Source of the DNA: Escherichia phage PSD2002
DNA length: 64,000 nucleotides
Sequence record: OK335775.1
Strand: one strand, 5' to 3'
Shown here: one piece after another, positions 1 to 64,000 of the stretch
Position numbering within the stretch: position 1 is the first letter of the stretch
Layout of the letters: the number at the start of each line of letters is the position of its first letter
Notes under the pieces: generated by a model
What the model was told of the DNA's origin: nothing
Database searches by the model: none
The model's input: only the letters and a program-made list of their open reading frames with translations
Translations under genes and position numbers: made by a program

Positions 1-134
1 GCATGCGGGTTGTTGCCATCACCTAATTGGTAATAAAGCTCATTGAAGTTGTTATTAATTTTAAGACCACCTGCACGCAGGTAATCACCGGACCCGTCAT
101 CAACAGCGGAACCTACTTTTAAGTCTTGTTTCAT
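1..134 (-). CDS. 10: baseplate wedge protein gp10, N-terminal 44 codons (gene continues beyond window start)
   Basis: Reverse-complement translation MKQDLKVGSAVDDGSGDYLRAGGLKINNNFNELYYQLGDG resembles the T4 gp10 N-terminus as I recall it; ATG at 132-134 overlaps the gp9 stop. Confidence 0.8.
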   Translation of the reverse strand, partial: MKQDLKVGSAVDDGSGDYLRAGGLKINNNFNELYYQLGDGNNPH

Positions 135-994
135 TATACTGGAACTCCAATAGTTTGGGTTTCTACGACCTTAATTGCAAGCCTCATAGGATTGACAGAA
201 GAAGCGGTCGCGATAATATAGTTTGATGTATCGAATTTAAAATCTAGGGAATAAATTTCGTCATCATCTGAAGTTTGTCCACGTTTAATAACAGCGTATT
301 CAGTGGAATAAATCTTTCTAGCTTGGTTGTCGATAAACACAAGGTATTCTGAAGCTTTGTAAATGGTTTCGTTGGCATTCACTGCCGTAACTAAAAGTTT
401 GACCAATGAATACTGACCGGAATAAACCACCGGAATATCACGAGCGACAGAAGATATATTATATGTCTTATTTAATGGAACTCGTTTATCACCAAACATA
501 CTTTCAATTGAATAATCCCATACTGCAACGCCGTTTGTATCCGATACACACCATAAAAGAACTCGTGTATAAGGTGTTACGATACGCAAAGTCGAAGTTG
601 AATGGCTTGCAAAAGTATCCAATATACGGATTTCAAGATAATTAGTGGAAGAAATACTCCCGTTAGAGTTGATAATCTCGATTCCTTCACCGACTGCACC
701 TTTTACAGTGGTTAATACGATAGAACCGGTAGAAGCATCGATATCTACCAAAGAGCCTAAATCAACTGAACTTGCTTGGTCCGTATCACCAAATTTTTGA
801 TAGTAGCCTGTAGCGTGTAATTTCTGACCTGTTAATTCGCCGGTTAAAGCAGTTTTACGTTGGTCACCGAAAGTATTATAAATGTTGTTTAAGTCAGTGT
901 TCAGTTTAACACCGCCGTCATAAAGAATGTCGCCGGTGCTGGCATTACCAATTTCACCGACGTCAATTAGTTCTTTACCAGTTTGCTTAATCAT
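134..994 (-). CDS. 9: baseplate wedge tail fiber connector gp9
   Basis: 286 aa; N-terminus ...LIDVGEIGNASTGDILYDGG... resembles T4 gp9 (288 aa); synteny 10-9-8-7-6. Confidence 0.85.
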   Translation of the reverse strand: MIKQTGKELIDVGEIGNASTGDILYDGGVKLNTDLNNIYNTFGDQRKTALTGELTGQKLHATGYYQKFGDTDQASSVDLGSLVDIDASTGSIVLTTVKGAVGEGIEIINSNGSISSTNYLEIRILDTFASHSTSTLRIVTPYTRVLLWCVSDTNGVAVWDYSIESMFGDKRVPLNKTYNISSVARDIPVVYSGQYSLVKLLVTAVNANETIYKASEYLVFIDNQARKIYSTEYAVIKRGQTSDDDEIYSLDFKFDTSNYIIATASSVNPMRLAIKVVETQTIGVPV

Positions 995-1024
995 AGGTAT
1001 GCCTCATTATTGATATACTGTATT

Positions 1025-1056
1025 TATTAAACCCCGAAAGGGCCTTGCGGCCCTTA
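1025..1056 (-). other. intercistronic tandem hairpins between genes 8 and 9
   Basis: On the minus-strand RNA: GGGCC-GCAA-GGCCC then CCC-UUUC-GGG followed by U-rich sequence. Confidence 0.4.
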
Positions 1057-2061
1057 TTAGAATTCGAAGATAATGTTAATTTCTTCTGTTTGGTCCATGG
1101 AACGAATAACCGGAGGACGGTTTTCCATATAAATCATTTCACCGGAATGGCGGGAGAGGTCTATAACATCATAGTACTCTTTTTCGGCTTTAATGATCGG
1201 ATCGGATGGGTGAGCTTTAGCTTCTAATGGATTAGAGATTATCGAAAGCTGTCTAAATCCTTTGTTACCAGGAAGACTAAATTCAGGGAAGTAAACTGAA
1301 TCTAAGAATGCTTTAAAACGAATGGTATTGCCTTTAATACGATAAATCAATCCATAATCGTCTTGCTGCCAAGTAAGGTTATTCTCGTATCCCCAACGTT
1401 CTGGGTCTTCAGCAATTTCTTCCGGCCATGGAACCACAATATATTCATTAGTGCAACGGTTGATACTTACATCAGGTGGAATCTCATACAAATATTCCCA
1501 GAGATATCCATCACCTGTATCAACCATACCTTCCGTATCGCCTTGTCCTGCAGGGGCTTTAACCGATTGTACGTTTGAAGTCCATTTACCACCAAGTTTA
1601 ATACACTCAGTTTTATTATCAAGGGACAAAATAGAACATGTACCCGATTCAGGAATATCTACACAACGATAAACCATCCACCCAGCGCCGACATCAGTAC
1701 GGTTTTGCGGCTGGCTGTTCGCCACTACAATTTCACCAATCTGGAAAGTAAATGGGTTAGGATAAGAGGTATCGCCCCAGTCTTTGCGCGGGACAACACA
1801 ATCCAACATGCTCTTATAAACCTTAACACAACCCATCATGTTTGTCCAGACGTCTTCTACGCCCTCAGAATCATCTACAGGATATGGTGGTGCAAAACCC
1901 GGGTCATTTTCGTTATCGGCCCATGGTCGGGCCCTTCCGAAAGATACATACATGGTGTTCTGGTCTTCACCATCACCTATTGTTCTGTAAAAGTTGTACA
2001 TTTTTTCCGTTCTAAATTTTGAAGTAACAATAGAACGATAAACTACTGTAGAATTAATCAT
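1057..2061 (-). CDS. 8: baseplate wedge subunit gp8
   Basis: 334 aa, same length as T4 gp8; position between gp9 and gp7; stop/start overlap with gp7. Confidence 0.8.
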   Translation of the reverse strand: MINSTVVYRSIVTSKFRTEKMYNFYRTIGDGEDQNTMYVSFGRARPWADNENDPGFAPPYPVDDSEGVEDVWTNMMGCVKVYKSMLDCVVPRKDWGDTSYPNPFTFQIGEIVVANSQPQNRTDVGAGWMVYRCVDIPESGTCSILSLDNKTECIKLGGKWTSNVQSVKAPAGQGDTEGMVDTGDGYLWEYLYEIPPDVSINRCTNEYIVVPWPEEIAEDPERWGYENNLTWQQDDYGLIYRIKGNTIRFKAFLDSVYFPEFSLPGNKGFRQLSIISNPLEAKAHPSDPIIKAEKEYYDVIDLSRHSGEMIYMENRPPVIRSMDQTEEINIIFEF

Positions 2062-5000
2062 TAATTTTTACCTGAGTTGGAACTTTAGGGTCTCTAGGAT
2101 TTCCAATACCGTCTTTAAGACGCTTATCAACCAGTGCACGCCAATTGGCAAAGGTCACCACACTTTGGTCAAACAATGGACTATGCTTTTTAATACGTTC
2201 GTGTGGTAATTGACCTTGGAATACAGAGAAATCATTTTCTGCATCATAATCGGCAGGAATATCAAACGGTTCTCCTGCTTTAGGTCCTACGTTGTACGTT
2301 GGAGCACCTGTACGAGGGTCTCGTTCTATATTACCATCAAAACCTATTACAGCAACTCTATCATACCATTCAGATGGCAAACCTGAGTCCCATTTATAGT
2401 TCTTAAGGATATTAATAATAGTTTCTGTATGTTTTAGCGTTAAACCTACGTTAACAAACATAGAAAGCAAAGTTATACCTACAAAGCCGAAACCTACTGG
2501 ATGAACAAATCTCAAAACATCGTTGCGGTAACGAGAGGTAGGGAGATTAGACTTAATAGTCATAACATAATAAGAACGGTTACGGTTGATATAGTCGATA
2601 TTGTTACTCAAAAGCTCTTTACCACGTACACCCCGAACAATCATACCCTTGAACGAAGTACGTTCAGATTTAATTTCCTGACCGACTATAAAACGACCTA
2701 AAAGGTTATGAATGGTTAAACGCCATTGCAGTTTACCTTGTTTATAGTTACGTTCAATATAAGTAACATTACTACGTCCTGTAGGAGTATAAATGGTTTG
2801 GCCGACAATATCTTCACTGATATTATCAGATTCTACGATGATATCATATTCGATAGAGTTCTTGGACTCGATATCAATTTCGACATCTTCGTTGTAAAGC
2901 AATTTAAACAGGAATTTATATGAAGCTTCGGTACCTTTAGTAGACCAAAAATCGCTTTGGCGCGCCTGGAAAAAACGAACAACTTCATCGCGTTTTTCCT
3001 TCGACAAATAGATATTACGCTTATAGATTTCTGACCACAAATATTCCCATGAATCTTCTTCACGTGGGTATTGGTTACGAATAAGATTCAACAAATTATT
3101 ATAGTGTGTACCAGAACCATCACTAATAAATTGGAGATAGTATTCACAGAATTTTTCAAAGTTAGAATCTTGAAGCAAATAACTATCTGGAATCATTTTA
3201 ACCAGTAAAGGCTGGAGGTCTGGGTCCTGCTCACCAACTTCCTCTTTAGGTTTCCATGGGATTTCATGTTCTTGGTTTTGCAATTCTGCCGTAAACATAA
3301 TTTCTTTAGGCTTCCAAATAACACGGACTTCATCACGCACGCGATAGTCAAATTCAAAATATCCAACCAATTCGCCTGTAGATTTGTGAATCATCATTCC
3401 GGAAGAATATTTCTTAAAGCCATTAAACTCTATATTAGGAGATGTGACTTTACAAAAACCTTTATTCCAAATCTCATGAACAATACGTTCAGGTGAAGAA
3501 CCACTGTTCAGGTCGATAATTTTCTGGTATAAAGCATCATTATAAACAACCATCGCATGGTCGCCAGTAGTAATCCATGAACGGGTTCCATCACGACGAG
3601 ACCAACTAAAGAATGGTTCGGCATAATAAGCCATACGCCCAGGTTTAAATTCTTTGAAATCGGATTTAGAGTTAGACCTAAAACTCATCATCAAATAATG
3701 TTTATCGTGAATCCATTGTTCATCTTTAACATATTTAACGGCGGAGGTGACAATTTCAGGGTATTCCAAAGGAAGCTCAGAATCAACCTCTACTTCATAT
3801 CTAAAGTTGCTTGAACTGAAAAATAATTCCTCTCCGTCGGTAGACATGCTGGTATATCCATGCTCTATACGACGACGTTCTTCTTCTGTGTTTCCAAATA
3901 CACGAGTCCATGTATCAGTTGAAGTGTCTAACCAATAAACACCTTTGGATTCAGAATCAACCACATTGGATTCGACCGTAGGGTCCATTTTTTCTTCTTT
4001 AACTTCACCTGTAATTAAAGCAAATGTATGGCCTTGGATAGAATCTAATTTATAACAAACAGCTTTAGGGTTCCCTGTGATAGTCGAATATCCGCTTTCA
4101 AATATCTTCTCTCCATAAGTCGGAGAACTAGGGTCGGTGTCTATAGGGGCTTCAGATGTTTTTGCTTTATAAACTCTGTCTCTACCGGCAACATAAATGA
4201 ATTCATCAGATGCGCACATGGCCTCGGCAATAGTAGAAATAGGTAAAGGAAGCTTTGCATATGAACCGAATATCTCAATTTCAAATGGAAGGTCGATATC
4301 GCTACCTATTTTAGCAAAAGTTACATCTTGGGAACTAAATCTAACGTCATCAGCAGACCAACGAATATCACTTGATTTACGTCCGTAAAATATTTGGTCA
4401 TAACCTAGAACATAAGTGGTCGTGTCGGTTTGGTAGTGTACCGTACGTGAAACAGGGTTACCTACTCGGTCATTAAACAAACGGATATAATGCCAGTTCT
4501 GCCCTTTATCATTAGAAACCTTAGCGGTACTTTGGAATCTTTCTAAAAGGTAAAGTACGCCACCGAGTTCCATTAAAATAGAACGTTTAGGGTCTTTACA
4601 AACCGCTTGGATGCTTCCTTGGATTTCATGGAAACGGTCAGCTTTTAAAACATAATTTGATATAGATGACAAATGCGAATATGCAGGGGTAAAGTTAAAA
4701 TCTTCACTCATCAAAGAAGCCATAATGGCGTCAGTATTAAAGTTCACATAATTCTGATTATTTTTTGTGAATTTTTCTTCAATAAATTTATTAGACAAAG
4801 TGAATTCGCGCATATGCTCAAATGTATATGCGTTGGTAGAGAAAGTTTCAAATTCTTCAGTGTAAACCCATTCGGACTGCTCAAACCCCTGGGCGGCCAC
4901 CGCAACTCGCATTTTATAAAATGAATTAGGAGAAATGAATGCCTCTTCAAACCATTCGTTATTAGGGGTGTAACCTAAATTTCTCCAAAATAATCTATCG

Positions 5001-5149
5001 TCGGGAATTTCTACACCCGCATCCTTCGTTTGGGCCAGTTCTACGAAATAATAGAAGTTGGCGCCTACGTCATCCCAAAGAATGCTCACATGGTTAGCCG
5101 AGAGTTTATCAATTCTCAGACTAGTAACATAAGGCGCTTGTACAGACAT
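2054..5149 (-). CDS. 7: baseplate wedge initiator gp7
   Basis: 1031 aa (T4 gp7 is 1032 aa); synteny. Confidence 0.85.
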   Translation of the reverse strand: MSVQAPYVTSLRIDKLSANHVSILWDDVGANFYYFVELAQTKDAGVEIPDDRLFWRNLGYTPNNEWFEEAFISPNSFYKMRVAVAAQGFEQSEWVYTEEFETFSTNAYTFEHMREFTLSNKFIEEKFTKNNQNYVNFNTDAIMASLMSEDFNFTPAYSHLSSISNYVLKADRFHEIQGSIQAVCKDPKRSILMELGGVLYLLERFQSTAKVSNDKGQNWHYIRLFNDRVGNPVSRTVHYQTDTTTYVLGYDQIFYGRKSSDIRWSADDVRFSSQDVTFAKIGSDIDLPFEIEIFGSYAKLPLPISTIAEAMCASDEFIYVAGRDRVYKAKTSEAPIDTDPSSPTYGEKIFESGYSTITGNPKAVCYKLDSIQGHTFALITGEVKEEKMDPTVESNVVDSESKGVYWLDTSTDTWTRVFGNTEEERRRIEHGYTSMSTDGEELFFSSSNFRYEVEVDSELPLEYPEIVTSAVKYVKDEQWIHDKHYLMMSFRSNSKSDFKEFKPGRMAYYAEPFFSWSRRDGTRSWITTGDHAMVVYNDALYQKIIDLNSGSSPERIVHEIWNKGFCKVTSPNIEFNGFKKYSSGMMIHKSTGELVGYFEFDYRVRDEVRVIWKPKEIMFTAELQNQEHEIPWKPKEEVGEQDPDLQPLLVKMIPDSYLLQDSNFEKFCEYYLQFISDGSGTHYNNLLNLIRNQYPREEDSWEYLWSEIYKRNIYLSKEKRDEVVRFFQARQSDFWSTKGTEASYKFLFKLLYNEDVEIDIESKNSIEYDIIVESDNISEDIVGQTIYTPTGRSNVTYIERNYKQGKLQWRLTIHNLLGRFIVGQEIKSERTSFKGMIVRGVRGKELLSNNIDYINRNRSYYVMTIKSNLPTSRYRNDVLRFVHPVGFGFVGITLLSMFVNVGLTLKHTETIINILKNYKWDSGLPSEWYDRVAVIGFDGNIERDPRTGAPTYNVGPKAGEPFDIPADYDAENDFSVFQGQLPHERIKKHSPLFDQSVVTFANWRALVDKRLKDGIGNPRDPKVPTQVKIND

Positions 5150-5176
5150 TAAATCTCCTTAAACCTCCGAAGAGGC

Positions 5177-7135
5177 TTATATTGTAATTGGTTCCAACTC
5201 TATAGTTGTGTACTGAGGACGAAGGTCATCTTCAAATACGATTAAAGAACCGTCTTTGGTAAAGATGTTGTCTTGGTCTGGCCCTGCATAAAGTTCAATA
5301 GACTGGACTTCAAAACGATCGGAAGTAAGGCCTATTGCGGCGATATCCCAGAAAATAAAGTCCGAGTAATAATCAATTTCGCCAATAACATAGTAGACCG
5401 ATTGGTCTGCAGGCGCTGCCATTTTATCAAAGTCATCTCCGGTGTAAGGTTGGATGTATTGGTTTTCAATTACATCGCCAGGTCGGAAAGGACCTATAAC
5501 CATTTTACCATCGCCTCGTTCGTCTTTATCTGTGGCAACAATACGTACGTTGTAAGATTTAACAACATCAGATACGTTTGTTGGGACGAACTCAAATTCA
5601 CTAGAAGTTACAGAACGGTTGGTGTATTGATTATAGTATTTAATACCCGCTTCAGGTGTTTTGAAGAAGTTTAATACCTCGCGAACCATTGTTACCGTAG
5701 CCGAAGAGCCAAGGATACTGTGGTCTGCATTATCAATATAAGTCAGCATTTTAGACTTGGCAAATCCGTGGTTGAATATTTCAACTTCGTTAATATAATA
5801 ACGGTCTATTTGGGAAAGGATTTGGGCCGTTAACCATTGTTCGGATTCCTGTAATTTGTTCAGTGCATATGAAACCTTAATTTTATGCTTCAAGAACAAG
5901 TAGTCAGGAGAAATAACCGAAGGGGTAATAGGTGCCAAGTTAAATTCTGAAAGATAATTTTGGATATCTTCGCGTTGAACCGCAGTCAAATACAATCCTG
6001 ATTTAGGTTTAATGGTAACAAAGGCATAACCTGGTTTATTTGGGTCTGTAAAGGTTTGTACTGCTTGTACAATAGAACCAAATCGCTCCGAAACGAATGT
6101 ATCATAATCTGTACCGGTTACAGCACGCATCTGGGCTTCACGTTTAACTACAGCAAGTTCACGAATACGTTCAATATCTTCAGGGTCACCACCACCGTCA
6201 GCACCTACATAATCCGGGTTTTCATCGTAGTTTTCTGTAATTTTTTCAACCGTAATATATGCCAAAGAATCCGCATAACTAAAGTCCACTGCCCCGTTAG
6301 CAACTTCACCATCTGTACGAAGGTATTCTATAACAATGGTAGCATCTTTAACAGGTTTTAAACCACCAATATAATTAGCTTCTAATACCCCACCTGCAAC
6401 TGATTTTTCAGCAACACCTTCACCAAAGAAGAATTCAGTATTACCATCTACGGTTTCACGCATATAGTAAATTGTTGATGTACTACCAGCATGAACCATG
6501 GATTTATTAGTCCAGTTAGTCCATTCTGCGCCATCGACATAAAGTTTAACTTCCTGTCTATCAATATCCGGGTCACGAATAAGAATAGGAGTTTTAGGGT
6601 CATACTTAAGTTCAGTACGGATAATACGACCTTGTGCTAAAGATACGATAGGAAGATATTGGTTATTAACATCACGTACGGCAATAACGTTTTCCGTGGT
6701 AACAAAAGAATACGGGTCTGCTGAAGTATCACGGGCATAGGCCAAGAATTTAGTACCACGTGGGATACGAATATTCTTTTCATTCAGGGCTTGGGTACAG
6801 GTCAACATGATACTTGTTTTGGCTGCTGATTTAGAACTTGGCAAATAGCCGTTATCCTGTGCAGCCTGGACGACGGAGGAACGCAAGTTAGCAGTACCGA
6901 TGAAAGATTCATATACCGCGGTATTAGCAAACTGCTGCATATACAGGGTGTTGTAAGCTAACATGTCAATCAGGATATTCATTCGCGAACCAACGAAATC
7001 GTAATCCTTAAATTCGTCCTGGCTAGAAAGCCAATCGATAATATTCTTTTTAATCTCTTCAAACGTAGCTCCCACAAATACTTTTGGGATAGCGTTAACG
7101 GTTCTTGTTAATTGGTAATTCGTAGGAGTAGCCAT
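5177..7135 (-). CDS. 6: baseplate wedge subunit gp6
   Basis: 652 aa (T4 gp6 is about 660 aa); synteny between gp7 and the gene 5 region. Confidence 0.85.
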   Translation of the reverse strand: MATPTNYQLTRTVNAIPKVFVGATFEEIKKNIIDWLSSQDEFKDYDFVGSRMNILIDMLAYNTLYMQQFANTAVYESFIGTANLRSSVVQAAQDNGYLPSSKSAAKTSIMLTCTQALNEKNIRIPRGTKFLAYARDTSADPYSFVTTENVIAVRDVNNQYLPIVSLAQGRIIRTELKYDPKTPILIRDPDIDRQEVKLYVDGAEWTNWTNKSMVHAGSTSTIYYMRETVDGNTEFFFGEGVAEKSVAGGVLEANYIGGLKPVKDATIVIEYLRTDGEVANGAVDFSYADSLAYITVEKITENYDENPDYVGADGGGDPEDIERIRELAVVKREAQMRAVTGTDYDTFVSERFGSIVQAVQTFTDPNKPGYAFVTIKPKSGLYLTAVQREDIQNYLSEFNLAPITPSVISPDYLFLKHKIKVSYALNKLQESEQWLTAQILSQIDRYYINEVEIFNHGFAKSKMLTYIDNADHSILGSSATVTMVREVLNFFKTPEAGIKYYNQYTNRSVTSSEFEFVPTNVSDVVKSYNVRIVATDKDERGDGKMVIGPFRPGDVIENQYIQPYTGDDFDKMAAPADQSVYYVIGEIDYYSDFIFWDIAAIGLTSDRFEVQSIELYAGPDQDNIFTKDGSLIVFEDDLRPQYTTIELEPITI

Positions 7136-7136
7136 T

Positions 7137-9224
7137 TTAATTCCTAGTAGGAGATTCTAAACAAGGTATGCAAATGGAAAGGGATGGAAATGCAATCGTT
7201 AAACCGAATATTCCCAGCATCTTATTAATCCATTGTACCACCTTACTTAAGGATAATGTTGATATTTGGTTATACATTGATTTGCACAAGTCTTTCATTG
7301 ACCTGGAACCATCAGTAAATTCGTGATATAAAGATTTTGCTTTAGTTACTGAGTTCTCGTATATAACCATGATATCATCTACAGTAGCTCCGAGCATACC
7401 GAGAAGTTCTTCCATTTGAGCCACAATAGGAAGTTTTTTGAATTCTTCTAAAGCCATATCTAATACATCAGAAACGGAGGTTTGACTTTCGGTAATAGAG
7501 TTCTTAATCTGATTATATTTATTCTTTAAAAGTTCGAGTGCAGCTTCAGCTTGTGCTAATGCGGCTTCCTTCTGAGCAGTTAGCTCGTCTGTAACTTTTT
7601 CGTACATTCCTGAAAGATATTGTTTAAATTCAATAGCTTGTTTTTGTACTTCTTGCTTTTTGAGCTTAATCTCATTCCACAGATTGAGTGCCTGGGTTTT
7701 AAGAGCCTCAATCATTGCATAAGCTTCGTCTATTTTCTGGTCTACCTTTTCCATAACCATTTGATAAACATCTGATGCTGTGAATCCTGGAAAGTTACCG
7801 CTCATTATCATGTCCAGTGGTTTAACTTGCTTCATCATTTCCTTGACCGCAGTAATAACGCTCCAAACTGGGTTCGGAACTATAGGAGGCATACTCCATA
7901 TTTGAGCGAGGTCTACACACAGTTTTGATAATGCAACACCAGCCATAAGCAATTGAGACCAGGCCCAGTCATACAAGTCTGTAATTGCATCAATAAGGTC
8001 ACGCGAATACATCTTGACGCGTTCAACCGAATAATCGTATGCAGACCCAATGGCAGAATAAATCGATTGGATGGTTTCTTCTAAATTAAAGTTTTTCCAT
8101 GCTTCTTTTAATTTCTGTACACCATCACCTGAAGTGCAGAGGTCTTCTAGGTCAATAGTCATGCCCATAATAGTAATCGAGGGTAAAAAGCTTTTAAGTA
8201 AGTCCCACCCACCGCCAACAATATCCAAGACCTGTGATATGGCATCTTTAAATGCAAGAAAAGCCATTTGCTGAACATATTGACACATAGCAACAGCTGA
8301 GTTGCCTAGCTCTTCCATTGCGACCGATAGCTTACTATAACCAGAATCGAAGAATTTTTCCCAATCGGTTCCACCAGATGATGGCCATCCAGGGAGCATA
8401 TCCCAATATAATTTGAATGAATTCCTAGATGTATTCCATGAAGCCATAATCGCATTGGTCAATCCGTTGTAAGGGAATTCCGCTGTAAAAGGAACACAGC
8501 TTATTGCCCTGGCTCGCCCGGTTATTTCTGGCGGTAAAGACCCGATGGATACCGGTCCCGGAATCGGAGTTCCTGGGATACTCATATCAACATCTAGATT
8601 TAATACCAGTCCAACATAAGTACAAGGTTTTGTCTCATAGTACTTCAAATAAGCCCTGCGGGAGTCACCAAGGCCGTTAAAGTTGACATACATATGATAA
8701 TCAGCCGTAACTGCAATCATCGTCCTGGGGTCCATTCTGGGGCCTTGTGATGTCCATACACCGCCACAGTTTTCGATGCGATACATATCATATTCAATAG
8801 ATGTTTTATACAATACAGATTTTGATAAATCAGCGCCGTACCAATCATTACCGGGCAAAAGAGTTGCACCAATCGATTCTACATAATTTTCTAAATCCAA
8901 TTGCGTAATAAAGAATATTCCGAGTTTAGCACACCAGATACCTTGACTTGTTCCATCTTCCGGTGGGGGAGGTGCAGGAAAAGTTTCGGACTTATTACCA
9001 AATGGATTTTGTGTGTATAAATGTGTAGCTAGTGGAATAATCTCGGTATCCCATTCAACGCCATTCCCAGGTTGAATAAAAGCACCTGTTGGGTTATATA
9101 ATTCCCATTTAACCCGGCGATATTCACCGGGTCCTACTGCGTCATCACAGGGACTTGTTACAGTCCCTACCACTTCATCAACTTTATCGTAGTAATTCAT
9201 ATTAACCGACCTGTACGTTGCCAC
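7137..9224 (-). CDS. large uncharacterised protein between gp5 and gp6 (695 aa; globular N-terminal two-thirds, C-terminal coiled coil and hydrophobic tail)
   Basis: Long ORF translationally coupled to gp5 (23-nt overlap) and gp6 (adjacent codons); occupies the slot where T4 has small genes 5.1-5.4; no motif I recognise. Confidence 0.7.
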   Translation of the reverse strand: MATYRSVNMNYYDKVDEVVGTVTSPCDDAVGPGEYRRVKWELYNPTGAFIQPGNGVEWDTEIIPLATHLYTQNPFGNKSETFPAPPPPEDGTSQGIWCAKLGIFFITQLDLENYVESIGATLLPGNDWYGADLSKSVLYKTSIEYDMYRIENCGGVWTSQGPRMDPRTMIAVTADYHMYVNFNGLGDSRRAYLKYYETKPCTYVGLVLNLDVDMSIPGTPIPGPVSIGSLPPEITGRARAISCVPFTAEFPYNGLTNAIMASWNTSRNSFKLYWDMLPGWPSSGGTDWEKFFDSGYSKLSVAMEELGNSAVAMCQYVQQMAFLAFKDAISQVLDIVGGGWDLLKSFLPSITIMGMTIDLEDLCTSGDGVQKLKEAWKNFNLEETIQSIYSAIGSAYDYSVERVKMYSRDLIDAITDLYDWAWSQLLMAGVALSKLCVDLAQIWSMPPIVPNPVWSVITAVKEMMKQVKPLDMIMSGNFPGFTASDVYQMVMEKVDQKIDEAYAMIEALKTQALNLWNEIKLKKQEVQKQAIEFKQYLSGMYEKVTDELTAQKEAALAQAEAALELLKNKYNQIKNSITESQTSVSDVLDMALEEFKKLPIVAQMEELLGMLGATVDDIMVIYENSVTKAKSLYHEFTDGSRSMKDLCKSMYNQISTLSLSKVVQWINKMLGIFGLTIAFPSLSICIPCLESPTRN

Positions 9225-10989
9225 CAGATACTTTAGCTAATGAACCGCCATCCATATGCACAGTATTTGATGCGTTTAAATTAATGTTCGTCGCTGCAAA
9301 ATTTAAATCTTGTTCGACATTTACATCCATATTTTGAGCATTGATTGTGGCCTTTTGTTTAACGCTTATATCTGCATTCTGGTTGACATTAACTGTTGTA
9401 TCTTTTTCAACCGTAATATATGCTTCTTGTTCAACAGTTATATCAGCAGTACCCATAATAACTATTTTAACATTTCCTTTAACAAGCAGAGTTCCATTAC
9501 CTTCTACAGTTTTGGTTTCATTCCCTCGAATATGAATGCTTTCAGACCCATCAGTTTGACGGCGCACGTTTGCCATATTATAATAGGTTTCATCGCCACC
9601 AACGTTGACTTTATTATTACCACCAACATAAGTATTTGAATCGCCTTGGGTCATATAATAACCATCGGCTACCGTCTTAGAAGTTTTACGTCCATCAGGA
9701 GCAACTTCTTCATAACTACCGGTAGGATGGATTAAACGGTATCGTTCTTGCCCTGGGGTATTATCGAATTCTTGGATATGCCCGCCTTCAGTTTGCATGG
9801 TTTGGACATATGGATATTCGCCTTTATAACTAGAATCAGGTTCTTTAAAAAGAATCCTTGTGTCTTCTGGAGTCCACGGGTCGGCAGGGTCTGAATTTGT
9901 AGGGGCCACAAAGGTTTGAATCATTCTATACGAACGGCCATTAAATGACCTTTCTTTAGGGGCCATAATACCATATGATTCCATGTTACCTGTGAGGATA
10001 ATCATTGACACCCTTGATGCGCGACCTTTAGTTTGGTTAAACCATACCGAATTACGGGCTTCTTCAAATGCCTTTTTATAATCGCCTATTAACATTGCAC
10101 TAAGCATTCCACGGAATTTAGCAAGCCCACCTAATCCCATTTGGAAAGCCATGTTTTCAAGAGCCATTTGTCTCGAACGGTTTTCTTTATTATAAACAGG
10201 ACCTACAACACTATGCAGGCCTATATCATTTTGGACTTTTTTAAGGTCGTCTTGGAATAATTTAGAAACCTCGTCCATTGATATTGCACCAGGGTTACCT
10301 TTAACTTCTCGTCCTACCTGATTAGATAATATTTTGTTTATTTGATTCATATCTCTAATAGGTTGTGGCGTAATAAGGTGACCTATACCTATAGTAGGAT
10401 AACCTTCGGTATCCCAATATACCTTCAGTCTAAGCCCTTCATCACGATGAAGCATGTTTTCTATTGTGAAATTAGGATTATCATCAGGCTTGACTTGGCT
10501 CAAATCCAAACCGTCTGGGTTAATACCTACATCGGTGTTTGCATCTTGTATTACGTTGGAAGTGGCATCATATCCAACTTCACCACCTCGGTTTAAAGCC
10601 GCGGCATCATTACCTAAATAAAGTGGGTATTGACCTGTCGGGTCGCTAAAACCTTCATTAGGATTAGCCTTTTGTCTTGAAGCGGAACCGTATGTACCAA
10701 GGACCAGTCCGTTTAATTTCCACTTATCAAGAAAATGCCCATAAACCTGTGTACCAGGAACCATACCGGTCATGGCGGTTTGAATACCTGAAACAGAGGC
10801 TGAAGATGTAGGCATTAATACCGACATCCATGGTAAATCTTCTGTACGAAGGCCTTTTACTGGACCTTGCACTTTTTCGTATGGATGCATGCCCCATACG
10901 CGCACGCGTACTCGGCCTTGTTGGAGTGGGTCCATTCGGTCTTCAACTACGCCGACGAACCAACTGACATTATCAGACATGTTAATCAT
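9202..10989 (-). CDS. 5: baseplate hub subunit and tail lysozyme gp5
   Basis: 595 aa; N-terminal OB region NVSWFVGVVEDRMDPLQQGRVRVRVWGMHP; lysozyme segment DEGLRLKVYWDTEGYPTIGIGHLI; C-terminal repetitive VxVxxN beta-helix. Confidence 0.9.
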   Translation of the reverse strand: MINMSDNVSWFVGVVEDRMDPLQQGRVRVRVWGMHPYEKVQGPVKGLRTEDLPWMSVLMPTSSASVSGIQTAMTGMVPGTQVYGHFLDKWKLNGLVLGTYGSASRQKANPNEGFSDPTGQYPLYLGNDAAALNRGGEVGYDATSNVIQDANTDVGINPDGLDLSQVKPDDNPNFTIENMLHRDEGLRLKVYWDTEGYPTIGIGHLITPQPIRDMNQINKILSNQVGREVKGNPGAISMDEVSKLFQDDLKKVQNDIGLHSVVGPVYNKENRSRQMALENMAFQMGLGGLAKFRGMLSAMLIGDYKKAFEEARNSVWFNQTKGRASRVSMIILTGNMESYGIMAPKERSFNGRSYRMIQTFVAPTNSDPADPWTPEDTRILFKEPDSSYKGEYPYVQTMQTEGGHIQEFDNTPGQERYRLIHPTGSYEEVAPDGRKTSKTVADGYYMTQGDSNTYVGGNNKVNVGGDETYYNMANVRRQTDGSESIHIRGNETKTVEGNGTLLVKGNVKIVIMGTADITVEQEAYITVEKDTTVNVNQNADISVKQKATINAQNMDVNVEQDLNFAATNINLNASNTVHMDGGSLAKVSGGNVQVG

Positions 10990-11591
10990 TAGAGGGCTTT
11001 CTCCATTTCTCTAATTAAAGCGGAAACAAAGGACTCGATGTCATTAGGGTCTATAATCTTTATTTCGCGCTTATATTCATTTTTACGAATGGCGTCCTCG
11101 TAAATATCTACTGCAGCCAAAGGACCTTCATATTGAGGATAACGTTTTTCTGTATCACCTTTATCGTACCAAGTATAAGGATTTTCCGGAGTATTTACTA
11201 GATTCCAGAATTTCTCACCCTTTTCATTGACATGATAAAGGACTTGGTTTCCGCCTGCAGTAGCATAACGTTGAATAGCTGCTTGATACGCAGATTCTTG
11301 GCCTGTAATCCAGCCGTAATAAGGGTCATATACGTTATTACACATCAATAAAACCCAATATAATTGCACGTTACCATAAAGTTGATGGGCTAATTCTTCT
11401 GGACGAGGGGCCCCACTGATATAATATGTTTTAAGTGTATAATTTTTAGCCACTTTATCAAAATATTCTTTATAGTTTCTAAATATATCAGTCATCGGTA
11501 CGCTCAGTACATCGGCATCAGTTAATGAGCCGGAATCTGGCTTGACTGTTTTTGATTCGTAATTTATAGGATCGAAAAATGAGAAGAGCAT
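10989..11591 (-). CDS. 53: baseplate wedge subunit gp53
   Basis: 200 aa (T4 gp53 is 196 aa); position upstream of gene 5; divergent late promoter immediately upstream. Confidence 0.75.
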   Translation of the reverse strand: MLFSFFDPINYESKTVKPDSGSLTDADVLSVPMTDIFRNYKEYFDKVAKNYTLKTYYISGAPRPEELAHQLYGNVQLYWVLLMCNNVYDPYYGWITGQESAYQAAIQRYATAGGNQVLYHVNEKGEKFWNLVNTPENPYTWYDKGDTEKRYPQYEGPLAAVDIYEDAIRKNEYKREIKIIDPNDIESFVSALIREMEKAL

Positions 11592-11603
11592 AGTGCCTCC
11601 GAG

Positions 11604-11611
11604 TATAAATA
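11604..11611 (+). promoter_or_regulatory. late promoter (TATAAATA) for gene 4
   Basis: Plus-strand TATAAATA 26 nt upstream of the gp4 ATG, followed by AAGGAGG. Confidence 0.6.
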
Positions 11612-11618
11612 ATATTAA

Positions 11619-11626
11619 TATTTATA
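11619..11626 (-). promoter_or_regulatory. late promoter (TATAAATA) for gene 53
   Basis: Minus-strand TATAAATA about 25 nt upstream of the gp53 ATG, followed by GGAGG. Confidence 0.6.
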
Positions 11627-11636
11627 AGGAGGCACT

Positions 11637-12086
11637 ATGGCCTACTCAGGGAAATTTAAACCTACAAACTTACAAAAATATAAAGGTGATTGGAAGAAAA
11701 TCCAATATCGTTCCTCTTGGGAAGCATGGCTTATGCGTTGGCTTGACAACCATCCTAATGTCGTCCAGTGGAACTCGGAAGAGGTTGTGATTCCATATTT
11801 TAGTAACGCTGATGGAAAGAAACGTCGGTATTTTATGGACTTCTGGGTGAAGTTCGACAATGGTCAACAATTCTTTTTCGAAGTCAAACCTTTTAAAGAG
11901 ACCCATCCTCCAGCGGCGCCTGCTAAAATGACTACAGCTGCTAAAAAGAGATATATCAACGAACATTATACATGGAGTGTAAATAAAGATAAATGGAAAG
12001 CTGCTAAAGCTACAGCAGATAAAATGGGAATTAATTTCAGATTGATTACCGAAAACTCACTGAAAAAATTAGGATGGAAAGGATGA
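11637..12086 (+). CDS. 4: head completion protein gp4
   Basis: 149 aa; [19 protein letters not shown]... resembles T4 gp4 as I recall it (about 150 aa); synteny 53/4/2/3/1. Confidence 0.8.
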
Positions 12087-12910
12087 GTATATTTTCTTAC
12101 ATCAACGAGGCTACTGAAACTACAAAAGGTTCCAAGCCTACTCGTTCAGAACAACAATGGATAACTTTAGGCGTTGAATATGCCAACGCTAAGGCTAAAG
12201 GTGTTTCGGCTAAGAAATTCGCTGAAGATAAAGGCATCAAGTATTCTAGCTTTACATCTGCGATGTCTCGATACTCGAGTCGAATTAAAACTGCTGTACA
12301 GGTTGAAAAACTTCAGAAGAAACCTGGCAATAAATTAACCAAAGCCGAACGTCAATTAATTTTGGTGAATAGTTTTAGAAAGAGTATTCGCGATAAGATT
12401 GCTAACGAAGGCGCTGCCGTAAACAATAAATCAGCTAAATGGTTTACAGAAACATTAAAGAAAGGAATTCGTGGACACCAGGTATCTAAACCGTCTCCTG
12501 GTAAGCTTTATGCTTATATCTATGATGCCAAACATAAGGATACCCTACCATACTGGGACAAATATCCTTTAATAATTTATCTTGGGTTAGGTAAGCATAA
12601 TTTAATGTACGGACTGAACTTACACTATATTCCACCTAAAGCACGTCAGCAATTTCTGGAAGAATTGCTGAAGCAATACGCGAGTACGCCTACCATTACG
12701 AACTCGACTAAATTAAAAATCGATTGGAGTAAGGTAAAAGGATTCGCTGGCGCCGACGTGATGATTAAGGCTTATATCCCTGGAAATATTAAGGGACCTT
12801 TAGTAGAGATAAAACCGTCTGATTGGGCTAATGTCGTAATGATGCCGCTCCAACAGTTCATGTCTAAAGGCAAGCGTTATTCAGCTCAGAAAGTATGGAA
12901 GAATTCATAA
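12083..12910 (+). CDS. 2: DNA end protector protein gp2
   Basis: 275 aa from the ATG overlapping the gp4 stop (ATGA); T4 gp2 is 274 aa; an alternative in-frame ATG lies at 12074. Confidence 0.7.
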
Positions 12911-12992
12911 TCTATTATCCCAGCCAGTTATTGAATGGAACAGACCTAGGACCATTATACACTGTCTGGGACTTAAGCAATATAGGAACCCT

Positions 12993-13583
12993 ATGAACGG
13001 TTTATTTAACCAAACTAACACTACTAACTTTATCTTAGAGGTTAGTGACGCAGGAATGACGCAGGCATTCAAATTGAACGTACAAGATGTAACACTACCG
13101 GGTATCCATATTCCGGTCTCAGACGTCCCGGGATCGACCCAGGGCATACATCGTGCTAAGCTGCCAGGTTCTACGGTAGAATTCGATCCATTGATTGTGA
13201 ACTTTCTTGTAGACCGTGAATTGAAATCATGGCTTGATGTTTATAAGTGGATGTTGTCATTAAACAACTATGTAACCCATGATTCAGAAGCCTGGCACCC
13301 TAAAGGACAACCGGAAGCTATCACCCTCCACATCCTTGATAACAACAAACAAAAAATCGTAATGAGCATTCATTACTACGGTGGTTGGCCATCTGACCTC
13401 TCGGAAATCCAGTACTCTTATAAAGAGGATTCTGACCCGGCGATAATCGCCACAGCAACATTCAACTTCAAATCGTTTGCTGTAGAAATAGATGGTACAA
13501 TAGTTACAGGTCGTCCACAAATTGATTCGTATGCCGAACAACGAGTGGCTCGTATGTCTATGCATCCATCTATGAGAAAATAA
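12993..13583 (+). CDS. 3: tail completion / sheath stabiliser protein gp3
   Basis: 196 aa ORF in the T4 gene 3 position between genes 2 and 1. Confidence 0.6.
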   Translation: MNGLFNQTNTTNFILEVSDAGMTQAFKLNVQDVTLPGIHIPVSDVPGSTQGIHRAKLPGSTVEFDPLIVNFLVDRELKSWLDVYKWMLSLNNYVTHDSEAWHPKGQPEAITLHILDNNKQKIVMSIHYYGGWPSDLSEIQYSYKEDSDPAIIATATFNFKSFAVEIDGTIVTGRPQIDSYAEQRVARMSMHPSMRK

Positions 13584-14333
13584 TGAAACTAATATCAATT
13601 GTAGGAATCAAACGTAGCGGTAAGGATACCGTTGCTAACTATGTAATCGAAAATATGGATTCGGTAAAATTTCAGCTCGCAGGTCCTATTAAAAAGTATC
13701 TGGCTGAAGCCTATGAATACATCTCTGATGACCCTGTATTCGACCGTAGTTACATGCCTAAACTAGATTTTAACTGTTTTGAAGGTATCGGTTACGACCG
13801 TGAAGAAATCCTTCCTTTAAAACCAGATGATGTGATTGATATCTTTGAACATGCTATTGTCAAACTGAATAATATCCTTCCTATTCCAGGAATTGATACC
13901 GTAACTACGTATCATTATGGTCCTACCATTCAATATCTGTCTGAAGAAACAAAAGACCAACTGTTTGAAGTAATAAATAAAAATAACAATTGGTCAGTAC
14001 GTCGTCTCATGCAGACCCTTGGGACTGATATTATTGTTAACCAATTTGATAAGATGTATTGGGTTAAGTTGTTCGCTTTAGACTATTTTGATAAAATATA
14101 CTCTGATGCGAAATACTATGTCGTACCTGATGTTCGTCAAACACACGAAATTGATTCGCTCAGAGCGATGGGTGCTACGATTATTCATGTAGTTCGCGCT
14201 GAAACCGGTCAAGTACAAGACTCGCACATCACTGAAGCGGGTCTACCAATTTTACCCGGTGACGTTGTTATTGAAAATAACGGCACTCTTTCTGAACTAT
14301 ACACCACTATTGATAAATTATTAGGAAATAAAA

Positions 14334-14341
<8 letters not shown>
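13583..14341 (+). CDS. 1: deoxynucleoside monophosphate kinase gp1
   Basis: P-loop SIVGIKRSGKDT; WSVRRLMQTLGTDIIVNQFDKMYWVKLFALDY closely resembles T4 gp1. Confidence 0.9.
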
Positions 14342-15034
<693 letters not shown>

Positions 15035-15041
15035 GAACAAA

Positions 15042-15371
15042 ATGAAAACATATAACGAATTTGTACAAACTGAAGCAATTAATGAAGTAGCCATCCCTAA
15101 ACCGGCTAAAGCTGACGGTACTGAGTACTACCATATTGAAACATCTTTTGATGCAGCTTCAGATATGGCTAACGGGCTTGGTGATTTCATCCGTCAAGCT
15201 AAGTCCGACCTGGCTAAATTTACAAAGACCCTTGATAAAGAGCAAAAGAAACCTTTCTCGGATCTGGCTAAAAAACTGGACGCGTTAAATGACAAGGTCT
15301 TTAAAGAAGTTTACCACGGTATGATTGGTCTTACCCGTGAATTCAATGCTGAAGTTAAAAAACTTCCCTAA
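15042..15371 (+). CDS. internal protein (IPI-position) with capsid-targeting N-terminus
   Basis: Starts MKTYNEFVQTE; T4 internal proteins begin MKTYQEFIAE (capsid targeting sequence); located after 57B as ipI is in T4. Confidence 0.65.
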   Translation: MKTYNEFVQTEAINEVAIPKPAKADGTEYYHIETSFDAASDMANGLGDFIRQAKSDLAKFTKTLDKEQKKPFSDLAKKLDALNDKVFKEVYHGMIGLTREFNAEVKKLP

Positions 15372-15380
15372 GTACAGATA

Positions 15381-15402
15381 AGGAGCCACAAAGCTCCTTT
15401 TT
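15381..15402 (+). terminator. rho-independent terminator
   Basis: AGGAGC-CACAAA-GCTCCT hairpin followed by TTTTT. Confidence 0.6.
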
Positions 15403-15419
15403 GTATCTAAACAAAAGGT

Positions 15420-15450
15420 GTTTACTTTCCTGGATAGCCGTGATACTATA
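15420..15450 (+). promoter_or_regulatory. T4-type early promoter cassette
   Basis: GTTTAC ... TGATACTATAGCCCTATCAA; one of at least 15 near-identical copies. Confidence 0.6.
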
Positions 15451-15486
15451 GCCCTATCAAAACAAACTAACCAAACGGAAATCAAA

Positions 15487-15711
15487 ATGAAAACTTATCA
15501 AGAATTTATTACCGAAGCTAAAAGACATGAAGATGAACTGCCAATTGTTACAAAAACCTTTGATGGCACACTGGCTGATTTTAAAAAAGTCCCTAGTGAT
15601 AAGCTTGCTAAATTGACTGGCTCTATCAATGAAAAAGGTGGCAAGGTCACATTTTCTGCTCAAGGCACTGCCAATCTTAAAAAACTTTTGAAAGCCGCAG
15701 GCGTAGAATAA
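15487..15711 (+). CDS. internal-protein-like protein
   Basis: Starts MKTYQEFITEAK; SD-like GGAAA upstream. Confidence 0.6.
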   Translation: MKTYQEFITEAKRHEDELPIVTKTFDGTLADFKKVPSDKLAKLTGSINEKGGKVTFSAQGTANLKKLLKAAGVE

Positions 15712-15712
15712 A

Positions 15713-15985
15713 ATGAAATCATACCAAGAATTTATCGCTGAATCTATTCTTAATGAAGAAGTAAAAATTAACAAATCTGTTAAGACCATGATTGATAATA
15801 TAAATCATCTCTATAACATCGATTTGACTAATCACGTAACTTTAGGCAATAAGCGAAACTTTTTTGTATTTGATACTTCAGAACTTGACCAGAATCAAAT
15901 TAACAATATTGAACGTTTTGCTAATGAAAAAGGGCTGCGCCACGAGACAGCCGGTTATAAAAAGTATGCAATTTATTTAAAATAA
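15713..15985 (+). CDS. internal-protein-like protein
   Basis: Starts MKSYQEFIAES. Confidence 0.55.
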   Translation: MKSYQEFIAESILNEEVKINKSVKTMIDNINHLYNIDLTNHVTLGNKRNFFVFDTSELDQNQINNIERFANEKGLRHETAGYKKYAIYLK

Positions 15986-15987
15986 TT

Positions 15988-16018
15988 GTTTACAACGGGC
16001 TTTAGCCGTGATACTATA
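15988..16018 (+). promoter_or_regulatory. T4-type early promoter cassette
   Basis: GTTTAC ... TGATACTATAGCCCTATCAAAACAAA, then conserved leader GAGTGAATGGAGAATAAAATG. Confidence 0.6.
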
Positions 16019-16053
16019 GCCCTATCAAAACAAATGAGTGAATGGAGAATAAA

Positions 16054-16239
16054 ATGAAACGTTGTGAATTAATTAGAAATGTTACTGCACTGGCCGCTGT
16101 TACTGCTTTTGGCTTTAGTATGTTTGCAGGATTCATGCTCGATATGCTTTCAACTTCCGAGAATATAATCTCTTTAGTAGTGGCATTTTTAATTGGTTCA
16201 ATTTCTTTTGTTATGGATAAAATCTCTAAAGGTGAGTAA
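16054..16239 (+). CDS. small membrane protein (61 aa)
   Basis: ATG after GGAGA; hydrophobic core VTALAAVTAFGFSMFAGFML and LVVAFLIGSISFV. Confidence 0.5.
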   Translation: MKRCELIRNVTALAAVTAFGFSMFAGFMLDMLSTSENIISLVVAFLIGSISFVMDKISKGE

Positions 16240-16240
16240 A

Positions 16241-16621
16241 ATGTATAAAGTGTATGCAGATTATCAGGCAAATCCATCTGAAAAACCAGATTGTCAAATT
16301 GGGTGGGCACACGACACCCTGCTTAAGGCGGTAGATAAAGCCCAGGAATTAGGGTATAGTTATGTGGATATTGTTCAACCCAATGGGACCGTTATTACAC
16401 TTGAAGAATTCAAGAATATCAAAACAAACTTTTTGCTCTTTGCGGGTGATAACTATTACCCTCGTGGCGGTTATGCCGACTTAATCGCAAAGGCCGCTAC
16501 TGAAGATGAACTGCGCGATATCATTAAAGAAAATGAGAATAACCCTCTTTACGGTTCTAATCGTTTTGACTGGTGGCAGATTGTTAATGCCAATACCCAT
16601 ACTATTGTAGACGAGGGTTAA
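16241..16621 (+). CDS. hypothetical protein
   Basis: ORF with AAAGGTGAG SD; start immediately after the stop of the upstream gene. Confidence 0.5.
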   Translation: MYKVYADYQANPSEKPDCQIGWAHDTLLKAVDKAQELGYSYVDIVQPNGTVITLEEFKNIKTNFLLFAGDNYYPRGGYADLIAKAATEDELRDIIKENENNPLYGSNRFDWWQIVNANTHTIVDEG

Positions 16622-16912
16622 ATGTTATACGTTAAGGTTACTAATCCAGAGAATGGATATAATTCAGACCAGGTTGCAGCAGAGCTACTGATTCGCAACT
16701 TTGGCAAAGGTGCTGTGCTTGATGTCCAACAGGTTAATATTGGTCGTAGTTCAAGCGACGTTAAACTAAAAGTTAACGGTCGCCGTTATAATTCTGTTAA
16801 CTTTACTTTCTACACCGCAACTGAAAACGGGTTGGTCGAATACGACATCTTTAAAAATCCTTTGAAGATTGCTTCTATTAAACTTGATTACATTAATATG
16901 TGGCCACAATGA
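16622..16912 (+). CDS. hypothetical protein
   Basis: 96-aa ORF, ATG overlaps the upstream stop (TAAATG). Confidence 0.5.
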   Translation: MLYVKVTNPENGYNSDQVAAELLIRNFGKGAVLDVQQVNIGRSSSDVKLKVNGRRYNSVNFTFYTATENGLVEYDIFKNPLKIASIKLDYINMWPQ

Positions 16913-17086
16913 ACCAAATTTGACCAGACTATTCCTAAAAATAGTAATATGCTTTAAGAGTAATGTGTTATTATTACTCTATCATTAATACCCTCTATTA
17001 CCAAAGGTTCTTCCCTCAAAGAACCTTTCATAATAGACAAGGTCTATTAATCAAACTTACTTTACTTAATTTTATTTGAGGTGTTT

Positions 17087-17353
17087 ATGTTAGTATTAAA
17101 ATTAGCTTTTTATGACCCGGCAACCAAGACAACAACAACCAAACGTTGTTCTATTTCATATGAATGTCAATTTGGTGAAGTTGAGACCGACGGCGGGCCC
17201 TTTATGGCAATTGCCGATAGCACATTCGCTAAACCAAAAATAATTCCACTAGTTAACGCTGCGGCTTATCTGGTTGCTCCTGAAGAAATGACTTATCACA
17301 CAATTCAGCACATGGCTAAAGATGATAATGCTCCTGCTGGATTTGTAGTTTAA
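17087..17353 (+). CDS. hypothetical protein
   Basis: 88-aa ORF with GAGGTG SD-like sequence upstream. Confidence 0.45.
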   Translation: MLVLKLAFYDPATKTTTTKRCSISYECQFGEVETDGGPFMAIADSTFAKPKIIPLVNAAAYLVAPEEMTYHTIQHMAKDDNAPAGFVV

Positions 17354-17358
17354 ATTAA

Positions 17359-17435
17359 GGCCCTGTAGCTCAATGGTTAGCAGCAGTCCCCTCATAAGGG
17401 AAAGGTTACCAGTTCAAATCTGGTCCGGGTCACCA
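17359..17435 (+). tRNA. tRNA, anticodon CAT (Met/Ile-lysidine type)
   Basis: Acceptor stem GGCCCTG/CCGGGTC, T-arm ACCAG-TTCAAAT-CTGGT, anticodon loop CTCATAA, encoded CCA. Confidence 0.75.
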
Positions 17436-17440
17436 ACTAT

Positions 17441-17515
17441 GTCCCGCTGGTGTAATGGATAGCATACGATCCTTCTAAGTTTGCGGTCCTGGTTCGATCC
17501 CAGGGCGGGATACCA
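17441..17515 (+). tRNA. tRNA-Arg (anticodon TCT)
   Basis: Acceptor GTCCCGC/GCGGGAT, T-arm CCTGG-TTCGATC-CCAGG, anticodon loop CTTCTAA, encoded CCA. Confidence 0.8.
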
Positions 17516-17754
17516 AATGAAGACTATTATATAGTCAAGCCGTCGTATGAAGACTGATTACCAGCATTCACCGGCGCAACAAACAAGAAACCGGGTCGCT
17601 ACCGGTAAGTCGTCGGACTGATGTTCCCTGAGTAAGGACTGGCATTAACAAATCTTTACGATCTGTTAACGTTCCCTTACATCACAGCAGAAACGGCGCA
17701 CCGAATTATCGATTCGAGGAAATATCTTTGCCGTAAGCCGAGTAGCGTTTTTGA

Positions 17755-17846
17755 CGGAACGTTCGGATATGGTCGAGATATGGCCTTTTAAAAATATTGA
17801 GTGGCGTCAACTACTTAATAACCGGGTTCGAATCCCGGCGTTTCGT
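17755..17846 (+). ncRNA. tRNA-like element (7-bp acceptor stem plus canonical T-arm, no encoded CCA); possible small stable RNA
   Basis: CGGAACG pairs with CGTTTCG; T-arm CCGGG-TTCGAAT-CCCGG; D and anticodon arms do not fold canonically; lies in a 600-bp ORF-free region. Confidence 0.35.
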
Positions 17847-17896
17847 ACAAACACTTGCCTAGCAGGTGGAACCCCGACAAGGTTACCCTAGGTTAA

Positions 17897-17927
17897 AGGC
17901 CCTTCCGAAAGGTTGGGCTTTTTTTGT
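17897..17927 (+). terminator. terminator-like hairpin with T-tract (repeat copy 1)
   Basis: AGGCCCTTCCGAAAGGTTGGGC followed by TTTTTTT; a near-identical copy lies at 18541. Confidence 0.5.
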
Positions 17928-17934
17928 ATAAATA
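17927..17934 (+). promoter_or_regulatory. late promoter (TATAAATA)
   Basis: TATAAATA about 27 nt upstream of the ATG at 17961. Confidence 0.5.
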
Positions 17935-17960
17935 TGTAGTAAACTAACTTAGGAAATAAT

Positions 17961-18425
17961 ATGAAAACTTACAATGAATTTTTGACTGAACAATCTAGTT
18001 CAGATGTAAAAGCCGCTGCTATTGCAGCAATTCAAGCAGGTAAATATTCTTACAAAGACGCCTCTGATGAAGAACGTTTCCGTTTTATTAAAGATTTTAA
18101 AGCCGAAGGTTTTACTAATGCTAATACTGTTAGCCGAGTTTTTAAAAGCCTAGCTGCATCAGGTGAATTGTTCCAGAAAGCTACAGGTAAAGCACCTGCG
18201 TCAAAAGCGGACCCTAAAGCCGCTCAAGAAAAAAATATCGCCAAAGGAATTATTTCTAAGTATGAAGCAATTCTTAAAGAGCTTTTAGTAATCAAAACAG
18301 AAGGCCAGAAACTGGCACGAGCACATAGCTTCAAAGATAATCCACATGCTCACGACTTAGAGTATGTTGAAGATATTCAGAAAATCATCAAAGACCGTAT
18401 CTGGTCTGCTAAACAAATCAAATAA
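17961..18425 (+). CDS. internal-protein-like protein
   Basis: Starts MKTYNEFLTEQ; 154 aa. Confidence 0.6.
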   Translation: MKTYNEFLTEQSSSDVKAAAIAAIQAGKYSYKDASDEERFRFIKDFKAEGFTNANTVSRVFKSLAASGELFQKATGKAPASKADPKAAQEKNIAKGIISKYEAILKELLVIKTEGQKLARAHSFKDNPHAHDLEYVEDIQKIIKDRIWSAKQIK

Positions 18426-18428
18426 CGA

Positions 18429-18449
18429 AAGCCCCAGATGGGGCTTTTT
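18429..18449 (+). terminator. rho-independent terminator
   Basis: GCCCC-AGAT-GGGGC followed by TTTTT. Confidence 0.65.
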
Positions 18450-18540
18450 GGTTAACTTAGAGAAATATATGAAACTTTTAAAATAAAGCTATGTTAGCCT
18501 TCCACATAAACCCATTCCGGTTCTACAAGAACTGATTCTA

Positions 18541-18568
18541 GGCCCTTCCGAAAGGTTGGGCCTTTTTT
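18541..18568 (+). terminator. terminator-like hairpin with T-tract (repeat copy 2)
   Basis: GGCCCTTCCGAAAGGTTGGGCC followed by TTTTTT. Confidence 0.5.
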
Positions 18569-18591
18569 GTTTCTAAAAAGTTTAAAAAGTT

Positions 18592-18620
18592 GTTTACACC
18601 TCCTTTAAACATGATACTAT
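18592..18620 (+). promoter_or_regulatory. T4-type early promoter cassette
   Basis: GTTTAC ... TGATACTATAGACCTATCAAAACAAC. Confidence 0.6.
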
Positions 18621-18655
18621 AGACCTATCAAAACAACAGAGTGAAGGAGAGTAAA

Positions 18656-18919
18656 ATGGATAATTATGGTGAATTGTTTAATTTCTTTATGAAATGCGTT
18701 CCGGAAGAATTTGGTGCTACAGTTAACGATATTAAAGTTATCGGTCCTGAACACCCGGTGTATGAAACCTATGCAGTAATGGGTAATGAAGATGGACAGT
18801 GGTATACAATTAAAGTTGTGATTAATATGTTCTCAGCTGAAGGTTACGCCAAATCGTCTACCAAAGTTTACCATGGTAATGATTTTGATGCAGAAAATTA
18901 TTTCAATAATATGAAATAA
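18656..18919 (+). CDS. hypothetical protein
   Basis: ATG preceded by AGGAGA; the ORF-track N-terminal extension starts at GTG inside the leader. Confidence 0.5.
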   Translation: MDNYGELFNFFMKCVPEEFGATVNDIKVIGPEHPVYETYAVMGNEDGQWYTIKVVINMFSAEGYAKSSTKVYHGNDFDAENYFNNMK

Positions 18920-18977
18920 AACGTTTACATGGGCTCATGATTAAGATATTATGAGCCCATAATTTGAGGAGAACATA

Positions 18978-19376
18978 ATGAATATCGAAGATAAAGAAAT
19001 GCAAGAGTTGTATAATTCATTAACACCTGAACAACAAAAATATGCCAAAGAACTAGAGAAAGCTCTTACTTTCAACTTGGCAAAAACTGATTGGGCCGCG
19101 ATGTATGAAGAAAAAACTAGATTAGAAATTGAAGCTGCTGAGAGAAATGAATGGGTTGTCGAAACCAAGATTTCTGATGGTGGTTGCTCTGTTGAGGTGT
19201 CAGCTGTAGTTAAAGGTACCCATGGCGAAAAATCATGGGGCTGGCATAATGAAGCAAACAAATGTATTGTTCTCTCAACGTCAAAAACTTATGGGCAAAG
19301 GGCTCCTGTATCCAAAGCTATTATTAAGCAAGCTCAATGGGAAGCCAATGAAATTTGCCTCGCAAAAATGAAATAA
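18978..19376 (+). CDS. hypothetical protein
   Basis: 132-aa ORF with TGAGGAG SD. Confidence 0.5.
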   Translation: MNIEDKEMQELYNSLTPEQQKYAKELEKALTFNLAKTDWAAMYEEKTRLEIEAAERNEWVVETKISDGGCSVEVSAVVKGTHGEKSWGWHNEANKCIVLSTSKTYGQRAPVSKAIIKQAQWEANEICLAKMK

Positions 19377-19380
19377 AAAT

Positions 19381-19410
19381 GTTTACAACCCTCAGAGGAC
19401 AGGGTATAAT
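19381..19410 (+). promoter_or_regulatory. early-type promoter with -10 TATAAT inside an inverted repeat
   Basis: GTTTAC ... GAGGAC-AGGGTATAAT-GTCCTC; a TATAAATC late-like box follows at 19423. Confidence 0.5.
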
Positions 19411-19452
19411 GTCCTCATGGATTATAAATCTTAATCAACTGAAGGAAATACT

Positions 19453-20046
19453 ATGAACACTTTAAAGAAAATCGTTGAATTCATCCGTTCTAAACTGGGT
19501 ACCGCAATGACTCAGAACCTGTCAATCGAAGACCAATACACCAAAGCGGCTTCTACCCTGATTGATAAAATCACTGAACTCCAGACTGCTCATGTTAAGT
19601 CTGTGAATGAAGAAAAACGTATTCGTGCTTTGGCTAATGAAAAAGACCAGCTCGCTGCTTCTAAAGAACGTGAAATTCGTAAACTGATTGCCGAAGGCTC
19701 TGATGTCCAGGTACATGCTAAACTCGGCCTCCTTTATCGTCGTACGGCTACTCAACTTCGTAAGAAAGCTGATGATTATGTTGAAATGCGTAATGAAATT
19801 AAACTGAAGGTTAAGGAACTTGATGACTCTCGTCAGGAACTGGCTGTTAAGCTCGAGTACATCCGTGAAACTCGTAATATGGCTGCCCTTGGTATTGCTA
19901 CTGCCGATGATGTTGTTGAAATCGCTGCACTGACTAAGATTGATATTGAAGACACCCTACTGCGTGTAGAAACGTTTAAAGGCCCACAAGTTGGAATGGA
20001 TACGACTTCTGCCGATATCGAAGACTACATTAATTCACTTAAGTAA
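19453..20046 (+). CDS. coiled-coil protein
   Basis: 197 aa; long heptad-like helical segments; no fold assignment made. Confidence 0.5.
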
Positions 20047-20054
20047 TGTTACCG

Positions 20055-20072
20055 GGAGACTTCGGTCTCCCT
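20055..20072 (+). other. UUCG-loop hairpin
   Basis: GGGAGAC-TTCG-GTCTCCC directly after the stop codon; weak T-tract. Confidence 0.4.
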
Positions 20073-20094
20073 ATTTGGAGGAGAGGAGAATATT

Positions 20095-20631
20095 ATGAGT
20101 TTATATGATAACCTTATATCAAATATTGATTGGTTTAAAAATAGTGGTCTTTCCCATGAAACCAATTCAGTTCTTTATAGAATTCGCCAAGACCTAGGCT
20201 ATTCAAACGATTTCTTAAGCAGAACATCTAGCCGTGGGCATACTACCAAATTACCCTTTATCTTTGCTTTAGCTGAGGACCTTTCTTTTGCAGATGCTTT
20301 AGAAATTATTGACCTTGAATTAGGTATACAACGTGTGGAGTTCGCTGGGCTACGCTATTCAGTATACTCTTTAAATGAACCAAGCGATTATAAACAGCTT
20401 GTTGATGCCGACGATGATTACCATTTAGTATGCTATTTGATGTTAGAAAATGGTGACCACTTTGGTATGGTCGACCGCCGCCCGAGTTATTCGGATATTA
20501 AAAATTACGATAAAGATGAGCTTATTATTTTAGCCAATGAGTATACATCAGAGATTCGTAAACAACAACGTAAACTTAATCGTTTTATTACTGAATGTCG
20601 CGAATACGCTAAAGAGGTTCAAAATGCATAA
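20095..20631 (+). CDS. hypothetical protein
   Basis: 178-aa ORF with GGAGGAGAGGAG SD region. Confidence 0.5.
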   Translation: MSLYDNLISNIDWFKNSGLSHETNSVLYRIRQDLGYSNDFLSRTSSRGHTTKLPFIFALAEDLSFADALEIIDLELGIQRVEFAGLRYSVYSLNEPSDYKQLVDADDDYHLVCYLMLENGDHFGMVDRRPSYSDIKNYDKDELIILANEYTSEIRKQQRKLNRFITECREYAKEVQNA

Positions 20632-20977
20632 GCCTAGTAAAACCGACCCTGGTTACGCATTAGCAGATTATGATATAGCTATTTCCTTATTCCTCGGCAT
20701 TGCTACTAGTATGACTGCAGGGATAATTGGATTTCTTGTCGGTGGGATTATTAATGGTATGCCTCGCCATCCGTTTGAAGATATGAGCCTTGCATGGATT
20801 TGGGTTCCGGCTTTAATAGGATTTTTTATCCCATGGGTCTTTGATATTGCCCAAACTAATAAAATAAACAAGCCACGTAAAAAGAGATATGCTTTAGCTA
20901 TGGCTAATTATAATGAGTATGTAAAACAAACTAAACGTAATGACCTTGAAACCTTTATTAAGGAATGTAAATCATGA
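20624..20977 (+). CDS. membrane protein (two predicted TM segments)
   Basis: ATG after AAAGAGG; hydrophobic segments ISLFLGIATSMTAGIIGFLVGGII and IWVPALIGFFIPWVF. Confidence 0.5.
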   Translation: MHKPSKTDPGYALADYDIAISLFLGIATSMTAGIIGFLVGGIINGMPRHPFEDMSLAWIWVPALIGFFIPWVFDIAQTNKINKPRKKRYALAMANYNEYVKQTKRNDLETFIKECKS

Positions 20978-21264
20978 ATAAAATTGAAATTGAAATCCCG
21001 GAACACAATGACGAGAAATCTGCAGAAAAGGCTATATATGCTCTTCTGAATAAAGCGAATACCATCGAATATGAATGTGAAGCTATTGCCGATAAGTATG
21101 GTATCCAATTCGGTACCGGTGGTTATGGTTCAGGCCGTACATATTATCCTGTCGGTTATGAATGCTCCCAGTGGTTTAAAGATGAAATTGAAAACAACGG
21201 CGGTGAAGTTGAAAACGGTGTCGTTACAGTTGGTGCTTGGGTCTCCTCTTCGGCAATGTGCTAA
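20974..21264 (+). CDS. small acidic protein, C-terminal WVSSSAMC (paralog 1 of 4)
   Basis: Tandem family sharing a W-x-x-S-S-x-x-C terminus; ATGA overlap with the upstream gene. Confidence 0.55.
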   Translation: MNKIEIEIPEHNDEKSAEKAIYALLNKANTIEYECEAIADKYGIQFGTGGYGSGRTYYPVGYECSQWFKDEIENNGGEVENGVVTVGAWVSSSAMC

Positions 21265-21273
21265 GGAAACGCT

Positions 21274-21555
21274 ATGATGAATGATTACCGTAAAAATAAA
21301 GAGCTGGCTGACGCAGTAAATGATATCCATAAAGCTATTCGTCGTGCCGAGGAAATTGCTAACAAATATGAGACTCATTTTAATATATACCCTGCTCGCG
21401 GTATGGGCGGTGACTATTATTCTCCTGGCGCCCTGAAAGCCGACCTTGCCCACTGGGAAGAATACGGTGAAGCTCAGTACGCTATTGTAAACCAACATGA
21501 TTACACTACCAGCCTAGAAAATGGTGGTTGGGTGTCCTCTTCTTCTGAATGTTAA
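21274..21555 (+). CDS. small acidic protein, C-terminal WVSSSSEC (paralog 2 of 4)
   Basis: Same family; SD AAGGAAA. Confidence 0.55.
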   Translation: MMNDYRKNKELADAVNDIHKAIRRAEEIANKYETHFNIYPARGMGGDYYSPGALKADLAHWEEYGEAQYAIVNQHDYTTSLENGGWVSSSSEC

Positions 21556-21564
21556 GGAAATAAA

Positions 21565-21777
21565 ATGACTATTGATGAAATTGAAAACCAAATCCGTGAA
21601 TTAGTACGTAAAGGCCAGTCTGTGGCTGACGAAACGGGTGAAGAGTTCCGTGTTTCTGGTCGTGGAGAATACATTTCTCCAAAGAACCCGGAATATGATG
21701 ATTACGAATGGGTCCGTGATGACTACGGTATTCCGGAAGGTGAAGGTTTCTGGTTTACATCCTCTATGTCTTGCTAA
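21565..21777 (+). CDS. small acidic protein, C-terminal WFTSSMSC (paralog 3 of 4)
   Basis: Same family; SD AAGGAAA. Confidence 0.5.
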   Translation: MTIDEIENQIRELVRKGQSVADETGEEFRVSGRGEYISPKNPEYDDYEWVRDDYGIPEGEGFWFTSSMSC

Positions 21778-21788
21778 GGTGATAAAAA

Positions 21789-22013
21789 ATGTCTGATATT
21801 AATGAATTAGAAAAAGCTGCACTTGAACTGGCTGCACTGTATAAGAAAGTAAAAGATATGGCTTCTGCTCAAAGTTTTGGTGTTGAGCTCGACGATTATG
21901 ACGGTGAAGTTCGTCTCGAAGATTGGCTGAATAGCTCGTGTTATGGCGAAGAAGCTGGTCGCACCTTCGTTGCTCAGGCCGATGGTAAAATCTGGTATCC
22001 GAGCTCATGCTAA
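21789..22013 (+). CDS. small acidic protein, C-terminal WYPSSC (paralog 4 of 4)
   Basis: Same family; SD AAGGTGA. Confidence 0.5.
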   Translation: MSDINELEKAALELAALYKKVKDMASAQSFGVELDDYDGEVRLEDWLNSSCYGEEAGRTFVAQADGKIWYPSSC

Positions 22014-22234
22014 AATTAAAGAAAAGATACATTCGTAAAATAAATGGTCTTCGCGATTATGCCAAAGGTTGGCCGTTAAGTATTATTATGGCTGATAGAC
22101 ACCCGCGTTATAATACTGAGATGACTTATTACAAAAAGTACGATTCATATTGTCGGTCTAAAGCAGGTCGTTTAGATGGTTCTTATGAAGACTATTTCGG
22201 TAAAAAACCTACTCGTATTTCGTTAGGAAAATAA
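22007..22234 (+). CDS. hypothetical basic protein
   Basis: 75-aa ORF overlapping the upstream stop. Confidence 0.4.
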   Translation: MLKLKKRYIRKINGLRDYAKGWPLSIIMADRHPRYNTEMTYYKKYDSYCRSKAGRLDGSYEDYFGKKPTRISLGK

Positions 22235-22264
22235 TTTAACCACATGGATGTGGTAGGAGGACTT

Positions 22265-22594
22265 ATGCATAAAGATTCAGTATTCAAATATCTTTTGAAA
22301 ACAAATAAAGAATTCTATATGAATGGACAGGCCTTCTTGTTCGTTCGTGGTAAACGTGAGATGTTTTACAAATGCGACCTCTCAATGCACCATCATATGT
22401 ATCACACCCGCGGTGAGCCTATACTGGGGTTCTCTGGTGACGAGACTAGACACATAGCTATGTACTACGACCATTTTAAGCTCAATGATTGTGGTGACAA
22501 CGCTTTGGTCTGGAATCCATCTTGGTGTCGTTGGGATACGGTAGACAACGATAAATTATTTTTAGAATATTGCAGAAGCGATGTACAACTCTAA
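22265..22594 (+). CDS. hypothetical protein
   Basis: ATG preceded by GTAGGAGG. Confidence 0.45.
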   Translation: MHKDSVFKYLLKTNKEFYMNGQAFLFVRGKREMFYKCDLSMHHHMYHTRGEPILGFSGDETRHIAMYYDHFKLNDCGDNALVWNPSWCRWDTVDNDKLFLEYCRSDVQL

Positions 22595-22637
22595 AAATAC
22601 GTGTTACTATTACCCTACACAAACATGAGGAGAACAT

Positions 22638-22877
22638 ATGTGGTATTACGCTCCGATGTCCGATAAGTCTAATGAACCGGTACGCATTACTCGCGCCAAG
22701 TTTAAAAAGATTTATGGCTTCTCTTATAAGAAGTCTGATTACGGTGTTCGTTTTGAAGATGCCCACTGTATCAATGACCCTTATGCTGAAGAAATCTCTA
22801 ATGAGATAATTCCTATCATTAAGAATAATTCTGATGATATGTGGGAATTGCATAACGATTACGTCGCTGAAATTTAA
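22638..22877 (+). CDS. hypothetical protein
   Basis: ATG after GAGGAGA; promoter-like TGTTACTAT box upstream. Confidence 0.45.
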   Translation: MWYYAPMSDKSNEPVRITRAKFKKIYGFSYKKSDYGVRFEDAHCINDPYAEEISNEIIPIIKNNSDDMWELHNDYVAEI

Positions 22878-22896
22878 GTTTACTGAGGAAAATATT

Positions 22897-23856
22897 ATGA
22901 TGTTAGTTATTGGTTCTCGTGCACTGCACCACGCTGGTTTGATTGAAAGTAAGCATATCGAAAATTCTGATTGGGATTTCATTGCCGACCAAGGCTCATG
23001 GAATCACTTTAAAGCACGTATGTTCGGCGCCCATGTACACGTTGACAATCCTGATGTCCAGGCTTTTAAATGCATGTACAACGGTAAAGAAACCTATTTT
23101 GAAGCATATATCGTTCGTGCTCTGACTAACGTACGAGAAATTACCGGCGAGCTTCAAGACGAAGATTTCACTTCAAGCTATCGTCTCCTGAAATATGCTG
23201 AAAATCATATTAAAAAGGACCGTCTTACTGGTTTCTATTGGGCCACCCTTGATATCTGTCTGGCTATCAAAACCTCTCATCGTTTCCTTAAGAATAATCC
23301 GTTCTTCTTGAAAACTATGTCACACATCAAATACCTTCGTAATAAAGGTATCACCCTTAACGAAGAACTCCAGGAAATTATGCTGCAACGTCAAAAAGAA
23401 ACGTTGAGCTATTCTCACCCTAAATTGGACGTAAACAAATCATCGTTCTTTAATGATACCATTTATACGCTGGACCATGACTCTATTCATGAAGCAGTGG
23501 CATTGGCAGGGCGCCCTGCATATACCTTTTATATGAAGGAAGGTTCTGAAGTCATGACCTCTCGTGAGAAGTTCGAGGCTTTGCCTGAAGCTATTAAACT
23601 GGCTGGTGTATATGAAGAAACTTGTGTCCTGGCACTAGAACGTTCACAGGTTCCTAATGACTTCAATATTTCACCATCATTAAGTTTTTATATGGCTCTT
23701 GAGAAAGTGTGTACCTCAATCACTTCAGGTTGGTTCCGCGAGTACGCCTGGGAAAACTACCAAGCTGTAGTGAATATGTATAAGACTTTAGGTGAAAACG
23801 ACTACATTGAACGGTTTAAGCGTAACCAACATTTAATTCGTCCTTTCGAAAAATAA
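22897..23856 (+). CDS. hypothetical protein (319 aa)
   Basis: ATG after TGAGGAAAA; N-terminal IGSRALHHAG...SDWDF faintly resembles a nucleotidyltransferase GS...D.D motif (weak). Confidence 0.5.
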   Translation: MMLVIGSRALHHAGLIESKHIENSDWDFIADQGSWNHFKARMFGAHVHVDNPDVQAFKCMYNGKETYFEAYIVRALTNVREITGELQDEDFTSSYRLLKYAENHIKKDRLTGFYWATLDICLAIKTSHRFLKNNPFFLKTMSHIKYLRNKGITLNEELQEIMLQRQKETLSYSHPKLDVNKSSFFNDTIYTLDHDSIHEAVALAGRPAYTFYMKEGSEVMTSREKFEALPEAIKLAGVYEETCVLALERSQVPNDFNISPSLSFYMALEKVCTSITSGWFREYAWENYQAVVNMYKTLGENDYIERFKRNQHLIRPFEK

Positions 23857-23868
23857 TTGCACAAAACA

Positions 23869-23897
23869 GTGTACAAGGTCTATAGGTGTGATACTAT
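23869..23897 (+). promoter_or_regulatory. T4-type early promoter cassette (variant -35 GTGTAC)
   Basis: GTGTAC ... TGATACTATAGACCTATCAAAACAAC plus conserved leader GAGTGAAATGGAGAATAAAATG. Confidence 0.55.
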
Positions 23898-23934
23898 AGA
23901 CCTATCAAAACAACAGAGTGAAATGGAGAATAAA

Positions 23935-24147
23935 ATGAAACTTTCTAACCAAGCAATCAACATGTTAAACGAAGTTCGTGCAGCTGGTGCTAAATGCCTG
24001 ATGGTTAACACTCGTGACGGTGACCTTCGTCAAGCATTTGGTGAATTGAAATCTGCTGACCTGGTTAAATGTTCAGTTGGTATTGGTAACGCACTTCGTG
24101 TATCCTTATCCCCTAAAGGTAAAATGTACTTTTTCAACAAAAAGTAA
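23935..24147 (+). CDS. hypothetical small protein
   Basis: ATG after GGAGAATAAA in the conserved leader. Confidence 0.45.
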   Translation: MKLSNQAINMLNEVRAAGAKCLMVNTRDGDLRQAFGELKSADLVKCSVGIGNALRVSLSPKGKMYFFNKK

Positions 24148-24161
24148 GTGAGGAAAATATT

Positions 24162-24848
24162 ATGAATAGTTCTAAAGTGTTTAATAGTCAAGCTCGTGCA
24201 GTAGGCGGTTTTGCTCATGCAATTAAAAACGACCAGATTAAAAACGAGCCTATGTTCTTTAACTGCGATTTGAATTTTGCTTTTGATAATGGCGGCCCAA
24301 TTACTCGTAGCTTTATCCAAAATCTTCCTGACGATTGGAAAGACTCGGATGTAGTATTTGATTCCCGTGTACACATGTTAATGCCTGGCTGGTACCCTGC
24401 AATTCCAGGCTTCCACCATGATGATGTACCACGCCCGGATATTCCGGTGGGTCAACACTTTATTACCGCAGGGCAACCTGATTATGATAATCCTCGATAC
24501 CATTCTGAACATATTCTTGGTCTTGTTAACGCTGATGTGTGTCCTACTCATTTTGCAACCGGAACTGCACAGTTCAGTCAGATTCCTGAAGGCGAACTTA
24601 TCTATCGCCAGTGGCATAAAGAAGTTCTGGAAAAAATTGAGTCCAATGAATTAACCAAGTGGAATGCTCCTGACCGCACGTTGCTCCAGTTTGATTGGCA
24701 GACATGGCATACAGGTTCTCGTGCAGTAAGTAATGGGTGGCGCTGGTTTGGTCGTGTGTCTCGTAATACAGACCGTGTTAAAAAGATTACAAATGAAATC
24801 CGCGTTAATGCTCAAGTATATCTGGAATTCCCTATGGAGGGCTGGTAA
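24162..24848 (+). CDS. hypothetical protein (228 aa)
   Basis: ORF with TGAGGAAAA SD; His/Asp-rich segment PGFHHDDVP; function unknown. Confidence 0.5.
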   Translation: MNSSKVFNSQARAVGGFAHAIKNDQIKNEPMFFNCDLNFAFDNGGPITRSFIQNLPDDWKDSDVVFDSRVHMLMPGWYPAIPGFHHDDVPRPDIPVGQHFITAGQPDYDNPRYHSEHILGLVNADVCPTHFATGTAQFSQIPEGELIYRQWHKEVLEKIESNELTKWNAPDRTLLQFDWQTWHTGSRAVSNGWRWFGRVSRNTDRVKKITNEIRVNAQVYLEFPMEGW

Positions 24849-25435
24849 TGGCCCTTTATGAACCTGGTTGTATGGGTATTGATACAAACTTCATCCGTCG
24901 GTCGGAAAATGCTGGAATTATTATCCCAAGTGGTGAGAATATGATTATTAAAAAGTCCTGGCGAAATATCGATGACGGTGATGAAGGAATTTCAGCCAGT
25001 ACAATAGATTGGTCAGGTTGTACTGCCGAAATGAAACAGCTTTTAATTGAGGAATATAAAATGGGCTATATCGTAAACGGCTGGCAAGCGGAACCACATA
25101 AAGAACAGACTCCAGACCCATTGATTTGTTATAGCAAAAAATACGGCTTCCGTGCCTGGAGTGATGAATACGACAAATTGGTGAGTTCTAGATTCTATGT
25201 TTGGATGGGTATATTATTTTTCCCACTCCTAGGGTTTTTCCTGACAACAGATAATGACCTGCCTATTTGTGTATTCGCTTCAGCGATGTCTGCTGCTATC
25301 TTAGGTCTTATCGCATCATTTTTATGGACCTCTGTTATCGAAGTACCTTTTCGTATTTCTAAAGTTAAAAAGGTATATGACGATATCACTAAGAAAAATA
25401 CATTAAACTCTTTTATTAAGGAATGCCGTAAATGA
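24848..25435 (+). CDS. membrane protein (N-terminal soluble domain, C-terminal two TM segments)
   Basis: TM segments FYVWMGILFFPLLGFFL and AILGLIASFLWTSVI; C-terminus FIKECRK paralogous to the 20624 gene. Confidence 0.5.
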   Translation: MALYEPGCMGIDTNFIRRSENAGIIIPSGENMIIKKSWRNIDDGDEGISASTIDWSGCTAEMKQLLIEEYKMGYIVNGWQAEPHKEQTPDPLICYSKKYGFRAWSDEYDKLVSSRFYVWMGILFFPLLGFFLTTDNDLPICVFASAMSAAILGLIASFLWTSVIEVPFRISKVKKVYDDITKKNTLNSFIKECRK

Positions 25436-25668
25436 GCATTGCAATTTATATTAAATCTGAGTCATGTGATTCTTATCTGTATTCCTATGATACCGGAACA
25501 TCAGAAGAGAAAATTAAAGAAGACTTAGAAAGCGATATGGATATGTTCTGTCCTATTGGTGACTATATGCTTCAAGTGTCTGATAGTGAAAGTCCATCAT
25601 CAGAAAATAGACTTCAAATTATTATGCAAGATATTTTTAAACAATCATGGGAACGAGACGATGAGTAA
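25432..25668 (+). CDS. small acidic protein
   Basis: 78 aa, rich in D/E/S; start and stop overlap the neighbouring genes. Confidence 0.4.
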   Translation: MSIAIYIKSESCDSYLYSYDTGTSEEKIKEDLESDMDMFCPIGDYMLQVSDSESPSSENRLQIIMQDIFKQSWERDDE

Positions 25669-26110
25669 GAAAGTGAAAGAACTATCTGCCGGTATTTTAT
25701 TCATGACCGTTGATAAAGAACTGGTCATGGGCCGTGTAACAGGCTCTCGTAATCCAGAGAATATGCGTCATAAATGGGACATTCCTAAGGGTCATGTCGA
25801 ACCAGGCGAAGAGCCTATTCAAGCGGCAATGCGCGAAACCGAAGAAGAGATTGGATTCACAGCATACGATCCTGCGTTCCTGAAAGACCTAGGTGAGTTC
25901 AAATATTCAAGCAATAAGAATCTACATCTGTTCTTATATACAGTGCCTGTGGAACACGAGCAGTTCAAGGATTGCAAATGTACGGCTTACCATACGTTCC
26001 CTGATGGTCGTACTATTCCTGAATTCGATGCTTTTGCCTTGATTAAACGGCCACAATGGGAATATGTCATGGGCCCGTCGATGTTTAAGGTTTTGGATTC
26101 ACTCTTTTGA
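25661..26110 (+). CDS. nudE: Nudix hydrolase NudE
   Basis: Nudix box GHVEPGEEPIQAAMRETEEEIGF; directly upstream of lysozyme e. Confidence 0.8.
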   Translation: MSKKVKELSAGILFMTVDKELVMGRVTGSRNPENMRHKWDIPKGHVEPGEEPIQAAMRETEEEIGFTAYDPAFLKDLGEFKYSSNKNLHLFLYTVPVEHEQFKDCKCTAYHTFPDGRTIPEFDAFALIKRPQWEYVMGPSMFKVLDSLF

Positions 26111-26137
26111 TATAAATACCTCCTATACTCAGGAGGT
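26111..26137 (+). promoter_or_regulatory. late promoter TATAAATA plus SD-sequestering hairpin upstream of gene e
   Basis: TATAAATA at 26111-26118; ACCTCCT (26118-26124) pairs with AGGAGGT (26131-26137), which contains the SD. Confidence 0.6.
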
Positions 26138-26140
26138 ATT

Positions 26141-26635
26141 ATGGATATTTTTGATATGTTACGTCAAGACGAAGGTCTTGATTTAAATCTTTATAAAGAC
26201 ACTGAAGGTTATTGGACTATTGGCATTGGCCAATTGATTACTAAGAACCCTTCTAAAGATGTTGCTCGTGCTGAACTTGATAAGCTTATGGGTCGAGTTT
26301 GTAATGGTCGTATTACTATGGCTGAAGCTGAACAACTCTTTAACCGATCGGTTGAAAATGCTCGTAGAGCTATTCTGCGTAATCCTAAATTGAAACCTGT
26401 TTATGATGTACTGGACGAAGTTCGTCGTTGTGCTTTAATTAACATGGTCTTCCAAATGGGTGAAGCAGGCGTAGCAGGGTTCACCAACTCTTTACGTATG
26501 CTCCAACAGAAACGTTGGAACGATGCGGCAGTTAACCTGGCTCAATCCCGTTGGTATAAACAAACTCCTAATCGTGCTAAGCGCGTGATTTCAACATTTA
26601 AAACAGGTACTTGGAAAGCATATGAAAACTTATAA
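26141..26635 (+). CDS. e: lysozyme (endolysin) E
   Basis: 164 aa; closely resembles T4 lysozyme, including E11, D20, T26 and [41 protein letters not shown]. Confidence 0.95.
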
Positions 26636-27020
26636 TGAATTTATCGCAGAGAATGTAATTCCTGCATCTAAAGAACTTTTGGCGATGTTTGAATCTGAAG
26701 AGTTCACTGAAGAACTGAATGAGAACTTGACCCAGGCCACTCCTCAGGTTATTCGCGTTCGTAATGCCCTTCAGACAGGCATGCAGGCTCGTGTATCTAA
26801 GACTATGAAGCTAGCATTCACCACTTCTAAAAATGAAGACTACGGTGATGGTATTGCAATGAACACTGGACAGTATTATGTTGAGTGGAATGGCGAAACC
26901 GGTACTGCTAAGATTCGCCAAACCAGAGCAGCGGGTGGTAAAATGTTGGACATTAAACTGAACGTTAAAGAGAAAGACGTCGCGGCTTTGTTCAAGAATT
27001 GGATGAAGACCCATAAATAA
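26622..27020 (+). CDS. internal protein (IPII/IPIII-like)
   Basis: Starts [12 protein letters not shown]; located between e and denV as ipIII/ipII are in T4. Confidence 0.6.
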
Positions 27021-27050
27021 GTTTACATCTCCTAGAATTGTGATAGTATA
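27021..27050 (+). promoter_or_regulatory. T4-type early promoter cassette
   Basis: GTTTAC ... TGATAGTATA. Confidence 0.5.
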
Positions 27051-27102
27051 TCTACAGTTACTTGAACAGACCAATTAAAATATTTACCTTTAAGGAACCC
27101 GT

Positions 27103-27699
27103 ATGAAAACGTATAAAGAATTTATCGCCGAAGCTTCTGTAGGAAAGGTCCAAGGCATTAATAAAGATGAGTGGACTTACAAAGGAAACGGCGTTGACAA
27201 CCCAGGAAACGGTTTTGACGCTAAAACAGCTCCTATTGAACGGTACTTGGCTACAAAAGCTTCCGACTTTAAAGCTTTCGCCTGGGAAGGACTTCGCTGG
27301 CGTAACGACCTAAATATTGAAGCTGATGGACTTAAATTTGCCCATATCCAAGATGTTGTTGCTAGTAACTTGGACGCAGCTTTTGTTAAAGCTGACGGTG
27401 ACCTTCGTCGCTGGAATTTAAAACTGTTCTCTAAACAGAAAGGCCCGGTGTTTGTACCTAAAGCAGGTAAATGGACTATTGATAATAAATTGGCTAAAGC
27501 AGTTAACTTCGCCGGTCTTGAATTTGCCAAGCATAAATCCGCATGGAAAGGTCTTGATGCAATGACTTTCCGTAAAGAATTTGCTGATGTTATGGTTAAA
27601 GGCGGCTTTAAGGCAGAGATAGATACCTCTAAAGGTACGTTTAAAGACGCTAATATTCAGTACGCTTACGCCGTTGCTAATGCAGCCCGTGGTAATTAA
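27103..27699 (+). CDS. internal protein (IPIII-like)
   Basis: Starts MKTYKEFIAEASVGKV; 198 aa (T4 IPIII is about 194 aa). Confidence 0.6.
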   Translation: MKTYKEFIAEASVGKVQGINKDEWTYKGNGVDNPGNGFDAKTAPIERYLATKASDFKAFAWEGLRWRNDLNIEADGLKFAHIQDVVASNLDAAFVKADGDLRRWNLKLFSKQKGPVFVPKAGKWTIDNKLAKAVNFAGLEFAKHKSAWKGLDAMTFRKEFADVMVKGGFKAEIDTSKGTFKDANIQYAYAVANAARGN

Positions 27700-27723
27700 T
27701 AAAGCCTATACTTGATAAAAGTT

Positions 27724-27774
27724 GTTTACATCTCCTGTAGTCATGATACTATAGACCTATCAACTACAGGAGAT
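27724..27774 (+). promoter_or_regulatory. early promoter / stem-loop cassette (PeSL-like) upstream of denV
   Basis: GTTTAC (27724) ... TGATACTAT (27744); inverted repeat ATCTCCTGTAG (27730-27740) / CTACAGGAGAT (27764-27774) encloses the -10 and sequesters the SD. Confidence 0.6.
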
Positions 27775-27779
27775 TAAAA

Positions 27780-28196
27780 ATGACTCGTATCAACCTTACC
27801 TTAGTATCTGAATTGGCTGACCAACACTTAATGGCTGAATATCGTGAATTACCACGTGTTTTCGGTGCAGTTCGTAAGCATGTTGCTAATGGTAAACGTG
27901 TCCGTGATTTCAAAATCAGTCCTACTTTTATCCTTGGTACAGGTCATGTTACATTCTTTTACGATAAGCTTGAATTTTTACGTAAGCGACAAATTGAGCT
28001 TATAGCCGAATGTTTAAAACGTGGTTTTAATATCAAGGATACTACGGTCCAGGACATTAGTGATATTCCTCAGGAATTCCGTGGCGACTATACTCCACAC
28101 GAAGCTTCTATTGCTATATCTCAGGCCCGTTTGGACGAAAAAATTGCACAACGCCCTACCTGGTACAAACATTATGGTAAGGCGATTTATGCATAA
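27780..28196 (+). CDS. denV: endonuclease V (pyrimidine dimer DNA glycosylase)
   Basis: 138 aa; closely resembles T4 DenV from the N-terminal [31 protein letters not shown] onward. Confidence 0.95.
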
Positions 28197-28337
28197 GGGA
28201 GCAACCTGGACCTCATAATTCAGTGAGGGACTCCCGCCAACCTGTAATAAGGTCGAGCCCAAGTGCGGTAATGGGTAAATGCAGAAAGGGACGAATTATG
28301 TGCCAAGGAATGGCCCACAACTTAAAAAGAGACAATT

Positions 28338-28883
28338 ATGAAAACGTTTTTAACCGGTAGTTATCTATCCCTGATGAATGCTTTTGCAAACCATTCTGAT
28401 GCTAGAGTAGAACACATTTGTAATAGTGGGTTTTATGTACCCGATTCACAAACCCTGTTTAAAGAATGCTGCACCTTAAAACTTGATGGTGGGCGCCAAT
28501 CCGGTAAAACTAAAGCAGTATCCATTTTTGCGTCTGATTGGTTAGCTGATGGCGGCTCTATTGTTATTTTGTCTAATTGCGCCGCGTATGCTAATGTTTC
28601 GGCTACTGCAATCCGAAAGGAATATTTTAATAACCATACAGAAAGTATTAAGTATCGTTTGTACACTGATTCTGTTCGTAGTTTTATTGGTAATACTGCA
28701 TGCAAATTCCGTGGATTATCGCTTTCACGTGTTCTGTATATAATTGATGAGCCTGTTAAAACACCCGATATGGATAAGATTTATGATGCCCATATAAAGG
28801 CGGTGCAACATTGCTGTCATGCATCATGTGTCGAAACCAATCAAACTGCACGTCCTCTGTTCTTTGTGATAGGAATGCAATGA
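28338..28883 (+). CDS. P-loop NTPase-like protein
   Basis: Walker A-like GGRQSGKT and Walker B-like LYIIDEP. Confidence 0.5.
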   Translation: MKTFLTGSYLSLMNAFANHSDARVEHICNSGFYVPDSQTLFKECCTLKLDGGRQSGKTKAVSIFASDWLADGGSIVILSNCAAYANVSATAIRKEYFNNHTESIKYRLYTDSVRSFIGNTACKFRGLSLSRVLYIIDEPVKTPDMDKIYDAHIKAVQHCCHASCVETNQTARPLFFVIGMQ

Positions 28884-29176
28884 TGACTGATGAAGAACTT
28901 TTTGAGTTCTGTTATTTCTCACGTAAGGTCCGAAGAGAGGACCTTACTGCAAATTTCGAGTATGCTTATTTCTATCCATTAGAATATGTATTCATGACAG
29001 GCCCCTTTAAGGGCTCTCGTTTTAGATGTCATGCACCAAGCATCCGATTAATGAAACAGGTTCCTTACTTTACTCTGGAATTTATTTCTGGGCCGTGTAA
29101 GGGTATTATCACTCGCAGTCTCTTAACTTATGACCAAGAGATTCATATGATTTCTGACTGGAAAAAATATGTCTAA
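28880..29176 (+). CDS. hypothetical protein
   Basis: ATGA overlap with the upstream stop. Confidence 0.4.
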   Translation: MMTDEELFEFCYFSRKVRREDLTANFEYAYFYPLEYVFMTGPFKGSRFRCHAPSIRLMKQVPYFTLEFISGPCKGIITRSLLTYDQEIHMISDWKKYV

Positions 29177-29387
29177 ATTGACAATTGAAGGCTCTGATGA
29201 AGCTCTGAAAAGATTTGTTGAATGGTTTAATGGACCAGGTGAACAAGACTTTCTGGAAGTCTGGGATGGCGGTCGGTGGAACGGTAAAGAAATGATTTAC
29301 CCGACTACCTATATCTCCGTGCAAGGTTGGACTGAAGGCCTTCGTTTGGTAGAATATGATATCGCAACTGGCGAGGAAGTGAAATGA
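29169..29387 (+). CDS. hypothetical protein
   Basis: 72-aa ORF translationally coupled to its neighbours. Confidence 0.4.
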   Translation: MSKLTIEGSDEALKRFVEWFNGPGEQDFLEVWDGGRWNGKEMIYPTTYISVQGWTEGLRLVEYDIATGEEVK

Positions 29388-29662
29388 TTGAAGATATAAA
29401 GGGTTATAAACCACATACCGACGATAAAATCGGTAAAGTGAATGCTATTAAAGATGCCGAAATTCGGTTAGGGCTGATGTTTAAAGCTCTGGAAGAAGAA
29501 CATGTTACTCATTATATGAACTTAGATACCGAAGAGGTTTCTGAACAAGAACTAGACCAGGCTCATGAACGCATCACCCAGATTCGTAATGCAATTGACC
29601 GTCTGAAAGAAGCAAGCATGTGGGCGTGTCGCTCTGTGTTCCAACCGGAAGAAAAGTACTAA
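29384..29662 (+). CDS. hypothetical protein
   Basis: 92-aa ORF with ATGA overlap. Confidence 0.4.
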   Translation: MIEDIKGYKPHTDDKIGKVNAIKDAEIRLGLMFKALEEEHVTHYMNLDTEEVSEQELDQAHERITQIRNAIDRLKEASMWACRSVFQPEEKY

Positions 29663-29668
29663 AGAGCA

Positions 29669-29719
29669 GTTTACATCTCCTGTAGACGTGGTACTATAGA
29701 CCTATCAACTACAGGAGAT
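29669..29719 (+). promoter_or_regulatory. early promoter / stem-loop cassette (PeSL-like)
   Basis: GTTTAC ... TGGTACTATAGACCTATCAA; inverted repeat ATCTCCTGTAG / CTACAGGAGAT identical to the denV cassette. Confidence 0.6.
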
Positions 29720-29725
29720 TACAAA

Positions 29726-30184
29726 ATGTCAGAAATTAATTCAGAAGTATTCATCCGCCGCAACAAATTACGTCGTCAGTTCGAAACCGAATTCCGCGAA
29801 CTGAACACGTCCATCAAAAAAGCCGCCGTTAAGAGCGGAGTCCCGGCCTTCTTTATTAAGTACTCTAATCACTTGTTGGACCGTGCTATCCAACGTGAAA
29901 TCGACGAAAAATACGTTTTTGCTTTATTCAAGCAACTCCATAACCATGTTAAAGAAATCCATGAATTTTTAATCCAGGAACCTCTGCCTGATGTAGAATC
30001 CGAAATTGTCCCTGGTAAAGTGTATCGTCCATTGCGTCTCGAAATTACCGATAAAACCTTATGGCTAGGTATGACCGTAGACCGTAAACATCCTGATAAA
30101 GGATATTCCCTTAAATGTCGTATGGCATTTGTTAACTCTAAACGTTTAGAAGGTAAAACCAGCACGAAAGTAATTTACTTGTGA
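29726..30184 (+). CDS. hypothetical protein
   Basis: 152-aa ORF downstream of the cassette. Confidence 0.45.
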   Translation: MSEINSEVFIRRNKLRRQFETEFRELNTSIKKAAVKSGVPAFFIKYSNHLLDRAIQREIDEKYVFALFKQLHNHVKEIHEFLIQEPLPDVESEIVPGKVYRPLRLEITDKTLWLGMTVDRKHPDKGYSLKCRMAFVNSKRLEGKTSTKVIYL

Positions 30185-30191
30185 GGACAGT

Positions 30192-30938
30192 ATGGAAACT
30201 ATAAAATATCCATATGACTACTATAAAATAATAAATGACGCCTTATCTAGGGATACACCTAATGATGCCTATACAGAAAAGCACCATATAATACCGAGTT
30301 GCGTTGGTGGTCCTGACACTCAAGACAATTTAGTTGAGCTTTATGCTGACGAACATTATTTGGCCCATATGTATCTAGCCAAAGCTAATCCAAACCACTA
30401 TGGGTTGAATTTTGCTTGGCTAAATATGAGCTCTACTTCAAATTCAAAACAAAGGTCTTATTTTGTAGATTCTGAAAATTATAAGTTGGCTAAAGAATCA
30501 TTTTCAAAATTGCAATCTATTAATAAAATTTTATTTTTCTCTAAAAAGGAAAATAGGGCTGCTCATTCAATGGCTTTAATAAAGTATTTTGAAAAGGAAG
30601 GCTCTAAAGAACGGCTCAAAGAAATTTTAAATTCGCCAAAAGTAAAAGCTAAAATGTCTGAAAAACGGGTTAAGTATTTTGAAAATCCTGAAAATAGACA
30701 AAAATTTAAAGCCATACAAAATTCTAAAGAAACTATAGAAAGGAAAAAAGCCTCTTTGCGGAAATCCCCTATATGGCATGAACCGATGTATTCACAATTA
30801 TATAAATTATGGGTAGATAATAATAAACTCAAGTGTGGAAGATTTAGTAAAATCGCAATTAAGAACGGCTTCCCTAATGTAGATTACCGAGGACTTATTG
30901 ATTATGATTTTTCTAAAAAAAACTTAAATATTCTTTAA
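30192..30938 (+). CDS. freestanding HNH homing endonuclease
   Basis: HNH motif EKHHIIPSCVGGPDTQDNLVELYADEHYLAHM; C-terminal basic module shared with the endonuclease at 53672. Confidence 0.7.
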   Translation: METIKYPYDYYKIINDALSRDTPNDAYTEKHHIIPSCVGGPDTQDNLVELYADEHYLAHMYLAKANPNHYGLNFAWLNMSSTSNSKQRSYFVDSENYKLAKESFSKLQSINKILFFSKKENRAAHSMALIKYFEKEGSKERLKEILNSPKVKAKMSEKRVKYFENPENRQKFKAIQNSKETIERKKASLRKSPIWHEPMYSQLYKLWVDNNKLKCGRFSKIAIKNGFPNVDYRGLIDYDFSKKNLNIL

Positions 30939-30940
30939 TA

Positions 30941-31462
30941 GTGGCTATTATGTGTGGTTCGTTTTCTGTAAGTGCAGCAGAACCCGTATTTACAGAAACC
31001 CAGCTTGATAATTTACATTATGCGTATGCTTTCGGTGAACAATACCAAAAGTCGGGAAAGTTCAAAGAAAACCCTAATCAAAAAGGATTAGGATATATTA
31101 TGGCCGGATTACTATGGCAGGAATCATCCGCCGGAATTAATCAGGGTTTAAATAAAGATAAGCACCATGCTTATGGCATGTTCCAAAATTACTTGCCTAC
31201 TTTAAGAAGTCGTGTTCAACAGGTAGGTTGGAAGATGTCTGATAAAGAAATAATTCGTATGGTCCAAAAACGACAGAACAGTGCCTCTTGGGCCTACATT
31301 GAACTGTCTTATTGGATTGATGTTCACAAAGGTGACCTGAGAAAAGCGATTGCTTCTTATAATGCGGGCTGGAACGTCAAAGTAGGCAGTAAATATGCTT
31401 CTGAAGTTCTAGAAAAGGCCAATTATCTAAAATCTAAAAAGATGTTTGAGGCGGTATATTAA
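30941..31462 (+). CDS. lytic transglycosylase-like (SLT domain) protein
   Basis: GLLWQESS ... GMFQ ... ASYNAG resemble SLT motifs (ES, GLMQ, AYNAG); hydrophobic N-terminus. Confidence 0.5.
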   Translation: MAIMCGSFSVSAAEPVFTETQLDNLHYAYAFGEQYQKSGKFKENPNQKGLGYIMAGLLWQESSAGINQGLNKDKHHAYGMFQNYLPTLRSRVQQVGWKMSDKEIIRMVQKRQNSASWAYIELSYWIDVHKGDLRKAIASYNAGWNVKVGSKYASEVLEKANYLKSKKMFEAVY

Positions 31463-31819
31463 ATGATTAAGCAGATGACTATAGCGCTTATGTTGATTGC
31501 TCCGGGAGTATTAGCGTCACAAGTTTATGATAGTAATAATTCAATTGTCGAGTATGCTACCCGTACAGCAAAAGATTATTGTCATCCGAGTAATACTGAA
31601 TGCATTATCGAATTCAGTTCAAAAATCACGGCTGCTTTTAAAGATGGGCAGAACGACGTAGAGCATCGACGAATGAAAGAGAAAACTCTTTCTAAAAGAT
31701 ACGAGCAACGTCTAAACGTTACTGAATGTATTCCATCTGATAAAAAGTACAAAGAAATGTGCGCGTCTATGGTAGACAGACTCGTTGACTCGTACAACCG
31801 AGGATTAAACTCTAAATGA
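31463..31819 (+). CDS. secreted/periplasmic small protein
   Basis: Signal-peptide-like N-terminus MIKQMTIALMLIAPGVLASQ. Confidence 0.45.
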   Translation: MIKQMTIALMLIAPGVLASQVYDSNNSIVEYATRTAKDYCHPSNTECIIEFSSKITAAFKDGQNDVEHRRMKEKTLSKRYEQRLNVTECIPSDKKYKEMCASMVDRLVDSYNRGLNSK

Positions 31820-32283
31820 TTATTGATTATATTAAGGGCGATATTGTCGCCCTGTTTCTTCAAGGTAATAATGTTGCACACGGGTGCAACTGTTTCCATA
31901 CAATGGGTTCAGGTGTAGCCGGACAATTGGCTAAGGCTTATCCACCTATTCTCGCTATCGATAAAACAACTTGTTTAGGTGATTTGGCAAAACTTGGCAC
32001 GTTTACTCAAGCTACAGGTAATAATGGCCAAATTTGCTATAATTTATATACCCAATACGAACCGGGCCCTAATCTTGATTACGGTGCTTTAGTAAACTGT
32101 ATGATAGAATTAAACCGTACCGCAAAGGGTCTTTTGTTTAAACCAAGAATTTATATCCCTCGTATCGGTTGTGGTATTGCTGGTGGTGATTGGGACAAGG
32201 TTTATCAATTGATTAATTTGTTTACTCCTGATATTAATTTAGTGGTGGTAGATTATGAAAGCCCATTACCCGCATCCGTTTGA
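31816..32283 (+). CDS. macro-domain protein (ADP-ribose binding / processing)
   Basis: GDIVALFL...NVAHGCNCFHTMGSGVAGQL and PRIGCGIAGGDW match macro-domain signature blocks. Confidence 0.6.
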   Translation: MIIDYIKGDIVALFLQGNNVAHGCNCFHTMGSGVAGQLAKAYPPILAIDKTTCLGDLAKLGTFTQATGNNGQICYNLYTQYEPGPNLDYGALVNCMIELNRTAKGLLFKPRIYIPRIGCGIAGGDWDKVYQLINLFTPDINLVVVDYESPLPASV

Positions 32284-32467
32284 CCCTAAAAATAAAGCGG
32301 AAATTATTCGACACTGGTCCGAAACCCGAGTAACTAAATGCCCTATAAAAAGTCAACACAACACCGATAAATGGTATATCGGTGAATATGTTGAATATAC
32401 TTTTATAGATAAAAATAAACGTAAGCAGCATGTAGAAGAATATTGCTTAAAGGTACAATGGTTATGA
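32255..32467 (+). CDS. hypothetical protein
   Basis: 70-aa ORF overlapping the macro gene end. Confidence 0.35.
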   Translation: MKAHYPHPFDPKNKAEIIRHWSETRVTKCPIKSQHNTDKWYIGEYVEYTFIDKNKRKQHVEEYCLKVQWL

Positions 32468-32649
32468 GCCTGAGTAAAGAACAGAAAGATAAATTGTTTG
32501 AGCTTATCCATGAACTTCTAGATGAGCATGCAGAAGCAAATTCTTTTTATGATGAATATGGCCCTATAGATGCCGAACACCAGGAAGAATTTGCTAATCG
32601 ATTTGATGAGAAAGAAAATGAATTAATTGCTTATGTAAATAGTCTTTAA
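32464..32649 (+). CDS. small acidic protein
   Basis: ATGA overlap; 61 aa, D/E-rich. Confidence 0.35.
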   Translation: MSLSKEQKDKLFELIHELLDEHAEANSFYDEYGPIDAEHQEEFANRFDEKENELIAYVNSL

Positions 32650-32658
32650 GAAGGTAAT

Positions 32659-33231
32659 ATGGCTCAACTTTATTTTCACTATGCGGCGATGAATTCTGGG
32701 AAGACCGCTTCATTGCTAACAGCGGCTCATAACTACAAAGAACGCGGTATGGGCGTACTCCTTTTAAAGCCTGCGATAGACAATAGAGAATCAAGCCATA
32801 GCATTTCGTCTCGTATAGGGATTAGTCAAGAGGCTAATGCCGTGACTCCGGATATGGACCTATACGAGTTCTATCGTTGGGCTGAATCTCAAAAAGATAT
32901 CCACTGTGTATTTGTGGATGAAGCACAGTTCTTAGAACCTGCACAGATAAAACAACTGGCAAAGATAGTAGACAATTATAATGTTCCGGTTATGTGCTAT
33001 GGGCTAAGAACTGATTTTCAGGGTAAACTGTTTCCTGGCTCTGCTGAATTACTCGCTACGGCAGATAAACTCGTTGAGTACAAAGGTGTGTGCCATTGTG
33101 GCCGTAAAGCTACTATGACTGCTAGGGTCCAGGATGGTATCGCAATTAAGGACGGCGCCCAAGTTTCTATAGGTGGCAACGATTCTTACGTGTCATTGTG
33201 CAGGAAGCACTGGATAGAAATAACGAGTTGA
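32659..33231 (+). CDS. tk: thymidine kinase
   Basis: P-loop AAMNSGKTASLL; DIHCVFVDEAQFL; Zn-ribbon VCHCGRKATMTAR ... SLCRKHW; closely resembles T4 Tk. Confidence 0.9.
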   Translation: MAQLYFHYAAMNSGKTASLLTAAHNYKERGMGVLLLKPAIDNRESSHSISSRIGISQEANAVTPDMDLYEFYRWAESQKDIHCVFVDEAQFLEPAQIKQLAKIVDNYNVPVMCYGLRTDFQGKLFPGSAELLATADKLVEYKGVCHCGRKATMTARVQDGIAIKDGAQVSIGGNDSYVSLCRKHWIEITS

Positions 33232-33238
33232 GGGTATT

Positions 33239-33517
33239 ATGGACCTAAATTCAAAGATTTTAATTCTAGCGTTCGCTGTGGCTATTTCTTATATTGTTCT
33301 TTCGCCTATCATGGATGATGTGGCTTACAAAAGAGAGATAGAGGTTGTAGCAGCGACGTATAATGCTAATAATAAAGAATGTCCTAATAAAAATGGGATG
33401 GATTTAATTAAAGCGCATTATATGCTTTCCATTAACTCGCCTATACAGAGGAATTGGGTTGAATATAATTTTAACGACGTGTTCTATTCTTATTGTCGTA
33501 AGCTTAAAAAGCTATAA
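33239..33517 (+). CDS. small membrane/secreted protein
   Basis: N-terminal hydrophobic segment ILILAFAVAISYIVL. Confidence 0.4.
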   Translation: MDLNSKILILAFAVAISYIVLSPIMDDVAYKREIEVVAATYNANNKECPNKNGMDLIKAHYMLSINSPIQRNWVEYNFNDVFYSYCRKLKKL

Positions 33518-33609
33518 ATAATAATACTAACCGTAGAGCTTTAGCTTTTGGTAATCGCTATCGGTTAAGGCCGAAAGGCAAATAGTATAAAACAACAAAG
33601 GACTTTTGT

Positions 33610-33903
33610 ATGGATATTTTCCGTACAGCGGCTTGTATCCTTATGGCGGGATGTTTAAGCCCTACAGTTTCACTAGCAAATAATACTCACGATAAATTGA
33701 TGGATGCATTTGCTAGTAGTGCGATGCCTGTTTATGCGCAAATGAGTAGACCTAGCATAAAGGCCTCCGAAGACTATTGGGCCTATGTTACGGCTTCCTG
33801 GAAGATTTCAAGTTGTCAGACTGTAGAAACATGCTCAATTGAAGGTCGTGCCATCGGAGAGCGTTATGTAAAACTAATGAAGGTGGAAGATGAAGTTCAA
33901 TGA
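33610..33903 (+). CDS. small secreted protein
   Basis: Signal-peptide-like AACILMAGCLSPTVSLA. Confidence 0.4.
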   Translation: MDIFRTAACILMAGCLSPTVSLANNTHDKLMDAFASSAMPVYAQMSRPSIKASEDYWAYVTASWKISSCQTVETCSIEGRAIGERYVKLMKVEDEVQ

Positions 33904-34273
33904 TTTCGTACCCGGTCGAGGGTCTGAAGTGGATTCTTATATTGGTTGGCTACTGGTTTCTTTAGCCTATTTTAAGTCAGCCCATTTAGAAACCAAAAGC
34001 TATGCAAGACACAAAGCATATGACTTCTATTATGTAGAAGTTCAAGGACCGCTGGACCAATTTAGTGAGCAATATCTTGGATTCAGTGGCAAAGAATATA
34101 AAGCATCATTACCGTCTGCTTCAGACTTGCCTAAGGACCCGGTAGATTTTCTTGATGAGCTTCTTAAAGCATCTGATAAAATCTATGATACCCTTCCTAA
34201 GGCCATCCAGTCGACTTTGGACGATATCACTGGTGTCTTTTACCAGACTAAGTATTTGTTGACGTTAGAATAA
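33890..34273 (+). CDS. hypothetical protein
   Basis: 127-aa ORF. Confidence 0.4.
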   Translation: MKFNDFVPGRGSEVDSYIGWLLVSLAYFKSAHLETKSYARHKAYDFYYVEVQGPLDQFSEQYLGFSGKEYKASLPSASDLPKDPVDFLDELLKASDKIYDTLPKAIQSTLDDITGVFYQTKYLLTLE

Positions 34274-34278
34274 TCAAA

Positions 34279-34304
34279 GGTCTCACTTCGGTGGGACCTT
34301 TTTT
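34279..34304 (+). terminator. rho-independent terminator
   Basis: GGTCTCAC-TTCG-GTGGGACC followed by TTTTTT. Confidence 0.7.
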
Positions 34305-34313
34305 CGTTTAGGT

Positions 34314-34342
34314 GTTTACATCCTCTAGGAACATGATACTAT
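34314..34342 (+). promoter_or_regulatory. T4-type early promoter cassette
   Basis: GTTTAC ... TGATACTATAGACCTATCAACTAATGAGGAGAA. Confidence 0.6.
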
Positions 34343-34370
34343 AGACCTATCAACTAATGAGGAGAACAAA

Positions 34371-34607
34371 ATGAAACTTACAAGTACTACGGTTTCATTA
34401 GAATATGAAATCAACGGTCGTATCCTTGAGATTAAGATATTCGACGACCGAAGTATCTTTGCCGATTATCGAGGATACAGAATTCGTCTAGAAAAGGACG
34501 AGCTCAAGGAACCCTGGCTCCTTAAAGACACATTAAAGGGTTGTGGATGTAAACTGAATACAGCCCAGGCCCAAGAATTAATTTCTACTATCAACAAATA
34601 CTGGTGA
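34371..34607 (+). CDS. hypothetical protein
   Basis: 78-aa ORF after GAGGAGAACAAA. Confidence 0.4.
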   Translation: MKLTSTTVSLEYEINGRILEIKIFDDRSIFADYRGYRIRLEKDELKEPWLLKDTLKGCGCKLNTAQAQELISTINKYW

Positions 34608-34611
34608 TATT

Positions 34612-34794
34612 ATGTTAACTACTGAACAGATTGAACAAATCCTTAAACTAGCTACTGCTATTGAACGTGATTCTTATGATAGTGCAGTAGAACATTGCGA
34701 AGGCTATTCATATTCCGGAATAGAGCAGTGTAAACGAGATTTGGCTAATTCTAAAGCGGCCTTGGTTGAGTATCTGAATGGGTTGAAAGCCTAA
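34612..34794 (+). CDS. hypothetical protein
   Basis: 60-aa ORF. Confidence 0.35.
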   Translation: MLTTEQIEQILKLATAIERDSYDSAVEHCEGYSYSGIEQCKRDLANSKAALVEYLNGLKA

Positions 34795-34819
34795 TGGCTG
34801 TCGGCATAGGAGCATGAAG

Positions 34820-34915
34820 ATGATTTATTACTTAGAACCCTGGGCTTGGTCAACAATGATTATAGGCCCTATTTTAATCGGTTTATTCTTTTCATGGTTA
34901 GCGAGGAAATTGTAA
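34820..34915 (+). CDS. hydrophobic micro-protein (31 aa)
   Basis: Below the ORF-track size cutoff; ATAGGAG SD; MIYYLEPWAWSTMIIGPILIGLFFSWLARKL; stop abuts the next ATG. Confidence 0.35.
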   Translation: MIYYLEPWAWSTMIIGPILIGLFFSWLARKL

Positions 34916-35113
34916 ATGTTATACGATCCAAATGGTTGTTCTGAAGATGGTGTGATTGCCCTTTTAGCAGATGTTGAAGAATCTGACGATGACGTCTTTG
35001 TTAAAGATTGGGAAGAAAAAGGTGGAATTACGCTCCAACAAGAAAATGATATGATTTGTCTGAATGCAGACCAAGTCGAAGAGCTTTATAGTATTTTAAA
35101 ACATAACCGTTGA
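34916..35113 (+). CDS. small acidic protein
   Basis: 65 aa, D/E-rich. Confidence 0.35.
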   Translation: MLYDPNGCSEDGVIALLADVEESDDDVFVKDWEEKGGITLQQENDMICLNADQVEELYSILKHNR

Positions 35114-35123
35114 GGAATAGAAA

Positions 35124-35684
35124 ATGATTATTGAAACAACTGAATTGTTTGGCGAACTGTCCGCTGAAGTAGTTAATAACGCAATTGAGCTTTCACAAGA
35201 AGACGATAAAATCGTACTGACTATCGCTGATATTAAACCGCTTTATGATTTAATGGTTTTAGATAGACACGATTATCTTAACGGTCGACATAGCGCTCCT
35301 ATCGATATCAATGATGGTGTGTTTGCCTATATCTATAAAAATGAAACTGGGTTTAATCTGGAAAATGGTATTGAATGTCTGAGCATCAGCGATTCTGATA
35401 AATTCTTTGATTGTATTTTCAAACTGTTCCAGGAAGAATGCAAGCCAGAAGTTGAATGGAAAGTCCCAGGTCAAGATGCACTGATTCGTTCTAGTGAAAC
35501 GTTTGAAGGCGATGAAGAGGAATTAGATTATAATACTGAACTGACTGTGCTTCAACATCAGGGTCGTGATTTGCTATCCTTGACCCAAAGACACGATGGT
35601 GAAAGTGAAGTGGTATTTACTAAGGATGAGCTCAAAGCTTTAGTCTCTTATCTGAACTCTGTTATCCCAACTATGAACTCTTAA
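35124..35684 (+). CDS. acidic protein (186 aa)
   Basis: ORF with GAGGAATAGAAA SD; strongly acidic. Confidence 0.45.
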   Translation: MIIETTELFGELSAEVVNNAIELSQEDDKIVLTIADIKPLYDLMVLDRHDYLNGRHSAPIDINDGVFAYIYKNETGFNLENGIECLSISDSDKFFDCIFKLFQEECKPEVEWKVPGQDALIRSSETFEGDEEELDYNTELTVLQHQGRDLLSLTQRHDGESEVVFTKDELKALVSYLNSVIPTMNS

Positions 35685-35694
35685 GGAAAATATT

Positions 35695-36147
35695 ATGATT
35701 ATCAATGCAAACTCTTGGCACGTTAAATTACACGACCGTTTTTATGACCGTCATTCTCGACCACACTCTTTGTGTGCTTACTTCTGGAAAATGGTTTGGG
35801 CTTGTTTTGCTTGTGCTGTTGTTGCAGGTAGTACGCTTTTTGGATTAACTGTTGCAGGTGTTGGTGTATTAGAGCATTTCTTTGTATTAAGTACCCCTGT
35901 TCTGTTGAGTCTAGGGTTTGTTTTAGGATTGGTTGCAATAGCTCTTATTATTGCGCTATCCATTGGTTTGGCATTCGGTGTGATGAATTTACACTCATGG
36001 TATGATTTACGTAAAGAAGAAAAGGAATGGCAACTAATTAAAGCTAAACGTGAAGGAAAGGAAATTAAAGAAAACATTGTTATCCAATATATCAAAGCTC
36101 GTAAATCTAAGGTCTGTCCGGTAATCCATTTTGAGGCGAAGAAATGA
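35695..36147 (+). CDS. membrane protein
   Basis: Hydrophobic segments MVWACFACAVVAGSTLFGLTVAGVGV and LLSLGFVLGLVAIALIIALSIGLAFGV. Confidence 0.45.
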   Translation: MIINANSWHVKLHDRFYDRHSRPHSLCAYFWKMVWACFACAVVAGSTLFGLTVAGVGVLEHFFVLSTPVLLSLGFVLGLVAIALIIALSIGLAFGVMNLHSWYDLRKEEKEWQLIKAKREGKEIKENIVIQYIKARKSKVCPVIHFEAKK

Positions 36148-37154
36148 GAACAGTTGTTAAGGGCTACTTCGGTAGCCACCTTTATGGAACAAGTACTCCG
36201 GAATCTGATGTCGATTTTAAAGAAATCTTTGTTCCGCATCCGCGTGATATTCTGTTAGGTACGGCTATGAACCATACCAACCTGAACACGAATAACACTG
36301 CTTCCAAAAACACTAAAGATGATGTTGACCATGAGCTTTATAGCCTGAAATATTTCTTTAAACTGGCTGCTGATGGCGAAACCGTTGCTCTGGATATGCT
36401 CCACACTCCACCTGAACTGGTGGTTAAATCTGATTTACCTGATGTATGGAAATTTATCCAAGACAATCGTTCTCGGTTCTATACGACTAACATGAAAGCC
36501 TATTTAGGGTATGTCCGTAAGCAAGCTTCTAAATATGGTGTTAAAGGTTCTCGTCTGGCTGCTCTGCGTGGTGTACTGGCTATTGTTAACCAGATTCCTG
36601 AACAGTGGGTCGACTATCAAGAAGGAATCCCTGATAGACTTCGTCGTACTAAGGTAGAAGATATCAAACATCGACTCCCTGAAAACGAATTCTGTGAATG
36701 GGTATTCCATAACCATGAGAAAACAGGCCCTCAAACGTTCTATACTGTTCTTGGACGTAAGTACCAAACTACTTTATCTTTAATCGAGCTCAAGCAATCT
36801 CTGAATAAGCTCGATGCGGAATATGGTGAACGGGCCCGTAAAGCTGAAGCTAACGAAGGTATTGACTGGAAAGCTCTGAGCCATGCTTATCGCGCAGGGT
36901 ATCAATTGTTGGAAATCTACCAAACAGGCGACCTGGTGTTCCCATTGCGCGAAGCCTCTATCATTAAGCTGATTAAAGCCGGTGAATTACCATTTAAAGA
37001 AGTTCAAGAACTTCTTGAAGATACTGTTGATTTGGTTGAAGTCCTAGCCATCCAGGCATCTAAGAACGGTATGCCTGAGAAGGTAGACATGAAGTTCTGG
37101 GACAAGTTCGTTGAAGAGGTATACCTCGACAACCACAACTCGTATTATAAATGA
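36144..37154 (+). CDS. Pol-beta superfamily nucleotidyltransferase-domain protein
   Basis: N-terminal GS-x10-DVD motif (YFGSHLYGTSTPESDVDF); C-terminal helical region. Confidence 0.55.
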   Translation: MRTVVKGYFGSHLYGTSTPESDVDFKEIFVPHPRDILLGTAMNHTNLNTNNTASKNTKDDVDHELYSLKYFFKLAADGETVALDMLHTPPELVVKSDLPDVWKFIQDNRSRFYTTNMKAYLGYVRKQASKYGVKGSRLAALRGVLAIVNQIPEQWVDYQEGIPDRLRRTKVEDIKHRLPENEFCEWVFHNHEKTGPQTFYTVLGRKYQTTLSLIELKQSLNKLDAEYGERARKAEANEGIDWKALSHAYRAGYQLLEIYQTGDLVFPLREASIIKLIKAGELPFKEVQELLEDTVDLVEVLAIQASKNGMPEKVDMKFWDKFVEEVYLDNHNSYYK

Positions 37155-37159
37155 TAAAA

Positions 37160-37178
37160 GGCCTTCGGGCCTTTTTTT
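37160..37178 (+). terminator. rho-independent terminator
   Basis: GGCC-TTCG-GGCC followed by TTTTTTT. Confidence 0.7.
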
Positions 37179-37197
37179 GGGTTTAGTGCAAAAAAGA

Positions 37198-37227
37198 GTT
37201 TACACTCTCGTAGAGCATGTTATTATG
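37198..37227 (+). promoter_or_regulatory. T4-type early promoter cassette
   Basis: GTTTAC ... TGTTATTATGGACCTATCAAA plus conserved leader GAGTGAAATGGAGAATATAATG. Confidence 0.55.
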
Positions 37228-37263
37228 GACCTATCAAATCTACTGAGTGAAATGGAGAATATA

Positions 37264-38244
37264 ATGTTAACTATCAAAATCAACAAAGGTATCTATCGCG
37301 GTAATGTAATCTCTGGTACGTTCATGAGTTCAGGTAAAACCTGGTTCCCTAATAAAATTCATGAATCCGAAGCTCACCTAGGTGATGGCAAGGTATTCGT
37401 ACAGATTGATGGTGTTGAACGTGGTGTATGGGTGTTCAAATGTGATATCGAAACCGAAGGTGCTGGAGCTCCTGCAATGGTTACTGAATCCGCTGAAGAA
37501 ATGAAACATCGCATTAACAAACGTTTTAAAGTAATGAACATGATGACTAATGGAATCATCGATGGTAAAATTCGTTCCCTTATCATCTCTGGTGCCGCAG
37601 GTATTGGTAAAACGTATTCTTTGGATAAAGCATTACAGAATGCCCACGAAAATGAAACTATCGAATATAAATCAATCAACGGAAAGATTAGTGGAATCGG
37701 CCTTTACGAGCAGCTTTGGAATAACCGCGGCCCTAATAGTGTTCTTCTTATTGATGATGTTGATGTATTCTCTGATATGGATATCCTGAACCTGTTAAAA
37801 GCAGCATTGGATACTGGTGAAAAACGTAAGGTGTGCTGGAGCACTTCAAGTTCTTATCTTGATGATAAAAATATCGATAAAGAATTTGAGTATGAAGGCA
37901 CCATCGTGTTCATCACCAACGTTGATATCGACCGTGAATTAGAGCGTGGAACTAAACTTGCTCCACACCTCCAGGCTTTAGTATCTCGTTCAGTTTACTT
38001 AGACCTCGGAGTTCACTCTAACGAAGAGATTATGGTCCGTGTTGAAGACGTTATCCTGTCCACTGATATGATGCAAAATCGAGGTCTGACTGATGCTGAG
38101 ACTTATCAAGCACTGTCCTGGATGAAGGCTAATGTATCTCGTCTTCGTAACGTATCATTACGTACAGCTCTTTATCTGGCTGACTTCATTGCCACCGATA
38201 AAAATGACTGGAGCGAAATCGCTGAAGTTACACTTCTGAAATAA
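37264..38244 (+). CDS. AAA+/P-loop ATPase
   Basis: Walker A GAAGIGKT, Walker B LLIDDVD; start chosen at the ATG after GGAGAATATA. Confidence 0.6.
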   Translation: MLTIKINKGIYRGNVISGTFMSSGKTWFPNKIHESEAHLGDGKVFVQIDGVERGVWVFKCDIETEGAGAPAMVTESAEEMKHRINKRFKVMNMMTNGIIDGKIRSLIISGAAGIGKTYSLDKALQNAHENETIEYKSINGKISGIGLYEQLWNNRGPNSVLLIDDVDVFSDMDILNLLKAALDTGEKRKVCWSTSSSYLDDKNIDKEFEYEGTIVFITNVDIDRELERGTKLAPHLQALVSRSVYLDLGVHSNEEIMVRVEDVILSTDMMQNRGLTDAETYQALSWMKANVSRLRNVSLRTALYLADFIATDKNDWSEIAEVTLLK

Positions 38245-38254
38245 AGGTGAAATT

Positions 38255-38596
38255 ATGTTTGAACAATTTATTTACAATCTTTATAAAGCAGGTCAGACTT
38301 TTTCCAAAGCTATGAAACAGTCTGTTGAAGACTATATTAATGAGTGTAGTACTAAGTTTTCTGAGAAATTCTATAAAAATCCGTGTAGTGGAGGAGACTT
38401 CAGGAGACTGCGCTTGGCCGTTAACACCCAGGCCTTAATAAATCTAGACCGCAAGCAGGTAAAGTTGGCAGGCGACTTCCGAGGTGAACTCTGCGCCATC
38501 AGGAATGAATATCGCATTCGTATTGAACATCAACGGAAAGAGAACACCCAATCAGCGTGGTTTAGTGGTCAAGCCGGTGAAAAAAGTTTCTATTAG
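38255..38596 (+). CDS. hypothetical protein
   Basis: 113-aa ORF. Confidence 0.4.
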   Translation: MFEQFIYNLYKAGQTFSKAMKQSVEDYINECSTKFSEKFYKNPCSGGDFRRLRLAVNTQALINLDRKQVKLAGDFRGELCAIRNEYRIRIEHQRKENTQSAWFSGQAGEKSFY

Positions 38597-38598
38597 TT

Positions 38599-38649
38599 GT
38601 TTACATCTCCAGTAGAAATGATACTATAGACCTATCAACTACTGGAGGT
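38599..38649 (+). promoter_or_regulatory. early promoter / stem-loop cassette (PeSL-like)
   Basis: GTTTAC ... TGATACTATAGACCTATCAA; inverted repeat ATCTCCAGTAG / CTACTGGAGGT encloses the -10. Confidence 0.6.
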
Positions 38650-38653
38650 TAAC

Positions 38654-39178
38654 ATGAACGCTAAAGATATTTTTTCACTCATCAATTATAACAATGGTAA
38701 TTTCAAATCCGAAAAACAAAGCAAGTTCTTTAACGACGTTGCTTGTGGTAATGAGATTACTGTATCTGGAGGAGAGATTTACAAAAGCCGTTGGAACTGG
38801 ATTGTTGTCATCGATTCAGTCGGTATTGTAGAGCTCTATAAAAACACTAACAAAAAACGTACTCTTCACTGGAGTCGTGAAACCAATCAAGCTTATCAAG
38901 CTGAACGTAACAAACGTTTAATGCCTACCGAATCTGACCTGGCAAACGTTAAATCTGATATCGCTTATTTCGATAATCTGATTGCTGAACAACAAGCTGT
39001 TATTGATAAGTTTGACGAAATCAAAGCTTGTAAAGAGATTCCTGAATTCATGCGGGAATCAGTAAACGAACAGTACGCCCTCACTTCAGGTCGTATCGAG
39101 CAGTACAAATCACAACGAGCTGAACGCCAAGCTCTGCTTCAGAAATTTGAAGAGCGTTTAAAGACGGTTCTCGCATAA
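38654..39178 (+). CDS. hypothetical protein with C-terminal coiled coil
   Basis: 174-aa ORF. Confidence 0.45.
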   Translation: MNAKDIFSLINYNNGNFKSEKQSKFFNDVACGNEITVSGGEIYKSRWNWIVVIDSVGIVELYKNTNKKRTLHWSRETNQAYQAERNKRLMPTESDLANVKSDIAYFDNLIAEQQAVIDKFDEIKACKEIPEFMRESVNEQYALTSGRIEQYKSQRAERQALLQKFEERLKTVLA

Positions 39179-39180
39179 AC

Positions 39181-39203
39181 GCTTTATACCAAGGATGGTA
39201 TAA
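39181..39203 (+). promoter_or_regulatory. possible middle-type promoter (MotA-box-like GCTTTA plus TATAAT)
   Basis: GCTTTA followed 12 nt later by TATAAT; tentative. Confidence 0.3.
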
Positions 39204-39241
39204 TGGTTCTAGGTTCTTAATTACTTACTGAGGAAATTATT

Positions 39242-40081
39242 ATGTCACAGGCAATTAATCAAATTCGTTCTGAAGTTAAAAAAGTTGTTAAATTCGGACG
39301 TATTCCGAGTTCTAAAGAAGTGGTTGAAAAGGTTTTGGCCATGATGTGGGAAAAGTTTGAAGTTTGTATTTCTGTAGATGAATTCACTAAAATCTTTGAC
39401 AAGACTAGGATGTTTACGTTAGAAGACCGAGTCATGAAATCTCTTCACAGGGCAGGTATGTTGACTCGTGCTAACGCCAGAATTATTCTTAGAAATTATA
39501 ACAAAGGCTATGACCTCTATGGTCGTTTAATCCCGGCGATGTCATTTGATGAAGTTGTTAAAGACCTTCGTACTAACCAACGACGTTTACTAGCACTGGG
39601 TGCTCGTCTAGCTTTAGGTAAAGATAAGCAAATGCCATTTAAGACTAATGGTTCAGGCGATTGGATTATCTTTAATATTGTCAACCAACCAGGTAACGAA
39701 AACGAGTATCTTACTTCAACTTTTAGTGGTTGTCAATATGACAACTGGAAATTCCATCTTCGATTGGCTTTGTCCGAACTCGAACGTAGCGGTATTCTTA
39801 CCTTCGATAATGTTAATACCAGTACAGGCTGGCGTATTAAACTTGTTAAGCCGGGTAATGAAGTTAAGAGTCATTCAGAAGCTCCTAAACCGGAACCTGT
39901 ACCAGTGCGCAGCAATGAGAAACATCAAGCCCAGATTGAGTATTTTAGCAATTTGCTTACTTGCTTGAATGTTACAATTCAGCAACAAGATGATGAGATT
40001 TTCCGACTCTCTGGTCTGAATGCTAAAGCCAAGGCTGAACGCCAGAAATATATCGATATCCTAAATCTTCTTAAGGATTAA
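39242..40081 (+). CDS. hypothetical protein with Pro-rich linker and C-terminal coiled coil
   Basis: 279 aa; SD TGAGGAAA. Confidence 0.5.
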   Translation: MSQAINQIRSEVKKVVKFGRIPSSKEVVEKVLAMMWEKFEVCISVDEFTKIFDKTRMFTLEDRVMKSLHRAGMLTRANARIILRNYNKGYDLYGRLIPAMSFDEVVKDLRTNQRRLLALGARLALGKDKQMPFKTNGSGDWIIFNIVNQPGNENEYLTSTFSGCQYDNWKFHLRLALSELERSGILTFDNVNTSTGWRIKLVKPGNEVKSHSEAPKPEPVPVRSNEKHQAQIEYFSNLLTCLNVTIQQQDDEIFRLSGLNAKAKAERQKYIDILNLLKD

Positions 40082-40082
40082 T

Positions 40083-40298
40083 ATGGCTACTTTAATTATT
40101 GGTTCTATTTTTGGATACCTTGTGATAGGATTCATTACTACTGTATTAATCCACAAATTTGACAGCTGTTTTGAAAAAGGTGATGAGTATGATGCAGTGT
40201 TCACTACTCTCGCCTGGCCTATATTCTGGGTTACAGGTATTGTTCTGGCTATAGTGTGGCCTATGGCTAAATTCTATAAAAAATTATTTGGACTTTAA
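40083..40298 (+). CDS. small membrane protein
   Basis: 71 aa with two hydrophobic segments. Confidence 0.4.
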   Translation: MATLIIGSIFGYLVIGFITTVLIHKFDSCFEKGDEYDAVFTTLAWPIFWVTGIVLAIVWPMAKFYKKLFGL

Positions 40299-40299
40299 T

Positions 40300-41169
40300 A
40301 TGAACATTAAAACACGTAAAGAATATTCCCGATATGATTTTGGTGTAACCAAGCGTATCGCTATCGATCGGCTGGCAGACTTTGGCCATATTTGTAATGG
40401 TAATTATACTTATGGTGTAGGTCGTAAAGGGACTTATATTAGTTCTTTAAATGATTATTGCCGAAGCCCAGCCCACCTGTTTGGTGCAACACTACGAGCT
40501 AATATCAAAGACCTCTTGGCTACTGCAGGACGTATTTCTACGGTTCCTGTCAATATCAAGAATATTAATTTTACGGCTCGTAACCTAGTCATTAATATTC
40601 TGCCTGACGGTATTCAAGTTCGTTTCCGTCCTACCTCAAAAGGTAATAAGGCCCTTCGTGAAGCATTCGAAACCTTATTCAGAGAGGCAATGACCCGTAT
40701 TAAGGCAGTAGAATCATATAAAGTTACAACCGATGAATATGCTGATTGTTTTGAGCGGGCTGATGCAGTGTATTTTAATGTTAAACTAACTCGTGAATAT
40801 CTTTTGTCTTATGCCCCTTATCAATCCCAACAAAAGGACCCACAAATGGAACGTCGTATCTCTGCAGTATCATGTGACAGTGTAGGCCAGTATGCGGCCT
40901 ATGACAAATTCAAAACCACTGCGGTGCCTAGTCCATTCAATTCCGAACCTTATCATTGGAAAATTAAACCTGATAATTCTTTGGTTGTTACTAACCCTAC
41001 GATGAAACCTATCGAGAAGTATCATGAGGACCACCTCCAGGAATCAATCCACCGTTTAAACGGCCAGATCGAAGATGAGAAAAAGAGTATTCAAGACGTA
41101 TTGATTCGCATCAAGAACATGGAAATCCAGCGTGACAAGCTTAGCGCGGCAGTATTAGCTCTAAAATAA
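40300..41169 (+). CDS. hypothetical protein with C-terminal coiled coil
   Basis: Start chosen at the second in-frame ATG (an alternative ATG at 40288 lies inside the upstream gene). Confidence 0.5.
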   Translation: MNIKTRKEYSRYDFGVTKRIAIDRLADFGHICNGNYTYGVGRKGTYISSLNDYCRSPAHLFGATLRANIKDLLATAGRISTVPVNIKNINFTARNLVINILPDGIQVRFRPTSKGNKALREAFETLFREAMTRIKAVESYKVTTDEYADCFERADAVYFNVKLTREYLLSYAPYQSQQKDPQMERRISAVSCDSVGQYAAYDKFKTTAVPSPFNSEPYHWKIKPDNSLVVTNPTMKPIEKYHEDHLQESIHRLNGQIEDEKKSIQDVLIRIKNMEIQRDKLSAAVLALK

Positions 41170-41170
41170 T

Positions 41171-41200
41171 GTTTACATCCAAGGACGGATGGAGTATAAT
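41171..41200 (+). promoter_or_regulatory. T4-type early promoter
   Basis: GTTTAC ... GGAGTATAAT. Confidence 0.55.
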
Positions 41201-41227
41201 CTTTTTAAATCTACTGAGGAGAATATC

Positions 41228-42238
41228 ATGACTCGTACTGAATACATCAATGCCTTTACTACGTATATCACTACCAACACCCCTCCGTTAACCCCATACG
41301 AGGTAATAGTTTCTAATATCAATAAATGGGTCGACCAAATTGATGATGCATTATCGCGCTGTTTCAAAGCTGAAATCGAAAAGATTGCAGGCCGTTTGTG
41401 CATTCATGATATCATTAAAACATTTAAAGGTTCTCGACTGCTTTCGCGCCTGGTCAATAAGGACATCCTTTCTGAGTTCGGTAAAGAGAAATATCCAGGT
41501 TCCAACCGTGTTGTTAGCTACAAATGGTTTGGTGATACCATAAAAGGTTATATCAAAATTAAAGGTATGGACCCTAATAGTTTATTTCCGCAACGTTGGG
41601 TTAGCGAATTCAAGGCTAACTCTGCATTAATTCTCAAAGCGGCCTCTAAAACTATAGTTTCCGGTGATTGTCGTACTATTCACCCGATGGCTAATTGCAT
41701 GATTAAAACAAATAGTTATAAAGGAAAAGCTATTATTTCTGTTATTTGGTCACCTAATAGGAAACCTAAAGATGATGTGGAAGTTGTAAAGTATCAAGAT
41801 ATTGCTTACGATACCTTGAATACTATCGAACAAGCTTTAGCTCTGATGGATACCGTAGAGAAATATGAGACCCAAGAAGTTAAACACCACTTAGGCTGGA
41901 AAGGATATGAAGTCTTAGTAACAGTCCGTGAAATCAAATGTACCGTTCCAAAAACTGATGCTGAAATTTACCAAGAAAAATGTGAGGAAATTGTGAACAC
42001 TGATAAAGAGCCTGCTACATTAGAAGACTTGATTAACGACTTGAACAGCCCTATCATGGCCCCTACACCAATTACTAAATCCAAGTTACCGGAAGTCGTT
42101 GCCTTGGAAAAAGCGTATAAAGATGCCCTTGCTATTAACAAAAAACTGACTGGCCAATATACCGCCGCCAAGAAACTTTGGGAAGAGTCTACCAATCGTT
42201 TAGACCGTCTTGAACAGGCTCTGGGGCTGCTGAAATGA
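41228..42238 (+). CDS. hypothetical protein with C-terminal coiled coil
   Basis: ATG after TGAGGAGAATATC. Confidence 0.5.
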   Translation: MTRTEYINAFTTYITTNTPPLTPYEVIVSNINKWVDQIDDALSRCFKAEIEKIAGRLCIHDIIKTFKGSRLLSRLVNKDILSEFGKEKYPGSNRVVSYKWFGDTIKGYIKIKGMDPNSLFPQRWVSEFKANSALILKAASKTIVSGDCRTIHPMANCMIKTNSYKGKAIISVIWSPNRKPKDDVEVVKYQDIAYDTLNTIEQALALMDTVEKYETQEVKHHLGWKGYEVLVTVREIKCTVPKTDAEIYQEKCEEIVNTDKEPATLEDLINDLNSPIMAPTPITKSKLPEVVALEKAYKDALAINKKLTGQYTAAKKLWEESTNRLDRLEQALGLLK

Positions 42239-42546
42239 AACAACGTTTAGCTGAAGATATTGCTTCAGCATCTAATACTGGTTTATTGAAATTTATTAAA
42301 GCCGAGGATGTTGAAGCTGAATTGGTTGGTAAAATTCATGGTTGTGATGATTATGGTGATGCCGTTAATTGGGATGCTGTAATGGCTATGGTCGCACGAC
42401 GAGAACAAGCTTCTAAGAATGTTCCTAACTGTCCTAAGTGCGGCACAGAACAGGTTCAATTGGTCCATTGGCAGACTAGTAATCTTCGTTACAAATGCCG
42501 CCATTGTAAACACCGATTTGAGCGAGACGAAAATGGCAAAGCGTAA
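42235..42546 (+). CDS. zinc-ribbon protein
   Basis: CPKCG ... CRHCKHRF four-cysteine motif. Confidence 0.45.
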
Positions 42547-42769
42547 AGAATATGTAGAGGCTGCCGATAAGGCGGTCCACGAACTTACCCTAGCTTATTA
42601 TAAAGAGCATGGTAAATTCCCAGACAGTTATTCAGTTTTAAAATCTGCTTTAACTCGCTCGTATAATAATATACTATCTGATGTGTATAATTTAAAATAT
42701 GAGCACATGGAAAAATATGGAACAGAACTCGACCGTTCTGAAGCATTCAAACAAATATTAGGAATTTAA
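42533..42769 (+). CDS. hypothetical protein
   Basis: 78 aa from the internal ATG; overlaps the upstream gene end. Confidence 0.4.
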
Positions 42770-42770
42770 A

Positions 42771-43034
42771 ATGTTTAAAGTTTATGGTTATGATTCAAAT
42801 ATTCACCGTTGTGTTTTCTGCGATAATGCCAAACGTCTGCTTGATGTTAAGAAACAATCTTACGAATTCATTAACGTGATGCCGGAAAAAGGCGTATTTG
42901 ATGATGAGAAGATTGCTGAACTCTTGACTGCTCTTGGACGTGAATCTCAGGTAGGTTTGACTATGCCTCAGGTATTTGCTCCTGATGGAAGTCATATTGG
43001 TGGCTTTGACCAACTGCGAGCATACTTCAAATGA
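42771..43034 (+). CDS. nrdC: phage thioredoxin/glutaredoxin NrdC
   Basis: 87 aa; closely resembles T4 NrdC (MFKVYGYDSNIH.C..CDNAKRLL ... GLTMPQVFAPDGSHIGGFDQLR). Confidence 0.9.
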   Translation: MFKVYGYDSNIHRCVFCDNAKRLLDVKKQSYEFINVMPEKGVFDDEKIAELLTALGRESQVGLTMPQVFAPDGSHIGGFDQLRAYFK

Positions 43035-43192
43035 TTGAATTATTGTTGGTTGTTTTGTATCTTATCATCGGTATTGGTTATGCTAAGACCCTAGCTAAAT
43101 TAGATGATTCAGGTGACTTTTGTTGGTGGTTGACGTCTATGATTTGTTGGCCTTTATTTCTGGTTGGTGCTTCATTCTGGAACTTCAAATGA
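43031..43192 (+). CDS. small membrane protein (53 aa) flanked by 19-bp direct repeats
   Basis: ATGA overlap with the nrdC stop; hydrophobic; ACTTCAAATGATTGAATTA occurs at 43024 and 43182. Confidence 0.4.
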   Translation: MIELLLVVLYLIIGIGYAKTLAKLDDSGDFCWWLTSMICWPLFLVGASFWNFK

Positions 43193-43497
43193 TTGAATTA
43201 AACGAACAAACCATTTTTCTAGGTGATGGTACCGAAGATGACCTGGAATATAAACTATACGAATATATGGTTTGGTTAGCCAAAGCAGAAGGTATTGACT
43301 TTGTTGTAGCCCATCCATATGGCGAGAACACCGTTGTAATCGGTGGTACTGCTTATGAAGTCCAATGGCAATACGTTGGGCTTGAATCTGAAGAATTTGA
43401 AGAAGATGAACACGGCGATTGGCATCCAGTCGGCCCTTGGTACTGGGAACACGGTGAACCTGATTTTGAAGTAAGTAGTTGGTGGTGTGACCGTTAA
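43189..43497 (+). CDS. hypothetical acidic protein
   Basis: Start at the repeated ATGATTGAATTA junction. Confidence 0.45.
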   Translation: MIELNEQTIFLGDGTEDDLEYKLYEYMVWLAKAEGIDFVVAHPYGENTVVIGGTAYEVQWQYVGLESEEFEEDEHGDWHPVGPWYWEHGEPDFEVSSWWCDR

Positions 43498-43619
43498 GCC
43501 ATGGTATACCGCTCGATGGGAAACTGTCGAGCCAGAGGAACCTGTTTACAACGATTCCGAAATAGAGTATAATGAACCTTCAAACAATGATTTAATTGAT
43601 ATGGAGTTTGGGTTTTACT

Positions 43620-43796
43620 ATGAAAACTGAATTGATTTATACCGAAAAGTTAAACGGTGGTAAGGTCTGGAAACTTCTTATTAAAGGAAGTCCTACTGAT
43701 CAGTTTATGGCCACTTGTGTAGGGTTATACACCCATCCTACTAAAAAGATGATTCGTCAATTTAAACGTTTGCATCGTTCATTCTATGGGGTCTGA
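43620..43796 (+). CDS. hypothetical small protein
   Basis: 58 aa; weak SD. Confidence 0.3.
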   Translation: MKTELIYTEKLNGGKVWKLLIKGSPTDQFMATCVGLYTHPTKKMIRQFKRLHRSFYGV

Positions 43797-43797
43797 T

Positions 43798-43890
43798 ATG
43801 GAGGCTCTTATTACGGTATTTTGGGTAGGAGTTGTTTTATTCGGATTGTTGTTAGTGCTAAGTTACACTGCTAAACTATTAGGATATTAA
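43798..43890 (+). CDS. hydrophobic micro-protein (30 aa)
   Basis: MEALITVFWVGVVLFGLLLVLSYTAKLLGY; overlaps the upstream stop; below the ORF-track cutoff. Confidence 0.3.
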   Translation: MEALITVFWVGVVLFGLLLVLSYTAKLLGY

Positions 43891-43925
43891 TAAATACCCT
43901 TATCTAATAATGGTAAGGGTTTATT

Positions 43926-44399
43926 ATGTTGTTGACCGGCAAATTATACAAAGAAGAAAAACAAAAACTTTATGATGCACAATGTGGTAAGTGTTTGATT
44001 TGTAAACGTGAATTAAACCCTGATGTTCAAAGTAACCACCTTGACCACGACCATGAATTGAACGGGCCAAAAGCCGGTAAGGTTCGTGGTTTACTATGTA
44101 ACCTGTGCAATGCTGCAGAAGGACAAATGAAGCATAAGTTCAACCGTTCTGGTCTTAAAGGTCAAAACGTTGACTACCTCGAATGGTTAGAGAATTTGCT
44201 GGTCTATCTGAAAGCTGATTATACTGAAAACAATATTCATCCTAATTTCGTTCCTGATAAAACCAAAGAGTTCAGCAGGTTAGGTAAGGAAGAAATGATT
44301 GCTGAAATGCTTTCACATGGAATGACTTATAATGAATCTGACACTAAGAAACAAATGGTCGATTCATTTAAAAAACAACTGAGGAAATCGCTTAAATGA
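43926..44399 (+). CDS. 49: endonuclease VII (Holliday junction resolvase) gp49
   Basis: 157 aa; closely resembles T4 EndoVII (MLLTGKLYKEEKQK ... NHLDHDHELNGPKAGKVRGLLCNLCNAAEG). Confidence 0.95.
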   Translation: MLLTGKLYKEEKQKLYDAQCGKCLICKRELNPDVQSNHLDHDHELNGPKAGKVRGLLCNLCNAAEGQMKHKFNRSGLKGQNVDYLEWLENLLVYLKADYTENNIHPNFVPDKTKEFSRLGKEEMIAEMLSHGMTYNESDTKKQMVDSFKKQLRKSLK

Positions 44400-44493
44400 T
44401 TAATTTTTATGCCTTAACCGAATCCATGAATGATATTATCCGGCGCATGGGTGTTGAGTATCCTGCTCAATGGTTATTTGTTGTAACTAATAC

Positions 44494-44721
44494 GTGGACT
44501 ATCGTATGAACAAATTTCGTAATGCTGTTTCCGATATCCTGGCCAATATTACATTTGCCTTGTTTATCGTGTGCCTTTTAATCCTGGTCATCCCGTTTGG
44601 ATTACTGTTTGTTATTATCGGTGCCCTGAGTACTGAAAAAGGTCTTGAAGGGTCTGAGTTCGAAAAACGAATCCAGTCTGTTCATGGTGTTATTTCTAAA
44701 ATGATGAAGGTGAAAGAATGA
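44494..44721 (+). CDS. small membrane protein
   Basis: TM segment ITFALFIVCLLILVIPFGLLFVIIGAL. Confidence 0.4.
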   Translation: MDYRMNKFRNAVSDILANITFALFIVCLLILVIPFGLLFVIIGALSTEKGLEGSEFEKRIQSVHGVISKMMKVKE

Positions 44722-45014
44722 AACGTTTTGAAGAATATGTAGCTTTGAATTGGACCGCTTGGGACAAGTTTGGTGATGATTGGTACTTCCATGACTGTGA
44801 CCTGAACCCGGAATTCTTTAAAGGTAAGGAAGACGACCTCAAGGACATCTATGCTCTGTCAGAGATTCATGGTATTAAACCTACTGTCTATTTCTCTTTT
44901 GATGATACTGGGTTCCTTGTACAGGTTTACGTTCCATACGGAACTAATGAAGACGAAGTTCTAAAAACCTGGGACTACCAAGGAGTTATTTCCTGTGGAC
45001 CAAAAGTTAACTAA
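44718..45014 (+). CDS. hypothetical protein
   Basis: 98-aa ORF. Confidence 0.4.
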   Translation: MKRFEEYVALNWTAWDKFGDDWYFHDCDLNPEFFKGKEDDLKDIYALSEIHGIKPTVYFSFDDTGFLVQVYVPYGTNEDEVLKTWDYQGVISCGPKVN

Positions 45015-45312
45015 AATTGAGATTTACGGTATCCCTGAGACAGTCATGCGCTGTCCAGGGTGCATTGCTGTTCTATCGCTCCTAAATTCCCTTTCTATCC
45101 CACATACTTTCTATCCTGTGATTAACCAGACGCCGTCAGGCGCAGTATATGACAAGCCTCTTATAGTATCATTGGCCAAACGTGCAGGCTTCAAGAGCTT
45201 AGCGATACGCTATCCTGTCATATTTGTCGATAATAAGAAAATAGAAAATATTCCTGCCTTCAAATCGCTTTTGATTGAACTTGGTTATGACCGAGATTTA
45301 ATTGAAGATTAG
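44995..45312 (+). CDS. glutaredoxin-like protein (nrdH position)
   Basis: CPGC motif; lies between gene 49 and gene 55 where T4 has nrdH/nrdG/nrdD; no nrdD- or nrdG-sized ORF here. Confidence 0.4.
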   Translation: MDQKLTKIEIYGIPETVMRCPGCIAVLSLLNSLSIPHTFYPVINQTPSGAVYDKPLIVSLAKRAGFKSLAIRYPVIFVDNKKIENIPAFKSLLIELGYDRDLIED

Positions 45313-45366
45313 TGTTTACTTCCTCTCCTCACGTGTTATAGTCTATCCTATCAACACATGAGGAGA
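45313..45366 (+). promoter_or_regulatory. early promoter / stem-loop cassette (PeSL-like)
   Basis: GTTTAC ... TGTTATAGTCTATCCTATCAA; inverted repeat TCTCCTCACGTG / CACATGAGGAGA. Confidence 0.55.
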
Positions 45367-45371
45367 ACATT

Positions 45372-45554
45372 ATGACTATCCAAGATAAAGAAATTAAAGT
45401 CGACCAGTATTATTCAGTAAATGGCTACCCTGTTCAAGTAACAAAGGTAACAAATCTCGATGTATGGTATCAACCTTTGACTCACCCTGATGCTCCATTG
45501 ATGGTGTGCGACCGTTCTTTATTTTGTTCAGTAGCAAAGGAAATTAAATCATGA
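45372..45554 (+). CDS. hypothetical protein
   Basis: 60-aa ORF. Confidence 0.35.
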   Translation: MTIQDKEIKVDQYYSVNGYPVQVTKVTNLDVWYQPLTHPDAPLMVCDRSLFCSVAKEIKS

Positions 45555-45805
45555 GTCTGAAATTACATTCAATGAAAAATATCATTACCCTTAATCTGGA
45601 TGATGAGCGCCTGATTTTTCTCACTGTCACTGATAAGAATATTGAAATCGCCAACGGCCCGAAAACTTATTGCTGTCCTGTTAAGAATTGGAAACGTGTA
45701 ACATTTCTTACTCTGGCTGAACGCCTGAAAGATATTAAGTTAGATTTGGATGTCAAAGATGTCCAATACATTAAAAATCTTATTGGATACAAACTGCTGA
45801 GGTAA
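45551..45805 (+). CDS. hypothetical protein
   Basis: 84-aa ORF. Confidence 0.4.
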   Translation: MSLKLHSMKNIITLNLDDERLIFLTVTDKNIEIANGPKTYCCPVKNWKRVTFLTLAERLKDIKLDLDVKDVQYIKNLIGYKLLR

Positions 45806-45807
45806 CT

Positions 45808-46101
45808 ATGGGTAAAACTATCCGTCGTAAAGAATTGTCTGTAAAAGATTTTTATTATTCCGGACGCCGTAAAGCACCTGACGGCGTAAGTCAGGATTTG
45901 GTTGAAGAAAATATCTTCCGTTCTGACAAGTGGAAACGTATGCGCGGTGTTGATTCTGAAGTTAAGAACGAAATGAACCGCCAGCTTCGTAAAGAAGTGA
46001 GAAAGCTGAAAAAAGATGTTTACAATGACGATGAACCTGATTACAATACTTCTCATCAAGTTGCAAAACGTAAATCAAACGAGTGCTATCGTTACAGCTG
46101 A
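45808..46101 (+). CDS. basic protein
   Basis: 97 aa, K/R-rich. Confidence 0.4.
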   Translation: MGKTIRRKELSVKDFYYSGRRKAPDGVSQDLVEENIFRSDKWKRMRGVDSEVKNEMNRQLRKEVRKLKKDVYNDDEPDYNTSHQVAKRKSNECYRYS

Positions 46102-46108
46102 GGAAAAT

Positions 46109-46240
46109 ATGAATATTAAACGAATGCTTTTTAAGCAAGGGTTATATACTTTAAATGTTACTCCAAAAGGCGATACAACCAAGTGGTCAGTAAATGACTG
46201 GGTTAAATTCATTGATGAAAACGGTAACTGGAAAATTTAA
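46109..46240 (+). CDS. hypothetical small protein (43 aa)
   Basis: ATG after TGAGGAAAAT. Confidence 0.3.
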   Translation: MNIKRMLFKQGLYTLNVTPKGDTTKWSVNDWVKFIDENGNWKI

Positions 46241-46441
46241 ATGAACCCTGAATCTAAATTATCACAGCGAATCGCCGAATCTCGTCGTCAGTTCTTTGAA
46301 AATATGATAGCCCAAGGTATTGATGACGAAGTTTTTCTGAACTGGTTTTGGAATCACAAATATTCAAGTTGCTCAGGTGCTTTGTTAATTTCCGCAGCAA
46401 TGATGTACGAAGGTTGGAAAGGCGCCAAAGCACAAAAATAG
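46241..46441 (+). CDS. hypothetical protein
   Basis: 66-aa ORF. Confidence 0.35.
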   Translation: MNPESKLSQRIAESRRQFFENMIAQGIDDEVFLNWFWNHKYSSCSGALLISAAMMYEGWKGAKAQK

Positions 46442-46470
46442 TTTACAAACTCTTGGGACCAGAGTATAAT
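46441..46470 (+). promoter_or_regulatory. early-type promoter with -10 inside an inverted repeat
   Basis: GTTTAC ... GGACC-AGAGTATAAT-GGTCC; TATAAATT late-like box at 46483. Confidence 0.5.
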
Positions 46471-46508
46471 GGTCCTACGGATTATAAATTTTAACTGAGG
46501 AAATTATT

Positions 46509-46838
46509 ATGTCACAAGCTATTAAAAACGTACTGAACTCTTTCGCTTTCGATAAAGTAAATGAACTGATGAATACAGGTTTTGTGACTCCTGAAATTCT
46601 CGACCAATGGGTTGCTGAACTGTTACCAATCATGCACTCTAAAGACCAGAAAATTGGTAAGAATGGTATTCGTGAAATCCTGGTTCAATATATCCTTGAT
46701 GAATTCGATGTCGCTGCCTTTGGTGTCGAATCCAAAGCTTGGCACCCAGGTGAAATCACGGATAAAACTATCCGTCGTATGAAAAACCAACGTAAGAAAA
46801 AATTCGTTGACCTGAAAATTGTTAAGGCAGCGAAATGA
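46509..46838 (+). CDS. hypothetical protein
   Basis: ATG after TGAGGAAATTATT; N-terminus MSQAI shared with the gene at 39242. Confidence 0.45.
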   Translation: MSQAIKNVLNSFAFDKVNELMNTGFVTPEILDQWVAELLPIMHSKDQKIGKNGIREILVQYILDEFDVAAFGVESKAWHPGEITDKTIRRMKNQRKKKFVDLKIVKAAK

Positions 46839-47101
46839 TTAAAATAAAACTCTCTAATTACGATAAAAACTTGGAAATGATTGCTATGAAAGAAGAACTC
46901 TTGAATGATGTCCGCTTTACAGGTTATGCAGTTCAATTTAATGGTGATGGGACTCTCCAGATTGAGGGTGACCACTTTATCATCGAATACGAATTTAAAC
47001 AGTATTGGCTGTATGCAAAAGATGAGGTTGGCGGTGTTGATTACGTCGACGAGTTCGATAACCTAGATGATGCCTTGGAAGGAGCTCGATTCCTACAATG
47101 A
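46835..47101 (+). CDS. hypothetical protein
   Basis: 88-aa ORF. Confidence 0.4.
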   Translation: MIKIKLSNYDKNLEMIAMKEELLNDVRFTGYAVQFNGDGTLQIEGDHFIIEYEFKQYWLYAKDEVGGVDYVDEFDNLDDALEGARFLQ

Positions 47102-47361
47102 AACCCATATCCACCACCCTCGCCTACGAAGGTCTCGGATTTTTCTTAATAGATAACTGTATGGATGTTGAGTTTGTTTGTGGTGAGACTTCTTTAGTAT
47201 GGAAGTCTCATATTTCCAAATACAACCATCGTGAATATCCAAGTCTTTTTAAAGAATTTTGTGGATATATGTCTGAACACGGGTGTACTGATACAATTTC
47301 TTATTCCGAGTTCACACAAATCCTTGAAACAGTATTTCAGGCTTATTGCTTACTCCGTTGA
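47098..47361 (+). CDS. hypothetical protein
   Basis: 87-aa ORF. Confidence 0.4.
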   Translation: MKPISTTLAYEGLGFFLIDNCMDVEFVCGETSLVWKSHISKYNHREYPSLFKEFCGYMSEHGCTDTISYSEFTQILETVFQAYCLLR

Positions 47362-47362
47362 T

Positions 47363-47396
47363 GCTTTAAAAGGGTCTTCAAATACTATGATATAAT
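47363..47396 (+). promoter_or_regulatory. possible middle promoter (MotA-box-like TGCTTTA) upstream of gene 55
   Basis: ATGCTTTAAAA followed by TACTAT / TATAAT elements; tentative. Confidence 0.35.
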
Positions 47397-47427
47397 AGAC
47401 CTATGATTTGAGTTATCTGAGGTAACA

Positions 47428-47985
47428 ATGACCGAAATTAAACTGACTAAAAATAACTATGTAAATAATAAGGAGCTTCTGAAAGCTATTACCCAATGGA
47501 AAACAGAGCTCAGAGAAAATACCGATCCTAATAAAATAGTTCGCCAGAACGACGTTATTGGCTTGGCTATTATGCTCATTGCTGAAGGACTAAGTAAACG
47601 TTTCAACTTCTCAGGGTATACCCAATCCTGGAAGCAAGAAATGATTGCTGATGGAATCGAAGCTTCTATTAAAGGTCTTCACAACTTCGACGAAACAAAA
47701 TACGACAACCCACATGCATATATCACTATGGCTTGTTTTAATGCCTTCGTTCAGCGTATCAAAAAAGAACGTAAAGAAATGGCAAAGAAATATAGCTACT
47801 TCGTCCATAATGTCTATGACAGTAATGATGACGACATGGTAGGTATTGCAGATGAAACCTTTATCCAAGATATCTACGACAAAATGACTCAGTATGAAAC
47901 CTCTTTAACTAAAGCACCAGGGTCTGATAAGAGTGCCGAACCTAAAGTCGGTGAACTGGATTTTTTATATGGAACATCAGATTAA
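47428..47985 (+). CDS. 55: late-transcription sigma factor gp55
   Basis: 185 aa; closely resembles T4 gp55 (NYVNNKELL ... [55 protein letters not shown]). Confidence 0.9.
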
Positions 47986-48199
47986 TATCACTCCACTTTT
48001 AGATGGAATGGAAGACTTCGAAGCACTCCCTTATTTTATTAAATTGATATTACGGGATGTTAAAGGTCTTCCTATTGATATTGACCCACTTAACGTCAGG
48101 AATATTGAATTCACTTCTCCTGACAATAACGTAGATTACCGTTATCATGTTGAGAACGCTAATTTCTACTTCACTATTGAATTGACTCCAAAGGATTAA
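47969..48199 (+). CDS. hypothetical protein
   Basis: 76 aa from the internal ATG overlapping the gp55 end. Confidence 0.4.
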
Positions 48200-48200
48200 T

Positions 48201-48512
48201 ATGCAAAGCCATGACATTTCTCAATTGACTGATGAGCAAATTGAAGAAGCCCAGCAACGTTTAGAAGAGCACAATATTAAAGAAGCTAATTCTCAAGCGG
48301 CTAAGATTCTTAAGAAGAATGCTCGTGAAATCCGTCGTTTAAATCTCCATGCCCAAGGCGCTGTACTTGAAAACAACTTTGAAGCATATAAGTACGCTTT
48401 AATTAAATTACGTGGTATTTACCGTCAACCTGTTACTGATGAACTTGTTCAATTGATGTGGGAATCTACCCGCAAACAAATTTGGGAAATCGTCAATGGC
48501 TCTAGTAAATAA
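48201..48512 (+). CDS. hypothetical protein
   Basis: 103-aa ORF. Confidence 0.4.
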   Translation: MQSHDISQLTDEQIEEAQQRLEEHNIKEANSQAAKILKKNAREIRRLNLHAQGAVLENNFEAYKYALIKLRGIYRQPVTDELVQLMWESTRKQIWEIVNGSSK

Positions 48513-48696
48513 ACCCTTTAAACGGCTTCTTATTGGAGCCGCCTTTAGACTTCGCTCATACGGTAATATCTGTATTAAGCAGTCCGAAACCGAATACAAA
48601 ATGGTCGGCCAGTATTCCGATGGAATTTTTCGGATTGAGCCCGTAGCCAAGGTTTGGGTAGATTCTCATCAACTTAAGAAATGGTGGCAGAGATGA
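48496..48696 (+). CDS. hypothetical protein
   Basis: 66-aa ORF. Confidence 0.3.
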   Translation: MALVNKPFKRLLIGAAFRLRSYGNICIKQSETEYKMVGQYSDGIFRIEPVAKVWVDSHQLKKWWQR

Positions 48697-48754
48697 TAAC
48701 ATGGACTGCAGGCTAATGAATGACGAATACGAAAAAGTTTAAGAGGTTGTATGA

Positions 48755-48928
48755 ATGACGAATTCGATGGATTTTGATAAGATTAAATCTGACAAAAATG
48801 AGATGATACTTCAATTTGAAGCCGCTCGTATTAAAGCAGAAAATGAAGGTACTATTACCTATAAGCCTATCAAGTTCAGGTCTAATCACGAACCTCTGTA
48901 CGGTGTATTAGTTGGTAAAGGAGCTTAG
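48755..48928 (+). CDS. hypothetical small protein (57 aa)
   Basis: Below the ORF-track cutoff; SD GAGG; followed by a terminator. Confidence 0.35.
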   Translation: MTNSMDFDKIKSDKNEMILQFEAARIKAENEGTITYKPIKFRSNHEPLYGVLVGKGA

Positions 48929-48939
48929 GCTCCTTTTTT
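48920..48939 (+). terminator. rho-independent terminator
   Basis: GGAGC-TTAG-GCTCC followed by TTTTTT. Confidence 0.65.
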
Positions 48940-48982
48940 GCTTTATATTTGGATGATAAAATGAACCAACTGAGGAGAACAT

Positions 48983-49126
48983 ATGGAACTACTTTTAGGA
49001 TATGTCGTGTTATTCATGGCATTCTACACATTCACACGAGCTTGTTGGATAGGATTCTTTTCCACTCCTGACGGGTTCATTTCAATAATTTTATTTTGCA
49101 TTGCAATAACGGCGCTTGGCTTATGA
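48983..49126 (+). CDS. small membrane protein (47 aa)
   Basis: SD TGAGGAGAACAT; hydrophobic; stop overlaps the gp47 start. Confidence 0.35.
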   Translation: MELLLGYVVLFMAFYTFTRACWIGFFSTPDGFISIILFCIAITALGL

Positions 49127-50145
49127 AAATATTAAACACAGGTGACTGGCACCTTGGAGTGAAGGCCGATGATGTGTGGGTACAAAATATCCAACGTCAA
49201 GGTATCCAAGACGCTATTAATTATTCTAAAGCAAATGGCATTACTGTGTGGATTCAATACGGTGATATCTTTGACGTTCGTAAAGCAATTACCCATAAGT
49301 GTATGGAATTCGCTCGCGAAATCTCCGATTTGCTTAAAGCCAACGGCATTACCATGTATACGGTCGTTGGTAACCATGATATGCACTACAAAAACACATT
49401 GACTCCGAACGCTGCTTCTGAAGTTCTGGGTAAATATGACCATATCAAGGTTATTGAGAAACCTACTACTGTTAATTTTGATGGCACTGAAATTGATTTG
49501 ATTCCATGGATGTGTGAAGAAAACACGACCGATATCATGGACCATATCAAAAATACCACAGCAGATTTCTGTATTGGCCACTGGGAATTAAATGGTTTCT
49601 ATTTCTATAAAGGAATGAAATCACATGGTTTAGAACCTGATTTCCTTAAGAAGTATAAGCAAGTATGGTCTGGTCACTTCCACACCATTTCTGATGCAGC
49701 AAACGTTAAGTATATTGGTACGCCATGGACCCTGACTGCTGGTGATGAGAACGACCCTCGCGGCTTCTGGATTTTCGATACAGAAACTCATAAGATGGAT
49801 TTTGTCATCAATGAAACCTGTTGGCACCGTAAGATTCATTATCCAAATGCGACTATCGATTACAAAGATTTTACAAATATCGCAGTTCGTGTTATAGTCG
49901 ATAAAATCGATGATGGCCTTACTAAGTTCGAATCTGAACTTGAAAAGGTTGTCCACTCTTTACGTATTGTGTCTAAGGTAGATAACAGCGTTGATATCGA
50001 TGATTCTGAAGAGGAAGATGAAGTTAAGTCCCTCTTGGATATGATGTATGATTATATCGATGCCCTTCCTGATGGCCACACTGAAGACGATGTTAAAGCC
50101 CTTAAGACTATGGCTGCACAACTTTATAATGAGGTTACACGATGA
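49123..50145 (+). CDS. 47: recombination endonuclease subunit gp47 (Mre11-like)
   Basis: Closely resembles T4 gp47 (MKILN.GDWHLGVK ... WIQYGDIFDVRKAITHK ... VGNHD). Confidence 0.9.
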   Translation: MKILNTGDWHLGVKADDVWVQNIQRQGIQDAINYSKANGITVWIQYGDIFDVRKAITHKCMEFAREISDLLKANGITMYTVVGNHDMHYKNTLTPNAASEVLGKYDHIKVIEKPTTVNFDGTEIDLIPWMCEENTTDIMDHIKNTTADFCIGHWELNGFYFYKGMKSHGLEPDFLKKYKQVWSGHFHTISDAANVKYIGTPWTLTAGDENDPRGFWIFDTETHKMDFVINETCWHRKIHYPNATIDYKDFTNIAVRVIVDKIDDGLTKFESELEKVVHSLRIVSKVDNSVDIDDSEEEDEVKSLLDMMYDYIDALPDGHTEDDVKALKTMAAQLYNEVTR

Positions 50146-50405
50146 CTTTAGATGAATTCAAAAAATCAGGCCTTGAACTAGAACACGACTGTATCGTTAT
50201 TGATGACGATAACCAAACGAATATCATTAAGTTCTGGTTTGAAGCCGTGAGCACTCGCGATACCAACGAGCTTATTAAAGTTTATGTTGCTACCGATTGG
50301 GCTGTGGAATTTAGCTTTAATGTAATGGTAGATGATACTCCAGAAACATTAATCCATATGGCTGAATCATGCATCAAGGATGCTTATAATGATGAAAATG
50401 TATAA
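50142..50405 (+). CDS. small acidic protein
   Basis: 87-aa ORF between genes 47 and 46. Confidence 0.45.
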   Translation: MTLDEFKKSGLELEHDCIVIDDDNQTNIIKFWFEAVSTRDTNELIKVYVATDWAVEFSFNVMVDDTPETLIHMAESCIKDAYNDENV

Positions 50406-50604
50406 ACATGATTTTCATATTGGCGATGGCCGGTTCGGTAATGTAGAATGGGACGTGGATGGTTCTTGGTATACCGGAACTATGTATGCCACTTCTGAAT
50501 ATTCTGAAGGTGTTTCATGGGCCATGGAACTTGACGACGTGTTTGCTTCTTCCGAAGAAATGCTAGAATATGTTGAACAAACAATTCGTGAGAACAATAC
50601 ATGA
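50380..50604 (+). CDS. small acidic protein (start uncertain)
   Basis: ORF overlapping the upstream gene end; alternative ATG at 50398. Confidence 0.35.
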   Translation: MLIMMKMYKHDFHIGDGRFGNVEWDVDGSWYTGTMYATSEYSEGVSWAMELDDVFASSEEMLEYVEQTIRENNT

Positions 50605-52283
50605 AAACGTTTAAGTTAAAGAAAGTAACGTATAAAAATATTATGTCTGTAGGCCAGCAACCTATTACAATCCAACTTGATAAGGTCCAAAAGACCTTAG
50701 TCACCGGTAAAAATGGCGCTGGGAAATCTACGTTCCTTGAAGCGGTAACATTTGCTCTGTTTGGTAAGCCTTTTCGTGATGTTAAGAAAGGGCAATTAAT
50801 TAACTCAAGTAACAAGAAAGACCTTTTGGTCGAACTGTGGATGGAATATGATGGCAAAGAATACTATATCAAACGCGGGCAAAAACCCAACGTTTTTGAA
50901 ATCTCTTGTGGCGGTGAACGTCTTGATGAATCTGCCAGCAGTAAAGACTTCCAAGCAGAATTTGAACAGCTTATCGGAATGTCATATGCCAGTTTCAAAC
51001 AGATTGTCGTACTTGGTACAGCAGGGTATACCCCTTTCATGGGTTTGTCGACCCCTGCGCGCCGAAAGCTTGTGGAAGACCTGTTAGAGGTTTCTGTATT
51101 AGCGGATATGGACAAGTTGAACAAATCTTTGATTCGTGAGACTAATAGCCAAATCCAGGTAATCGACGTTAAACAGGATTCTATTACCCAGCAAATTAAA
51201 ATTTATAATGACAACGAAGAACGTCAGCGTAAATTATCCGGCGAGAACGCAGCACGTCTACAGTTAATGTACGATGAGCTAGTTAAAGAAGCCAGGACTG
51301 CGAAGGGCAATATAGAAAAACTGACTGATGAATTACTCAATGTCATCGTCGATGATGACCCTAGCAACTCTATGAGTGACCTGAGCAATAAAGGATTTGC
51401 AATCAAGAATGATATGGCAACCTTTACTAAGGTCGTGAAATTATACGAAACCGGTGGTAGTTGTCCTACATGTATGCAAGGATTGGAAGAACATGGAAAC
51501 ATCCTTACTAAAATTAAGGATAAGAACTTTGAGCTTCAAAAATCTTTGGATAAGATTAATGAGCAGTACCAAGAACTCAAGCTCATTAAGGACCAAGTAA
51601 CCGAACAACGTAATAAAGCGCTGGCTATTAAATCTCAGATAGCTACTCATAAGCAACAAGCCATTACTGCCGTAGAGAAAGCTAAAAAAGTTAAAGTATT
51701 AATCGACCAAGCAGCTGCTGAGTTCGTAAGTAATGCCGAAGAGATTGCCGCGCTTCAAGCAGAGCTTGATAAAATCGTCTCTACCAAATCGTCCTTGGTA
51801 ATGGAAAAATATCATCGTGGAATTCTGACAGAAATGTTGAAGGACACAGGTATTAAAGGTTCCATTATTAAGAAATACATTCCTATCTTTAATAAGCAGA
51901 TAAATTCTTATTTGAAGATTATGGAAGCGGACTACGTCTTTACACTAGACGAAGAGTTCAATGAGACGATTAAATCACGTGGACGTGAAGACTTTAGTTA
52001 TGCTTCATTTTCACAGGGTGAGAAAGCACGTATTGATATCGCACTACTTTTTACATGGCGCGATATTGCTTCTAAGGTATCAGGTGTTAATATCAGCACG
52101 TTAATTCTTGATGAGGTATTTGACAGTGCTACTGACGCTGAAGGCGTTAAGACCATTGCAACCATCTTGAATAGCCTTGAGGATACGAACGTGTTCATTA
52201 TCTCTCACCGAGACCATGACCCACAAGCTTATGGCCAACATCTTCAAATGAAGAAAGTTGGACGATTCACGGTGATGGAATGA
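50601..52283 (+). CDS. 46: recombination endonuclease subunit gp46 (Rad50-like ATPase)
   Basis: 560 aa; Walker A GKNGAGKST; long central coiled coil; C-terminal LILDEVFD. Confidence 0.9.
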   Translation: MKTFKLKKVTYKNIMSVGQQPITIQLDKVQKTLVTGKNGAGKSTFLEAVTFALFGKPFRDVKKGQLINSSNKKDLLVELWMEYDGKEYYIKRGQKPNVFEISCGGERLDESASSKDFQAEFEQLIGMSYASFKQIVVLGTAGYTPFMGLSTPARRKLVEDLLEVSVLADMDKLNKSLIRETNSQIQVIDVKQDSITQQIKIYNDNEERQRKLSGENAARLQLMYDELVKEARTAKGNIEKLTDELLNVIVDDDPSNSMSDLSNKGFAIKNDMATFTKVVKLYETGGSCPTCMQGLEEHGNILTKIKDKNFELQKSLDKINEQYQELKLIKDQVTEQRNKALAIKSQIATHKQQAITAVEKAKKVKVLIDQAAAEFVSNAEEIAALQAELDKIVSTKSSLVMEKYHRGILTEMLKDTGIKGSIIKKYIPIFNKQINSYLKIMEADYVFTLDEEFNETIKSRGREDFSYASFSQGEKARIDIALLFTWRDIASKVSGVNISTLILDEVFDSATDAEGVKTIATILNSLEDTNVFIISHRDHDPQAYGQHLQMKKVGRFTVME

Positions 52284-52471
52284 GTGATTTTATAACAGGC
52301 CAGCATTTGTTGGCCGTTCCTGAACTAAAGCGGTATGTTTTAGTTAATAACTTCTCTGGAGACGAACATCTTGTTACTGAAGATTATCTCCGAAATGCTT
52401 TTAAGTCAGAGTATGATAGAATCATGTCGAACAGGAATCCTGCCTGGTTCGTTTATGAATACTTTGATTAA
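52280..52471 (+). CDS. hypothetical protein
   Basis: 63 aa, ATGA overlap with the gp46 stop. Confidence 0.4.
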   Translation: MSDFITGQHLLAVPELKRYVLVNNFSGDEHLVTEDYLRNAFKSEYDRIMSNRNPAWFVYEYFD

Positions 52472-52531
52472 ATTAAGTGCTTTAAAATATTGATTTATAA
52501 TACATCTACCAACCAAATGAGAGAAAATATT

Positions 52532-52945
52532 ATGTTTGCTAACGCTATTACTGTTAAAGATATCCAAGTTAAAACCATTCGTACTGATTCCAACCCACAT
52601 AATCAAAACCGTATCCGTAAATCATGGGTACTGAATATTGATACCGACTCTGCACGTCGTCTGCAGTCTCTTCCACAAGAAACTAAGTTCATGCTCTACA
52701 GTATCATTGATAACGACGTATCCGATAAGTGGGTAGAAATTATGCGTCGCCACTATAATGATTCACTGGCCGCAGGTGCTAAACTGGTTATCGACCGTGA
52801 TGGTTCTGAACGTCTCGAAGATGATTATTGTGTAGATTTTGACGAACAACTGCTTGAAGCTGGTGCTATTGTTGCTTCCCAGATTCCAGAGTATATTGAA
52901 TCTCTGCCTGAATCCATTCGTAAACAAATGATCGTTATTGCTTAA
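52532..52945 (+). CDS. rpbA: RNA polymerase binding protein RpbA
   Basis: 137-aa ORF between genes 46 and 45, as rpbA is in T4. Confidence 0.55.
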   Translation: MFANAITVKDIQVKTIRTDSNPHNQNRIRKSWVLNIDTDSARRLQSLPQETKFMLYSIIDNDVSDKWVEIMRRHYNDSLAAGAKLVIDRDGSERLEDDYCVDFDEQLLEAGAIVASQIPEYIESLPESIRKQMIVIA

Positions 52946-52973
52946 TTAATTTTTGACTTGATAAGGAAACATT

Positions 52974-53672
52974 ATGAAATTCTCTAAAGAAACTCTGAAC
53001 ATTCTGAAAAACTTCTCCGGTATTAACCCAGGTATCATGCTTAAACCTGGTAACACTATTCTAACTCGTTCAGTAACGGGTGCAAGTTATGGTGAAGCTA
53101 CTGTAAATGACACCTTTGATATCGAAGCCGCAATCTACGACCTGAACGGCTTCTTAAGTATTCTGTCATTGGTATCTGAAAGTGCTGAAGTTTCGGTAAG
53201 TGAAGACCAAACCACTTTAATTATTAAAGACCAACGTTCAACTATTAAGTGGCCTATTGCCGACCCAAGCACAATTGCATTCCCAAGCAAAGCTATTCCA
53301 TTCCCGGTGGCTGAAGTTATTTTTGACCTTAAAGCCGAAGATTACCAGCAGTTGATGCGTGTGTCCTCTGGACTGAGTATTGATACATTTGCTATTACTG
53401 TAGACAATGGTAAAATTGTAATCAATGGCTACAAACAAGTTGATGATAAGGACCTGGCCCGTCCATTGTATTCCTTAGTGGTTGCAGACCATGATGGCCC
53501 TGAATTCAAATTCATTATCAACAAAACTAATATGAAAATGATGCCTGCCGATTACCATGTATTGTTATGGGCCCGTGGTGAAGGCCAGGACGCTCGTTTC
53601 GCAGCCAAGTTTGAAGGTTCACAAGCTTCTTATGTATTGGCTATGGAAGCAGGCTCAAGCCACTCGTTCTAA
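52974..53672 (+). CDS. 45: sliding clamp gp45
   Basis: 232 aa; N-terminus resembles T4 gp45 (LKNF..IN.GIMLK ... AIYDLNGFL.ILSLV). Confidence 0.9.
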   Translation: MKFSKETLNILKNFSGINPGIMLKPGNTILTRSVTGASYGEATVNDTFDIEAAIYDLNGFLSILSLVSESAEVSVSEDQTTLIIKDQRSTIKWPIADPSTIAFPSKAIPFPVAEVIFDLKAEDYQQLMRVSSGLSIDTFAITVDNGKIVINGYKQVDDKDLARPLYSLVVADHDGPEFKFIINKTNMKMMPADYHVLLWARGEGQDARFAAKFEGSQASYVLAMEAGSSHSF

Positions 53673-54250
53673 TGTATATATGTTATCATAATACGATAAC
53701 CAACACTAAAACCAAGTGTGTCTATCATTATTTTGGTAGACACCGTGTTACTGCTGAAGAATACTACGGTACAGGTAAGTTTGTTAAGAAATGCAAACGA
53801 GAAAATGCTATTACTCCAGGTCTTTGGGAGTTTTGTGTTGAAGTTATCCATACAGTGGATACGTTTAAAGAAGCCAAGATTATTGAAGAAGAGCTTGTTA
53901 AAGAAGGCATATCAAAATATGGTATCCTTTGTGTTAATAAGAATCCTGGTGGTGATGGCGGTGTGGATTACCACACCGAAGAATCTAAACGTAAAATGTC
54001 AGAAACTAGAACAGGAAAATCAAGAATATTTTCCGAAAGTCATAAAGAAAATTTAAGTAAACGAGCCAGAAAATACTCTGATGTTTGGTCCGAACCTGTA
54101 TATTCAAATCTTAAAACCATTTGGCTGGAAACAGGTATGTTAAAACGCGGACGGTTTAGTACGCTTTTACAAAAATATGGGTATAATTATTCTGCGAATG
54201 AATTGAATAAAATTGTTAAACATTTTAATGAGGAAAATAATAATGAGTAA
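53672..54250 (+). CDS. GIY-YIG-like (seg-type) homing endonuclease inserted between genes 45 and 44
   Basis: N-terminal YICY ... VYHYFG (degenerate GIY-x10-YIG); C-terminal basic module similar to the HNH endonuclease at 30192; T4 has no gene between 45 and 44. Confidence 0.5.
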   Translation: MYICYHNTITNTKTKCVYHYFGRHRVTAEEYYGTGKFVKKCKRENAITPGLWEFCVEVIHTVDTFKEAKIIEEELVKEGISKYGILCVNKNPGGDGGVDYHTEESKRKMSETRTGKSRIFSESHKENLSKRARKYSDVWSEPVYSNLKTIWLETGMLKRGRFSTLLQKYGYNYSANELNKIVKHFNEENNNE

Positions 54251-55220
54251 AGTAGTAAATGGTTTAACTATTAATGAAAACGACTTCATGTGGGAACAGA
54301 AATATCGTCCAGGTACTTTATCTGAGTGTATTCTGCCTGCGCATGATAAAGAAACCCTCCAAGCCATTGTTGATAAGGGCCTAATCCCTAACATTATCCT
54401 AGTCTCTGCTTCACCAGGTACAGGTAAAACTACCGTAGCTAAAGCATTGTGTGCTGATACAAATTCAGACATGTTGTTTGTTAACGGTTCTGACTGCCGT
54501 ATTGATTTCGTTCGTAATGAACTTACTCGTTTTGCATCTTCCAAATCTATCGAAGGTAAGCGTAAGGTAATTGTTATCGACGAATTCGACCGCGCCGGTG
54601 TTGCTGAAGCTCAACGTCACCTTCGTTCGTTCTTAGAAGCCTATTCCTCAAACTGTTCTGTAATTATTACAGCAAACAATATTGATGGTATTATCGGCCC
54701 ACTTCAATCCCGTTGTCGTGTTATTAAATTTGGTGAAGCCACTCCGGCCGACCAAACATCCATGATGAAAGAAATGATTCATCGTGCTGTAGCAATCTGT
54801 AAAAACGAAAATATCGAAGTCGAAGACCTTAAAGTTATTGCTGCCTTAGTTAAACAAAACTTTCCTGACTTCCGTAAAACAGTTAACCAACTGGACCGTT
54901 ACTCATCCAGTGGTAAAATCGATACAGGCATTTTGAGTATTGTAATGAATACCAATTCGCCTATCGATGAAGTAGTGGCTGCACTTAAAGATAAAAACTT
55001 TAAAGAACTCCGTGCATTAGCTCCACGTCATGTCAACGATTATTCCAACTTTATTATGTCGCTGGCTAACGAACTCTATGGTAAATTGCCTGGGCCAAGC
55101 ATTGTTAGAATGTACGAAATTGTCGGTGAAAATAACCAATACCACGGTATTGCGGCTAACCCAGAAATTCACATGACTTATCTGTTCATCCAACTTGCTC
55201 TGGAGCTCCAATGGCTATAA
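54243..55220 (+). CDS. 44: clamp loader large subunit gp44
   Basis: Closely resembles T4 gp44 (EQKYRP ... SPSPGTGKTTVAKAL ... VIVIDEFDR); start at the ATG overlapping the upstream stop. Confidence 0.9.
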   Translation: MSKVVNGLTINENDFMWEQKYRPGTLSECILPAHDKETLQAIVDKGLIPNIILVSASPGTGKTTVAKALCADTNSDMLFVNGSDCRIDFVRNELTRFASSKSIEGKRKVIVIDEFDRAGVAEAQRHLRSFLEAYSSNCSVIITANNIDGIIGPLQSRCRVIKFGEATPADQTSMMKEMIHRAVAICKNENIEVEDLKVIAALVKQNFPDFRKTVNQLDRYSSSGKIDTGILSIVMNTNSPIDEVVAALKDKNFKELRALAPRHVNDYSNFIMSLANELYGKLPGPSIVRMYEIVGENNQYHGIAANPEIHMTYLFIQLALELQWL

Positions 55221-55783
55221 GTCTTTTTGATGATGACGTTGAACTGAACGAACATGAAGTTGCTTGGAAATCACGTAACGACGCTGCAATTCAAGCCTTG
55301 GCCGATTCATTTAAAGAAAAGGCTGAAAACGAACTGTTCGCCATTATGAACGATATCACATATGGTAAGAACCAACGTAACTTGGCTCAGTCGGAAAACT
55401 ACAATCAATTTTGGCTCGATAATAGTTTGAGCCAACATGTGGATTGTATTATGCAGGCTGCAATGGTTAACTGTCTGAAACTTGATGACCAAAGTCATTT
55501 CAACTATCTTTTACACGCTGTTCCTAAGGGTAAGAGGTTTGGTAAATGGGCTAAGGCCCATGATGATGAAGTTAGTGTAGTTTTTATTACTCGTTTATTG
55601 ATGAAATACCATTCAATTAATAATGATGACGCTTATCGTTATCTCGAGACTTATAAAATTAAAGGCCATCTTCCGGCAGTGCTTAAGAAGATGAAAGGGT
55701 TGGTTACGGACGAATTCCTGAAATCCGTAACTAAAAATGTTAAAGAACAAAAAGACTTGAAAAAGAAAGCATTGGAATGGTAA
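55211..55783 (+). CDS. 62: clamp loader small subunit gp62
   Basis: 190 aa (T4 gp62 is 187 aa); position between 44 and regA. Confidence 0.8.
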   Translation: MAISLFDDDVELNEHEVAWKSRNDAAIQALADSFKEKAENELFAIMNDITYGKNQRNLAQSENYNQFWLDNSLSQHVDCIMQAAMVNCLKLDDQSHFNYLLHAVPKGKRFGKWAKAHDDEVSVVFITRLLMKYHSINNDDAYRYLETYKIKGHLPAVLKKMKGLVTDEFLKSVTKNVKEQKDLKKKALEW

Positions 55784-55789
55784 ATTAAA

Positions 55790-56152
55790 ATGATTGAAAT
55801 TACTCTGAAACAACCTGAAGACTTCTTGAAAGTGAAAGAGACCCTAACTCGTATGGGTATCGCTAATAATAAAGAAAAGAAACTATATCAATCCTGCCAC
55901 ATTCTGCAAAAGCAAGGGCTATACTATATCGTCCACTTTAAAGAGATGTTGCGTATGGATGGCCGCCAAGTTGATATCGATGGTGAAGACTACCAACGTC
56001 GTGATTCAATTGCCCAGCTTCTTAAGGAGTGGGGACTGATTGATATCGTAGACGACTCTGAACTGTTCGAAATCACCAATAACTTCCGTGTCATTTCCTT
56101 TAAGCAGAAAAATGACTGGGAACTACTGTCTAAGTACACCATTGGTAATTAA
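55790..56152 (+). CDS. regA: translational repressor RegA
   Basis: Closely resembles T4 RegA (MIEITLK.PEDFLKVKETLTRMGIANNK ... LYQSCHILQK.GLYYIVHFKEMLRMDGRQV). Confidence 0.85.
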   Translation: MIEITLKQPEDFLKVKETLTRMGIANNKEKKLYQSCHILQKQGLYYIVHFKEMLRMDGRQVDIDGEDYQRRDSIAQLLKEWGLIDIVDDSELFEITNNFRVISFKQKNDWELLSKYTIGN

Positions 56153-56153
56153 T

Positions 56154-56369
56154 ATGATTCTTGAAATTGAAACGTGTGAACGTCTTAAAGAGGTATACGG
56201 ACTTTCTCCAACTCAAACTGTTTTTGACCTTTCCGAAGAGCTCCAAATAGAATTTCAAAAGGACCTCCATAAGTTATTACATCCCGGACAGCAAGTCTTC
56301 CAGGCTATGATTAGAACTAAAGACGAATATGGCAATCCATCCATTAAACGTTTTACAATAGAAATTTAA
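56154..56369 (+). CDS. hypothetical protein
   Basis: 71-aa ORF between regA and gene 43. Confidence 0.45.
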   Translation: MILEIETCERLKEVYGLSPTQTVFDLSEELQIEFQKDLHKLLHPGQQVFQAMIRTKDEYGNPSIKRFTIEI

Positions 56370-56374
56370 GCAAA

Positions 56375-56393
56375 GGGACTTCGGTCCCTTTTT
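56375..56393 (+). terminator. UUCG hairpin with T-tract upstream of gene 43
   Basis: GGGAC-TTCG-GTCCC followed by TTTTT. Confidence 0.55.
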
Positions 56394-56451
56394 GGAGTAT
56401 AATAATTCATCAACAAACAAAAGACAATCACTCGTCTATAAAGGAAATGAA

Positions 56452-58159
56452 ATGCAAGAATTCTATTTGACAGTCGAACAAATCGGTGATAATATTCTCG
56501 AACGTTACATCGATAAAAATGGTAACGAACGTAGTCGTGAAGTTCCATACAAGCCTACAATGTTTATGCATGCTAATCCAGAGCAAGCCGTAAAATACAT
56601 TGATATCTATGGTAAGGGTTGTGTTAAGAAAGAATTCGATTCTATGCGTGATGCATCCCAATGGATGAAACGTATGGATGATATGGGTCTCGAAGCCCTG
56701 GGTATGGACGACTATAAATTAGCCTATTTGTCTGATACCTATCGTAAAGAAATCAAATATGATTCTTCTAAGATTCGTATTGCTAACTTCGACATCGAGG
56801 TAACATCTCCTGATGGATTCCCTGAACCAGCTCAGGCTAAACATCCTATCGATGCCATTACCCACTACGACTCGATTGACGATAAATTCTATGTATTCGA
56901 CCTTTTAGTTTCGCCTTATGGTACTGTTGAAGAGTGGTCGATTAAAATCGCTGAGAAACTCCAAGACGAAGGTGGTGACGAAGTTCCACAGGAAATCATT
57001 GACAAAATCGTTTATCTTCCGTTTAATTCTGAAGAAGAAATGATGCTTGAGTACTTGAATTTCTGGCAACAGAAAACTCCTGTGATTTTGACTGGATGGA
57101 ACGTTGAGTCGTTTGACGTACCGTACGTTTATAACCGTCTGAAAAATCTGTTCGGTGAGAACACTGCTAAGCGATTAAGCCCACATCGTAAAACTCGCGT
57201 TAAAGTTATTGAGAACATGTACGGTGCTCGTGAAATCATTACATTGTTCGGTATCTCTGTTCTGGATTATATCGACCTTTATAAAAAATTCAGCTTCACC
57301 AACCAGCCTTCTTATTCTCTGGATTATGTTTCTGAATATGAATTGAAAGTGGGTAAGTTGAAATATGATGGTCCAATCTCTAAGTTACGTGAGACGAACC
57401 ACCAACGATATATTTCCTATAACATTATCGACGTATATCGTGTTGTGCAAATTGATATGAAACGCCAGTTCATTCTTCTGAGTTTGGACATGGGTTATTA
57501 TGCCAAGATGCAGATTCAGTCGGTGTTCAGTCCAATTAAGACTTGGGACGCTATTATCTTTAATAGCCTTAAAGAACAAGGCAAGGTAATTCCACAAGCT
57601 CGTTCGCACGTGGTCCAACCTTATCCTGGCGCTTTCGTTAAGGAACCGATTCCTAACGCTTACAAATACGTAATGAGTTTCGACCTTACATCTCTGTACC
57701 CGAGTATCATTCGACAAGTGAATATAAGCCCAGAGACCATCGCAGGGACATTCGCTAACGCACCGATACATGAATATATTGCTGGAACTGCTCAGCGTCC
57801 TAGCGACACCTACAGTTGCTCTCCTAACGGCATGATGTATTATAAAGACCGTGAAGGTGTGATTCCTACAGAAATCACCAAGGTATTCTTGCAGCGTAAA
57901 GAACATAAAGGTTATATGCTTGCAGCTCAACGTAATGGTGAGTTAATTAAAGAAGCATTGGAAAATCCTAATCCCTCAGTTGATAGTCCACTGGATATCG
58001 ATTATCGTTTTGACTTCTCCGACGAAATCAAAGCCCAGATTAAAGCACTGTCAGCGCCTTCTTTAAGAGAAATGTTGAAGAAAGCCGAGCTCACTGAAGT
58101 TGCAGGTAACACTGCTCAGATTAACCGTAAGTTGCTTATCAACAGCCTGTATGGTGCGT
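56452..58159 (+). CDS. 43: DNA polymerase gp43, exon 1 (N-terminal exonuclease domain and start of polymerase domain)
   Basis: Starts MQEFYLTVEQIGDNILERYIDKNGNE after AAAGGAAA; ends ...NRKLLINSLYGAL; the unspliced frame hits TAA at 58168-58170. Confidence 0.85.
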
Positions 58160-58389
58160 TAACCAAATAACTCGGCGCACTTTAAACTATGTGAATTCAG
58201 GGAACATCTCTAGTAGACAATCCTGAGCGAAGCCTCTATGAGGAACGTGCAACGACTATCCGAAAGGAGTACACCCAAGTGGGTGGAAGCGCATAGCATC
58301 GAAAGATGATGATATAGTCTGCTCTGCATGGCGACATGCAGCTGGATATAATTCCGGGCTGAGCTTAACGACCTCAGTTGAACACCGTG
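58160..58389 (+). ncRNA. putative self-splicing group I intron (ORF-less, 230 nt) in gene 43
   Basis: Exon GUGCGU pairs with intron GCGCAC (58175-58180) with U.G at the splice site; GACUA (58254) and UAGUC (58315) form a P7-like pairing; terminal G at 58389; splicing restores GAL-GNVWFRYYD. Confidence 0.65.
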
Positions 58390-59393
58390 TGGGTAACGTC
58401 TGGTTCCGCTACTATGATTTGCGTAATGCAACTGCAATCACACTGTTCGGTCAAATGGCCCTCCAATGGATTGAACGTAAGGTTAACGAATATCTGAATA
58501 GCGTGTGTAAAACTGAAAACCAGAAGTTCGTGCTCTATGGTGATACTGACTCCATTTATGTTAAGGCAGATGCAATCATCAATAAAGTAGGCGAAGATAA
58601 ATTTCGTGACACTAACCACTGGGTCGACTTCTTAGATAAATTTGCACGTGAACGTATGGAACCAGCTATTGATGCAGGCTTCCGTGAGATGTGCGAGTAT
58701 ATGAACAACAAACAGCACTTGATGTTCATGGACCGAGAAGCTATCGCAGGTCCTCCACTTGGTTCTAAAGGTCTTGGTGGATTCTGGACAGGCAAGAAAC
58801 GTTATGCACTGAACGTTTGGGACATGGAAGGTACTCGTTATGCCGAACCGCACTTGAAAATCATGGGCCTTGAAACTCAGAAATCAAGTACACCTAAAGC
58901 AGTTCAGAAAGCTCTGAAGGAATGTATCCGTCGTATGCTTCAGGAAGGCGAGGCATCTTTGCAAGAATATTTCAAACAGTTTAATAAGGAATTTAACGAA
59001 CTCAACTATGTAAGCATTGCAGCAGTATCCAGTGCTAACAACATCGAGAAATATAATGAAGGTGGATTCCCGGGTTCTAAATGTCCATACCACATCAAAG
59101 GTTGCTTAGCTTACATGCGTGCTTCTGCAGGTGATTTGACTATGCCTCGTATCGTTGATGGTGAAAAGGTATATGTACTGCCACTTAAAGAAGGCAACCC
59201 GTTTGGTGAAGCTTGTATGGCATGGCCGTCAGGTATTGAACTTCCGGTTCAGATTCGTGACCAAGTCCTCCGTTGGATGGACTACAACGTACTGTTCCAA
59301 AAGACCTTTATCAAGCCTCTGACCGGTTTTACTGAGTCTGCTAAAATCGACTACGAGAAAAAAGCAACATTATTTGATATGTTCGACTTTTAA
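58390..59393 (+). CDS. 43: DNA polymerase gp43, exon 2 (C-terminal polymerase domain)
   Basis: GNVWFRYYDLRNATAI ... YGDTDSIYV (polymerase motif C) ... SLFDMFDF; no SD upstream of the in-frame GTG. Confidence 0.85.
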
Positions 59394-59395
59394 GT

Positions 59396-59425
59396 GTTTA
59401 CATACCACAAGGAACGTGGTAGTAT
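59396..59425 (+). promoter_or_regulatory. T4-type early promoter cassette
   Basis: GTTTAC ... TGGTAGTATCCTTCCTATCAA. Confidence 0.55.
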
Positions 59426-59455
59426 CCTTCCTATCAACTACATGAGGAAATTACA

Positions 59456-59692
59456 ATGGAAGCTTTAATCGTTAGTGCTGGTGTTTTAGGATTTGGTTCT
59501 CTGGTTATTATGTTCATCGGTTACTTTTTACCATGGATTCTGGCTCTTCTACGAGGCACTCGTAGTAATGTCGGAATTTTCTTCCTAAACCTTCTGTTAG
59601 GATGGACTATGATTGGTTGGGTAGTGGCTTTAATCTGGGCTATCGTCGCTGAACGTAAATCAAATGCACAAATCATTATTGTTAAGCAATGA
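59456..59692 (+). CDS. imm: superinfection immunity membrane protein Imm-like
   Basis: 78-aa two-TM protein immediately downstream of gene 43, as imm is in T4. Confidence 0.55.
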   Translation: MEALIVSAGVLGFGSLVIMFIGYFLPWILALLRGTRSNVGIFFLNLLLGWTMIGWVVALIWAIVAERKSNAQIIIVKQ

Positions 59693-59826
59693 AAATAATT
59701 ATTTTATTTCTTATAATGACTGCCTTTACCATTTATTGGGCAGTGGCAATTCCACCAATGATTCCGACACTAATCATCGGATGGATTATTCTTATAGCAC
59801 AAATTAAGTATAACTGTTTTAATTGA
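59689..59826 (+). CDS. small membrane protein (45 aa)
   Basis: ATGA overlap with the imm stop; MKIIILFLIMTAFTIYWAVAIPPMIPTLIIGWIILIA. Confidence 0.35.
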   Translation: MKIIILFLIMTAFTIYWAVAIPPMIPTLIIGWIILIAQIKYNCFN

Positions 59827-59833
59827 GGATATT

Positions 59834-60334
59834 ATGAAAAAGTTAATTATCGCAATGAGTATGCTCCTATCAGGTTGCGCGGTCCAATATGGTGATGCAG
59901 TTTCGGCCGATGAAGTTGGTAAAGCTCGTATCGCAGCTGAACAGAAACAATTCGATGGCGAAATGAAATTCCGTGCAGGTTCTGGACTTGTGTACACCCG
60001 AGCTAATAATCAATGCGGTAATAACTGTGCAAAATATGCTCAACGAGAAATCGAATTCCAACGTGAACAAGAGTCCAAGCGTGAAGCGGTACTAGCCAAA
60101 CACCAGGCAGAAATGAAGCGTCAAGATGATTTGTACAAAAAGCAGAAACTGTATGCGATGTGCGTAAACCATATCAATCTACAGATTTCCATCCACGAGG
60201 CTCGTTATTACGAAATGCTCGAAACCGAGAGCTTCGGTAAAGCTCGTGATTATAAGAAACAAATCAATAAGCTCAAGACCAAAGCACTGGCGGCAATAGA
60301 ACAGTGTATTGAAATCGGTAAAGATAAGATTTAA
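59834..60334 (+). CDS. lipoprotein
   Basis: Signal peptide with lipobox LLSGC; charged helical mature domain. Confidence 0.55.
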   Translation: MKKLIIAMSMLLSGCAVQYGDAVSADEVGKARIAAEQKQFDGEMKFRAGSGLVYTRANNQCGNNCAKYAQREIEFQREQESKREAVLAKHQAEMKRQDDLYKKQKLYAMCVNHINLQISIHEARYYEMLETESFGKARDYKKQINKLKTKALAAIEQCIEIGKDKI

Positions 60335-60394
60335 GCAATACCAATTTATTAAAAATAGTGTATAATGTACCTACATTCACTTGAGGAACAGATA

Positions 60395-62068
60395 ATGAAA
60401 AAGGTTGTTATTTTAGGCGCGGGTCTTGGCTCACGGTTGTATCCAATTACCAACGAAATCCCGAAGGTACTGGTTAACTACAAACAACATACTGTATTAA
60501 AACATTTGTATGATTTGTATAGTAACCAATCAGATGAAATTATTCTGGTTATTCACAGCAAATTTAACGACCTCGTTAAAGGCTATATTAAATCCATTAA
60601 CATGATTAATAGTGATAAGCCTAAATTCACTATTCGTAACGTAGATGTGGCCAATGGTTCTGCTCATGCTATTGATTGCATTGCTGAAGATATCATTGGG
60701 CACAACGTCTTGTTTAACTGGTGTGATATTATTCCTGAAGGGCATAAAGTTGAGTGGGATAACGACTACTGTTATACCTATGGGACTGACTGTCGTTTTA
60801 CATTTGAAGAGCCATACTTGCGCGAAATTGGCACAGGTGGTGGTGTAGTTGGTTTGTATCAGGTTGCTAATTGGGCAGGTTTCAACCGTTCTAATTATGG
60901 CGAAGACCTGGCCGACAACCTGGATTCGATGGTCCATTTGACCGAACGTAAGCTGGACTTTGTGGTTGATGTCGGTGACAAATTGAAACTGGCTAAGGCC
61001 CATGAAGATTCTGAAATTAACCGTGAATTTAATAAATTAGAGTTCACTGAGAATCTGGCTATTAAAGTACCAACTAACGAATTGGGTAAAGAAATCCAAT
61101 CTAAAGAAATCAATTGGTATAATTCTATTGATTCTGAATTTGTTCCGAGCATTGTAGACTTTGCTCCAGGTGAATTCATTAAAATGGAACGTATCTTTGG
61201 TCGTACCATGGCAGATGCCTACCGGTTTATGGCTAAAGAAACTAAAGTCCTCATGGTTTATAAGGTCATTAGTGCATTACGTTCATTCGGTGGAACTATT
61301 GATAACCCATCTGATGAGCAATGGTATTCTGATGTTAAGAAAGAAGTACTAGATAAGGTCCTTATTCGTAATGCATCAATTTCTGGTCTGATTGAAGGCT
61401 TTGCTCCACAAGGTATTACCCATGTTAACGACTTCAAGGTAGGCGACCCTGAAAAACTTCTTCGCCATGCACTAGAAATTCTGTCTGAACATAAAGAACC
61501 GTACCAACTTATTCATGGTGACCCGCACTACAGTAATATTATGCTGTCGGACGAAGGTGATATTAAAATCATCGACCCACGTGGTTATTTTGGTAATAGT
61601 TCTAAAGGCCCTGCGATTTATGATGAAGCTAAGGTGCTTTATTCTATCGATGGTTATGACAAATTTAACTCCGACCCTCTATGGGGTGGCTTAACTCGTA
61701 ACGGAACTCGAGTATTCGTTGATATTGAAAAGGTTATGCCTTTAGATGATATTCCAATGTGTACATTTAAGCACAAGCTCTGGATTGCCGTTATCTGGAT
61801 GGCATTAGCAGGTTACTTTAAGAATAATCCTCTGAAAGCTCTAGGTGCTTATTACAACGGTCTATACCAACTGAGTGTGCTGCTGAAGCGGCATCCTCGT
61901 AAGCGTAAGCTTATTACAGGTGAATTTGTCGATGAAGTTCGTGACCCTATCACGGCTCAAATTATCACTCGTTGTCCTGATAAGTGGGTTTTGCTTGACC
62001 AGGAAACTGGTGTAAAATATAAACCTACAGGTTCTACTGAACTCCACAAACAATGGAAGAAAATTTAA
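60395..62068 (+). CDS. bifunctional sugar-1-phosphate nucleotidyltransferase / anomeric sugar kinase (APH-ChoK fold)
   Basis: N-terminal ILGAGLGSRLYPITNEIPKVLV (sugar nucleotidyltransferase G-x-G-x-R signature); C-terminal LIHGDPHYSNIML ... IKIIDPRG (aminoglycoside/choline kinase-type catalytic loop). Confidence 0.65.
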   Translation: MKKVVILGAGLGSRLYPITNEIPKVLVNYKQHTVLKHLYDLYSNQSDEIILVIHSKFNDLVKGYIKSINMINSDKPKFTIRNVDVANGSAHAIDCIAEDIIGHNVLFNWCDIIPEGHKVEWDNDYCYTYGTDCRFTFEEPYLREIGTGGGVVGLYQVANWAGFNRSNYGEDLADNLDSMVHLTERKLDFVVDVGDKLKLAKAHEDSEINREFNKLEFTENLAIKVPTNELGKEIQSKEINWYNSIDSEFVPSIVDFAPGEFIKMERIFGRTMADAYRFMAKETKVLMVYKVISALRSFGGTIDNPSDEQWYSDVKKEVLDKVLIRNASISGLIEGFAPQGITHVNDFKVGDPEKLLRHALEILSEHKEPYQLIHGDPHYSNIMLSDEGDIKIIDPRGYFGNSSKGPAIYDEAKVLYSIDGYDKFNSDPLWGGLTRNGTRVFVDIEKVMPLDDIPMCTFKHKLWIAVIWMALAGYFKNNPLKALGAYYNGLYQLSVLLKRHPRKRKLITGEFVDEVRDPITAQIITRCPDKWVLLDQETGVKYKPTGSTELHKQWKKI

Positions 62069-62451
62069 TGTCGCATCGAGTAGAAAATAAGCCCCATTTA
62101 TGTTTTGACATCGATAATACAATCACGGTTTGGAACCACGACCGTGATTATGAAAACTTTAAACCGGACACCGAAATGGTGTCCATGATTAATAAGCTTT
62201 ATGATGAAGGCCATGAGATTACATTGTTCACTGCTCGTGGTATGACTTCATGTGGCCCTGGTCGAATCTTGGTTGAAGTAGTTCCTGCATTAGTTAAGAA
62301 CCTTGAAAAGATTGGTTTGAAATACCATAATTTGCTTACACATAAGCCGAGTTATACTTTTATCATCGATGACCGAGCAATCCGTCCTGACCACTTTAAA
62401 GAAATGGTTCGTGAAGGAACTCTTGAAACCTATAAGGCATATCATCCGTGA
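62068..62451 (+). CDS. HAD-superfamily phosphatase
   Basis: Motif I LCFDIDNTIT (DxDxT); start overlaps the upstream stop (TAATG). Confidence 0.6.
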   Translation: MSHRVENKPHLCFDIDNTITVWNHDRDYENFKPDTEMVSMINKLYDEGHEITLFTARGMTSCGPGRILVEVVPALVKNLEKIGLKYHNLLTHKPSYTFIIDDRAIRPDHFKEMVREGTLETYKAYHP

Positions 62452-62984
62452 AACCAAAAATCATTATTATCGACGGCCCGGATAATTCCGGGAAGTCTGC
62501 TTTAATTGAATCACTTTTATCTGATAAGAAATATCGTCTTATCGATTTCCCTAAAAAGATTAATGGCAAATGCATTTCATTAGGGACCGATAATGACAAG
62601 GCTTTAGTCGAGACGTTGTATAAGTTTTTAGACCCTAATTTCGTTTACATCCTTGACCGTGGTTATCCAAGTAATATTGTTTACTCAGGATTCCTTCGTG
62701 GTGAAATGGACCCTTATGTGGAACTAGCAGATTGGATTGATTTCAAAAAAGAATTCAATATCATTGAGATTATTTTAACCCGTAATCCGTTGGATGAAGA
62801 CTTTGAAGATGACCTTATTAAATTAACCAAAGATGAGTTCAATCTAACTATCCGGCAATATGAAACATGTTTTGAAAACGTGTTTAAAATCTTAAATCAC
62901 GACGGCCATAATAACTTGCTTAACGTCGATATGGTAGAATTAAAACGTCTGAATGAATATATTGAAAATAAGGTGAATAAATGA
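62448..62984 (+). CDS. P-loop (deoxy)nucleotide/nucleoside kinase-like protein
   Basis: IIIIDGPDNSGKSALIESL resembles thymidylate/dNMP kinase P-loops; GTG start overlapping the upstream stop. Confidence 0.5.
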   Translation: MKPKIIIIDGPDNSGKSALIESLLSDKKYRLIDFPKKINGKCISLGTDNDKALVETLYKFLDPNFVYILDRGYPSNIVYSGFLRGEMDPYVELADWIDFKKEFNIIEIILTRNPLDEDFEDDLIKLTKDEFNLTIRQYETCFENVFKILNHDGHNNLLNVDMVELKRLNEYIENKVNK

Positions 62985-63679
62985 AACACATTACCGCTGT
63001 TAGTTTTGAAAACGCGTTTAAGCAAATGAACGAAGAAATCCTGGAAGCTCCACAGTTTGCAGTTGATTCTCGTATCGGCCGTTGTTATGAAATTGGTTCT
63101 GCTTCGGTAGAAGTACTGGATGCAAGCACCTATAAATTCACCGACCCTCGTATTAATCGTATCAACTACGATTATGCCGAATCTTTCTGGAAATTTATGA
63201 TTTCTGGTGGTACTGACGCCGCCGAAGCATTTAAGGAATACCCTAATGTTGCTAAGTTCATTGATAAGCCGAAAAGTGACGTATTGCCTGCAAACTTCAA
63301 CACTTTCTATGGACCTCGAATTGTGGCCCAACTCCCAGCCCTACTTAAAGAGCTTAAAGAGAAGCCTAACTCGCGAAGAGTTGTGTTCCAAATTCTCCAA
63401 GAACAAGACCAAGCCCTCCTTGATTCTGACGAATCCCTAGAATATCCATGTACCGATTCGGTAACATATTATATTCGTGATGGACGTCTGTACGCACATA
63501 CTCATATGCGTTCACAGAACTGTGCTATCGTTATGCAGCTGGATTTCTATCTGCAGGGTAAACTGATGGCCTTTATTGCTGAACAGTGTGGTGTTGGTCT
63601 GGGTACATATTCCCATACTATGGTTAGTGCACACGTATTTGAACGTGATTTTGACTACGTTCGAGGATTCCTGAAATGA
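62981..63679 (+). CDS. 42: dCMP hydroxymethylase-like (thymidylate synthase fold) gp42 homolog
   Basis: 232 aa; EYPCTDSVTYYIRDGRLYAHTHMRSQN resembles the catalytic-Cys region of T4 gp42 / thymidylate synthase as I recall it; position downstream of imm. Confidence 0.6.
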   Translation: MKHITAVSFENAFKQMNEEILEAPQFAVDSRIGRCYEIGSASVEVLDASTYKFTDPRINRINYDYAESFWKFMISGGTDAAEAFKEYPNVAKFIDKPKSDVLPANFNTFYGPRIVAQLPALLKELKEKPNSRRVVFQILQEQDQALLDSDESLEYPCTDSVTYYIRDGRLYAHTHMRSQNCAIVMQLDFYLQGKLMAFIAEQCGVGLGTYSHTMVSAHVFERDFDYVRGFLK

Positions 63680-64000
63680 GCCTGTTTATCGTTCCTATTT
63701 TCAGTATGCGTAGTTACGAAACAGGTGAATATGCCGTCCTTAAGGACGGTAATTTTCAACTCCATTTAAACCGTGCTCGCCCAGGTGATTATCTGGCTTA
63801 TCCTAGAAATTCGAGCGATATCAAAGAATGTATTGAATTGTTTCCTGAACTGAATTTCGTACCACTTTGGTATAAAGAAAATGCTTATGAAACTCGTAAA
63901 CATTTTTGGTCTGAAAATGAGTTCGTCGTTGATTCATTAATCGAATACTACGACTGCTCAGGATTAGTAACCGATATCACAGGTTATGATGGTGCTCAGA
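63676..64000 (+). CDS. hypothetical protein, N-terminal 108 codons (possible DNA glycosyltransferase in the beta-gt position; runs past window end)
   Basis: ATGA overlap with the gp42 stop; open to the window edge; functional guess from synteny only. Confidence 0.4.
   Translation, partial: MSLFIVPIFSMRSYETGEYAVLKDGNFQLHLNRARPGDYLAYPRNSSDIKECIELFPELNFVPLWYKENAYETRKHFWSENEFVVDSLIEYYDCSGLVTDITGYDGAQ

What the first reader, a model, noticed from the sequence alone, without database searches (positions are those of the whole stretch)
7137..9224. 695-aa ORF in the hub-wedge junction between genes 5 and 6
In T4 the interval between gene 5 (cell-puncturing hub/lysozyme) and gene 6 holds only small genes (5.1-5.4, including the PAAR-like spike tip gp5.4). 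Here a single 695-aa ORF is translationally coupled on both sides (23-nt overlap with gene 5; stop adjacent to the gene 6 start). No PAAR-like small ORF is visible. The protein has a globular N-terminal two-thirds, a long C-terminal coiled coil (roughly aa 500-620) and a hydrophobic Cys-containing tail. Its position suggests a structural or ejected baseplate/spike-associated protein.
Basis: partly seen in the sequence, partly recalled or inferred. Interest (0 to 1): 0.7.

Follow-up and report, generated by a model that had tools for sequence, protein, structure and literature searches.

The report
Non-PAAR spike-tip gene cassette
The large gene between baseplate genes 5 and 6 is real, but it belongs to an already described family (phage RB43 orf205w) thought to cap the tail's membrane-piercing spike in place of the small PAAR tip protein of T4; the new point is that it travels between phages as a unit with the end of the spike it would sit on.

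Summary
The ORF is real (window 7137-9224, minus strand). Its true start is almost certainly the ATG at 9200, giving 687 aa, one base after gene 5's stop, so the reported 23-nt overlap with gene 5 is probably not real.

It is a full-length homolog (43% identity) of RB43 orf205w. A 2025 preprint and a 2026 paper propose that family as a non-PAAR spike tip occupying the T4 5.1-5.4 slot.

- No gp5.4/PAAR gene exists in the window or in the whole genome of the near-identical phage WG01.
- The protein has no sequence or fold relative outside its own small family.
- The gene is exchanged as a cassette with the last ~75-105 codons of gene 5, the spike's beta-helix tip. Same-genus siblings carry a different gp5 tip plus 5.1-like and PAAR genes at the same breakpoints. 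SP18, from another genus, shares the cassette at 99.3% DNA identity while its flanks are 73-78% identical.

This co-inheritance supports a physical pairing of tip protein and spike end. Presence in the virion, copy number and function remain untested for this phage.

Verdict: new member of a known but barely characterised kind; moderate interest.

The parts
7137..9200 (-). Tip-protein gene: 687 aa plus stop, 76.7 kDa, pI 4.66. Homolog of RB43 orf205w, WG01 ORF156 and SP18gp165.
   Evidence: ORF. PHROG 5296 at E=0, aligned from residue 9 of the 695-aa version. 43% identity over the full length with RB43 orf205w. Mass and pI.
9201..9224 (-). In-frame upstream extension to a GTG, overlapping the end of gene 5. 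Probably not translated.
   Evidence: All homologs and the family profile start at the ATG at 9200. No Shine-Dalgarno sequence is visible before the GTG.
9202..9525 (-). 3' end of gene 5 (codons ~489-595), encoding the distal beta-helix and the flat tip '...SGGNVQVG'. It belongs to the exchangeable cassette.
   Evidence: Last 60 aa: 4/60 identical to the PAAR-type same-genus sibling, 25/60 to RB43, 88% to G8. The near-identity with SP18 ends at about 9525, and the homology with the PAAR-type sibling resumes at 9433.
7092..9525 (.). The cassette as defined by comparison: a block 97-100% identical to SP18 (Gaprivervirus), with flanks 63-93% identical. Its core, 7147-9432, is the stretch replaced by a different gp5 tip plus 5.1-like and PAAR genes in Dhakavirus sibling ABTNLS3.
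   Evidence: There are 17 mismatches in 7136-9450 and dense mismatches outside.
9202..10989 (-). Gene 5: spike and tail lysozyme, 595 aa.
   Evidence: Pfam Gp5_OB 3e-61, Phage_lysozyme, Gp5_trimer_C, Gp5_C.
5177..7135 (-). Gene 6: baseplate wedge. Its AGGA Shine-Dalgarno sequence lies within the last codons of the tip gene.
   Evidence: Five gp6 Pfam domains. Junction sequence AGGAATTAAAATG.
11619..11626 (-). T4-type late-promoter box TATAAATA upstream of gene 53. It is the only such box on this strand upstream of the 53-5-tip-6-7 run.
   Evidence: Late co-transcription is an inference from position only; the box count in the window is not above chance.
8331..9200 (-). N-terminal alpha/beta domain (aa 1-290), with invariant Cys18 and Cys193 and the NDWYGADL motif. 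No fold relative was found.
8217..8321 (-). Core helix 1 (aa 294-328).
   Evidence: AF2. Corresponds to Helios gp203 helix 287-327 of the single-chain three-helix core (PMC13611949). Lies in a high-conservation zone.
7896..8009 (-). Core helix 2 (aa 398-435), with a hydrophobic peak at aa 417-435.
   Evidence: AF2. Kyte-Doolittle 19-residue window value 1.51. Corresponds to Helios gp203 helix 398-440.
7476..7778 (-). Long helical hairpin (aa 475-575), the 'coiled coil'. It is the least conserved part of the protein.
   Evidence: AF2 helices 475-529 and 538-575. Conservation 2.1 bits against 3.0 for the core. It is the source of all the weak coiled-coil database hits.
7155..7310 (-). Core helix 3 (aa 631-664) and the hydrophobic C-terminal beta-hairpin (aa 662-682, LGIFGLTIAFPSLSICIPCL; Cys677 conserved in 96%).
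   Evidence: AF2. Kyte-Doolittle value 1.87 and conservation 3.0 bits. Corresponds to Helios gp203 helix 631-670.

Best explanation
The gene encodes the spike-tip protein of this phage. It is a non-PAAR cap of the RB43 orf205w type that sits on the flat C-terminal end of the gp5 beta-helix trimer, where T4 carries gp5.4 (and possibly gp5.1).

Shown here:
- It is homologous to orf205w.
- It occupies the 5.1-5.4 slot in the 53-5-tip-6-7 gene run.
- The genome has no PAAR gene.
- It is inherited and exchanged only together with a matching, RB43-type gp5 tip.

Inferred, partly from published models of relatives:
- One copy binds the trimer through a conserved single-chain three-helix core (aa 294-328, 398-435, 631-664) and the hydrophobic C-terminal hairpin, coaxial with the spike.
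- The N-terminal alpha/beta domain and the variable long helical hairpin form the body and the membrane-facing end.
- On sheath contraction this tip is the first part of the virion to meet the outer membrane. Like other spike complexes, it is then released into the periplasm.

The gp5-tip plus tip-gene unit behaves as an exchangeable 'penetration module' that recombines within the beta-helix repeats of gene 5 and at the start of gene 6.
For: - Family membership: PHROG 5296 at E=0; 43% identity end to end with RB43 orf205w; SP18's GenBank note says the same.
- Position and coupling: directly after gene 5 (TAA-t-ATG) and directly before gene 6, with gene 6's Shine-Dalgarno sequence inside the tip gene's last codons. 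G8 and phiP4-3 have the same kind of junctions. The 31%-identical metagenomic homolog P0056 also follows a gp5-type beta-helix end.
- No alternative tip: the gp5.4 profile scan is negative for the window and the whole WG01 genome, with a positive control at 1e-58.
- Co-variation with the spike end:
  - PAAR-type Dhakavirus sibling: gp5 residues 1-480 are 474/480 identical, but the last 60 are 4/60.
  - RB43: 232/480 and 25/60.
  - G8 (Tequatrovirus): 65% and 88%.
  - All gp5 proteins paired with an orf205w-type gene, including the one next to P0056, end in a GxxVxVG motif: (S/T)GG(N/T)V(Q/S)VG in four, TGANVQVG in phiP4-3.
- Cassette behaviour: the block ~7092-9525 is 99% identical to SP18, with flanks at 73-78% nucleotide identity. 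The same block is the one replaced in PAAR-type siblings.
- Purifying selection: dN/dS 0.098.
- Structure: a confident AF2 model (pLDDT 86.5, pTM 0.77). Its three conserved core helices coincide with the three-helix core of the Helios gp203 model, which is docked on the gp5 trimer.
- Literature: RB43 virions carry a larger tip density than T4 in a 17.7 A map (PMC12407873).
Against: - There is no direct evidence for this phage or any close relative. I found no virion proteomics for any family member.
- The RB43 authors could not produce the orf205w-gp5 complex and say the tip is only 'possibly' encoded by orf205w. Their map is low resolution with C6 symmetry imposed.
- Binding geometry and copy number rest on AF3 models by others; I could not run multimer prediction.
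- Co-exchange with the gp5 end could partly reflect where homology permits crossovers rather than a functional pairing.
- A 77-kDa cap is roughly seven times the length of gp5.4 (687 vs 97 aa), so 'sharpening the spike' may not be its whole function.
Confidence: 0.75

Rival explanations
1. It rides on the spike, but its main role is as a delivered membrane-active protein. After outer-membrane puncture, its long helical hairpins and hydrophobic C-terminal hairpin would insert into a host membrane to open or anchor the DNA conduit, as alpha-helical pore formers and secretion-system translocators do. On this reading it is not a passive sharp cap.
For: - It is about seven times longer than gp5.4 (687 vs 97 aa).
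- It has hydrophobic segments at aa 417-435 and 662-681, the latter with a Kyte-Doolittle value of 1.87.
Against: - All those matches are at noise level. They cover only generic helical hairpins, and prefoldin, HlyD and designed helical bundles score as well or better.
- The hydrophobic segments are the most conserved parts. They coincide with the buried three-helix core and the proposed gp5 interface in the published model, which explains their hydrophobicity without any membrane insertion.
- No experiment bears on the question.
Confidence: 0.1
2. It is a non-virion assembly factor: a chaperone needed to fold or trimerise the RB43-type gp5 beta-helix end, discarded before the particle is complete.
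For: This would equally explain the co-inheritance with the gp5 tip and the tight translational coupling. T4 uses several dedicated tail and fibre chaperones (established knowledge of gp57A, gp38 and gp51).
Against: - RB43 virions show extra tip density of a size that the orf205w model can fill (PMC12407873).
- These genomes have no other candidate tip protein.
- 687 aa with a conserved multi-domain fold is large for a chaperone.
Confidence: 0.08
3. It is an unrelated accessory gene in a recombination hot spot (for example a host-interaction or defence-related gene). Its link with the gp5 end would then be a by-product of where crossovers can occur.
For: The 5-6 interval is a known site of ORFan variation in T4-like phages (PMC12407873.1, 5.3 and 5.4 ORFans). 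Nearly all records annotate the gene as hypothetical.
Against: - The pairing of gp5-tip type with this gene holds in six Straboviridae genera (Dhakavirus, Gaprivervirus, Tequatrovirus, Bragavirus, Pseudotevenvirus, Slopekvirus) and in a 31%-identical metagenomic lineage. Across these the tip gene has diverged about as much as its structural neighbours: 72/58/44% identity against 62-69, 47-62 and 48-54% for the flanks.
- Gene length and architecture are invariant.
- It always excludes PAAR.
- No defence or enzymatic domain was found in Pfam or NCBIfam. PADLOC was not run.
Confidence: 0.05
4. It is a tail tape-measure-like protein, as one GenBank record annotates its homolog.
For: Weak PHROG hits to tape-measure families at E 8e-4 and 5e-3. 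Phage Roth22's annotation reads 'tail length tape measure'.
Against: - The hits are sub-threshold and confined to the coiled-coil region.
- WG01 has the usual T4 hub and tube gene block (26, 51, 27, 28, 29, 48, 54) elsewhere, including a gp29-position gene.
- The link to the gp5 tip is unexplained by this idea.
Confidence: 0.02

Closest known systems
RB43 orf205w / Klebsiella phage Helios gp203: putative non-PAAR spike tip of some Straboviridae (PHROG 5296)
   Same: - Full-length homology: 43% identity with RB43 orf205w.
- Same slot, directly after gene 5.
- Same alpha/beta N-terminus plus all-helical remainder.
- Same RB43-type gp5 C-terminus.
- Same absence of gp5.4.
   Different: - This copy sits in a Tevenvirinae (Dhakavirus-type) genome whose same-genus siblings carry the PAAR arrangement.
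- It is part of a cassette shared at 99% DNA identity with a phage of another genus (SP18).
- This within-genus polymorphism and its breakpoints are not described in the two papers I read.
T4 gp5.4 (PAAR, PF05488; PDB 4KU0), with gp5.1
   Same: Same genomic slot. Proposed same job: a single protein capping the flat end of the gp5 beta-helix trimer through a hydrophobic patch.
   Different: - No homology: hhalign probability 0.05%, and no Pfam PAAR hit.
- 687 aa against 97 aa.
- Helical and alpha/beta rather than a small beta cone.
- No His3Cys metal site recognisable, although four Cys are conserved.
- It pairs with a different gp5 end.
Phage P1 UpfB alpha-helical tripod on the PAAR protein UpfC (as described in PMC13611949)
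   Same: A large alpha-helical structure extending beyond the spike tip of a contractile-tailed phage.
   Different: P1 keeps a PAAR protein and adds three copies of a separate helical protein. Here there is no PAAR, and published models place a single chain directly on gp5. I did not test homology to UpfB.
P2 gpV-type spikes with an integral HxH iron-binding apex
   Same: Another way of finishing a spike without a separate PAAR protein.
   Different: In P2 the apex is part of the spike polypeptide. Here gp5 ends in a flat beta-helix platform with no C-terminal HxH motif (visible in the sequence), and the tip is a separate gene.

Membership tests
RB43 orf205w-type spike-tip family (PHROG 5296) | Full-length sequence homology to RB43 orf205w | tested here: met
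   BLASTP gives 43% identity over 687/690 aa, E=0. PHROG 5296 matches at E=0 over profile positions 1-684 of 685.
RB43 orf205w-type spike-tip family (PHROG 5296) | Occupies the T4 5.1-5.4 slot, directly downstream of gene 5 in the baseplate gene run | tested here: met
   The same arrangement is seen in RB43, G8, phiP4-3, SP18 and Bp7.
RB43 orf205w-type spike-tip family (PHROG 5296) | No gp5.4 ortholog in the genome | tested here: met
   A 48-sequence gp5.4 profile run with hmmsearch --max against six-frame ORFs gave best E 2.2 for WG01 and 1.5 for the window; the control scored 1e-58. Single-sequence tblastn and phmmer were also negative. Caveat: the whole genome tested is WG01 (93-99% identical to the window over the aligned blocks), not the window's own phage.
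RB43 orf205w-type spike-tip family (PHROG 5296) | Partner gp5 has the RB43-type C-terminal beta-helix end, divergent from T4-type gp5 | tested here: met
   The last 60 aa are 25/60 identical to RB43 and 4/60 to the PAAR-type sibling. The shared ending is (S/T)GG(N/T)V(Q/S)VG.
RB43 orf205w-type spike-tip family (PHROG 5296) | Architecture: N-terminal alpha/beta region followed by an all-helical remainder containing a three-helix core | tested here: met
   The AF2 model (pLDDT 86.5) has an alpha/beta region at 1-290 and helices at 294-665. Its core helices 294-328, 398-435 and 631-664 match Helios 287-327, 398-440 and 631-670.
RB43 orf205w-type spike-tip family (PHROG 5296) | Physically located at the spike tip in the virion | not testable with these tools
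   The only evidence is indirect: a 17.7 A map of RB43 (PMC12407873). No proteomics was found.
PAAR / gp5.4 (PF05488) | PAAR-repeat sequence signature | tested here: not met
   No PF05488 hit at E<=0.1. hhalign of the family profile against a gp5.4 profile gives probability 0.05%.
PAAR / gp5.4 (PF05488) | Small beta-cone fold with a buried metal site | tested here: not met
Tail tape-measure proteins | Significant match to a tape-measure family, and the only such gene in the tail module | tested here: not met
   Only weak hits in the coiled-coil region, at E 8e-4 and 5e-3. A T4-type hub gene set, including a gene in the gp29 position, is present elsewhere in WG01.
ClyA-family alpha-pore-forming toxins (Hbl-B, YaxB, MakA) | Significant sequence or fold similarity across the helical tail and hydrophobic head | tested here: not met

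The most novel reading that the evidence does not exclude
The orf205w-type tip is more than a larger cap. It would be a delivered, membrane-active penetration module, whose helical hairpins and hydrophobic C-terminal hairpin engage or open a host membrane after puncture. The gp5-tip plus tip-gene cassette would be an interchangeable 'envelope-entry allele' that T4-like phages trade between genera to match different cell envelopes. Natural near-isogenic pairs (WG01 or Bp7 against QL01 or ABTNLS3) make this directly testable.
Probability: 0.12. Interest if true: 0.75.

Novelty: new member of a known kind. Interest (0 to 1): 0.4.

Why it matters
How contractile tails finish the job after puncturing the outer membrane is still unclear, and almost all known spike tips are PAAR proteins or integral iron-binding apexes. 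This family is a third, structurally unrelated solution with no solved structure and no demonstrated function.

The instance here adds a natural experiment. Phages that are 97-99% identical on both sides of the cassette carry either the PAAR arrangement or this one. The swap always includes the matching end of the spike, and the module has recently crossed genus boundaries.

That argues for a physical pairing between tip and spike. It also supplies ready-made near-isogenic pairs for testing what a 77-kDa tip does that a PAAR cap about one-seventh its length does not, for example on LPS-core or capsule variants.

For annotation, about 215 phage records currently call this gene 'hypothetical protein', and a few call it 'tape measure'.

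Tried and rejected
- **Hidden PAAR domain:** rejected. Pfam has no hit and hhalign gives 0.05%.
- **gp5.4 or gp5.1 elsewhere in the genome:** rejected. Both were negative by single-sequence search, and gp5.4 also by the profile scan.
- **Sequence relatives with a solved structure or a curated family:** none. Only coiled-coil noise in PDB, Pfam and NCBIfam.
- **Fold relatives:**
  - Foldseek against the PDB has 0 hits at E<=1e-3.
  - BFVD returns only the protein's own family.
  - The afdb50 library was not available.
- **Remote homologs or variant architectures in 1.84 billion representatives:** only about 8 full-length clusters plus fragments; the rest is coiled-coil noise.
- **Tape-measure annotation:** rejected.
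- **An apparently N-terminally truncated variant in phage phT4A:** this is a run of Ns in a partial assembly, not biology.
- **Virion proteomics for family members:** searched in six papers and found none. The ValerieMcCarty (Jiaodavirus) proteome, judging by its gene numbering, comes from PAAR-type phages with two genes between gp5 and gp6.
- **Fused gp5-tip chain for AF2:** considered as a stand-in for multimer prediction, and not run.
- **3D clustering of the conserved cysteines:** could not be checked, because model coordinates are not exposed.
Full report
**Observation.** An open reading frame runs from 9224 to 7137 on the minus strand, 695 codons from a GTG. Its neighbours are unambiguous by Pfam:
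- gene 53: 10989-11591
- gene 5: 9202-10989 (Gp5_OB 3e-61, lysozyme, Gp5 C-terminal repeats)
- gene 6: 5177-7135 (five gp6 domains)
- gene 7: 2054-5149

The stop codon (7139-7137) is one base from the gene 6 ATG, and gene 6's AGGA Shine-Dalgarno sequence lies in the ORF's last codons.

The start needs correcting. Eight codons into the ORF there is an ATG at 9200, one base after gene 5's TAA. The PHROG family profile aligns from exactly that residue, and all 51 aligned homologs start there with a conserved M-x-Y. GenBank annotates WG01, Bp7 and SP18 that way. G8 has the same TAA-t-ATG junction and phiP4-3 an overlapping TAATG. The protein is therefore 687 aa (76.7 kDa, pI 4.66), and the 23-nt overlap with gene 5 is probably not real.

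The gene itself is certainly real. 215 phage records hold a homolog, 213 of them over at least 80% of the length, and dN/dS against SP18 is 0.098.

**What the window is.** The region is 99% identical to Escherichia phage WG01 and 96% to Bp7, both genus Dhakavirus, Tevenvirinae.

**What the protein is.** There is no significant hit in Pfam, NCBIfam or PDB sequences, only coiled-coil noise over residues ~480-590. PHROG 5296 ('unknown function') matches at E=0.

An AlphaFold2 model built on a 52-sequence alignment is confident (pLDDT 86.5, pTM 0.77). It shows:
- an alpha/beta domain at 1-290
- a helical region at 294-665, including long helices 475-529 and 538-575
- a C-terminal beta-hairpin at 673-682

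A profile search of 1.84 billion cluster representatives finds about 8 full-length clusters plus fragments. Everything weaker matches only the coiled coil. The family is therefore small, uniform in length and architecture, and without a detectable relative.

**It is already in the literature.** A 2025 bioRxiv preprint, 'The spike tip protein of bacteriophage T4' (PMC12407873), makes these points:
- RB43, RB16 and Lw1 lack gene 5.4.
- In them the 5.1-5.4 locus holds orf205w, about 690 aa, with an alpha/beta region at residues 1-220 and the rest helical.
- A 17.7 A cryo-EM map of the RB43 baseplate shows a larger tip than in T4.
- The orf205w-gp5 complex could not be produced.
- The tip is 'possibly' encoded by orf205w.

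A 2026 paper (PMC13611949) models Klebsiella phage Helios gp203 on its gp5 trimer with AF3. It describes a single-chain three-helix core (287-327, 398-440, 631-670) and notes that the function is 'not established experimentally'.

I tested membership directly. The window protein is 43% identical to RB43 orf205w over its full length. SP18's 2010 GenBank record already notes this similarity for its nearly identical copy, which is 99.4% identical in protein.

**No PAAR anywhere.** The PAAR-type sibling ABTNLS3 supplied a same-genus gp5.4 and a 5.1-like protein. Single-sequence tblastn and phmmer against the window and the reassembled 169,936-bp WG01 genome gave nothing better than E of about 0.03-0.2, and those hits are antisense to known genes. 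A 48-sequence gp5.4 profile gave best E 2.2 for WG01 and 1.5 for the window, against 1e-58 for the positive control. A profile-profile comparison of the large protein's family with gp5.4 gives probability 0.05%, so no PAAR domain is hidden inside it either.

**The new evidence: a cassette that includes the spike's end.**

*Replacement in a sibling.* Compared with ABTNLS3, gp6 is essentially 100% identical and gp5 residues 1-480 are 474/480 identical. The last 60 residues of gp5 are 4/60 identical, and the protein is 15 residues longer here. At DNA level, homology runs through 5000-7146 (99.2%) and 9433-11600 (95.6%). The replaced stretch, 7147-9432, is the whole ORF plus the last 77 codons of gene 5. 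In the sibling the equivalent stretch holds a different gp5 end, a 165-aa 5.1-like gene and the 97-aa PAAR gene.

*Similarity to RB43-type spike ends.* The window's gp5 end resembles those of phages carrying the large gene:

| Compared phage | Identity of last 60 gp5 residues |
|---|---|
| RB43 | 25/60 |
| phT4A | 24/60 |
| G8 (Tequatrovirus) | 88% |
| gp5 next to the 31%-identical metagenomic homolog P0056 | 17/60 |

All of these end in a GxxVxVG motif: (S/T)GG(N/T)V(Q/S)VG in four, TGANVQVG in phiP4-3. A tblastn search with the last 100 gp5 residues shows the same split across the collection. The listed 100%-coverage matches are all from phage groups that carry the large gene. T4 and the PAAR-type Dhakaviruses align over only the first 48-55 residues, and some other E. 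coli, Shigella and Citrobacter T4-likes align over 89 residues at 37-39%.

*Conservation across a genus boundary.* SP18 is classified in another genus, Gaprivervirus. Against it the tip gene is 99.3% identical in DNA, while gp6 is 77.5% and gp53 73.0%. The near-identical block runs from about 7092 to 9525, with 17 mismatches in 7136-9450 and dense mismatches outside. That is essentially the same segment that is replaced in PAAR-type siblings.

Two independent comparisons therefore define one unit: gp5 codons ~489/520-595 plus the tip gene. Its crossover zones lie in the beta-helix repeats of gene 5 and at the start of gene 6. The unit is polymorphic within Dhakavirus and within Tequatrovirus (G8), and it has moved recently between genera. 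Over deeper time the tip gene diverges about as much as its structural neighbours: 72, 58 and 44% identity with G8, phiP4-3 and RB43, against 62-69, 47-62 and 48-54% for the flanks. It is an old resident of the module, not a recent foreign insertion.

**Internal anatomy.** Conservation is highest in residues 294-470 and 631-687 (about 3.0 bits) and lowest in the long hairpin 475-575 (2.1 bits). The two hydrophobic maxima, 417-435 and 662-681, fall in the conserved parts. Together with helix 294-328 they coincide with the three-helix core that the Helios AF3 model places coaxial with the gp5 trimer. The 'hydrophobic Cys-containing tail' is thus better read as part of a buried core or interface than as a membrane anchor; this is inference. 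Cys18 and Cys193 are invariant, and Cys235 and Cys677 are 96% conserved. Whether they cluster, as the metal site of PAAR does, could not be checked because model coordinates are not exposed.

**Expression context.** A TATAAATA late-promoter box lies on the minus strand at 11626-11619, just upstream of gene 53, with no other such box before the ORF. This fits late co-transcription with baseplate genes. It is positional inference only, because the number of boxes in the window is not above chance.

**Mechanism.** The most likely account, at about 0.75: one copy caps the flat end of the gp5 trimer in place of gp5.4, and perhaps gp5.1. It is held by the conserved three-helix core and the C-terminal hairpin, it forms the first point of contact with the outer membrane on contraction, and it leaves with the spike into the periplasm.
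- Shown: homology, position, absence of PAAR, co-inheritance with the matching spike end.
- Taken from the literature: larger tip density in RB43, AF3 docking.
- Inferred: copy number, binding surface, fate after puncture.

The rivals are a spike-borne membrane-active effector (0.10), a non-virion assembly factor for the variant gp5 end (0.08), an unrelated accessory gene in a hot spot (0.05), and a tape measure (0.02).

**Verdict.** The kind of gene is already described, though not experimentally characterised. This is a new member of that kind, and the cassette behaviour and within-genus polymorphism are additional indirect evidence for tip-spike pairing. Interest is moderate, at 0.4.

Noticed in passing
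window 58139-58341 (+): A group I intron (Rfam RF00028, 75.9 bits, E 2e-17) interrupts the DNA polymerase gene (gene 43), which is split into ORFs 56392-58170 and 58389-59393. WG01 and QL01 lack it. Only one of 50,697 phage records (vB_EcoM_G2285, 93.8% identical, annotated 'unable to determine intron/exon boundaries') holds the whole element. It is too short to carry a homing endonuclease gene. Parts of it resemble sequences next to HNH or endonuclease VII genes in unrelated phages.
   Followed up: partly
window ~9800-10550 (gene 5, roughly codons 147-397, including the lysozyme domain): Against Bp7 this stretch is only 67-89% identical in DNA, while everything from 5000 to 9500 is 98-100% identical. 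Gene 5 is therefore a mosaic with at least one further exchanged patch besides the tip cassette.
   Followed up: no
tip protein residues Cys18, Cys193, Cys235, Cys677 (also Cys639 at 85%); window ~9147-9149, 8622-8624, 8496-8498, 7170-7172: Four cysteines from distant parts of the chain are invariant or nearly so across the family. This could be a metal site or disulfides, by analogy with the His3Cys iron site of gp5.4. Their 3D proximity could not be checked.
   Followed up: no
window 17359-17435 and 17441-17515 (+): Two adjacent tRNA genes: tRNA-Met (CAT) and tRNA-Arg (TCT).
   Followed up: no
L009 (Escherichia phage phT4A, NC_055712) 2902-3000: The RefSeq record has a run of about 100 Ns inside its orf205w homolog. 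The gene is therefore annotated as a 485-aa fragment, and that truncated protein has propagated into UniProt and BFVD.
   Followed up: yes
window 15033-15433, 15994-16444, 28321-28853, 30181-31009, 53679-54284: These stretches have no counterpart in WG01 in the blastn mapping. They are probably small variable or ORFan insertions in the early and middle gene regions.
   Followed up: no
H30 (Klebsiella phage vB_KleM_kp20, PP993148) 145669-147722: The homolog matches in two pieces under two 'hypothetical protein' features. This is a possible frameshift or sequencing error in that record.
   Followed up: no

Follow-up and report, generated by a model that had tools for sequence, protein, structure and literature searches.

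Two genes of Escherichia phage PSD2002 (OK335775.1), 53 and 4, diverge from a gap of only 45 bp, and this gap is filled by a near-perfect palindrome. Does the symmetry serve a function of its own, or does it follow from the expression signals that the gap contains? We addressed this question in a 64-kb window (the whole stretch of DNA that was analysed, 64,000 nucleotides, to which all coordinates refer unless stated otherwise). The window belongs to a Dhakavirus of the JS98 group (JS98/QL01-like), and the 1.1 kb around the site is 100% identical to Escherichia phages QL01 and LQ5, the QL01 record being in reverse orientation. Gene order is that of T4, with 5-53 on the minus strand and 4-2-3-1 on the plus strand. 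Gene 53, followed by gene 5, heads a leftward late unit, and gene 4, followed by genes 2 and 3, heads a rightward one; the gene 4 product is 100% identical to proteins annotated as gp4 'head closure' or head-completion proteins. Read on the plus strand, positions 11589-11639 are CAT-AGTG-CCTCC-GAG-TATAAATA-ATATTAA-TATTTATA-A-GGAGG-CACT-ATG (Table 1). The positions that a preliminary description of this DNA had assigned to the two opposed boxes proved exact, and the succession of box, GGAGG and ATG that it had reported is indeed seen on both strands.

The answer that we favour is that the gap is a control region orthologous to that of T4, with two opposed late promoters that are predicted to be gp55-dependent and active, lying face to face and 7 bp apart; from the sequence comparisons below we regard this as very probable. 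The promoters face each other because the plus-strand box lies to the left of the minus-strand box. The palindrome is mainly a by-product of this arrangement, in which a box, a ribosome-binding site and a start codon each occur once per strand within 51 bp.

Table 1. Features of the gene 53/gene 4 gap and related features elsewhere in the window.
Feature	Position	Strand	Remarks
Gene 53, baseplate wedge subunit	10989..11591	-	200-aa ORF; Pfam Phage_gp53, E 9e-73
Gene 4, head completion protein	11637..12086	+	149-aa ORF; TnsA-like N domain
Near-perfect palindrome, 51 bp	11589..11639	.	12-bp perfect outer arms and 8-bp box arms
Weaker imperfect extension of the palindrome into the first codons of both genes	11580..11648	.	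21-nt arms, 86% complementary
Gene 53 ribosome-binding site GGAGG	11596..11600	-	4 nt before ATG (complement of 11589-11591)
TATAAATA box, putative gene 4 late promoter, positions -13 to -6	11604..11611	+	exact match, upstream of gene 4; conserved in T4 and relatives
Spacer ATATTAA between the boxes, 7 bp	11612..11618	.	length common to T4 and RB69-like phages
TATAAATA box, putative gene 53 late promoter	11619..11626	-	exact match, upstream of gene 53; relatives carry TATAAATA or AATAAATA
Gene 4 ribosome-binding site TAAGGAGG	11625..11632	+	GGAGG core 11628-11632; 4 nt before ATG at 11637
Exact TATAAATA box upstream of ORF 17961-18425			ORF matches phrog_2280; weak match to internal virion protein
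Exact TATAAATA box upstream of lysozyme gene e	26111		
Exact TATAAATA box upstream of a 97-aa ORF			ORF with hydrophobic N-terminus
gp55, late sigma factor, trans-acting	47428..47985	+	phrog_234, E 9e-69
gp45, sliding clamp activating late transcription, trans-acting	52974..53672	+	gp45-slide_C, E 1e-34
Candidate sigma-70 promoter TTGACG-17-TATAAT, antisense in gene 5	9556..9584	+	11/12 consensus match only
Endonuclease VII	43926-44399		

The late box of T4 occupies positions -13 to -6 (PMC1524935), and the 8-bp element, with T or A at -13, suffices for a T4 late promoter, neither a -35 element nor a site-specific activator being needed (PMC2988020). Applying the -13 to -6 rule to the window places the predicted start for gene 4 at 11617 (+), which gives a 20-nt leader, and that for gene 53 at 11613 (-), which gives a 22-nt leader. 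The distance from the end of the box to the ATG is 25 nt for gene 4 and 27 nt for gene 53, and the spacer between Shine-Dalgarno (SD) sequence and ATG is CACT on both sides. Both predicted starts fall inside the 7-bp spacer that forms the loop of the hairpin, and the predicted transcripts overlap by 5 nt. Leaders beginning at these starts are unstructured (-7.6 and -5.4 kcal/mol; z -0.6 and -0.9). The two sites thus have, at the level of sequence, what marks a gp55-type late promoter: the 8-bp box, its position 20-30 nt ahead of the ATG of a late gene, and conservation of the box amid diverged flanks. It is from these features that we infer promoter activity and start sites.

The number of boxes contributes nothing to this assignment. 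In the 128 kb of strand that make up both strands of the window, TATAAATA is not enriched, with 5 exact copies against 8.0 expected and 137 copies with one mismatch against 157 expected, and the 8-mer by itself carries little information. The argument for late promoters therefore rests on position and conservation rather than on counts. As to position, each of the five exact boxes immediately precedes an ORF of its own strand, and two of the five fall in the 53/4 gap, in opposite orientations; by a hand estimate from the box counts, a given gap of 45 bp would contain one box per strand with a chance of about 6e-6. The window also encodes two trans-acting components of the late machinery, gp55 and gp45 (Table 1), and going by the T4 map we expect the gp33 gene to lie outside it.

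As to conservation, we collected the region from about 45 loci of relatives. The orthologous site of T4 (NC_000866 77338-77384) reads CAT-GGGCCCTCC-TGTT-TATAAATA-TATTATC-TATTTATA-AGGAGAATCCA-ATG, with two exact opposed TATAAATA boxes, a ribosome-binding site and ATG after each, and a gap of about 47 bp. Comparison with this T4 region, to which the preliminary description had pointed, thus recovers the same two opposed boxes and the same 7-bp spacer in flanks that have otherwise diverged. The T4 flanks are asymmetric (GGGCCCTCCTGTT vs AAGGAGAATCCA), whereas the outer arms in the window match perfectly over 12 bp, and the full T4 read-through hairpin folds at -14.6 / -16.6 kcal/mol (z -0.5 and -1.75, no better than shuffles) against about -33 kcal/mol in the window. 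Opposed boxes between 53 and 4, with spacers of 6-15 bp, occur in at least eight other T4-like lineages. They are present in every Dhakavirus examined; in Kanagawa-, Mosig- and Tequatrovirus, RB69-type phages and Acinetobacter-type contigs; in Gaprivervirus and several further lineages, where the minus box is AATAAATA; and in the Krischvirus JSE, where the plus box is GATAAATA. When 12 diverse sequences are aligned, the box columns are invariant except for position -13 of the minus box, and the flanks vary; A at -13 is common in T4, where it is found at 9 of 50 late promoter sites (PMC2988020). The parts that are conserved are the boxes, ribosome-binding sites and start codons only.

A pair of promoters at this place has been predicted before. 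For RB69, Nolan et al. (2006) listed late promoters at 80613 (+) and 80684 (-) (PMC1524935, Additional file 5), and these bracket the 4/53 gap, gene 4 being at 80177-80626 (-) and gene 53 at 80688-81263 (+). The late promoters predicted in that work lie only 5' of late-gene orthologues (PMC1524935), and the RB69 pair (Pl:80613 and Pl:80684) is, like that of the window, an overlapping divergent one in the 4/53 gap. RB69-like contigs share the two boxes and the 7-bp spacer; they differ in a gap of 61 bp, in flanks that are not palindromic and in a gene 53 that appears to start with TTG. The promoter pair is a conserved feature of the T4 family, already published as a prediction for RB69, and the element in the window is known in kind, as the orthologue of the gene 4/gene 53 late promoter pair of T4 and RB69. 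Its only particular feature is the perfect outer arms, which are those of a QL01-type sublineage. The preliminary description had proposed late expression in both directions from a symmetric element: the two late promoters stand as putative assignments, favoured by the opposed boxes in T4 and other genera, by the RB69 prediction and by the gp55 and gp45 genes of the window, while the role given to the symmetry found no support. Our literature search for palindromic or bidirectional late promoters found no specific description, and the T4 records AF158101 and NC_000866 carry no annotated promoter features. For annotation, the value of the site is that it would mark the starts of two late transcription units, the public records of this phage listing coding sequences only.

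The face-to-face arrangement suggests how the two promoters might work. Late in infection, the gp45 clamp would activate host RNA polymerase that carries gp55 and gp33, and the DNA would be opened at one of the two boxes. A start at about 11617 would lead to rightward transcription of genes 4-2-3, and one at about 11613 to leftward transcription of genes 53, 5 and further baseplate genes; each late mRNA would have a short unstructured leader in which GGAGG stands 4 nt ahead of the ATG. Each box would lie inside the initially transcribed and melted region of the other promoter, and the melted regions (about -12 to +2) of both promoters would share 11612-11618. gp55 reads the box as single-stranded non-template DNA at -12, -9 and -8 (PMC7892883). 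Because the boxes share a melted region, there would probably be one open complex at a time per DNA molecule. Clamp activation in T4 is polar, with a direction set by the strand that carries the loading nick (PMC1524935, PMC2988020, PMC7892883). Since the direction of activation in T4 follows the nicked strand, the choice of promoter here probably depends on clamp orientation, and each of the two promoters would be served by clamps of a different orientation. We deduce both points, the mutual exclusion and the role of clamp polarity, from the geometry of the gap and from T4 biochemistry on other promoters. The gap would be a natural, compact template for studies of the choice of late transcription direction by clamp orientation and of promoter interference.

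We now turn to the symmetry itself. The almost perfect 42-bp inverted repeat of the preliminary description is real but longer, extending over 51 bp and including both start codons. Each of the outer arms (11589-11600 and 11628-11639) is a perfect 12 bp made up of a start codon, a 4-nt spacer and a ribosome-binding site. Between the outer arms and the box arms is an asymmetric 3x1 internal loop, with GAG facing A, and the centre is 7 nt. The palindrome ranks first among the short-range inverted repeats of the 64-kb window. Its folding energy is -32.9 (+) and -33.6 (-) kcal/mol for RNA and -13.8 kcal/mol for single-stranded DNA, with z-scores of -7.9 to -8.3 (-8.1 for single-stranded DNA) and 0 of 200 shuffles as good. 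The inverted repeat exceeds chance.

Exceeding chance is a different matter from being selected as a symmetry, and the close relatives bear on the latter. Among Dhakaviruses, the sixth base of the left arm is T, G or A, and the right arm has CAC, CAAC or CGAC. The combination T+CAC is found in the window, QL01, MX01 and IME540; G+CAC in KIT01; T+CGAC in phage 005; G+CAAC in JS98, IME281, AnYang and dhabil; G+CGAC in IME341; and A+CGAC in VR5. The arm variants thus occur in nearly all combinations, the two sides varying independently, and most of them break the perfect arm. In JS98, VR5, IME341, KIT01 and phage 005 the outer arm is broken in different, uncorrelated ways, and beyond the obligatory signals the outer arms are unconserved even among phages that are about 90% identical. 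The four extra matching bases per arm of the window lineage are unconserved. Covariation is absent from the 12-sequence alignment: both partners had changed in 3 pairs, compared with 2.4 when columns were shuffled, and 224 of 500 shuffles attained 3. Only one pair is free to vary, and its bases do not match in 8 of the 12 sequences; the other pairing comes from the invariant columns of boxes, ribosome-binding sites and start codons. Because the extra arm bases vary independently, without covariation, the symmetry as such does not look selected, or at most weakly so and in the window lineage only.

The folding energies can be divided along the same lines. We used an element-preserving randomisation in which start codons, ribosome-binding sites and boxes were fixed and everything else was random. 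With nothing but these elements kept, folding still yields about -15 kcal/mol, compared with a CAT-to-ATG minimum free energy of -24.6 kcal/mol in the window (p 0.002 against the element-preserving random sequences). About two thirds of the stability is automatic once each strand carries these three signals. The remaining stability is lineage-specific and evolutionarily unstable. JS98-type relatives fold at -19 to -21 kcal/mol (p 0.014 to 0.06) and other genera, including T4, at -7.7 to -17.7 kcal/mol (p 0.1 to 0.8); JSE folds at -18.4 kcal/mol with a p of 0.004 that is partly inflated, as the mask missed the longer JSE ribosome-binding site. Since the hairpin of the window is stronger than the obligatory elements explain, some added selection on symmetry or RNA structure may have acted in particular lineages. 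The perfect outer arms of the QL01-type sublineage look like a recent, unstable state. More generally, the palindrome serves as a caution: three expression signals present on both strands suffice for strong symmetry.

What could such added selection have acted on? One candidate is RNA, where the palindrome would also be a translational gate in the style of T4 e, soc, 49 and I-TevI, adding to the promoter function rather than replacing it. In longer transcripts, folding would bury the ribosome-binding site together with the AUG, for gene 4 on one strand and for gene 53 on the other, each gene's ribosome-binding site acting as the anti-SD for the other gene, and RNAs from the late starts, without the 5' arm, would be translated. 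The predicted folds agree with this, SD and AUG being fully paired in the read-through RNA of either strand and the late-start leaders being open. T4 offers documented cases of a late promoter within a hairpin by which longer transcripts made earlier are silenced (PMC3014915). Late transcripts of e, soc, 49 and I-TevI likewise begin too far downstream to include the 5' arm, which in longer transcripts helps to bury the ribosome-binding site (PMC3014915); those T4 genes have a dedicated anti-SD 5' arm and documented early read-through, whereas in the window the anti-SD is the other gene's ribosome-binding site and the stem is unconserved beyond the obligatory signals. The design recurs elsewhere in the window: the TATAAATA box of gene e at 26111 precedes a hairpin formed by CCTCC...AGGAGG (-14.1 kcal/mol), the AATAAATA of gene 49 at 43889 precedes a hairpin that is also of -14.1 kcal/mol, and an SD-sequestering hairpin with an embedded sigma-70-type promoter lies at 27725-27779, upstream of an ORF at 27780. 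Early transcripts run in the direction of gene 4 (PMC2988020), and the T4 annotation has early antisense transcription in gene 5 (oriE, repEA, repEB). The sigma-70 candidate antisense in gene 5 (Table 1) lies at the place that matches T4 oriE/repEA-repEB and is a possible source of read-through toward gene 4, made plausible by this T4-like early antisense position together with the 11/12 match. Sigma-70-like matches are, however, unenriched in the region (11 against 12.5 expected), so that the candidate stands on its 11/12 score and the T4 oriE position only, and a terminator-like hairpin with a T-run at 11526-11544 (+) may stop read-through first. An ORF at 10830-10967 resembles T4 RepEB at its ends; such a resemblance is expected because gene 5 is conserved on the opposite strand, and we did not count it as gene evidence. 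The hairpin itself arises automatically from mirrored boxes and ribosome-binding sites, and its existence alone is therefore no evidence of selection. Its excess strength in the window lineage (p 0.002) speaks for a gate; against one, covariation is absent from the 12-sequence alignment, close relatives have lost the extra pairing and most genera show none (p 0.1-0.8; z -0.5 and -1.75 for T4), and among the relatives a stem stronger than coding and initiation signals account for was found only in the window lineage and JSE. We therefore treat a gate of this kind as a tentative and rather unlikely addition to the face-to-face late promoters, and we consider it unlikely that the mirrored region has been sharpened into a two-way gate in the QL01-type Dhakavirus lineage. 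If it had been, early or antisense read-through would be silenced at both genes by one hairpin of about -33 kcal/mol.

The other candidate is DNA. The preliminary description had suggested that the palindrome might form a cruciform or bind a dimeric factor, and a symmetric site of this sort could coordinate or switch both promoters. The single-stranded DNA hairpin, at -13.8 kcal/mol per strand with a z of -8.1, belongs to the top-ranked inverted repeat of the window, and the T4 protein DsbA has been reported to bind, though weakly, AT-rich sites overlapping two late promoters; T4 late promoters, however, need no site-specific activator, and DsbA is without effect in vitro (PMC2988020 for both). 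The arms of the window palindrome contain the 3x1 asymmetry around a 7-nt centre, their outer parts are unconserved, each side changing on its own from one close relative to the next, and outside the boxes and ribosome-binding sites T4 and most genera have no symmetry. Endonuclease VII cuts cruciforms, and because the phage encodes this enzyme (Table 1) a stably extruded cruciform would be a hazard. With the non-obligatory parts of the arms unconserved and the T4 hairpin no better than shuffles, a cruciform or dimeric-factor role of the symmetry is unsupported, and we hold it to be very improbable. A hairpin that is very stable on both strands might also be taken for a bidirectional terminator or an insulator between the two late units, and bidirectional terminators are known elsewhere in T4-like genomes (PMC1524935). 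A terminator scan did not call the site on either strand, though, and no U-run follows the stem, which is followed by GCCUACUC on the plus strand and by CUCUUCUC before the Us on the minus strand; moreover, both neighbouring genes start at the site rather than converge on it. We reject an intrinsic terminator, as a T-run follows neither arm, and a terminator or insulator function in the broader sense seems to us the least credible of these roles.

The reading as two face-to-face late promoters can finally be set beside two other pairs of late boxes between divergent genes. The RB69 26-like/51 pair, Pl:118620 (+) and Pl:118672 (-), is likewise a palindromic pair of divergent late promoters, and it occupies a short gap that separates baseplate genes. 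Its boxes differ from those of the window in standing back to back with a 4-bp overlap, TATTTATAAATA (L043 442-453), so that the transcripts do not cross each other's box. In the KVP40-like Vibrio phage phi-ST2, the gp48/gp4 gap likewise separates divergent late genes and has two opposed late-type boxes upstream of gene 4, again a palindromic pair. There the box is CTAAATA, the boxes are again back to back (TATTTAG ... CTAAATA), and the neighbour of gene 4 is gene 48 rather than gene 53.

Two genes in the window place a predicted late promoter within a hairpin. At the lysozyme gene e, an exact TATAAATA, the T4-type (gp55-dependent) late promoter box, lies at 26111. A hairpin, CCTCC-TATACTC-AGGAGG, with a folding energy of -14.1 kcal/mol (z -2.9), comes directly after this box and pairs the ribosome-binding site. 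The predicted late start of gene e (~26124) falls downstream of the hairpin's 5' arm, as in the classic T4 gene e arrangement. Gene 49 follows the same late-promoter-in-hairpin design, with a variant box, AATAAATA, at 43889, 5' of the ORF, and an initiation region covered by a hairpin, CCCTTA...TAAGGG, whose folding energy is -14.1 kcal/mol (z -3.4).

A 17-nt inverted repeat (ATCTCCTGTAGT / ACTACAGGAGAT) at 27725-27779 immediately precedes ORF 27780-28196 and pairs the AGGAG ribosome-binding site of that ORF. A sigma-70-like promoter, GTTTACA...TACTAT, appears to be located within this repeat, and its own transcripts would therefore lack the 5' arm. The ORF begins with MTRINLT, a start that may be denV-like.

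ORF 33239-33517 ends within a further exact TATAAATA, at 33513-33520, and 89 nt separate this box from the downstream ORF 33610-33903. The downstream ORF encodes a 97-aa protein with a hydrophobic N-terminus, which may be rI-like. The leader of this ORF is much longer than those at the other four exact boxes in the window.

A back-to-back pair of late boxes was also identified in the relative RB69, where the gap between the 26-like gene and gene 51 contains a perfect 12-bp palindrome, TATTTATAAATA (L043 442-453, equivalent to RB69 118641-118652), that consists of two late boxes with a 4-bp overlap. This pair agrees with the published predicted pair Pl:118620 / Pl:118672 (Nolan et al., 2006; PMC1524935).

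Features identified in the window, with coordinates and strand
Feature	Coordinates	Strand	Remarks
Sigma-70 consensus match, 11/12	9556-9584	+	Antisense; position corresponds to T4 oriE
45-aa ORF	10830-10967	+	Antisense; ends resemble T4 RepEB
Terminator-like hairpin with T-run	11526-11553	+	Antisense; ~50 bp before the palindrome between genes 53 and 4
Lysozyme gene e	26141-26635		Late box and hairpin upstream, region 26105-26145
Gene 49, endonuclease VII	43926-44399		phrog_423; upstream region 43885-43935
DNA polymerase gp43, two ORFs	56392-58170 and 58389-59393		~218 bp between ORFs

Three of these features lie antisense to genes 5 and 53. The RepEB resemblance of the 45-aa ORF is expected, because gp5 is conserved on the opposite strand.

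Beyond the studied kilobase around the 53/4 gap, the window is not identical to its close relative QL01. Between genes 5 and 6 the window encodes a 695-aa protein of unknown function (phrog_5296; ORF 7137-9224, minus strand), where the QL01 record has genes 5.1 and 5.4 (PAAR). QL01 also carries a homing endonuclease between genes 2 and 3, whereas the window has none there (12910-12993). At position 1 of the IME540 (L049) and KIT01 (L044) loci, gene 53 is adjoined by a 636-bp ORF, whose annotation reads Seg-like homing endonuclease or hypothetical protein, rather than directly by gene 5. The presence of this ORF in these close relatives points to mobile-element traffic beside the 53/4 locus.

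The two gp43 ORFs match positions 4-528 and 527-852 of the PHROG DNA polymerase profile, and the gene could be split, carry a small insertion or contain a frameshift that arose in sequencing.

Follow-up and report, generated by a model that had tools for sequence, protein, structure and literature searches.

Six open reading frames (ORFs) in the window, by which we mean the whole 64,000-nucleotide stretch of Escherichia phage PSD2002 (OK335775.1) that was analysed, probably all encode internal proteins of the T4 type, which would be packaged, processed and injected, with a mainly anti-defence function. The window is that of a JS98/QL01-like Dhakavirus and is syntenic with T4. The gene class is already well described, the view of internal proteins as varied injected effectors being that of Repoila 1994 (through PMC3012670 and PMC12373910), and these six are ordinary members of it. 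In proposing a set of capsid-targeted, diverse injected effectors the initial annotation was in agreement with this established literature, and also with the leader residues, the PHROG families, the IPIII orthology and the genomic loci. It had further spoken of an expanded family; a number of six is not out of the ordinary for the genus, as QL01 likewise has six such genes, in a partly different set.

Six unrelated proteins with one leader

A regular-expression scan of all six frames of the window finds exactly six ORFs that start with MK[ST]Y.EF, all on the + strand, and no such start occurs in 200 mononucleotide shuffles of the window, bearing out the near-identical N-termini that the initial annotation had picked out. 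Residues M1, K2, T/S3, Y4, E6 and F7 are present in all six. In T4, amber-suppression mutagenesis of IPIII established Tyr4 and Phe7 as targeting determinants, I/L8-x-Glu10 is the processing determinant (the gp21 motif being L/I-x-E), and the first 10 residues alone suffice for packaging foreign proteins (PMC9026906). Five of the six window proteins carry I/L-x-E at residues 8-10 (ITE, IAE, LTE, IAE and IAE). The exception, gene A (15042; gene names as in Table 1), reads V-Q-T-E where the others have I/L-x-E, and has I-N-E at residues 13-15, after which gp21 would probably cut. Its homologue in CF1 lacks the 'TEA' insert, has INE at residues 10-12 and reads MKTYSEFMQINE/V. A second [LI]NE at residues 13-15 is found in 6/63 leader-class sequences, against a per-position background of 0.5%, and candidate E (26622) has a second L-N-E at residues 32-34 that is invariant in its family alignment. 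The residue following Glu10, usually A or S, is Q in candidate D (17961) and N in candidate E.

Selection acts on the peptide, because the upstream DNA, ribosome-binding regions included, cannot be aligned among the six genes, and the leader codons differ synonymously (ACA/ACT/ACG, TAT/TAC, GAA/GAG). The same observations go against conserved start-region nucleotides as the source of the shared N-terminus, which the initial annotation had raised. A stretch of about 21 nt (ATGAAAACNTAYNNNGAATTT) is indeed similar among the genes, and short homologies are able to drive T4 recombination (PMC2839356). Nevertheless, that the shared N-terminus is a conserved nucleotide element, either a translation-initiation region or a recombination hotspot, and not a functional peptide, is already disfavoured and has next to no probability: nothing is conserved 5' of the ATG, the differences within the motif are synonymous and Y4, E6 and F7 never change, recombination was mapped to a junction in a promoter, outside the leader-coding sequence, and targeting by the peptide has been shown experimentally in T4 (PMC9026906).

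Beyond the leader the six bodies are unrelated, as the initial annotation held. When they are compared all against all by BLASTP without their first 12 residues, none of the pairs is significant (best E = 0.019 with a database of nine sequences, as chance would give in 36 comparisons). The sole real body match is that of the 27103 product to T4 IPIII (87% identity), and in the comparison with T4 IPI, IPII and IPIII that had been suggested the other five resemble Ip1, Ip2 and Ip3 in the leader only. A homology of gene A to IPIII (E ~0.02) was dropped, this being the level expected by chance given the number of comparisons. The predicted mature forms of all six are small, basic and lysine-rich (6.8-20.7 kDa, pI 8.0-9.6, 10-17% Lys); T4 IPI, IPII and IPIII, for comparison, are of 8.0-20.4 kDa, pI 9.0-9.7 and 13-16% Lys. 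Four of the six ORFs match PHROG families of internal head or virion proteins. A scan of IMG/VR for the leader pattern, whose listed matches include chance ones, illustrates cargo diversity and per-genome counts and is not a census.

Loci and cassette organisation

Five of the six genes lie in the classical ip loci, those of T4 ipI (after 57B) or ipIII/ipII (between e and denV).

Table 1. Internal-protein genes and flanking elements in the window. A slash in the leader marks the predicted gp21 cut.
Feature	Position	Strand	Length (aa)	Leader and cut	Predicted mature form	Annotation or basis
Gene 57B, marks classical ipI locus	14579..15034	+				synteny with T4 57B-ipI and QL01
Internal-protein gene A	15042..15371	+	109	MKTYNEFVQTEAINE; probable cut after I-N-E15	10.5 kDa, pI 8.1	phrog_7857 'internal virion protein', 1.4e-24
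Terminator-like (intrinsic) hairpin closing cassette A	15380..15399	+				terminator scan, sequence inspection
Early-promoter-like element, copy 1	15420..15474	+				repeat search; E33/QL01 junction comparison
Internal-protein gene B, 'Ip8' family	15487..15711	+	74	MKTYQEFITE/A	6.8 kDa, pI 9.6	phrog_8765 'internal virion protein', 2e-27
Internal-protein gene C, 'Ip9' family	15713..15985	+	90	MKSYQEFIAE/SILNE		phrog_7673 'internal head protein', 6.5e-56
Early-promoter-like element, copy 2	15988..16042	+				terminator scan, repeat search, E33/QL01 comparison
Hairpin and canonical T4 late promoter TATAAATA	17897..17934	+				same arrangement before RB18 homologue
Internal-protein candidate D	17961..18425	+	154	MKTYNEFLTE/Q	15.9 kDa, pI 9.5	phrog_2280, function unknown
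Hairpin (~18428-18447) and hairpin copy (18540-18570)	18428..18570	+				terminator scan, repeats, RB18 comparison
Gene e, lysozyme	26141..26635	+				late promoter TATAAATA at 26111
Internal-protein candidate E	26622..27020	+	132	predicted cut after Glu10, next residue N		phrog_15461, function unknown
IPIII (Ip3) orthologue	27103..27699	+	198	MKTYKEFIAE/A		phrog_5341, 6.6e-115; T4 IPIII 87% identity
denV, right-hand edge of ipIII/ipII locus	27780..28196	+				

After 57B, E33 has gene A only, QL01 has B and C only, and the window has all three. On the alleles compared, the trio arose by recombination that joined two alternative cassettes (A, and Ip8-Ip9), i.e. by cassette accretion. The initial annotation had taken the three for tandem copies, but their bodies are unrelated and the E33 and QL01 alleles display the cassettes that are united here, so tandem duplication was rejected. 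The crossover falls inside a segment shared by the E33, QL01 and window alleles, GATACTATAG-N-CCTATCAAAACAAA, between the -10 box and the ribosome-binding site of the first promoter-like element. This element is laid out as GTTTAC, 18 nt, TG-n-TACTAT and then the leader, an architecture that matches the regions 5' of T4 ipI, ipII and ipIII. Its second copy lies upstream of trna.4 at the right-hand edge of the Ip8-Ip9 cassette, the repeats spanning 15432-15474 and 16000-16042 with a 27-nt exact core at 15440 and 16008. The hairpin that closes cassette A has an identical copy after the gene A homologue in E33. Repeated stem-loop and early-promoter flanks with a presence/absence junction inside them, the mark of a PeSL (promoter-early stem-loop) cassette, are found here at the sequence level.

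The gene A family is rare (8 phage records from 6 phages, in every case directly after 57B), and carries the RefSeq label internal virion protein in CF1 and IME523. The gene B family is larger, with 107 phage records, and is named Ip8 in QL01 and VR5, while relatives of gene C go under Ip9 or internal head protein. A predicted early-type promoter precedes Ip8, which Ip9 follows immediately. The gene B ORF can be extended upstream to a GTG at 15418, the annotated start in its relatives being the ATG at 15487.

Candidate D occupies a third locus, between tRNA-Arg and e.8, in a position conserved in RB18. Its late promoter (17927-17934) lies 26 nt 5' of the start codon, and the hairpin preceding this promoter (17897-17927) recurs at 18540-18570, forming with the hairpin that follows the stop codon the right-hand edge of cassette D. 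The family counts 511 phage records, all 'hypothetical' among the records inspected, and the AF2 model is all-helical (pLDDT 73). Over 500 sequenced genomes of Tevenvirinae have this family, at the third locus with its late promoter.

At the locus between e and denV, the 3' end of gene e overlaps the start of candidate E, whose family (49 phage records, all 'hypothetical') is invariably found beside e. Residues 1-36 are disordered in its AF2 model, and the alpha/beta core is of low confidence (mean pLDDT 57). Foldseek searches of the PDB with the models of candidates D and E gave no hit at E <= 0.001. A match of candidate E to the M.HhaI small domain (PDB, E = 0.011) was attributed to chance as it vanished with the family profile, and the equally weak match of that profile to flagellin (PDB) was taken in the same way. 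The 27103 product aligns with T4 IPIII over its full length; the upstream regions are homologous, and an early-type promoter is predicted upstream of 27103.

Probable packaging and injection, and a proposed anti-defence role

The T4 capsid targeting leader is the only thing common to the six, and for this reason their products are very probably packed in the head and injected with the DNA. In the proposed course of events the proteins would be made with the N-terminal capsid targeting sequence MKTYxEF-I/L-x-E, which would tie them to the gp22 scaffolding core during prohead assembly. The prohead protease gp21 would cleave after Glu10 (in the gene A protein after Glu15), so that the mature product, small, basic and rich in lysine, would be loose among the DNA inside the head. 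When the virion next infects a cell this product would enter with the DNA, and being injected in this way could act ahead of all phage gene expression. Recombination between the flanking repeated promoter/terminator elements would build up the repertoire itself, cassette by cassette, and reshuffle it.

We infer packaging, cleavage and injection for the six, for the IPIII orthologue by orthology. The gp21 and gp22 genes lie outside the window; QL01, ~98% identical to the window over an aligned region of 4.2 kb, has portal gp20-gp67-gp68-gp21-gp22-gp23 in the T4 order. A literature search for virion proteomics turned up none from a Dhakavirus and none covering a close homologue of any of the five non-IPIII proteins. 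In a Jiaodavirus, mass spectrometry of virions has identified two other proteins with the leader, whose genes adjoin e. A Klebsiella phage proteome was dropped as evidence on the candidate E family, the leader-bearing proteins in it being different ones. The promoter scan shows no canonical late promoter directly upstream of four of the six genes, and T4 ipI, ipII and ipIII too have an early-type promoter arrangement.

It is distinctly unlikely that some of the six, most plausibly candidates D and E, are cytoplasmic proteins, neither packaged nor processed, in which the leader is a relic of cassette recombination. This would suit the annotation of both families solely as 'hypothetical', the position of candidate D outside the classical ip loci, and the Q or N that takes the place of the usual A/S after Glu10. 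However, Tyr4, Phe7 and I/L-x-E are kept in homologues down to ~40-70% identity and across genera, and such retention in distant homologues therefore indicates purifying selection. Furthermore, the late promoter of candidate D is conserved in RB18, candidate E overlaps a late gene within the ipIII/ipII locus, and the sufficiency of the T4 decapeptide for packaging foreign proteins (PMC9026906) speaks against an idle leader. A second view accepts packaging of the six and has them chiefly serve the virion, as basic counter-ions and DNA condensers or as accessories of the scaffolding core, instead of inhibiting host defences. The basic, lysine-rich character of every predicted mature form would fit, as would the contacts of T4 internal-protein lysines with DNA phosphates (PMC3012670) and the part in head assembly also reported for IPIII, mutants of which show slower head assembly and polyheads (PMC9026906). 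We nevertheless think this unlikely, as T4 mutants without all three internal proteins are viable (PMC9026906), and all three have specific anti-GmrSD functions (PMC12373910). The cargo families are moreover highly diverse, and their presence varies among phages that are ~98% identical over the aligned region, so that an arms race fits better than a structural need.

The Ip9 cargo domain bears on the same question. It is found without the leader in the siphophage EC3-1, among small genes beside replication genes, which also weighs against a mainly structural role, and it forms one domain of Kuttervirus-type proteins of 861-964 aa. Because it occurs in both these settings, the leader would be a separable delivery tag, and the domain gives a direct sign of such a detachable tag having been put on a domain that is used leaderless elsewhere.

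As to what the injected cargos would act on, recent work (2025) shows that T4 Ip1, Ip2 and Ip3 each block a distinct GmrSD enzyme, Ip3 inhibiting the GmrS1/GmrSD2 system of ECOR17 (PMC12373910). Like T4 Ip3, the 27103 product most likely inhibits a type IV restriction enzyme of the GmrS/GmrSD type, as judged from the orthology; its target specificity could differ, since Ip-GmrSD pairs are highly specific. The five non-IPIII cargos most likely neutralise other such nuclease variants or other immediate-early defences. Here an anti-type-IV role is proposed purely by analogy, since no cargo other than the T4 Ip3 orthologue resembles characterised anti-restriction proteins in sequence or fold searches; Pfam and NCBIfam scans of the six proteins give nothing above curated cut-offs, and sequence searches of the PDB with them give weak matches only. 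The window also encodes a gp42-like gene of the thymidylate synthase family and an NTP-transferase/kinase gene, of a type linked to sugar modification of hmC (PMC8056088), and with these two genes present the phage DNA is probably a substrate of type IV restriction; the phage lineage probably carries an arabinose-type hmC modification. A more speculative proposal, which we regard as rather doubtful, is that the families of candidates D and E are new injected effectors with targets other than those of the T4 Ip proteins, and that the gene A cargo is a recently spread counter-defence cassette. If this were true, candidates D and E might be directed at nucleases specific for arabinose-type hmC, or at a defence other than restriction.

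Relation to known systems

Present understanding of the internal-protein system is unchanged by the window, and its annotation value is modest: two widespread 'hypothetical' families, those of candidates D and E, can be re-annotated as probable internal proteins. The near-identical E33, QL01 and window phage, with their different subsets (A alone in E33; B, C and gp112 in QL01; A, B and C in the window phage), provide a natural set for testing cargo against defence, and the comparison of subsets bears on predicting the host range of T4-like phages used in therapy. Since the T4 proteins studied, Ip1-3, each disarm a different modification-dependent nuclease, any uncharacterised leader-bearing cargo becomes a candidate specific anti-defence protein, and equally a probe for the defence system that it targets.

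The closest counterpart is T4 IPIII itself, which shares with the 27103 product a near-identical leader (MKTYQEFIAE and MKTYKEFIAE, respectively) and the same locus between e and denV, and differs from it by a six-residue insertion near residues 27-32 and by 13% substitutions. In the window this gene is preceded by candidate E and not directly by e, and no ipII follows it. T4 IPI*/IPII follow the same logic, with gp21 removing a leader from a small basic protein that is later injected, as predicted here from the genes, and the same two hyperplastic loci are used. The 19-residue variant leader of T4 IPI, cut after I-T-E, is a precedent for the longer leader proposed for gene A, whereas between the cargos of IPI/IPII and the five non-IPIII cargos of the window there is no detectable sequence similarity. 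Among the numbered Ip families (Repoila et al. 1994), genes B and C correspond to Ip8 and Ip9 as annotated in QL01, VR5, IME08 and others; unlike these, candidates D and E have no Ip name in any record inspected.

The cassette organisation is that of PeSL cassettes (Arbiol et al. 2010; Comeau et al. 2014), the ip genes of the window being likewise bounded by predicted stem-loop/early-promoter repeats, and the zone of PeSL crossovers is the same as that of the E33/QL01/window crossover (PMC2839356). Cassette D is unlike PeSL in having a late promoter and not an early one. P1 DarA/DarB and the polyvalent proteins (Iyer et al. 2017) share the strategy of travelling inside the capsid and entering the cell together with the DNA, so as to forestall host nucleases. 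These use other packaging signals and architectures, however, whereas the T4-type system deploys numerous small proteins of one domain, each of which bears a cleavable tag of its own, 10-19 residues long.

Six leader-bearing genes in a T4-like gene order

The phage belongs to the genus Dhakavirus (JS98/QL01 group) of T4-like coliphages; the top DNA matches to the window are vB_EcoM-E33 (98.5%) and QL01 (97.7%), and for three of the ORFs an identical protein is on record from phage PSD2002. T4 gene order is kept from gene 3, gene 1, 57A and 57B through the ipI position, trna.4/.3/.2 and the tRNAs to e.8 and onward, nudE, e, the ipIII/ipII position and denV; the genes for the prohead protease and the scaffold are not part of this stretch, and QL01 has both in T4 order. 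Just two tRNA genes are present, compared with eight plus rnaC and rnaD in T4, and the 445-nt stretch separating tRNA-Arg from 17961 has no ORF above 46 aa. DNA polymerase gene 43 is interrupted between ...NSLYGAL and GNVWFRYYD..., the QL01 gene being an uninterrupted 2712 nt.

A six-frame scan of the whole window for starts of the form MK(T/S)YxEF gives exactly six ORFs, named here by start coordinate, while 200 shuffles of the window gave none. Once past residue 12, no two of the six proteins are significantly similar. The initial annotation, which described six ORFs with near-identical N-termini and unrelated bodies, was therefore correct in every particular of its observation. Besides the T4 IPIII orthologue, 15487 and 15713 match PHROG families described as internal virion or head protein (Ip8 and Ip9 in QL01, VR5 and IME08), and 15042 matches phrog_7857, 'internal virion protein'. 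The last is a rare cassette (8 records from six phages among 50,697, and 2 clusters among 5.8 billion proteins) common to five genera of T4-like phages, its homologues lying directly after 57B in every case. ORFs 17961 (phrog_2280, 511 phage records) and 26622 (phrog_15461, 49 records) represent families of unknown function whose only name, in these records and in about 100 named cluster members inspected, is 'hypothetical protein'; these widespread families can be called as probable internal proteins. Both this and the rare cassette are new but modest elements.

A gap of 7 nt separates the 57B stop codon from the start of 15042, and a hairpin terminator closes the gene. T4 early-type promoters (GTTTAC, 18 nt, TG-n-TACTAT or TAGTAT) are predicted ahead of Ip8, with Ip9 directly behind, and of IPIII, an arrangement equivalent to that upstream of T4 ipI, ipII and ipIII. 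Gene e, with a late promoter (TATAAATA) at 26111, runs into the start of 26622. ORF 17961 has its own copy of this late promoter 26 nt upstream, behind a hairpin, and its RB18 homologue has a matching hairpin and late promoter; we regard the family as probable internal proteins at a third, late-promoter locus.

Features of the window and their coordinates
Feature	Coordinates	Strand	Basis or content
MK(T/S)YxEF ORFs	15042, 15487, 15713, 17961, 26622, 27103 (starts)	+	six-frame scan
T4 IPIII orthologue	27103-27699	+	87% identity, full length; phrog_5341 match
tRNA genes	17359-17515		Met-CAT and Arg-TCT
Repeated hairpins bracketing 17961	17897-17927; 18540-18570		
Further repeat regions	18603-18645; 23888-23914		sequence repeats
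181-aa ORF, function unknown	28338-28883	+	sits where QL01 has gp112 (99 aa)
Group I intron, within 56392-59393	58139-58341	+	Rfam RF00028, 75.9 bits, E = 2e-19
Gene 43 ORFs left by intron	56392-58170; 58389-59393		
DNA hypermodification cluster, probable	60365-63679		567-aa NTP-transferase + aminoglycoside-kinase-like protein, two small ORFs, thymidylate-synthase-family protein

Predicted targeting and cleavage of the leader

According to a review of the Black laboratory's work, residues 1-10 of IPIII suffice for encapsidation, targeting depending on residues 4 and 7 and processing on residues 8 and 10, and the prohead protease gp21 cleaves after L/I-x-E (PMC9026906). Tyr4 and Phe7 are present in all six ORFs, and I/L8 and Glu10 in five, the exception being 15042. 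Since residues 13-15 of this protein (MKTYNEFVQTEAINE) are I-N-E, its Citrobacter phage (CF1) homologue reads MKTYSEFMQINE followed by V, and a second (I/L)NE at the same position recurs in Ip9 and in RB-type homologues of 17961 and is over-represented among metagenomic sequences of the class (6 of 63, against 0.5% per position), gp21 is predicted to cut it after Glu15. In T4 IPI, cleavage after I-T-E removes a leader of 19 residues, a precedent for such a variant site. Once cleaved, the six proteins would be small and basic, like the T4 IPs. In the 26622 family an L-N-E motif at residues 32-34 (L32 and E34 invariant, N33 in more than 90% of sequences) is present even in short homologues that do not have residues 11-30, and residues 1-36 of 26622 are predicted to be disordered; the motif could be a second gp21 site, in which case the mature protein would begin at Asn35.

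The shared N-terminus might alternatively reflect conservation of a nucleotide element alone, a scenario raised in the initial annotation. This reading fails: the upstream regions of the six genes cannot be aligned, and differences within the motif are either silent or confined to positions 3, 5 and 9, where substitution is tolerated. For 17961 and 26622 the leader is kept across genera, in homologues with 40-77% identity.

Two cassettes joined after 57B

The three genes after 57B had been taken for tandem copies. E33 has the order 57B, gene A (15042), terminator and promoter, trna.4, and QL01 the order 57B, promoter, Ip8, Ip9, promoter, trna.4; the window is the union of the two, and these gene-A-only and Ip8-plus-Ip9-only alleles rule out tandem duplication in favour of two alternative cassettes. 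The window tracks E33 as far as ...GATACTATAGCCCTATCAAAACAAA and then enters the QL01 Ip8 leader (CTAACCAAACGG...), the 27-nt core at the junction having an exact second copy after Ip9. The recombination junction mapped in this way, itself a new but modest element, explains the trio. Exchange of like kind, between promoter/stem-loop (PeSL) elements with crossovers between the -10 box and the ribosome-binding site, is described in T4-type phages (PMC2839356). Because hairpins and copies of the early-promoter repeat GATACTATAGNCCTATCAAAACAA (extra copies at 18611 and 23888) recur, the region holds several potential PeSL-type recombination sites.

As to the family being expanded, six genes are twice T4's set; within the genus this is not unusual, QL01 having six and IME281 at least six pattern matches. 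The sets differ again after denV: there QL01 encodes a seventh leader-bearing protein, gp112, and the window an unrelated ORF instead. The Klebsiella phage ValerieMcCarty03 homologue of that ORF bears the name 'putative IpIII internal head protein', apparently a mis-annotation as it has no leader and no IPIII similarity. A metagenomic 94-aa protein (P0026) is a chimera of a Trna.3-like ORF and the last 30 residues of a 17961-family protein, corresponding to window 16193-16621 joined to 18330-18425, which indicates that some relative has naturally lost about 1.7 kb, including the tRNAs and most of its gene of the 17961 family.

Modular cargo and probable injected inhibitors

Leaderless homologues of the Ip9 cargo reach beyond T4-like phages. 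In the 44-kb phage EC3-1 (L129/L130) the domain stands alone as a 72-aa ORF (MNKATASV..., 52% identity), split by the terminal repeat of the record, and more leaderless representatives exist; it also lies near the C-terminus of Kuttervirus-type proteins of 861-964 aa (36% identity, pairwise E 5e-12). In Salmonella phage allotria (L128:2-2755) the protein of about 964 aa adjoins putative structural genes. MKTYxEF[LI]xE ORFs in IMG/VR carry unrelated cargo clusters, at least dozens among the matches listed. The leader is thus a detachable tag. One 4.9-kb IMG/VR contig (L079, 3300009515_000105) has at 2597-3044 three consecutive ORFs of 65-82 aa, each beginning MKTY(N/Q)EFL, with bodies clustering neither mutually nor with other ORFs among the matches listed, a further tandem ip array, from an uncultured phage.

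Domain and sequence searches, and structure searches with models of 17961 and 26622, found no known domain or fold among the cargos. A partial alternative, for IPIII above all, is that internal proteins are structural or DNA-condensing. In the literature on T-even phages they already figure as diverse injected defence inhibitors with the leader alone in common (PMC3012670), T4 Ip1, Ip2 and Ip3 each inhibiting their own GmrSD-type type IV enzyme without cross-protection, and many more ip genes, recognised by signal sequence, are uncharacterised (Silas et al. 2025, PMC12373910). Leader determinants, families and literature agree with the earlier reading of capsid-targeted injected effectors: the observation stands and was read correctly, as a member of a well-known class, with packaging, processing and targets predicted. 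By orthology the target of 27103 is probably an ECOR17-like GmrS1/GmrSD2 system, and we infer an anti-defence role for the remaining five from class membership, rapid turnover and modular cargos. Since the window encodes a gp42-like thymidylate-synthase-family protein, probably a dCMP hydroxymethylase, and an RB69p052-like NTP-transferase/kinase protein, the phage DNA probably contains hmC with a sugar modification, i.e. a substrate of GmrSD-type nucleases, and the cluster encoding them resembles the RB69 genes linked to arabinosyl-hmC.
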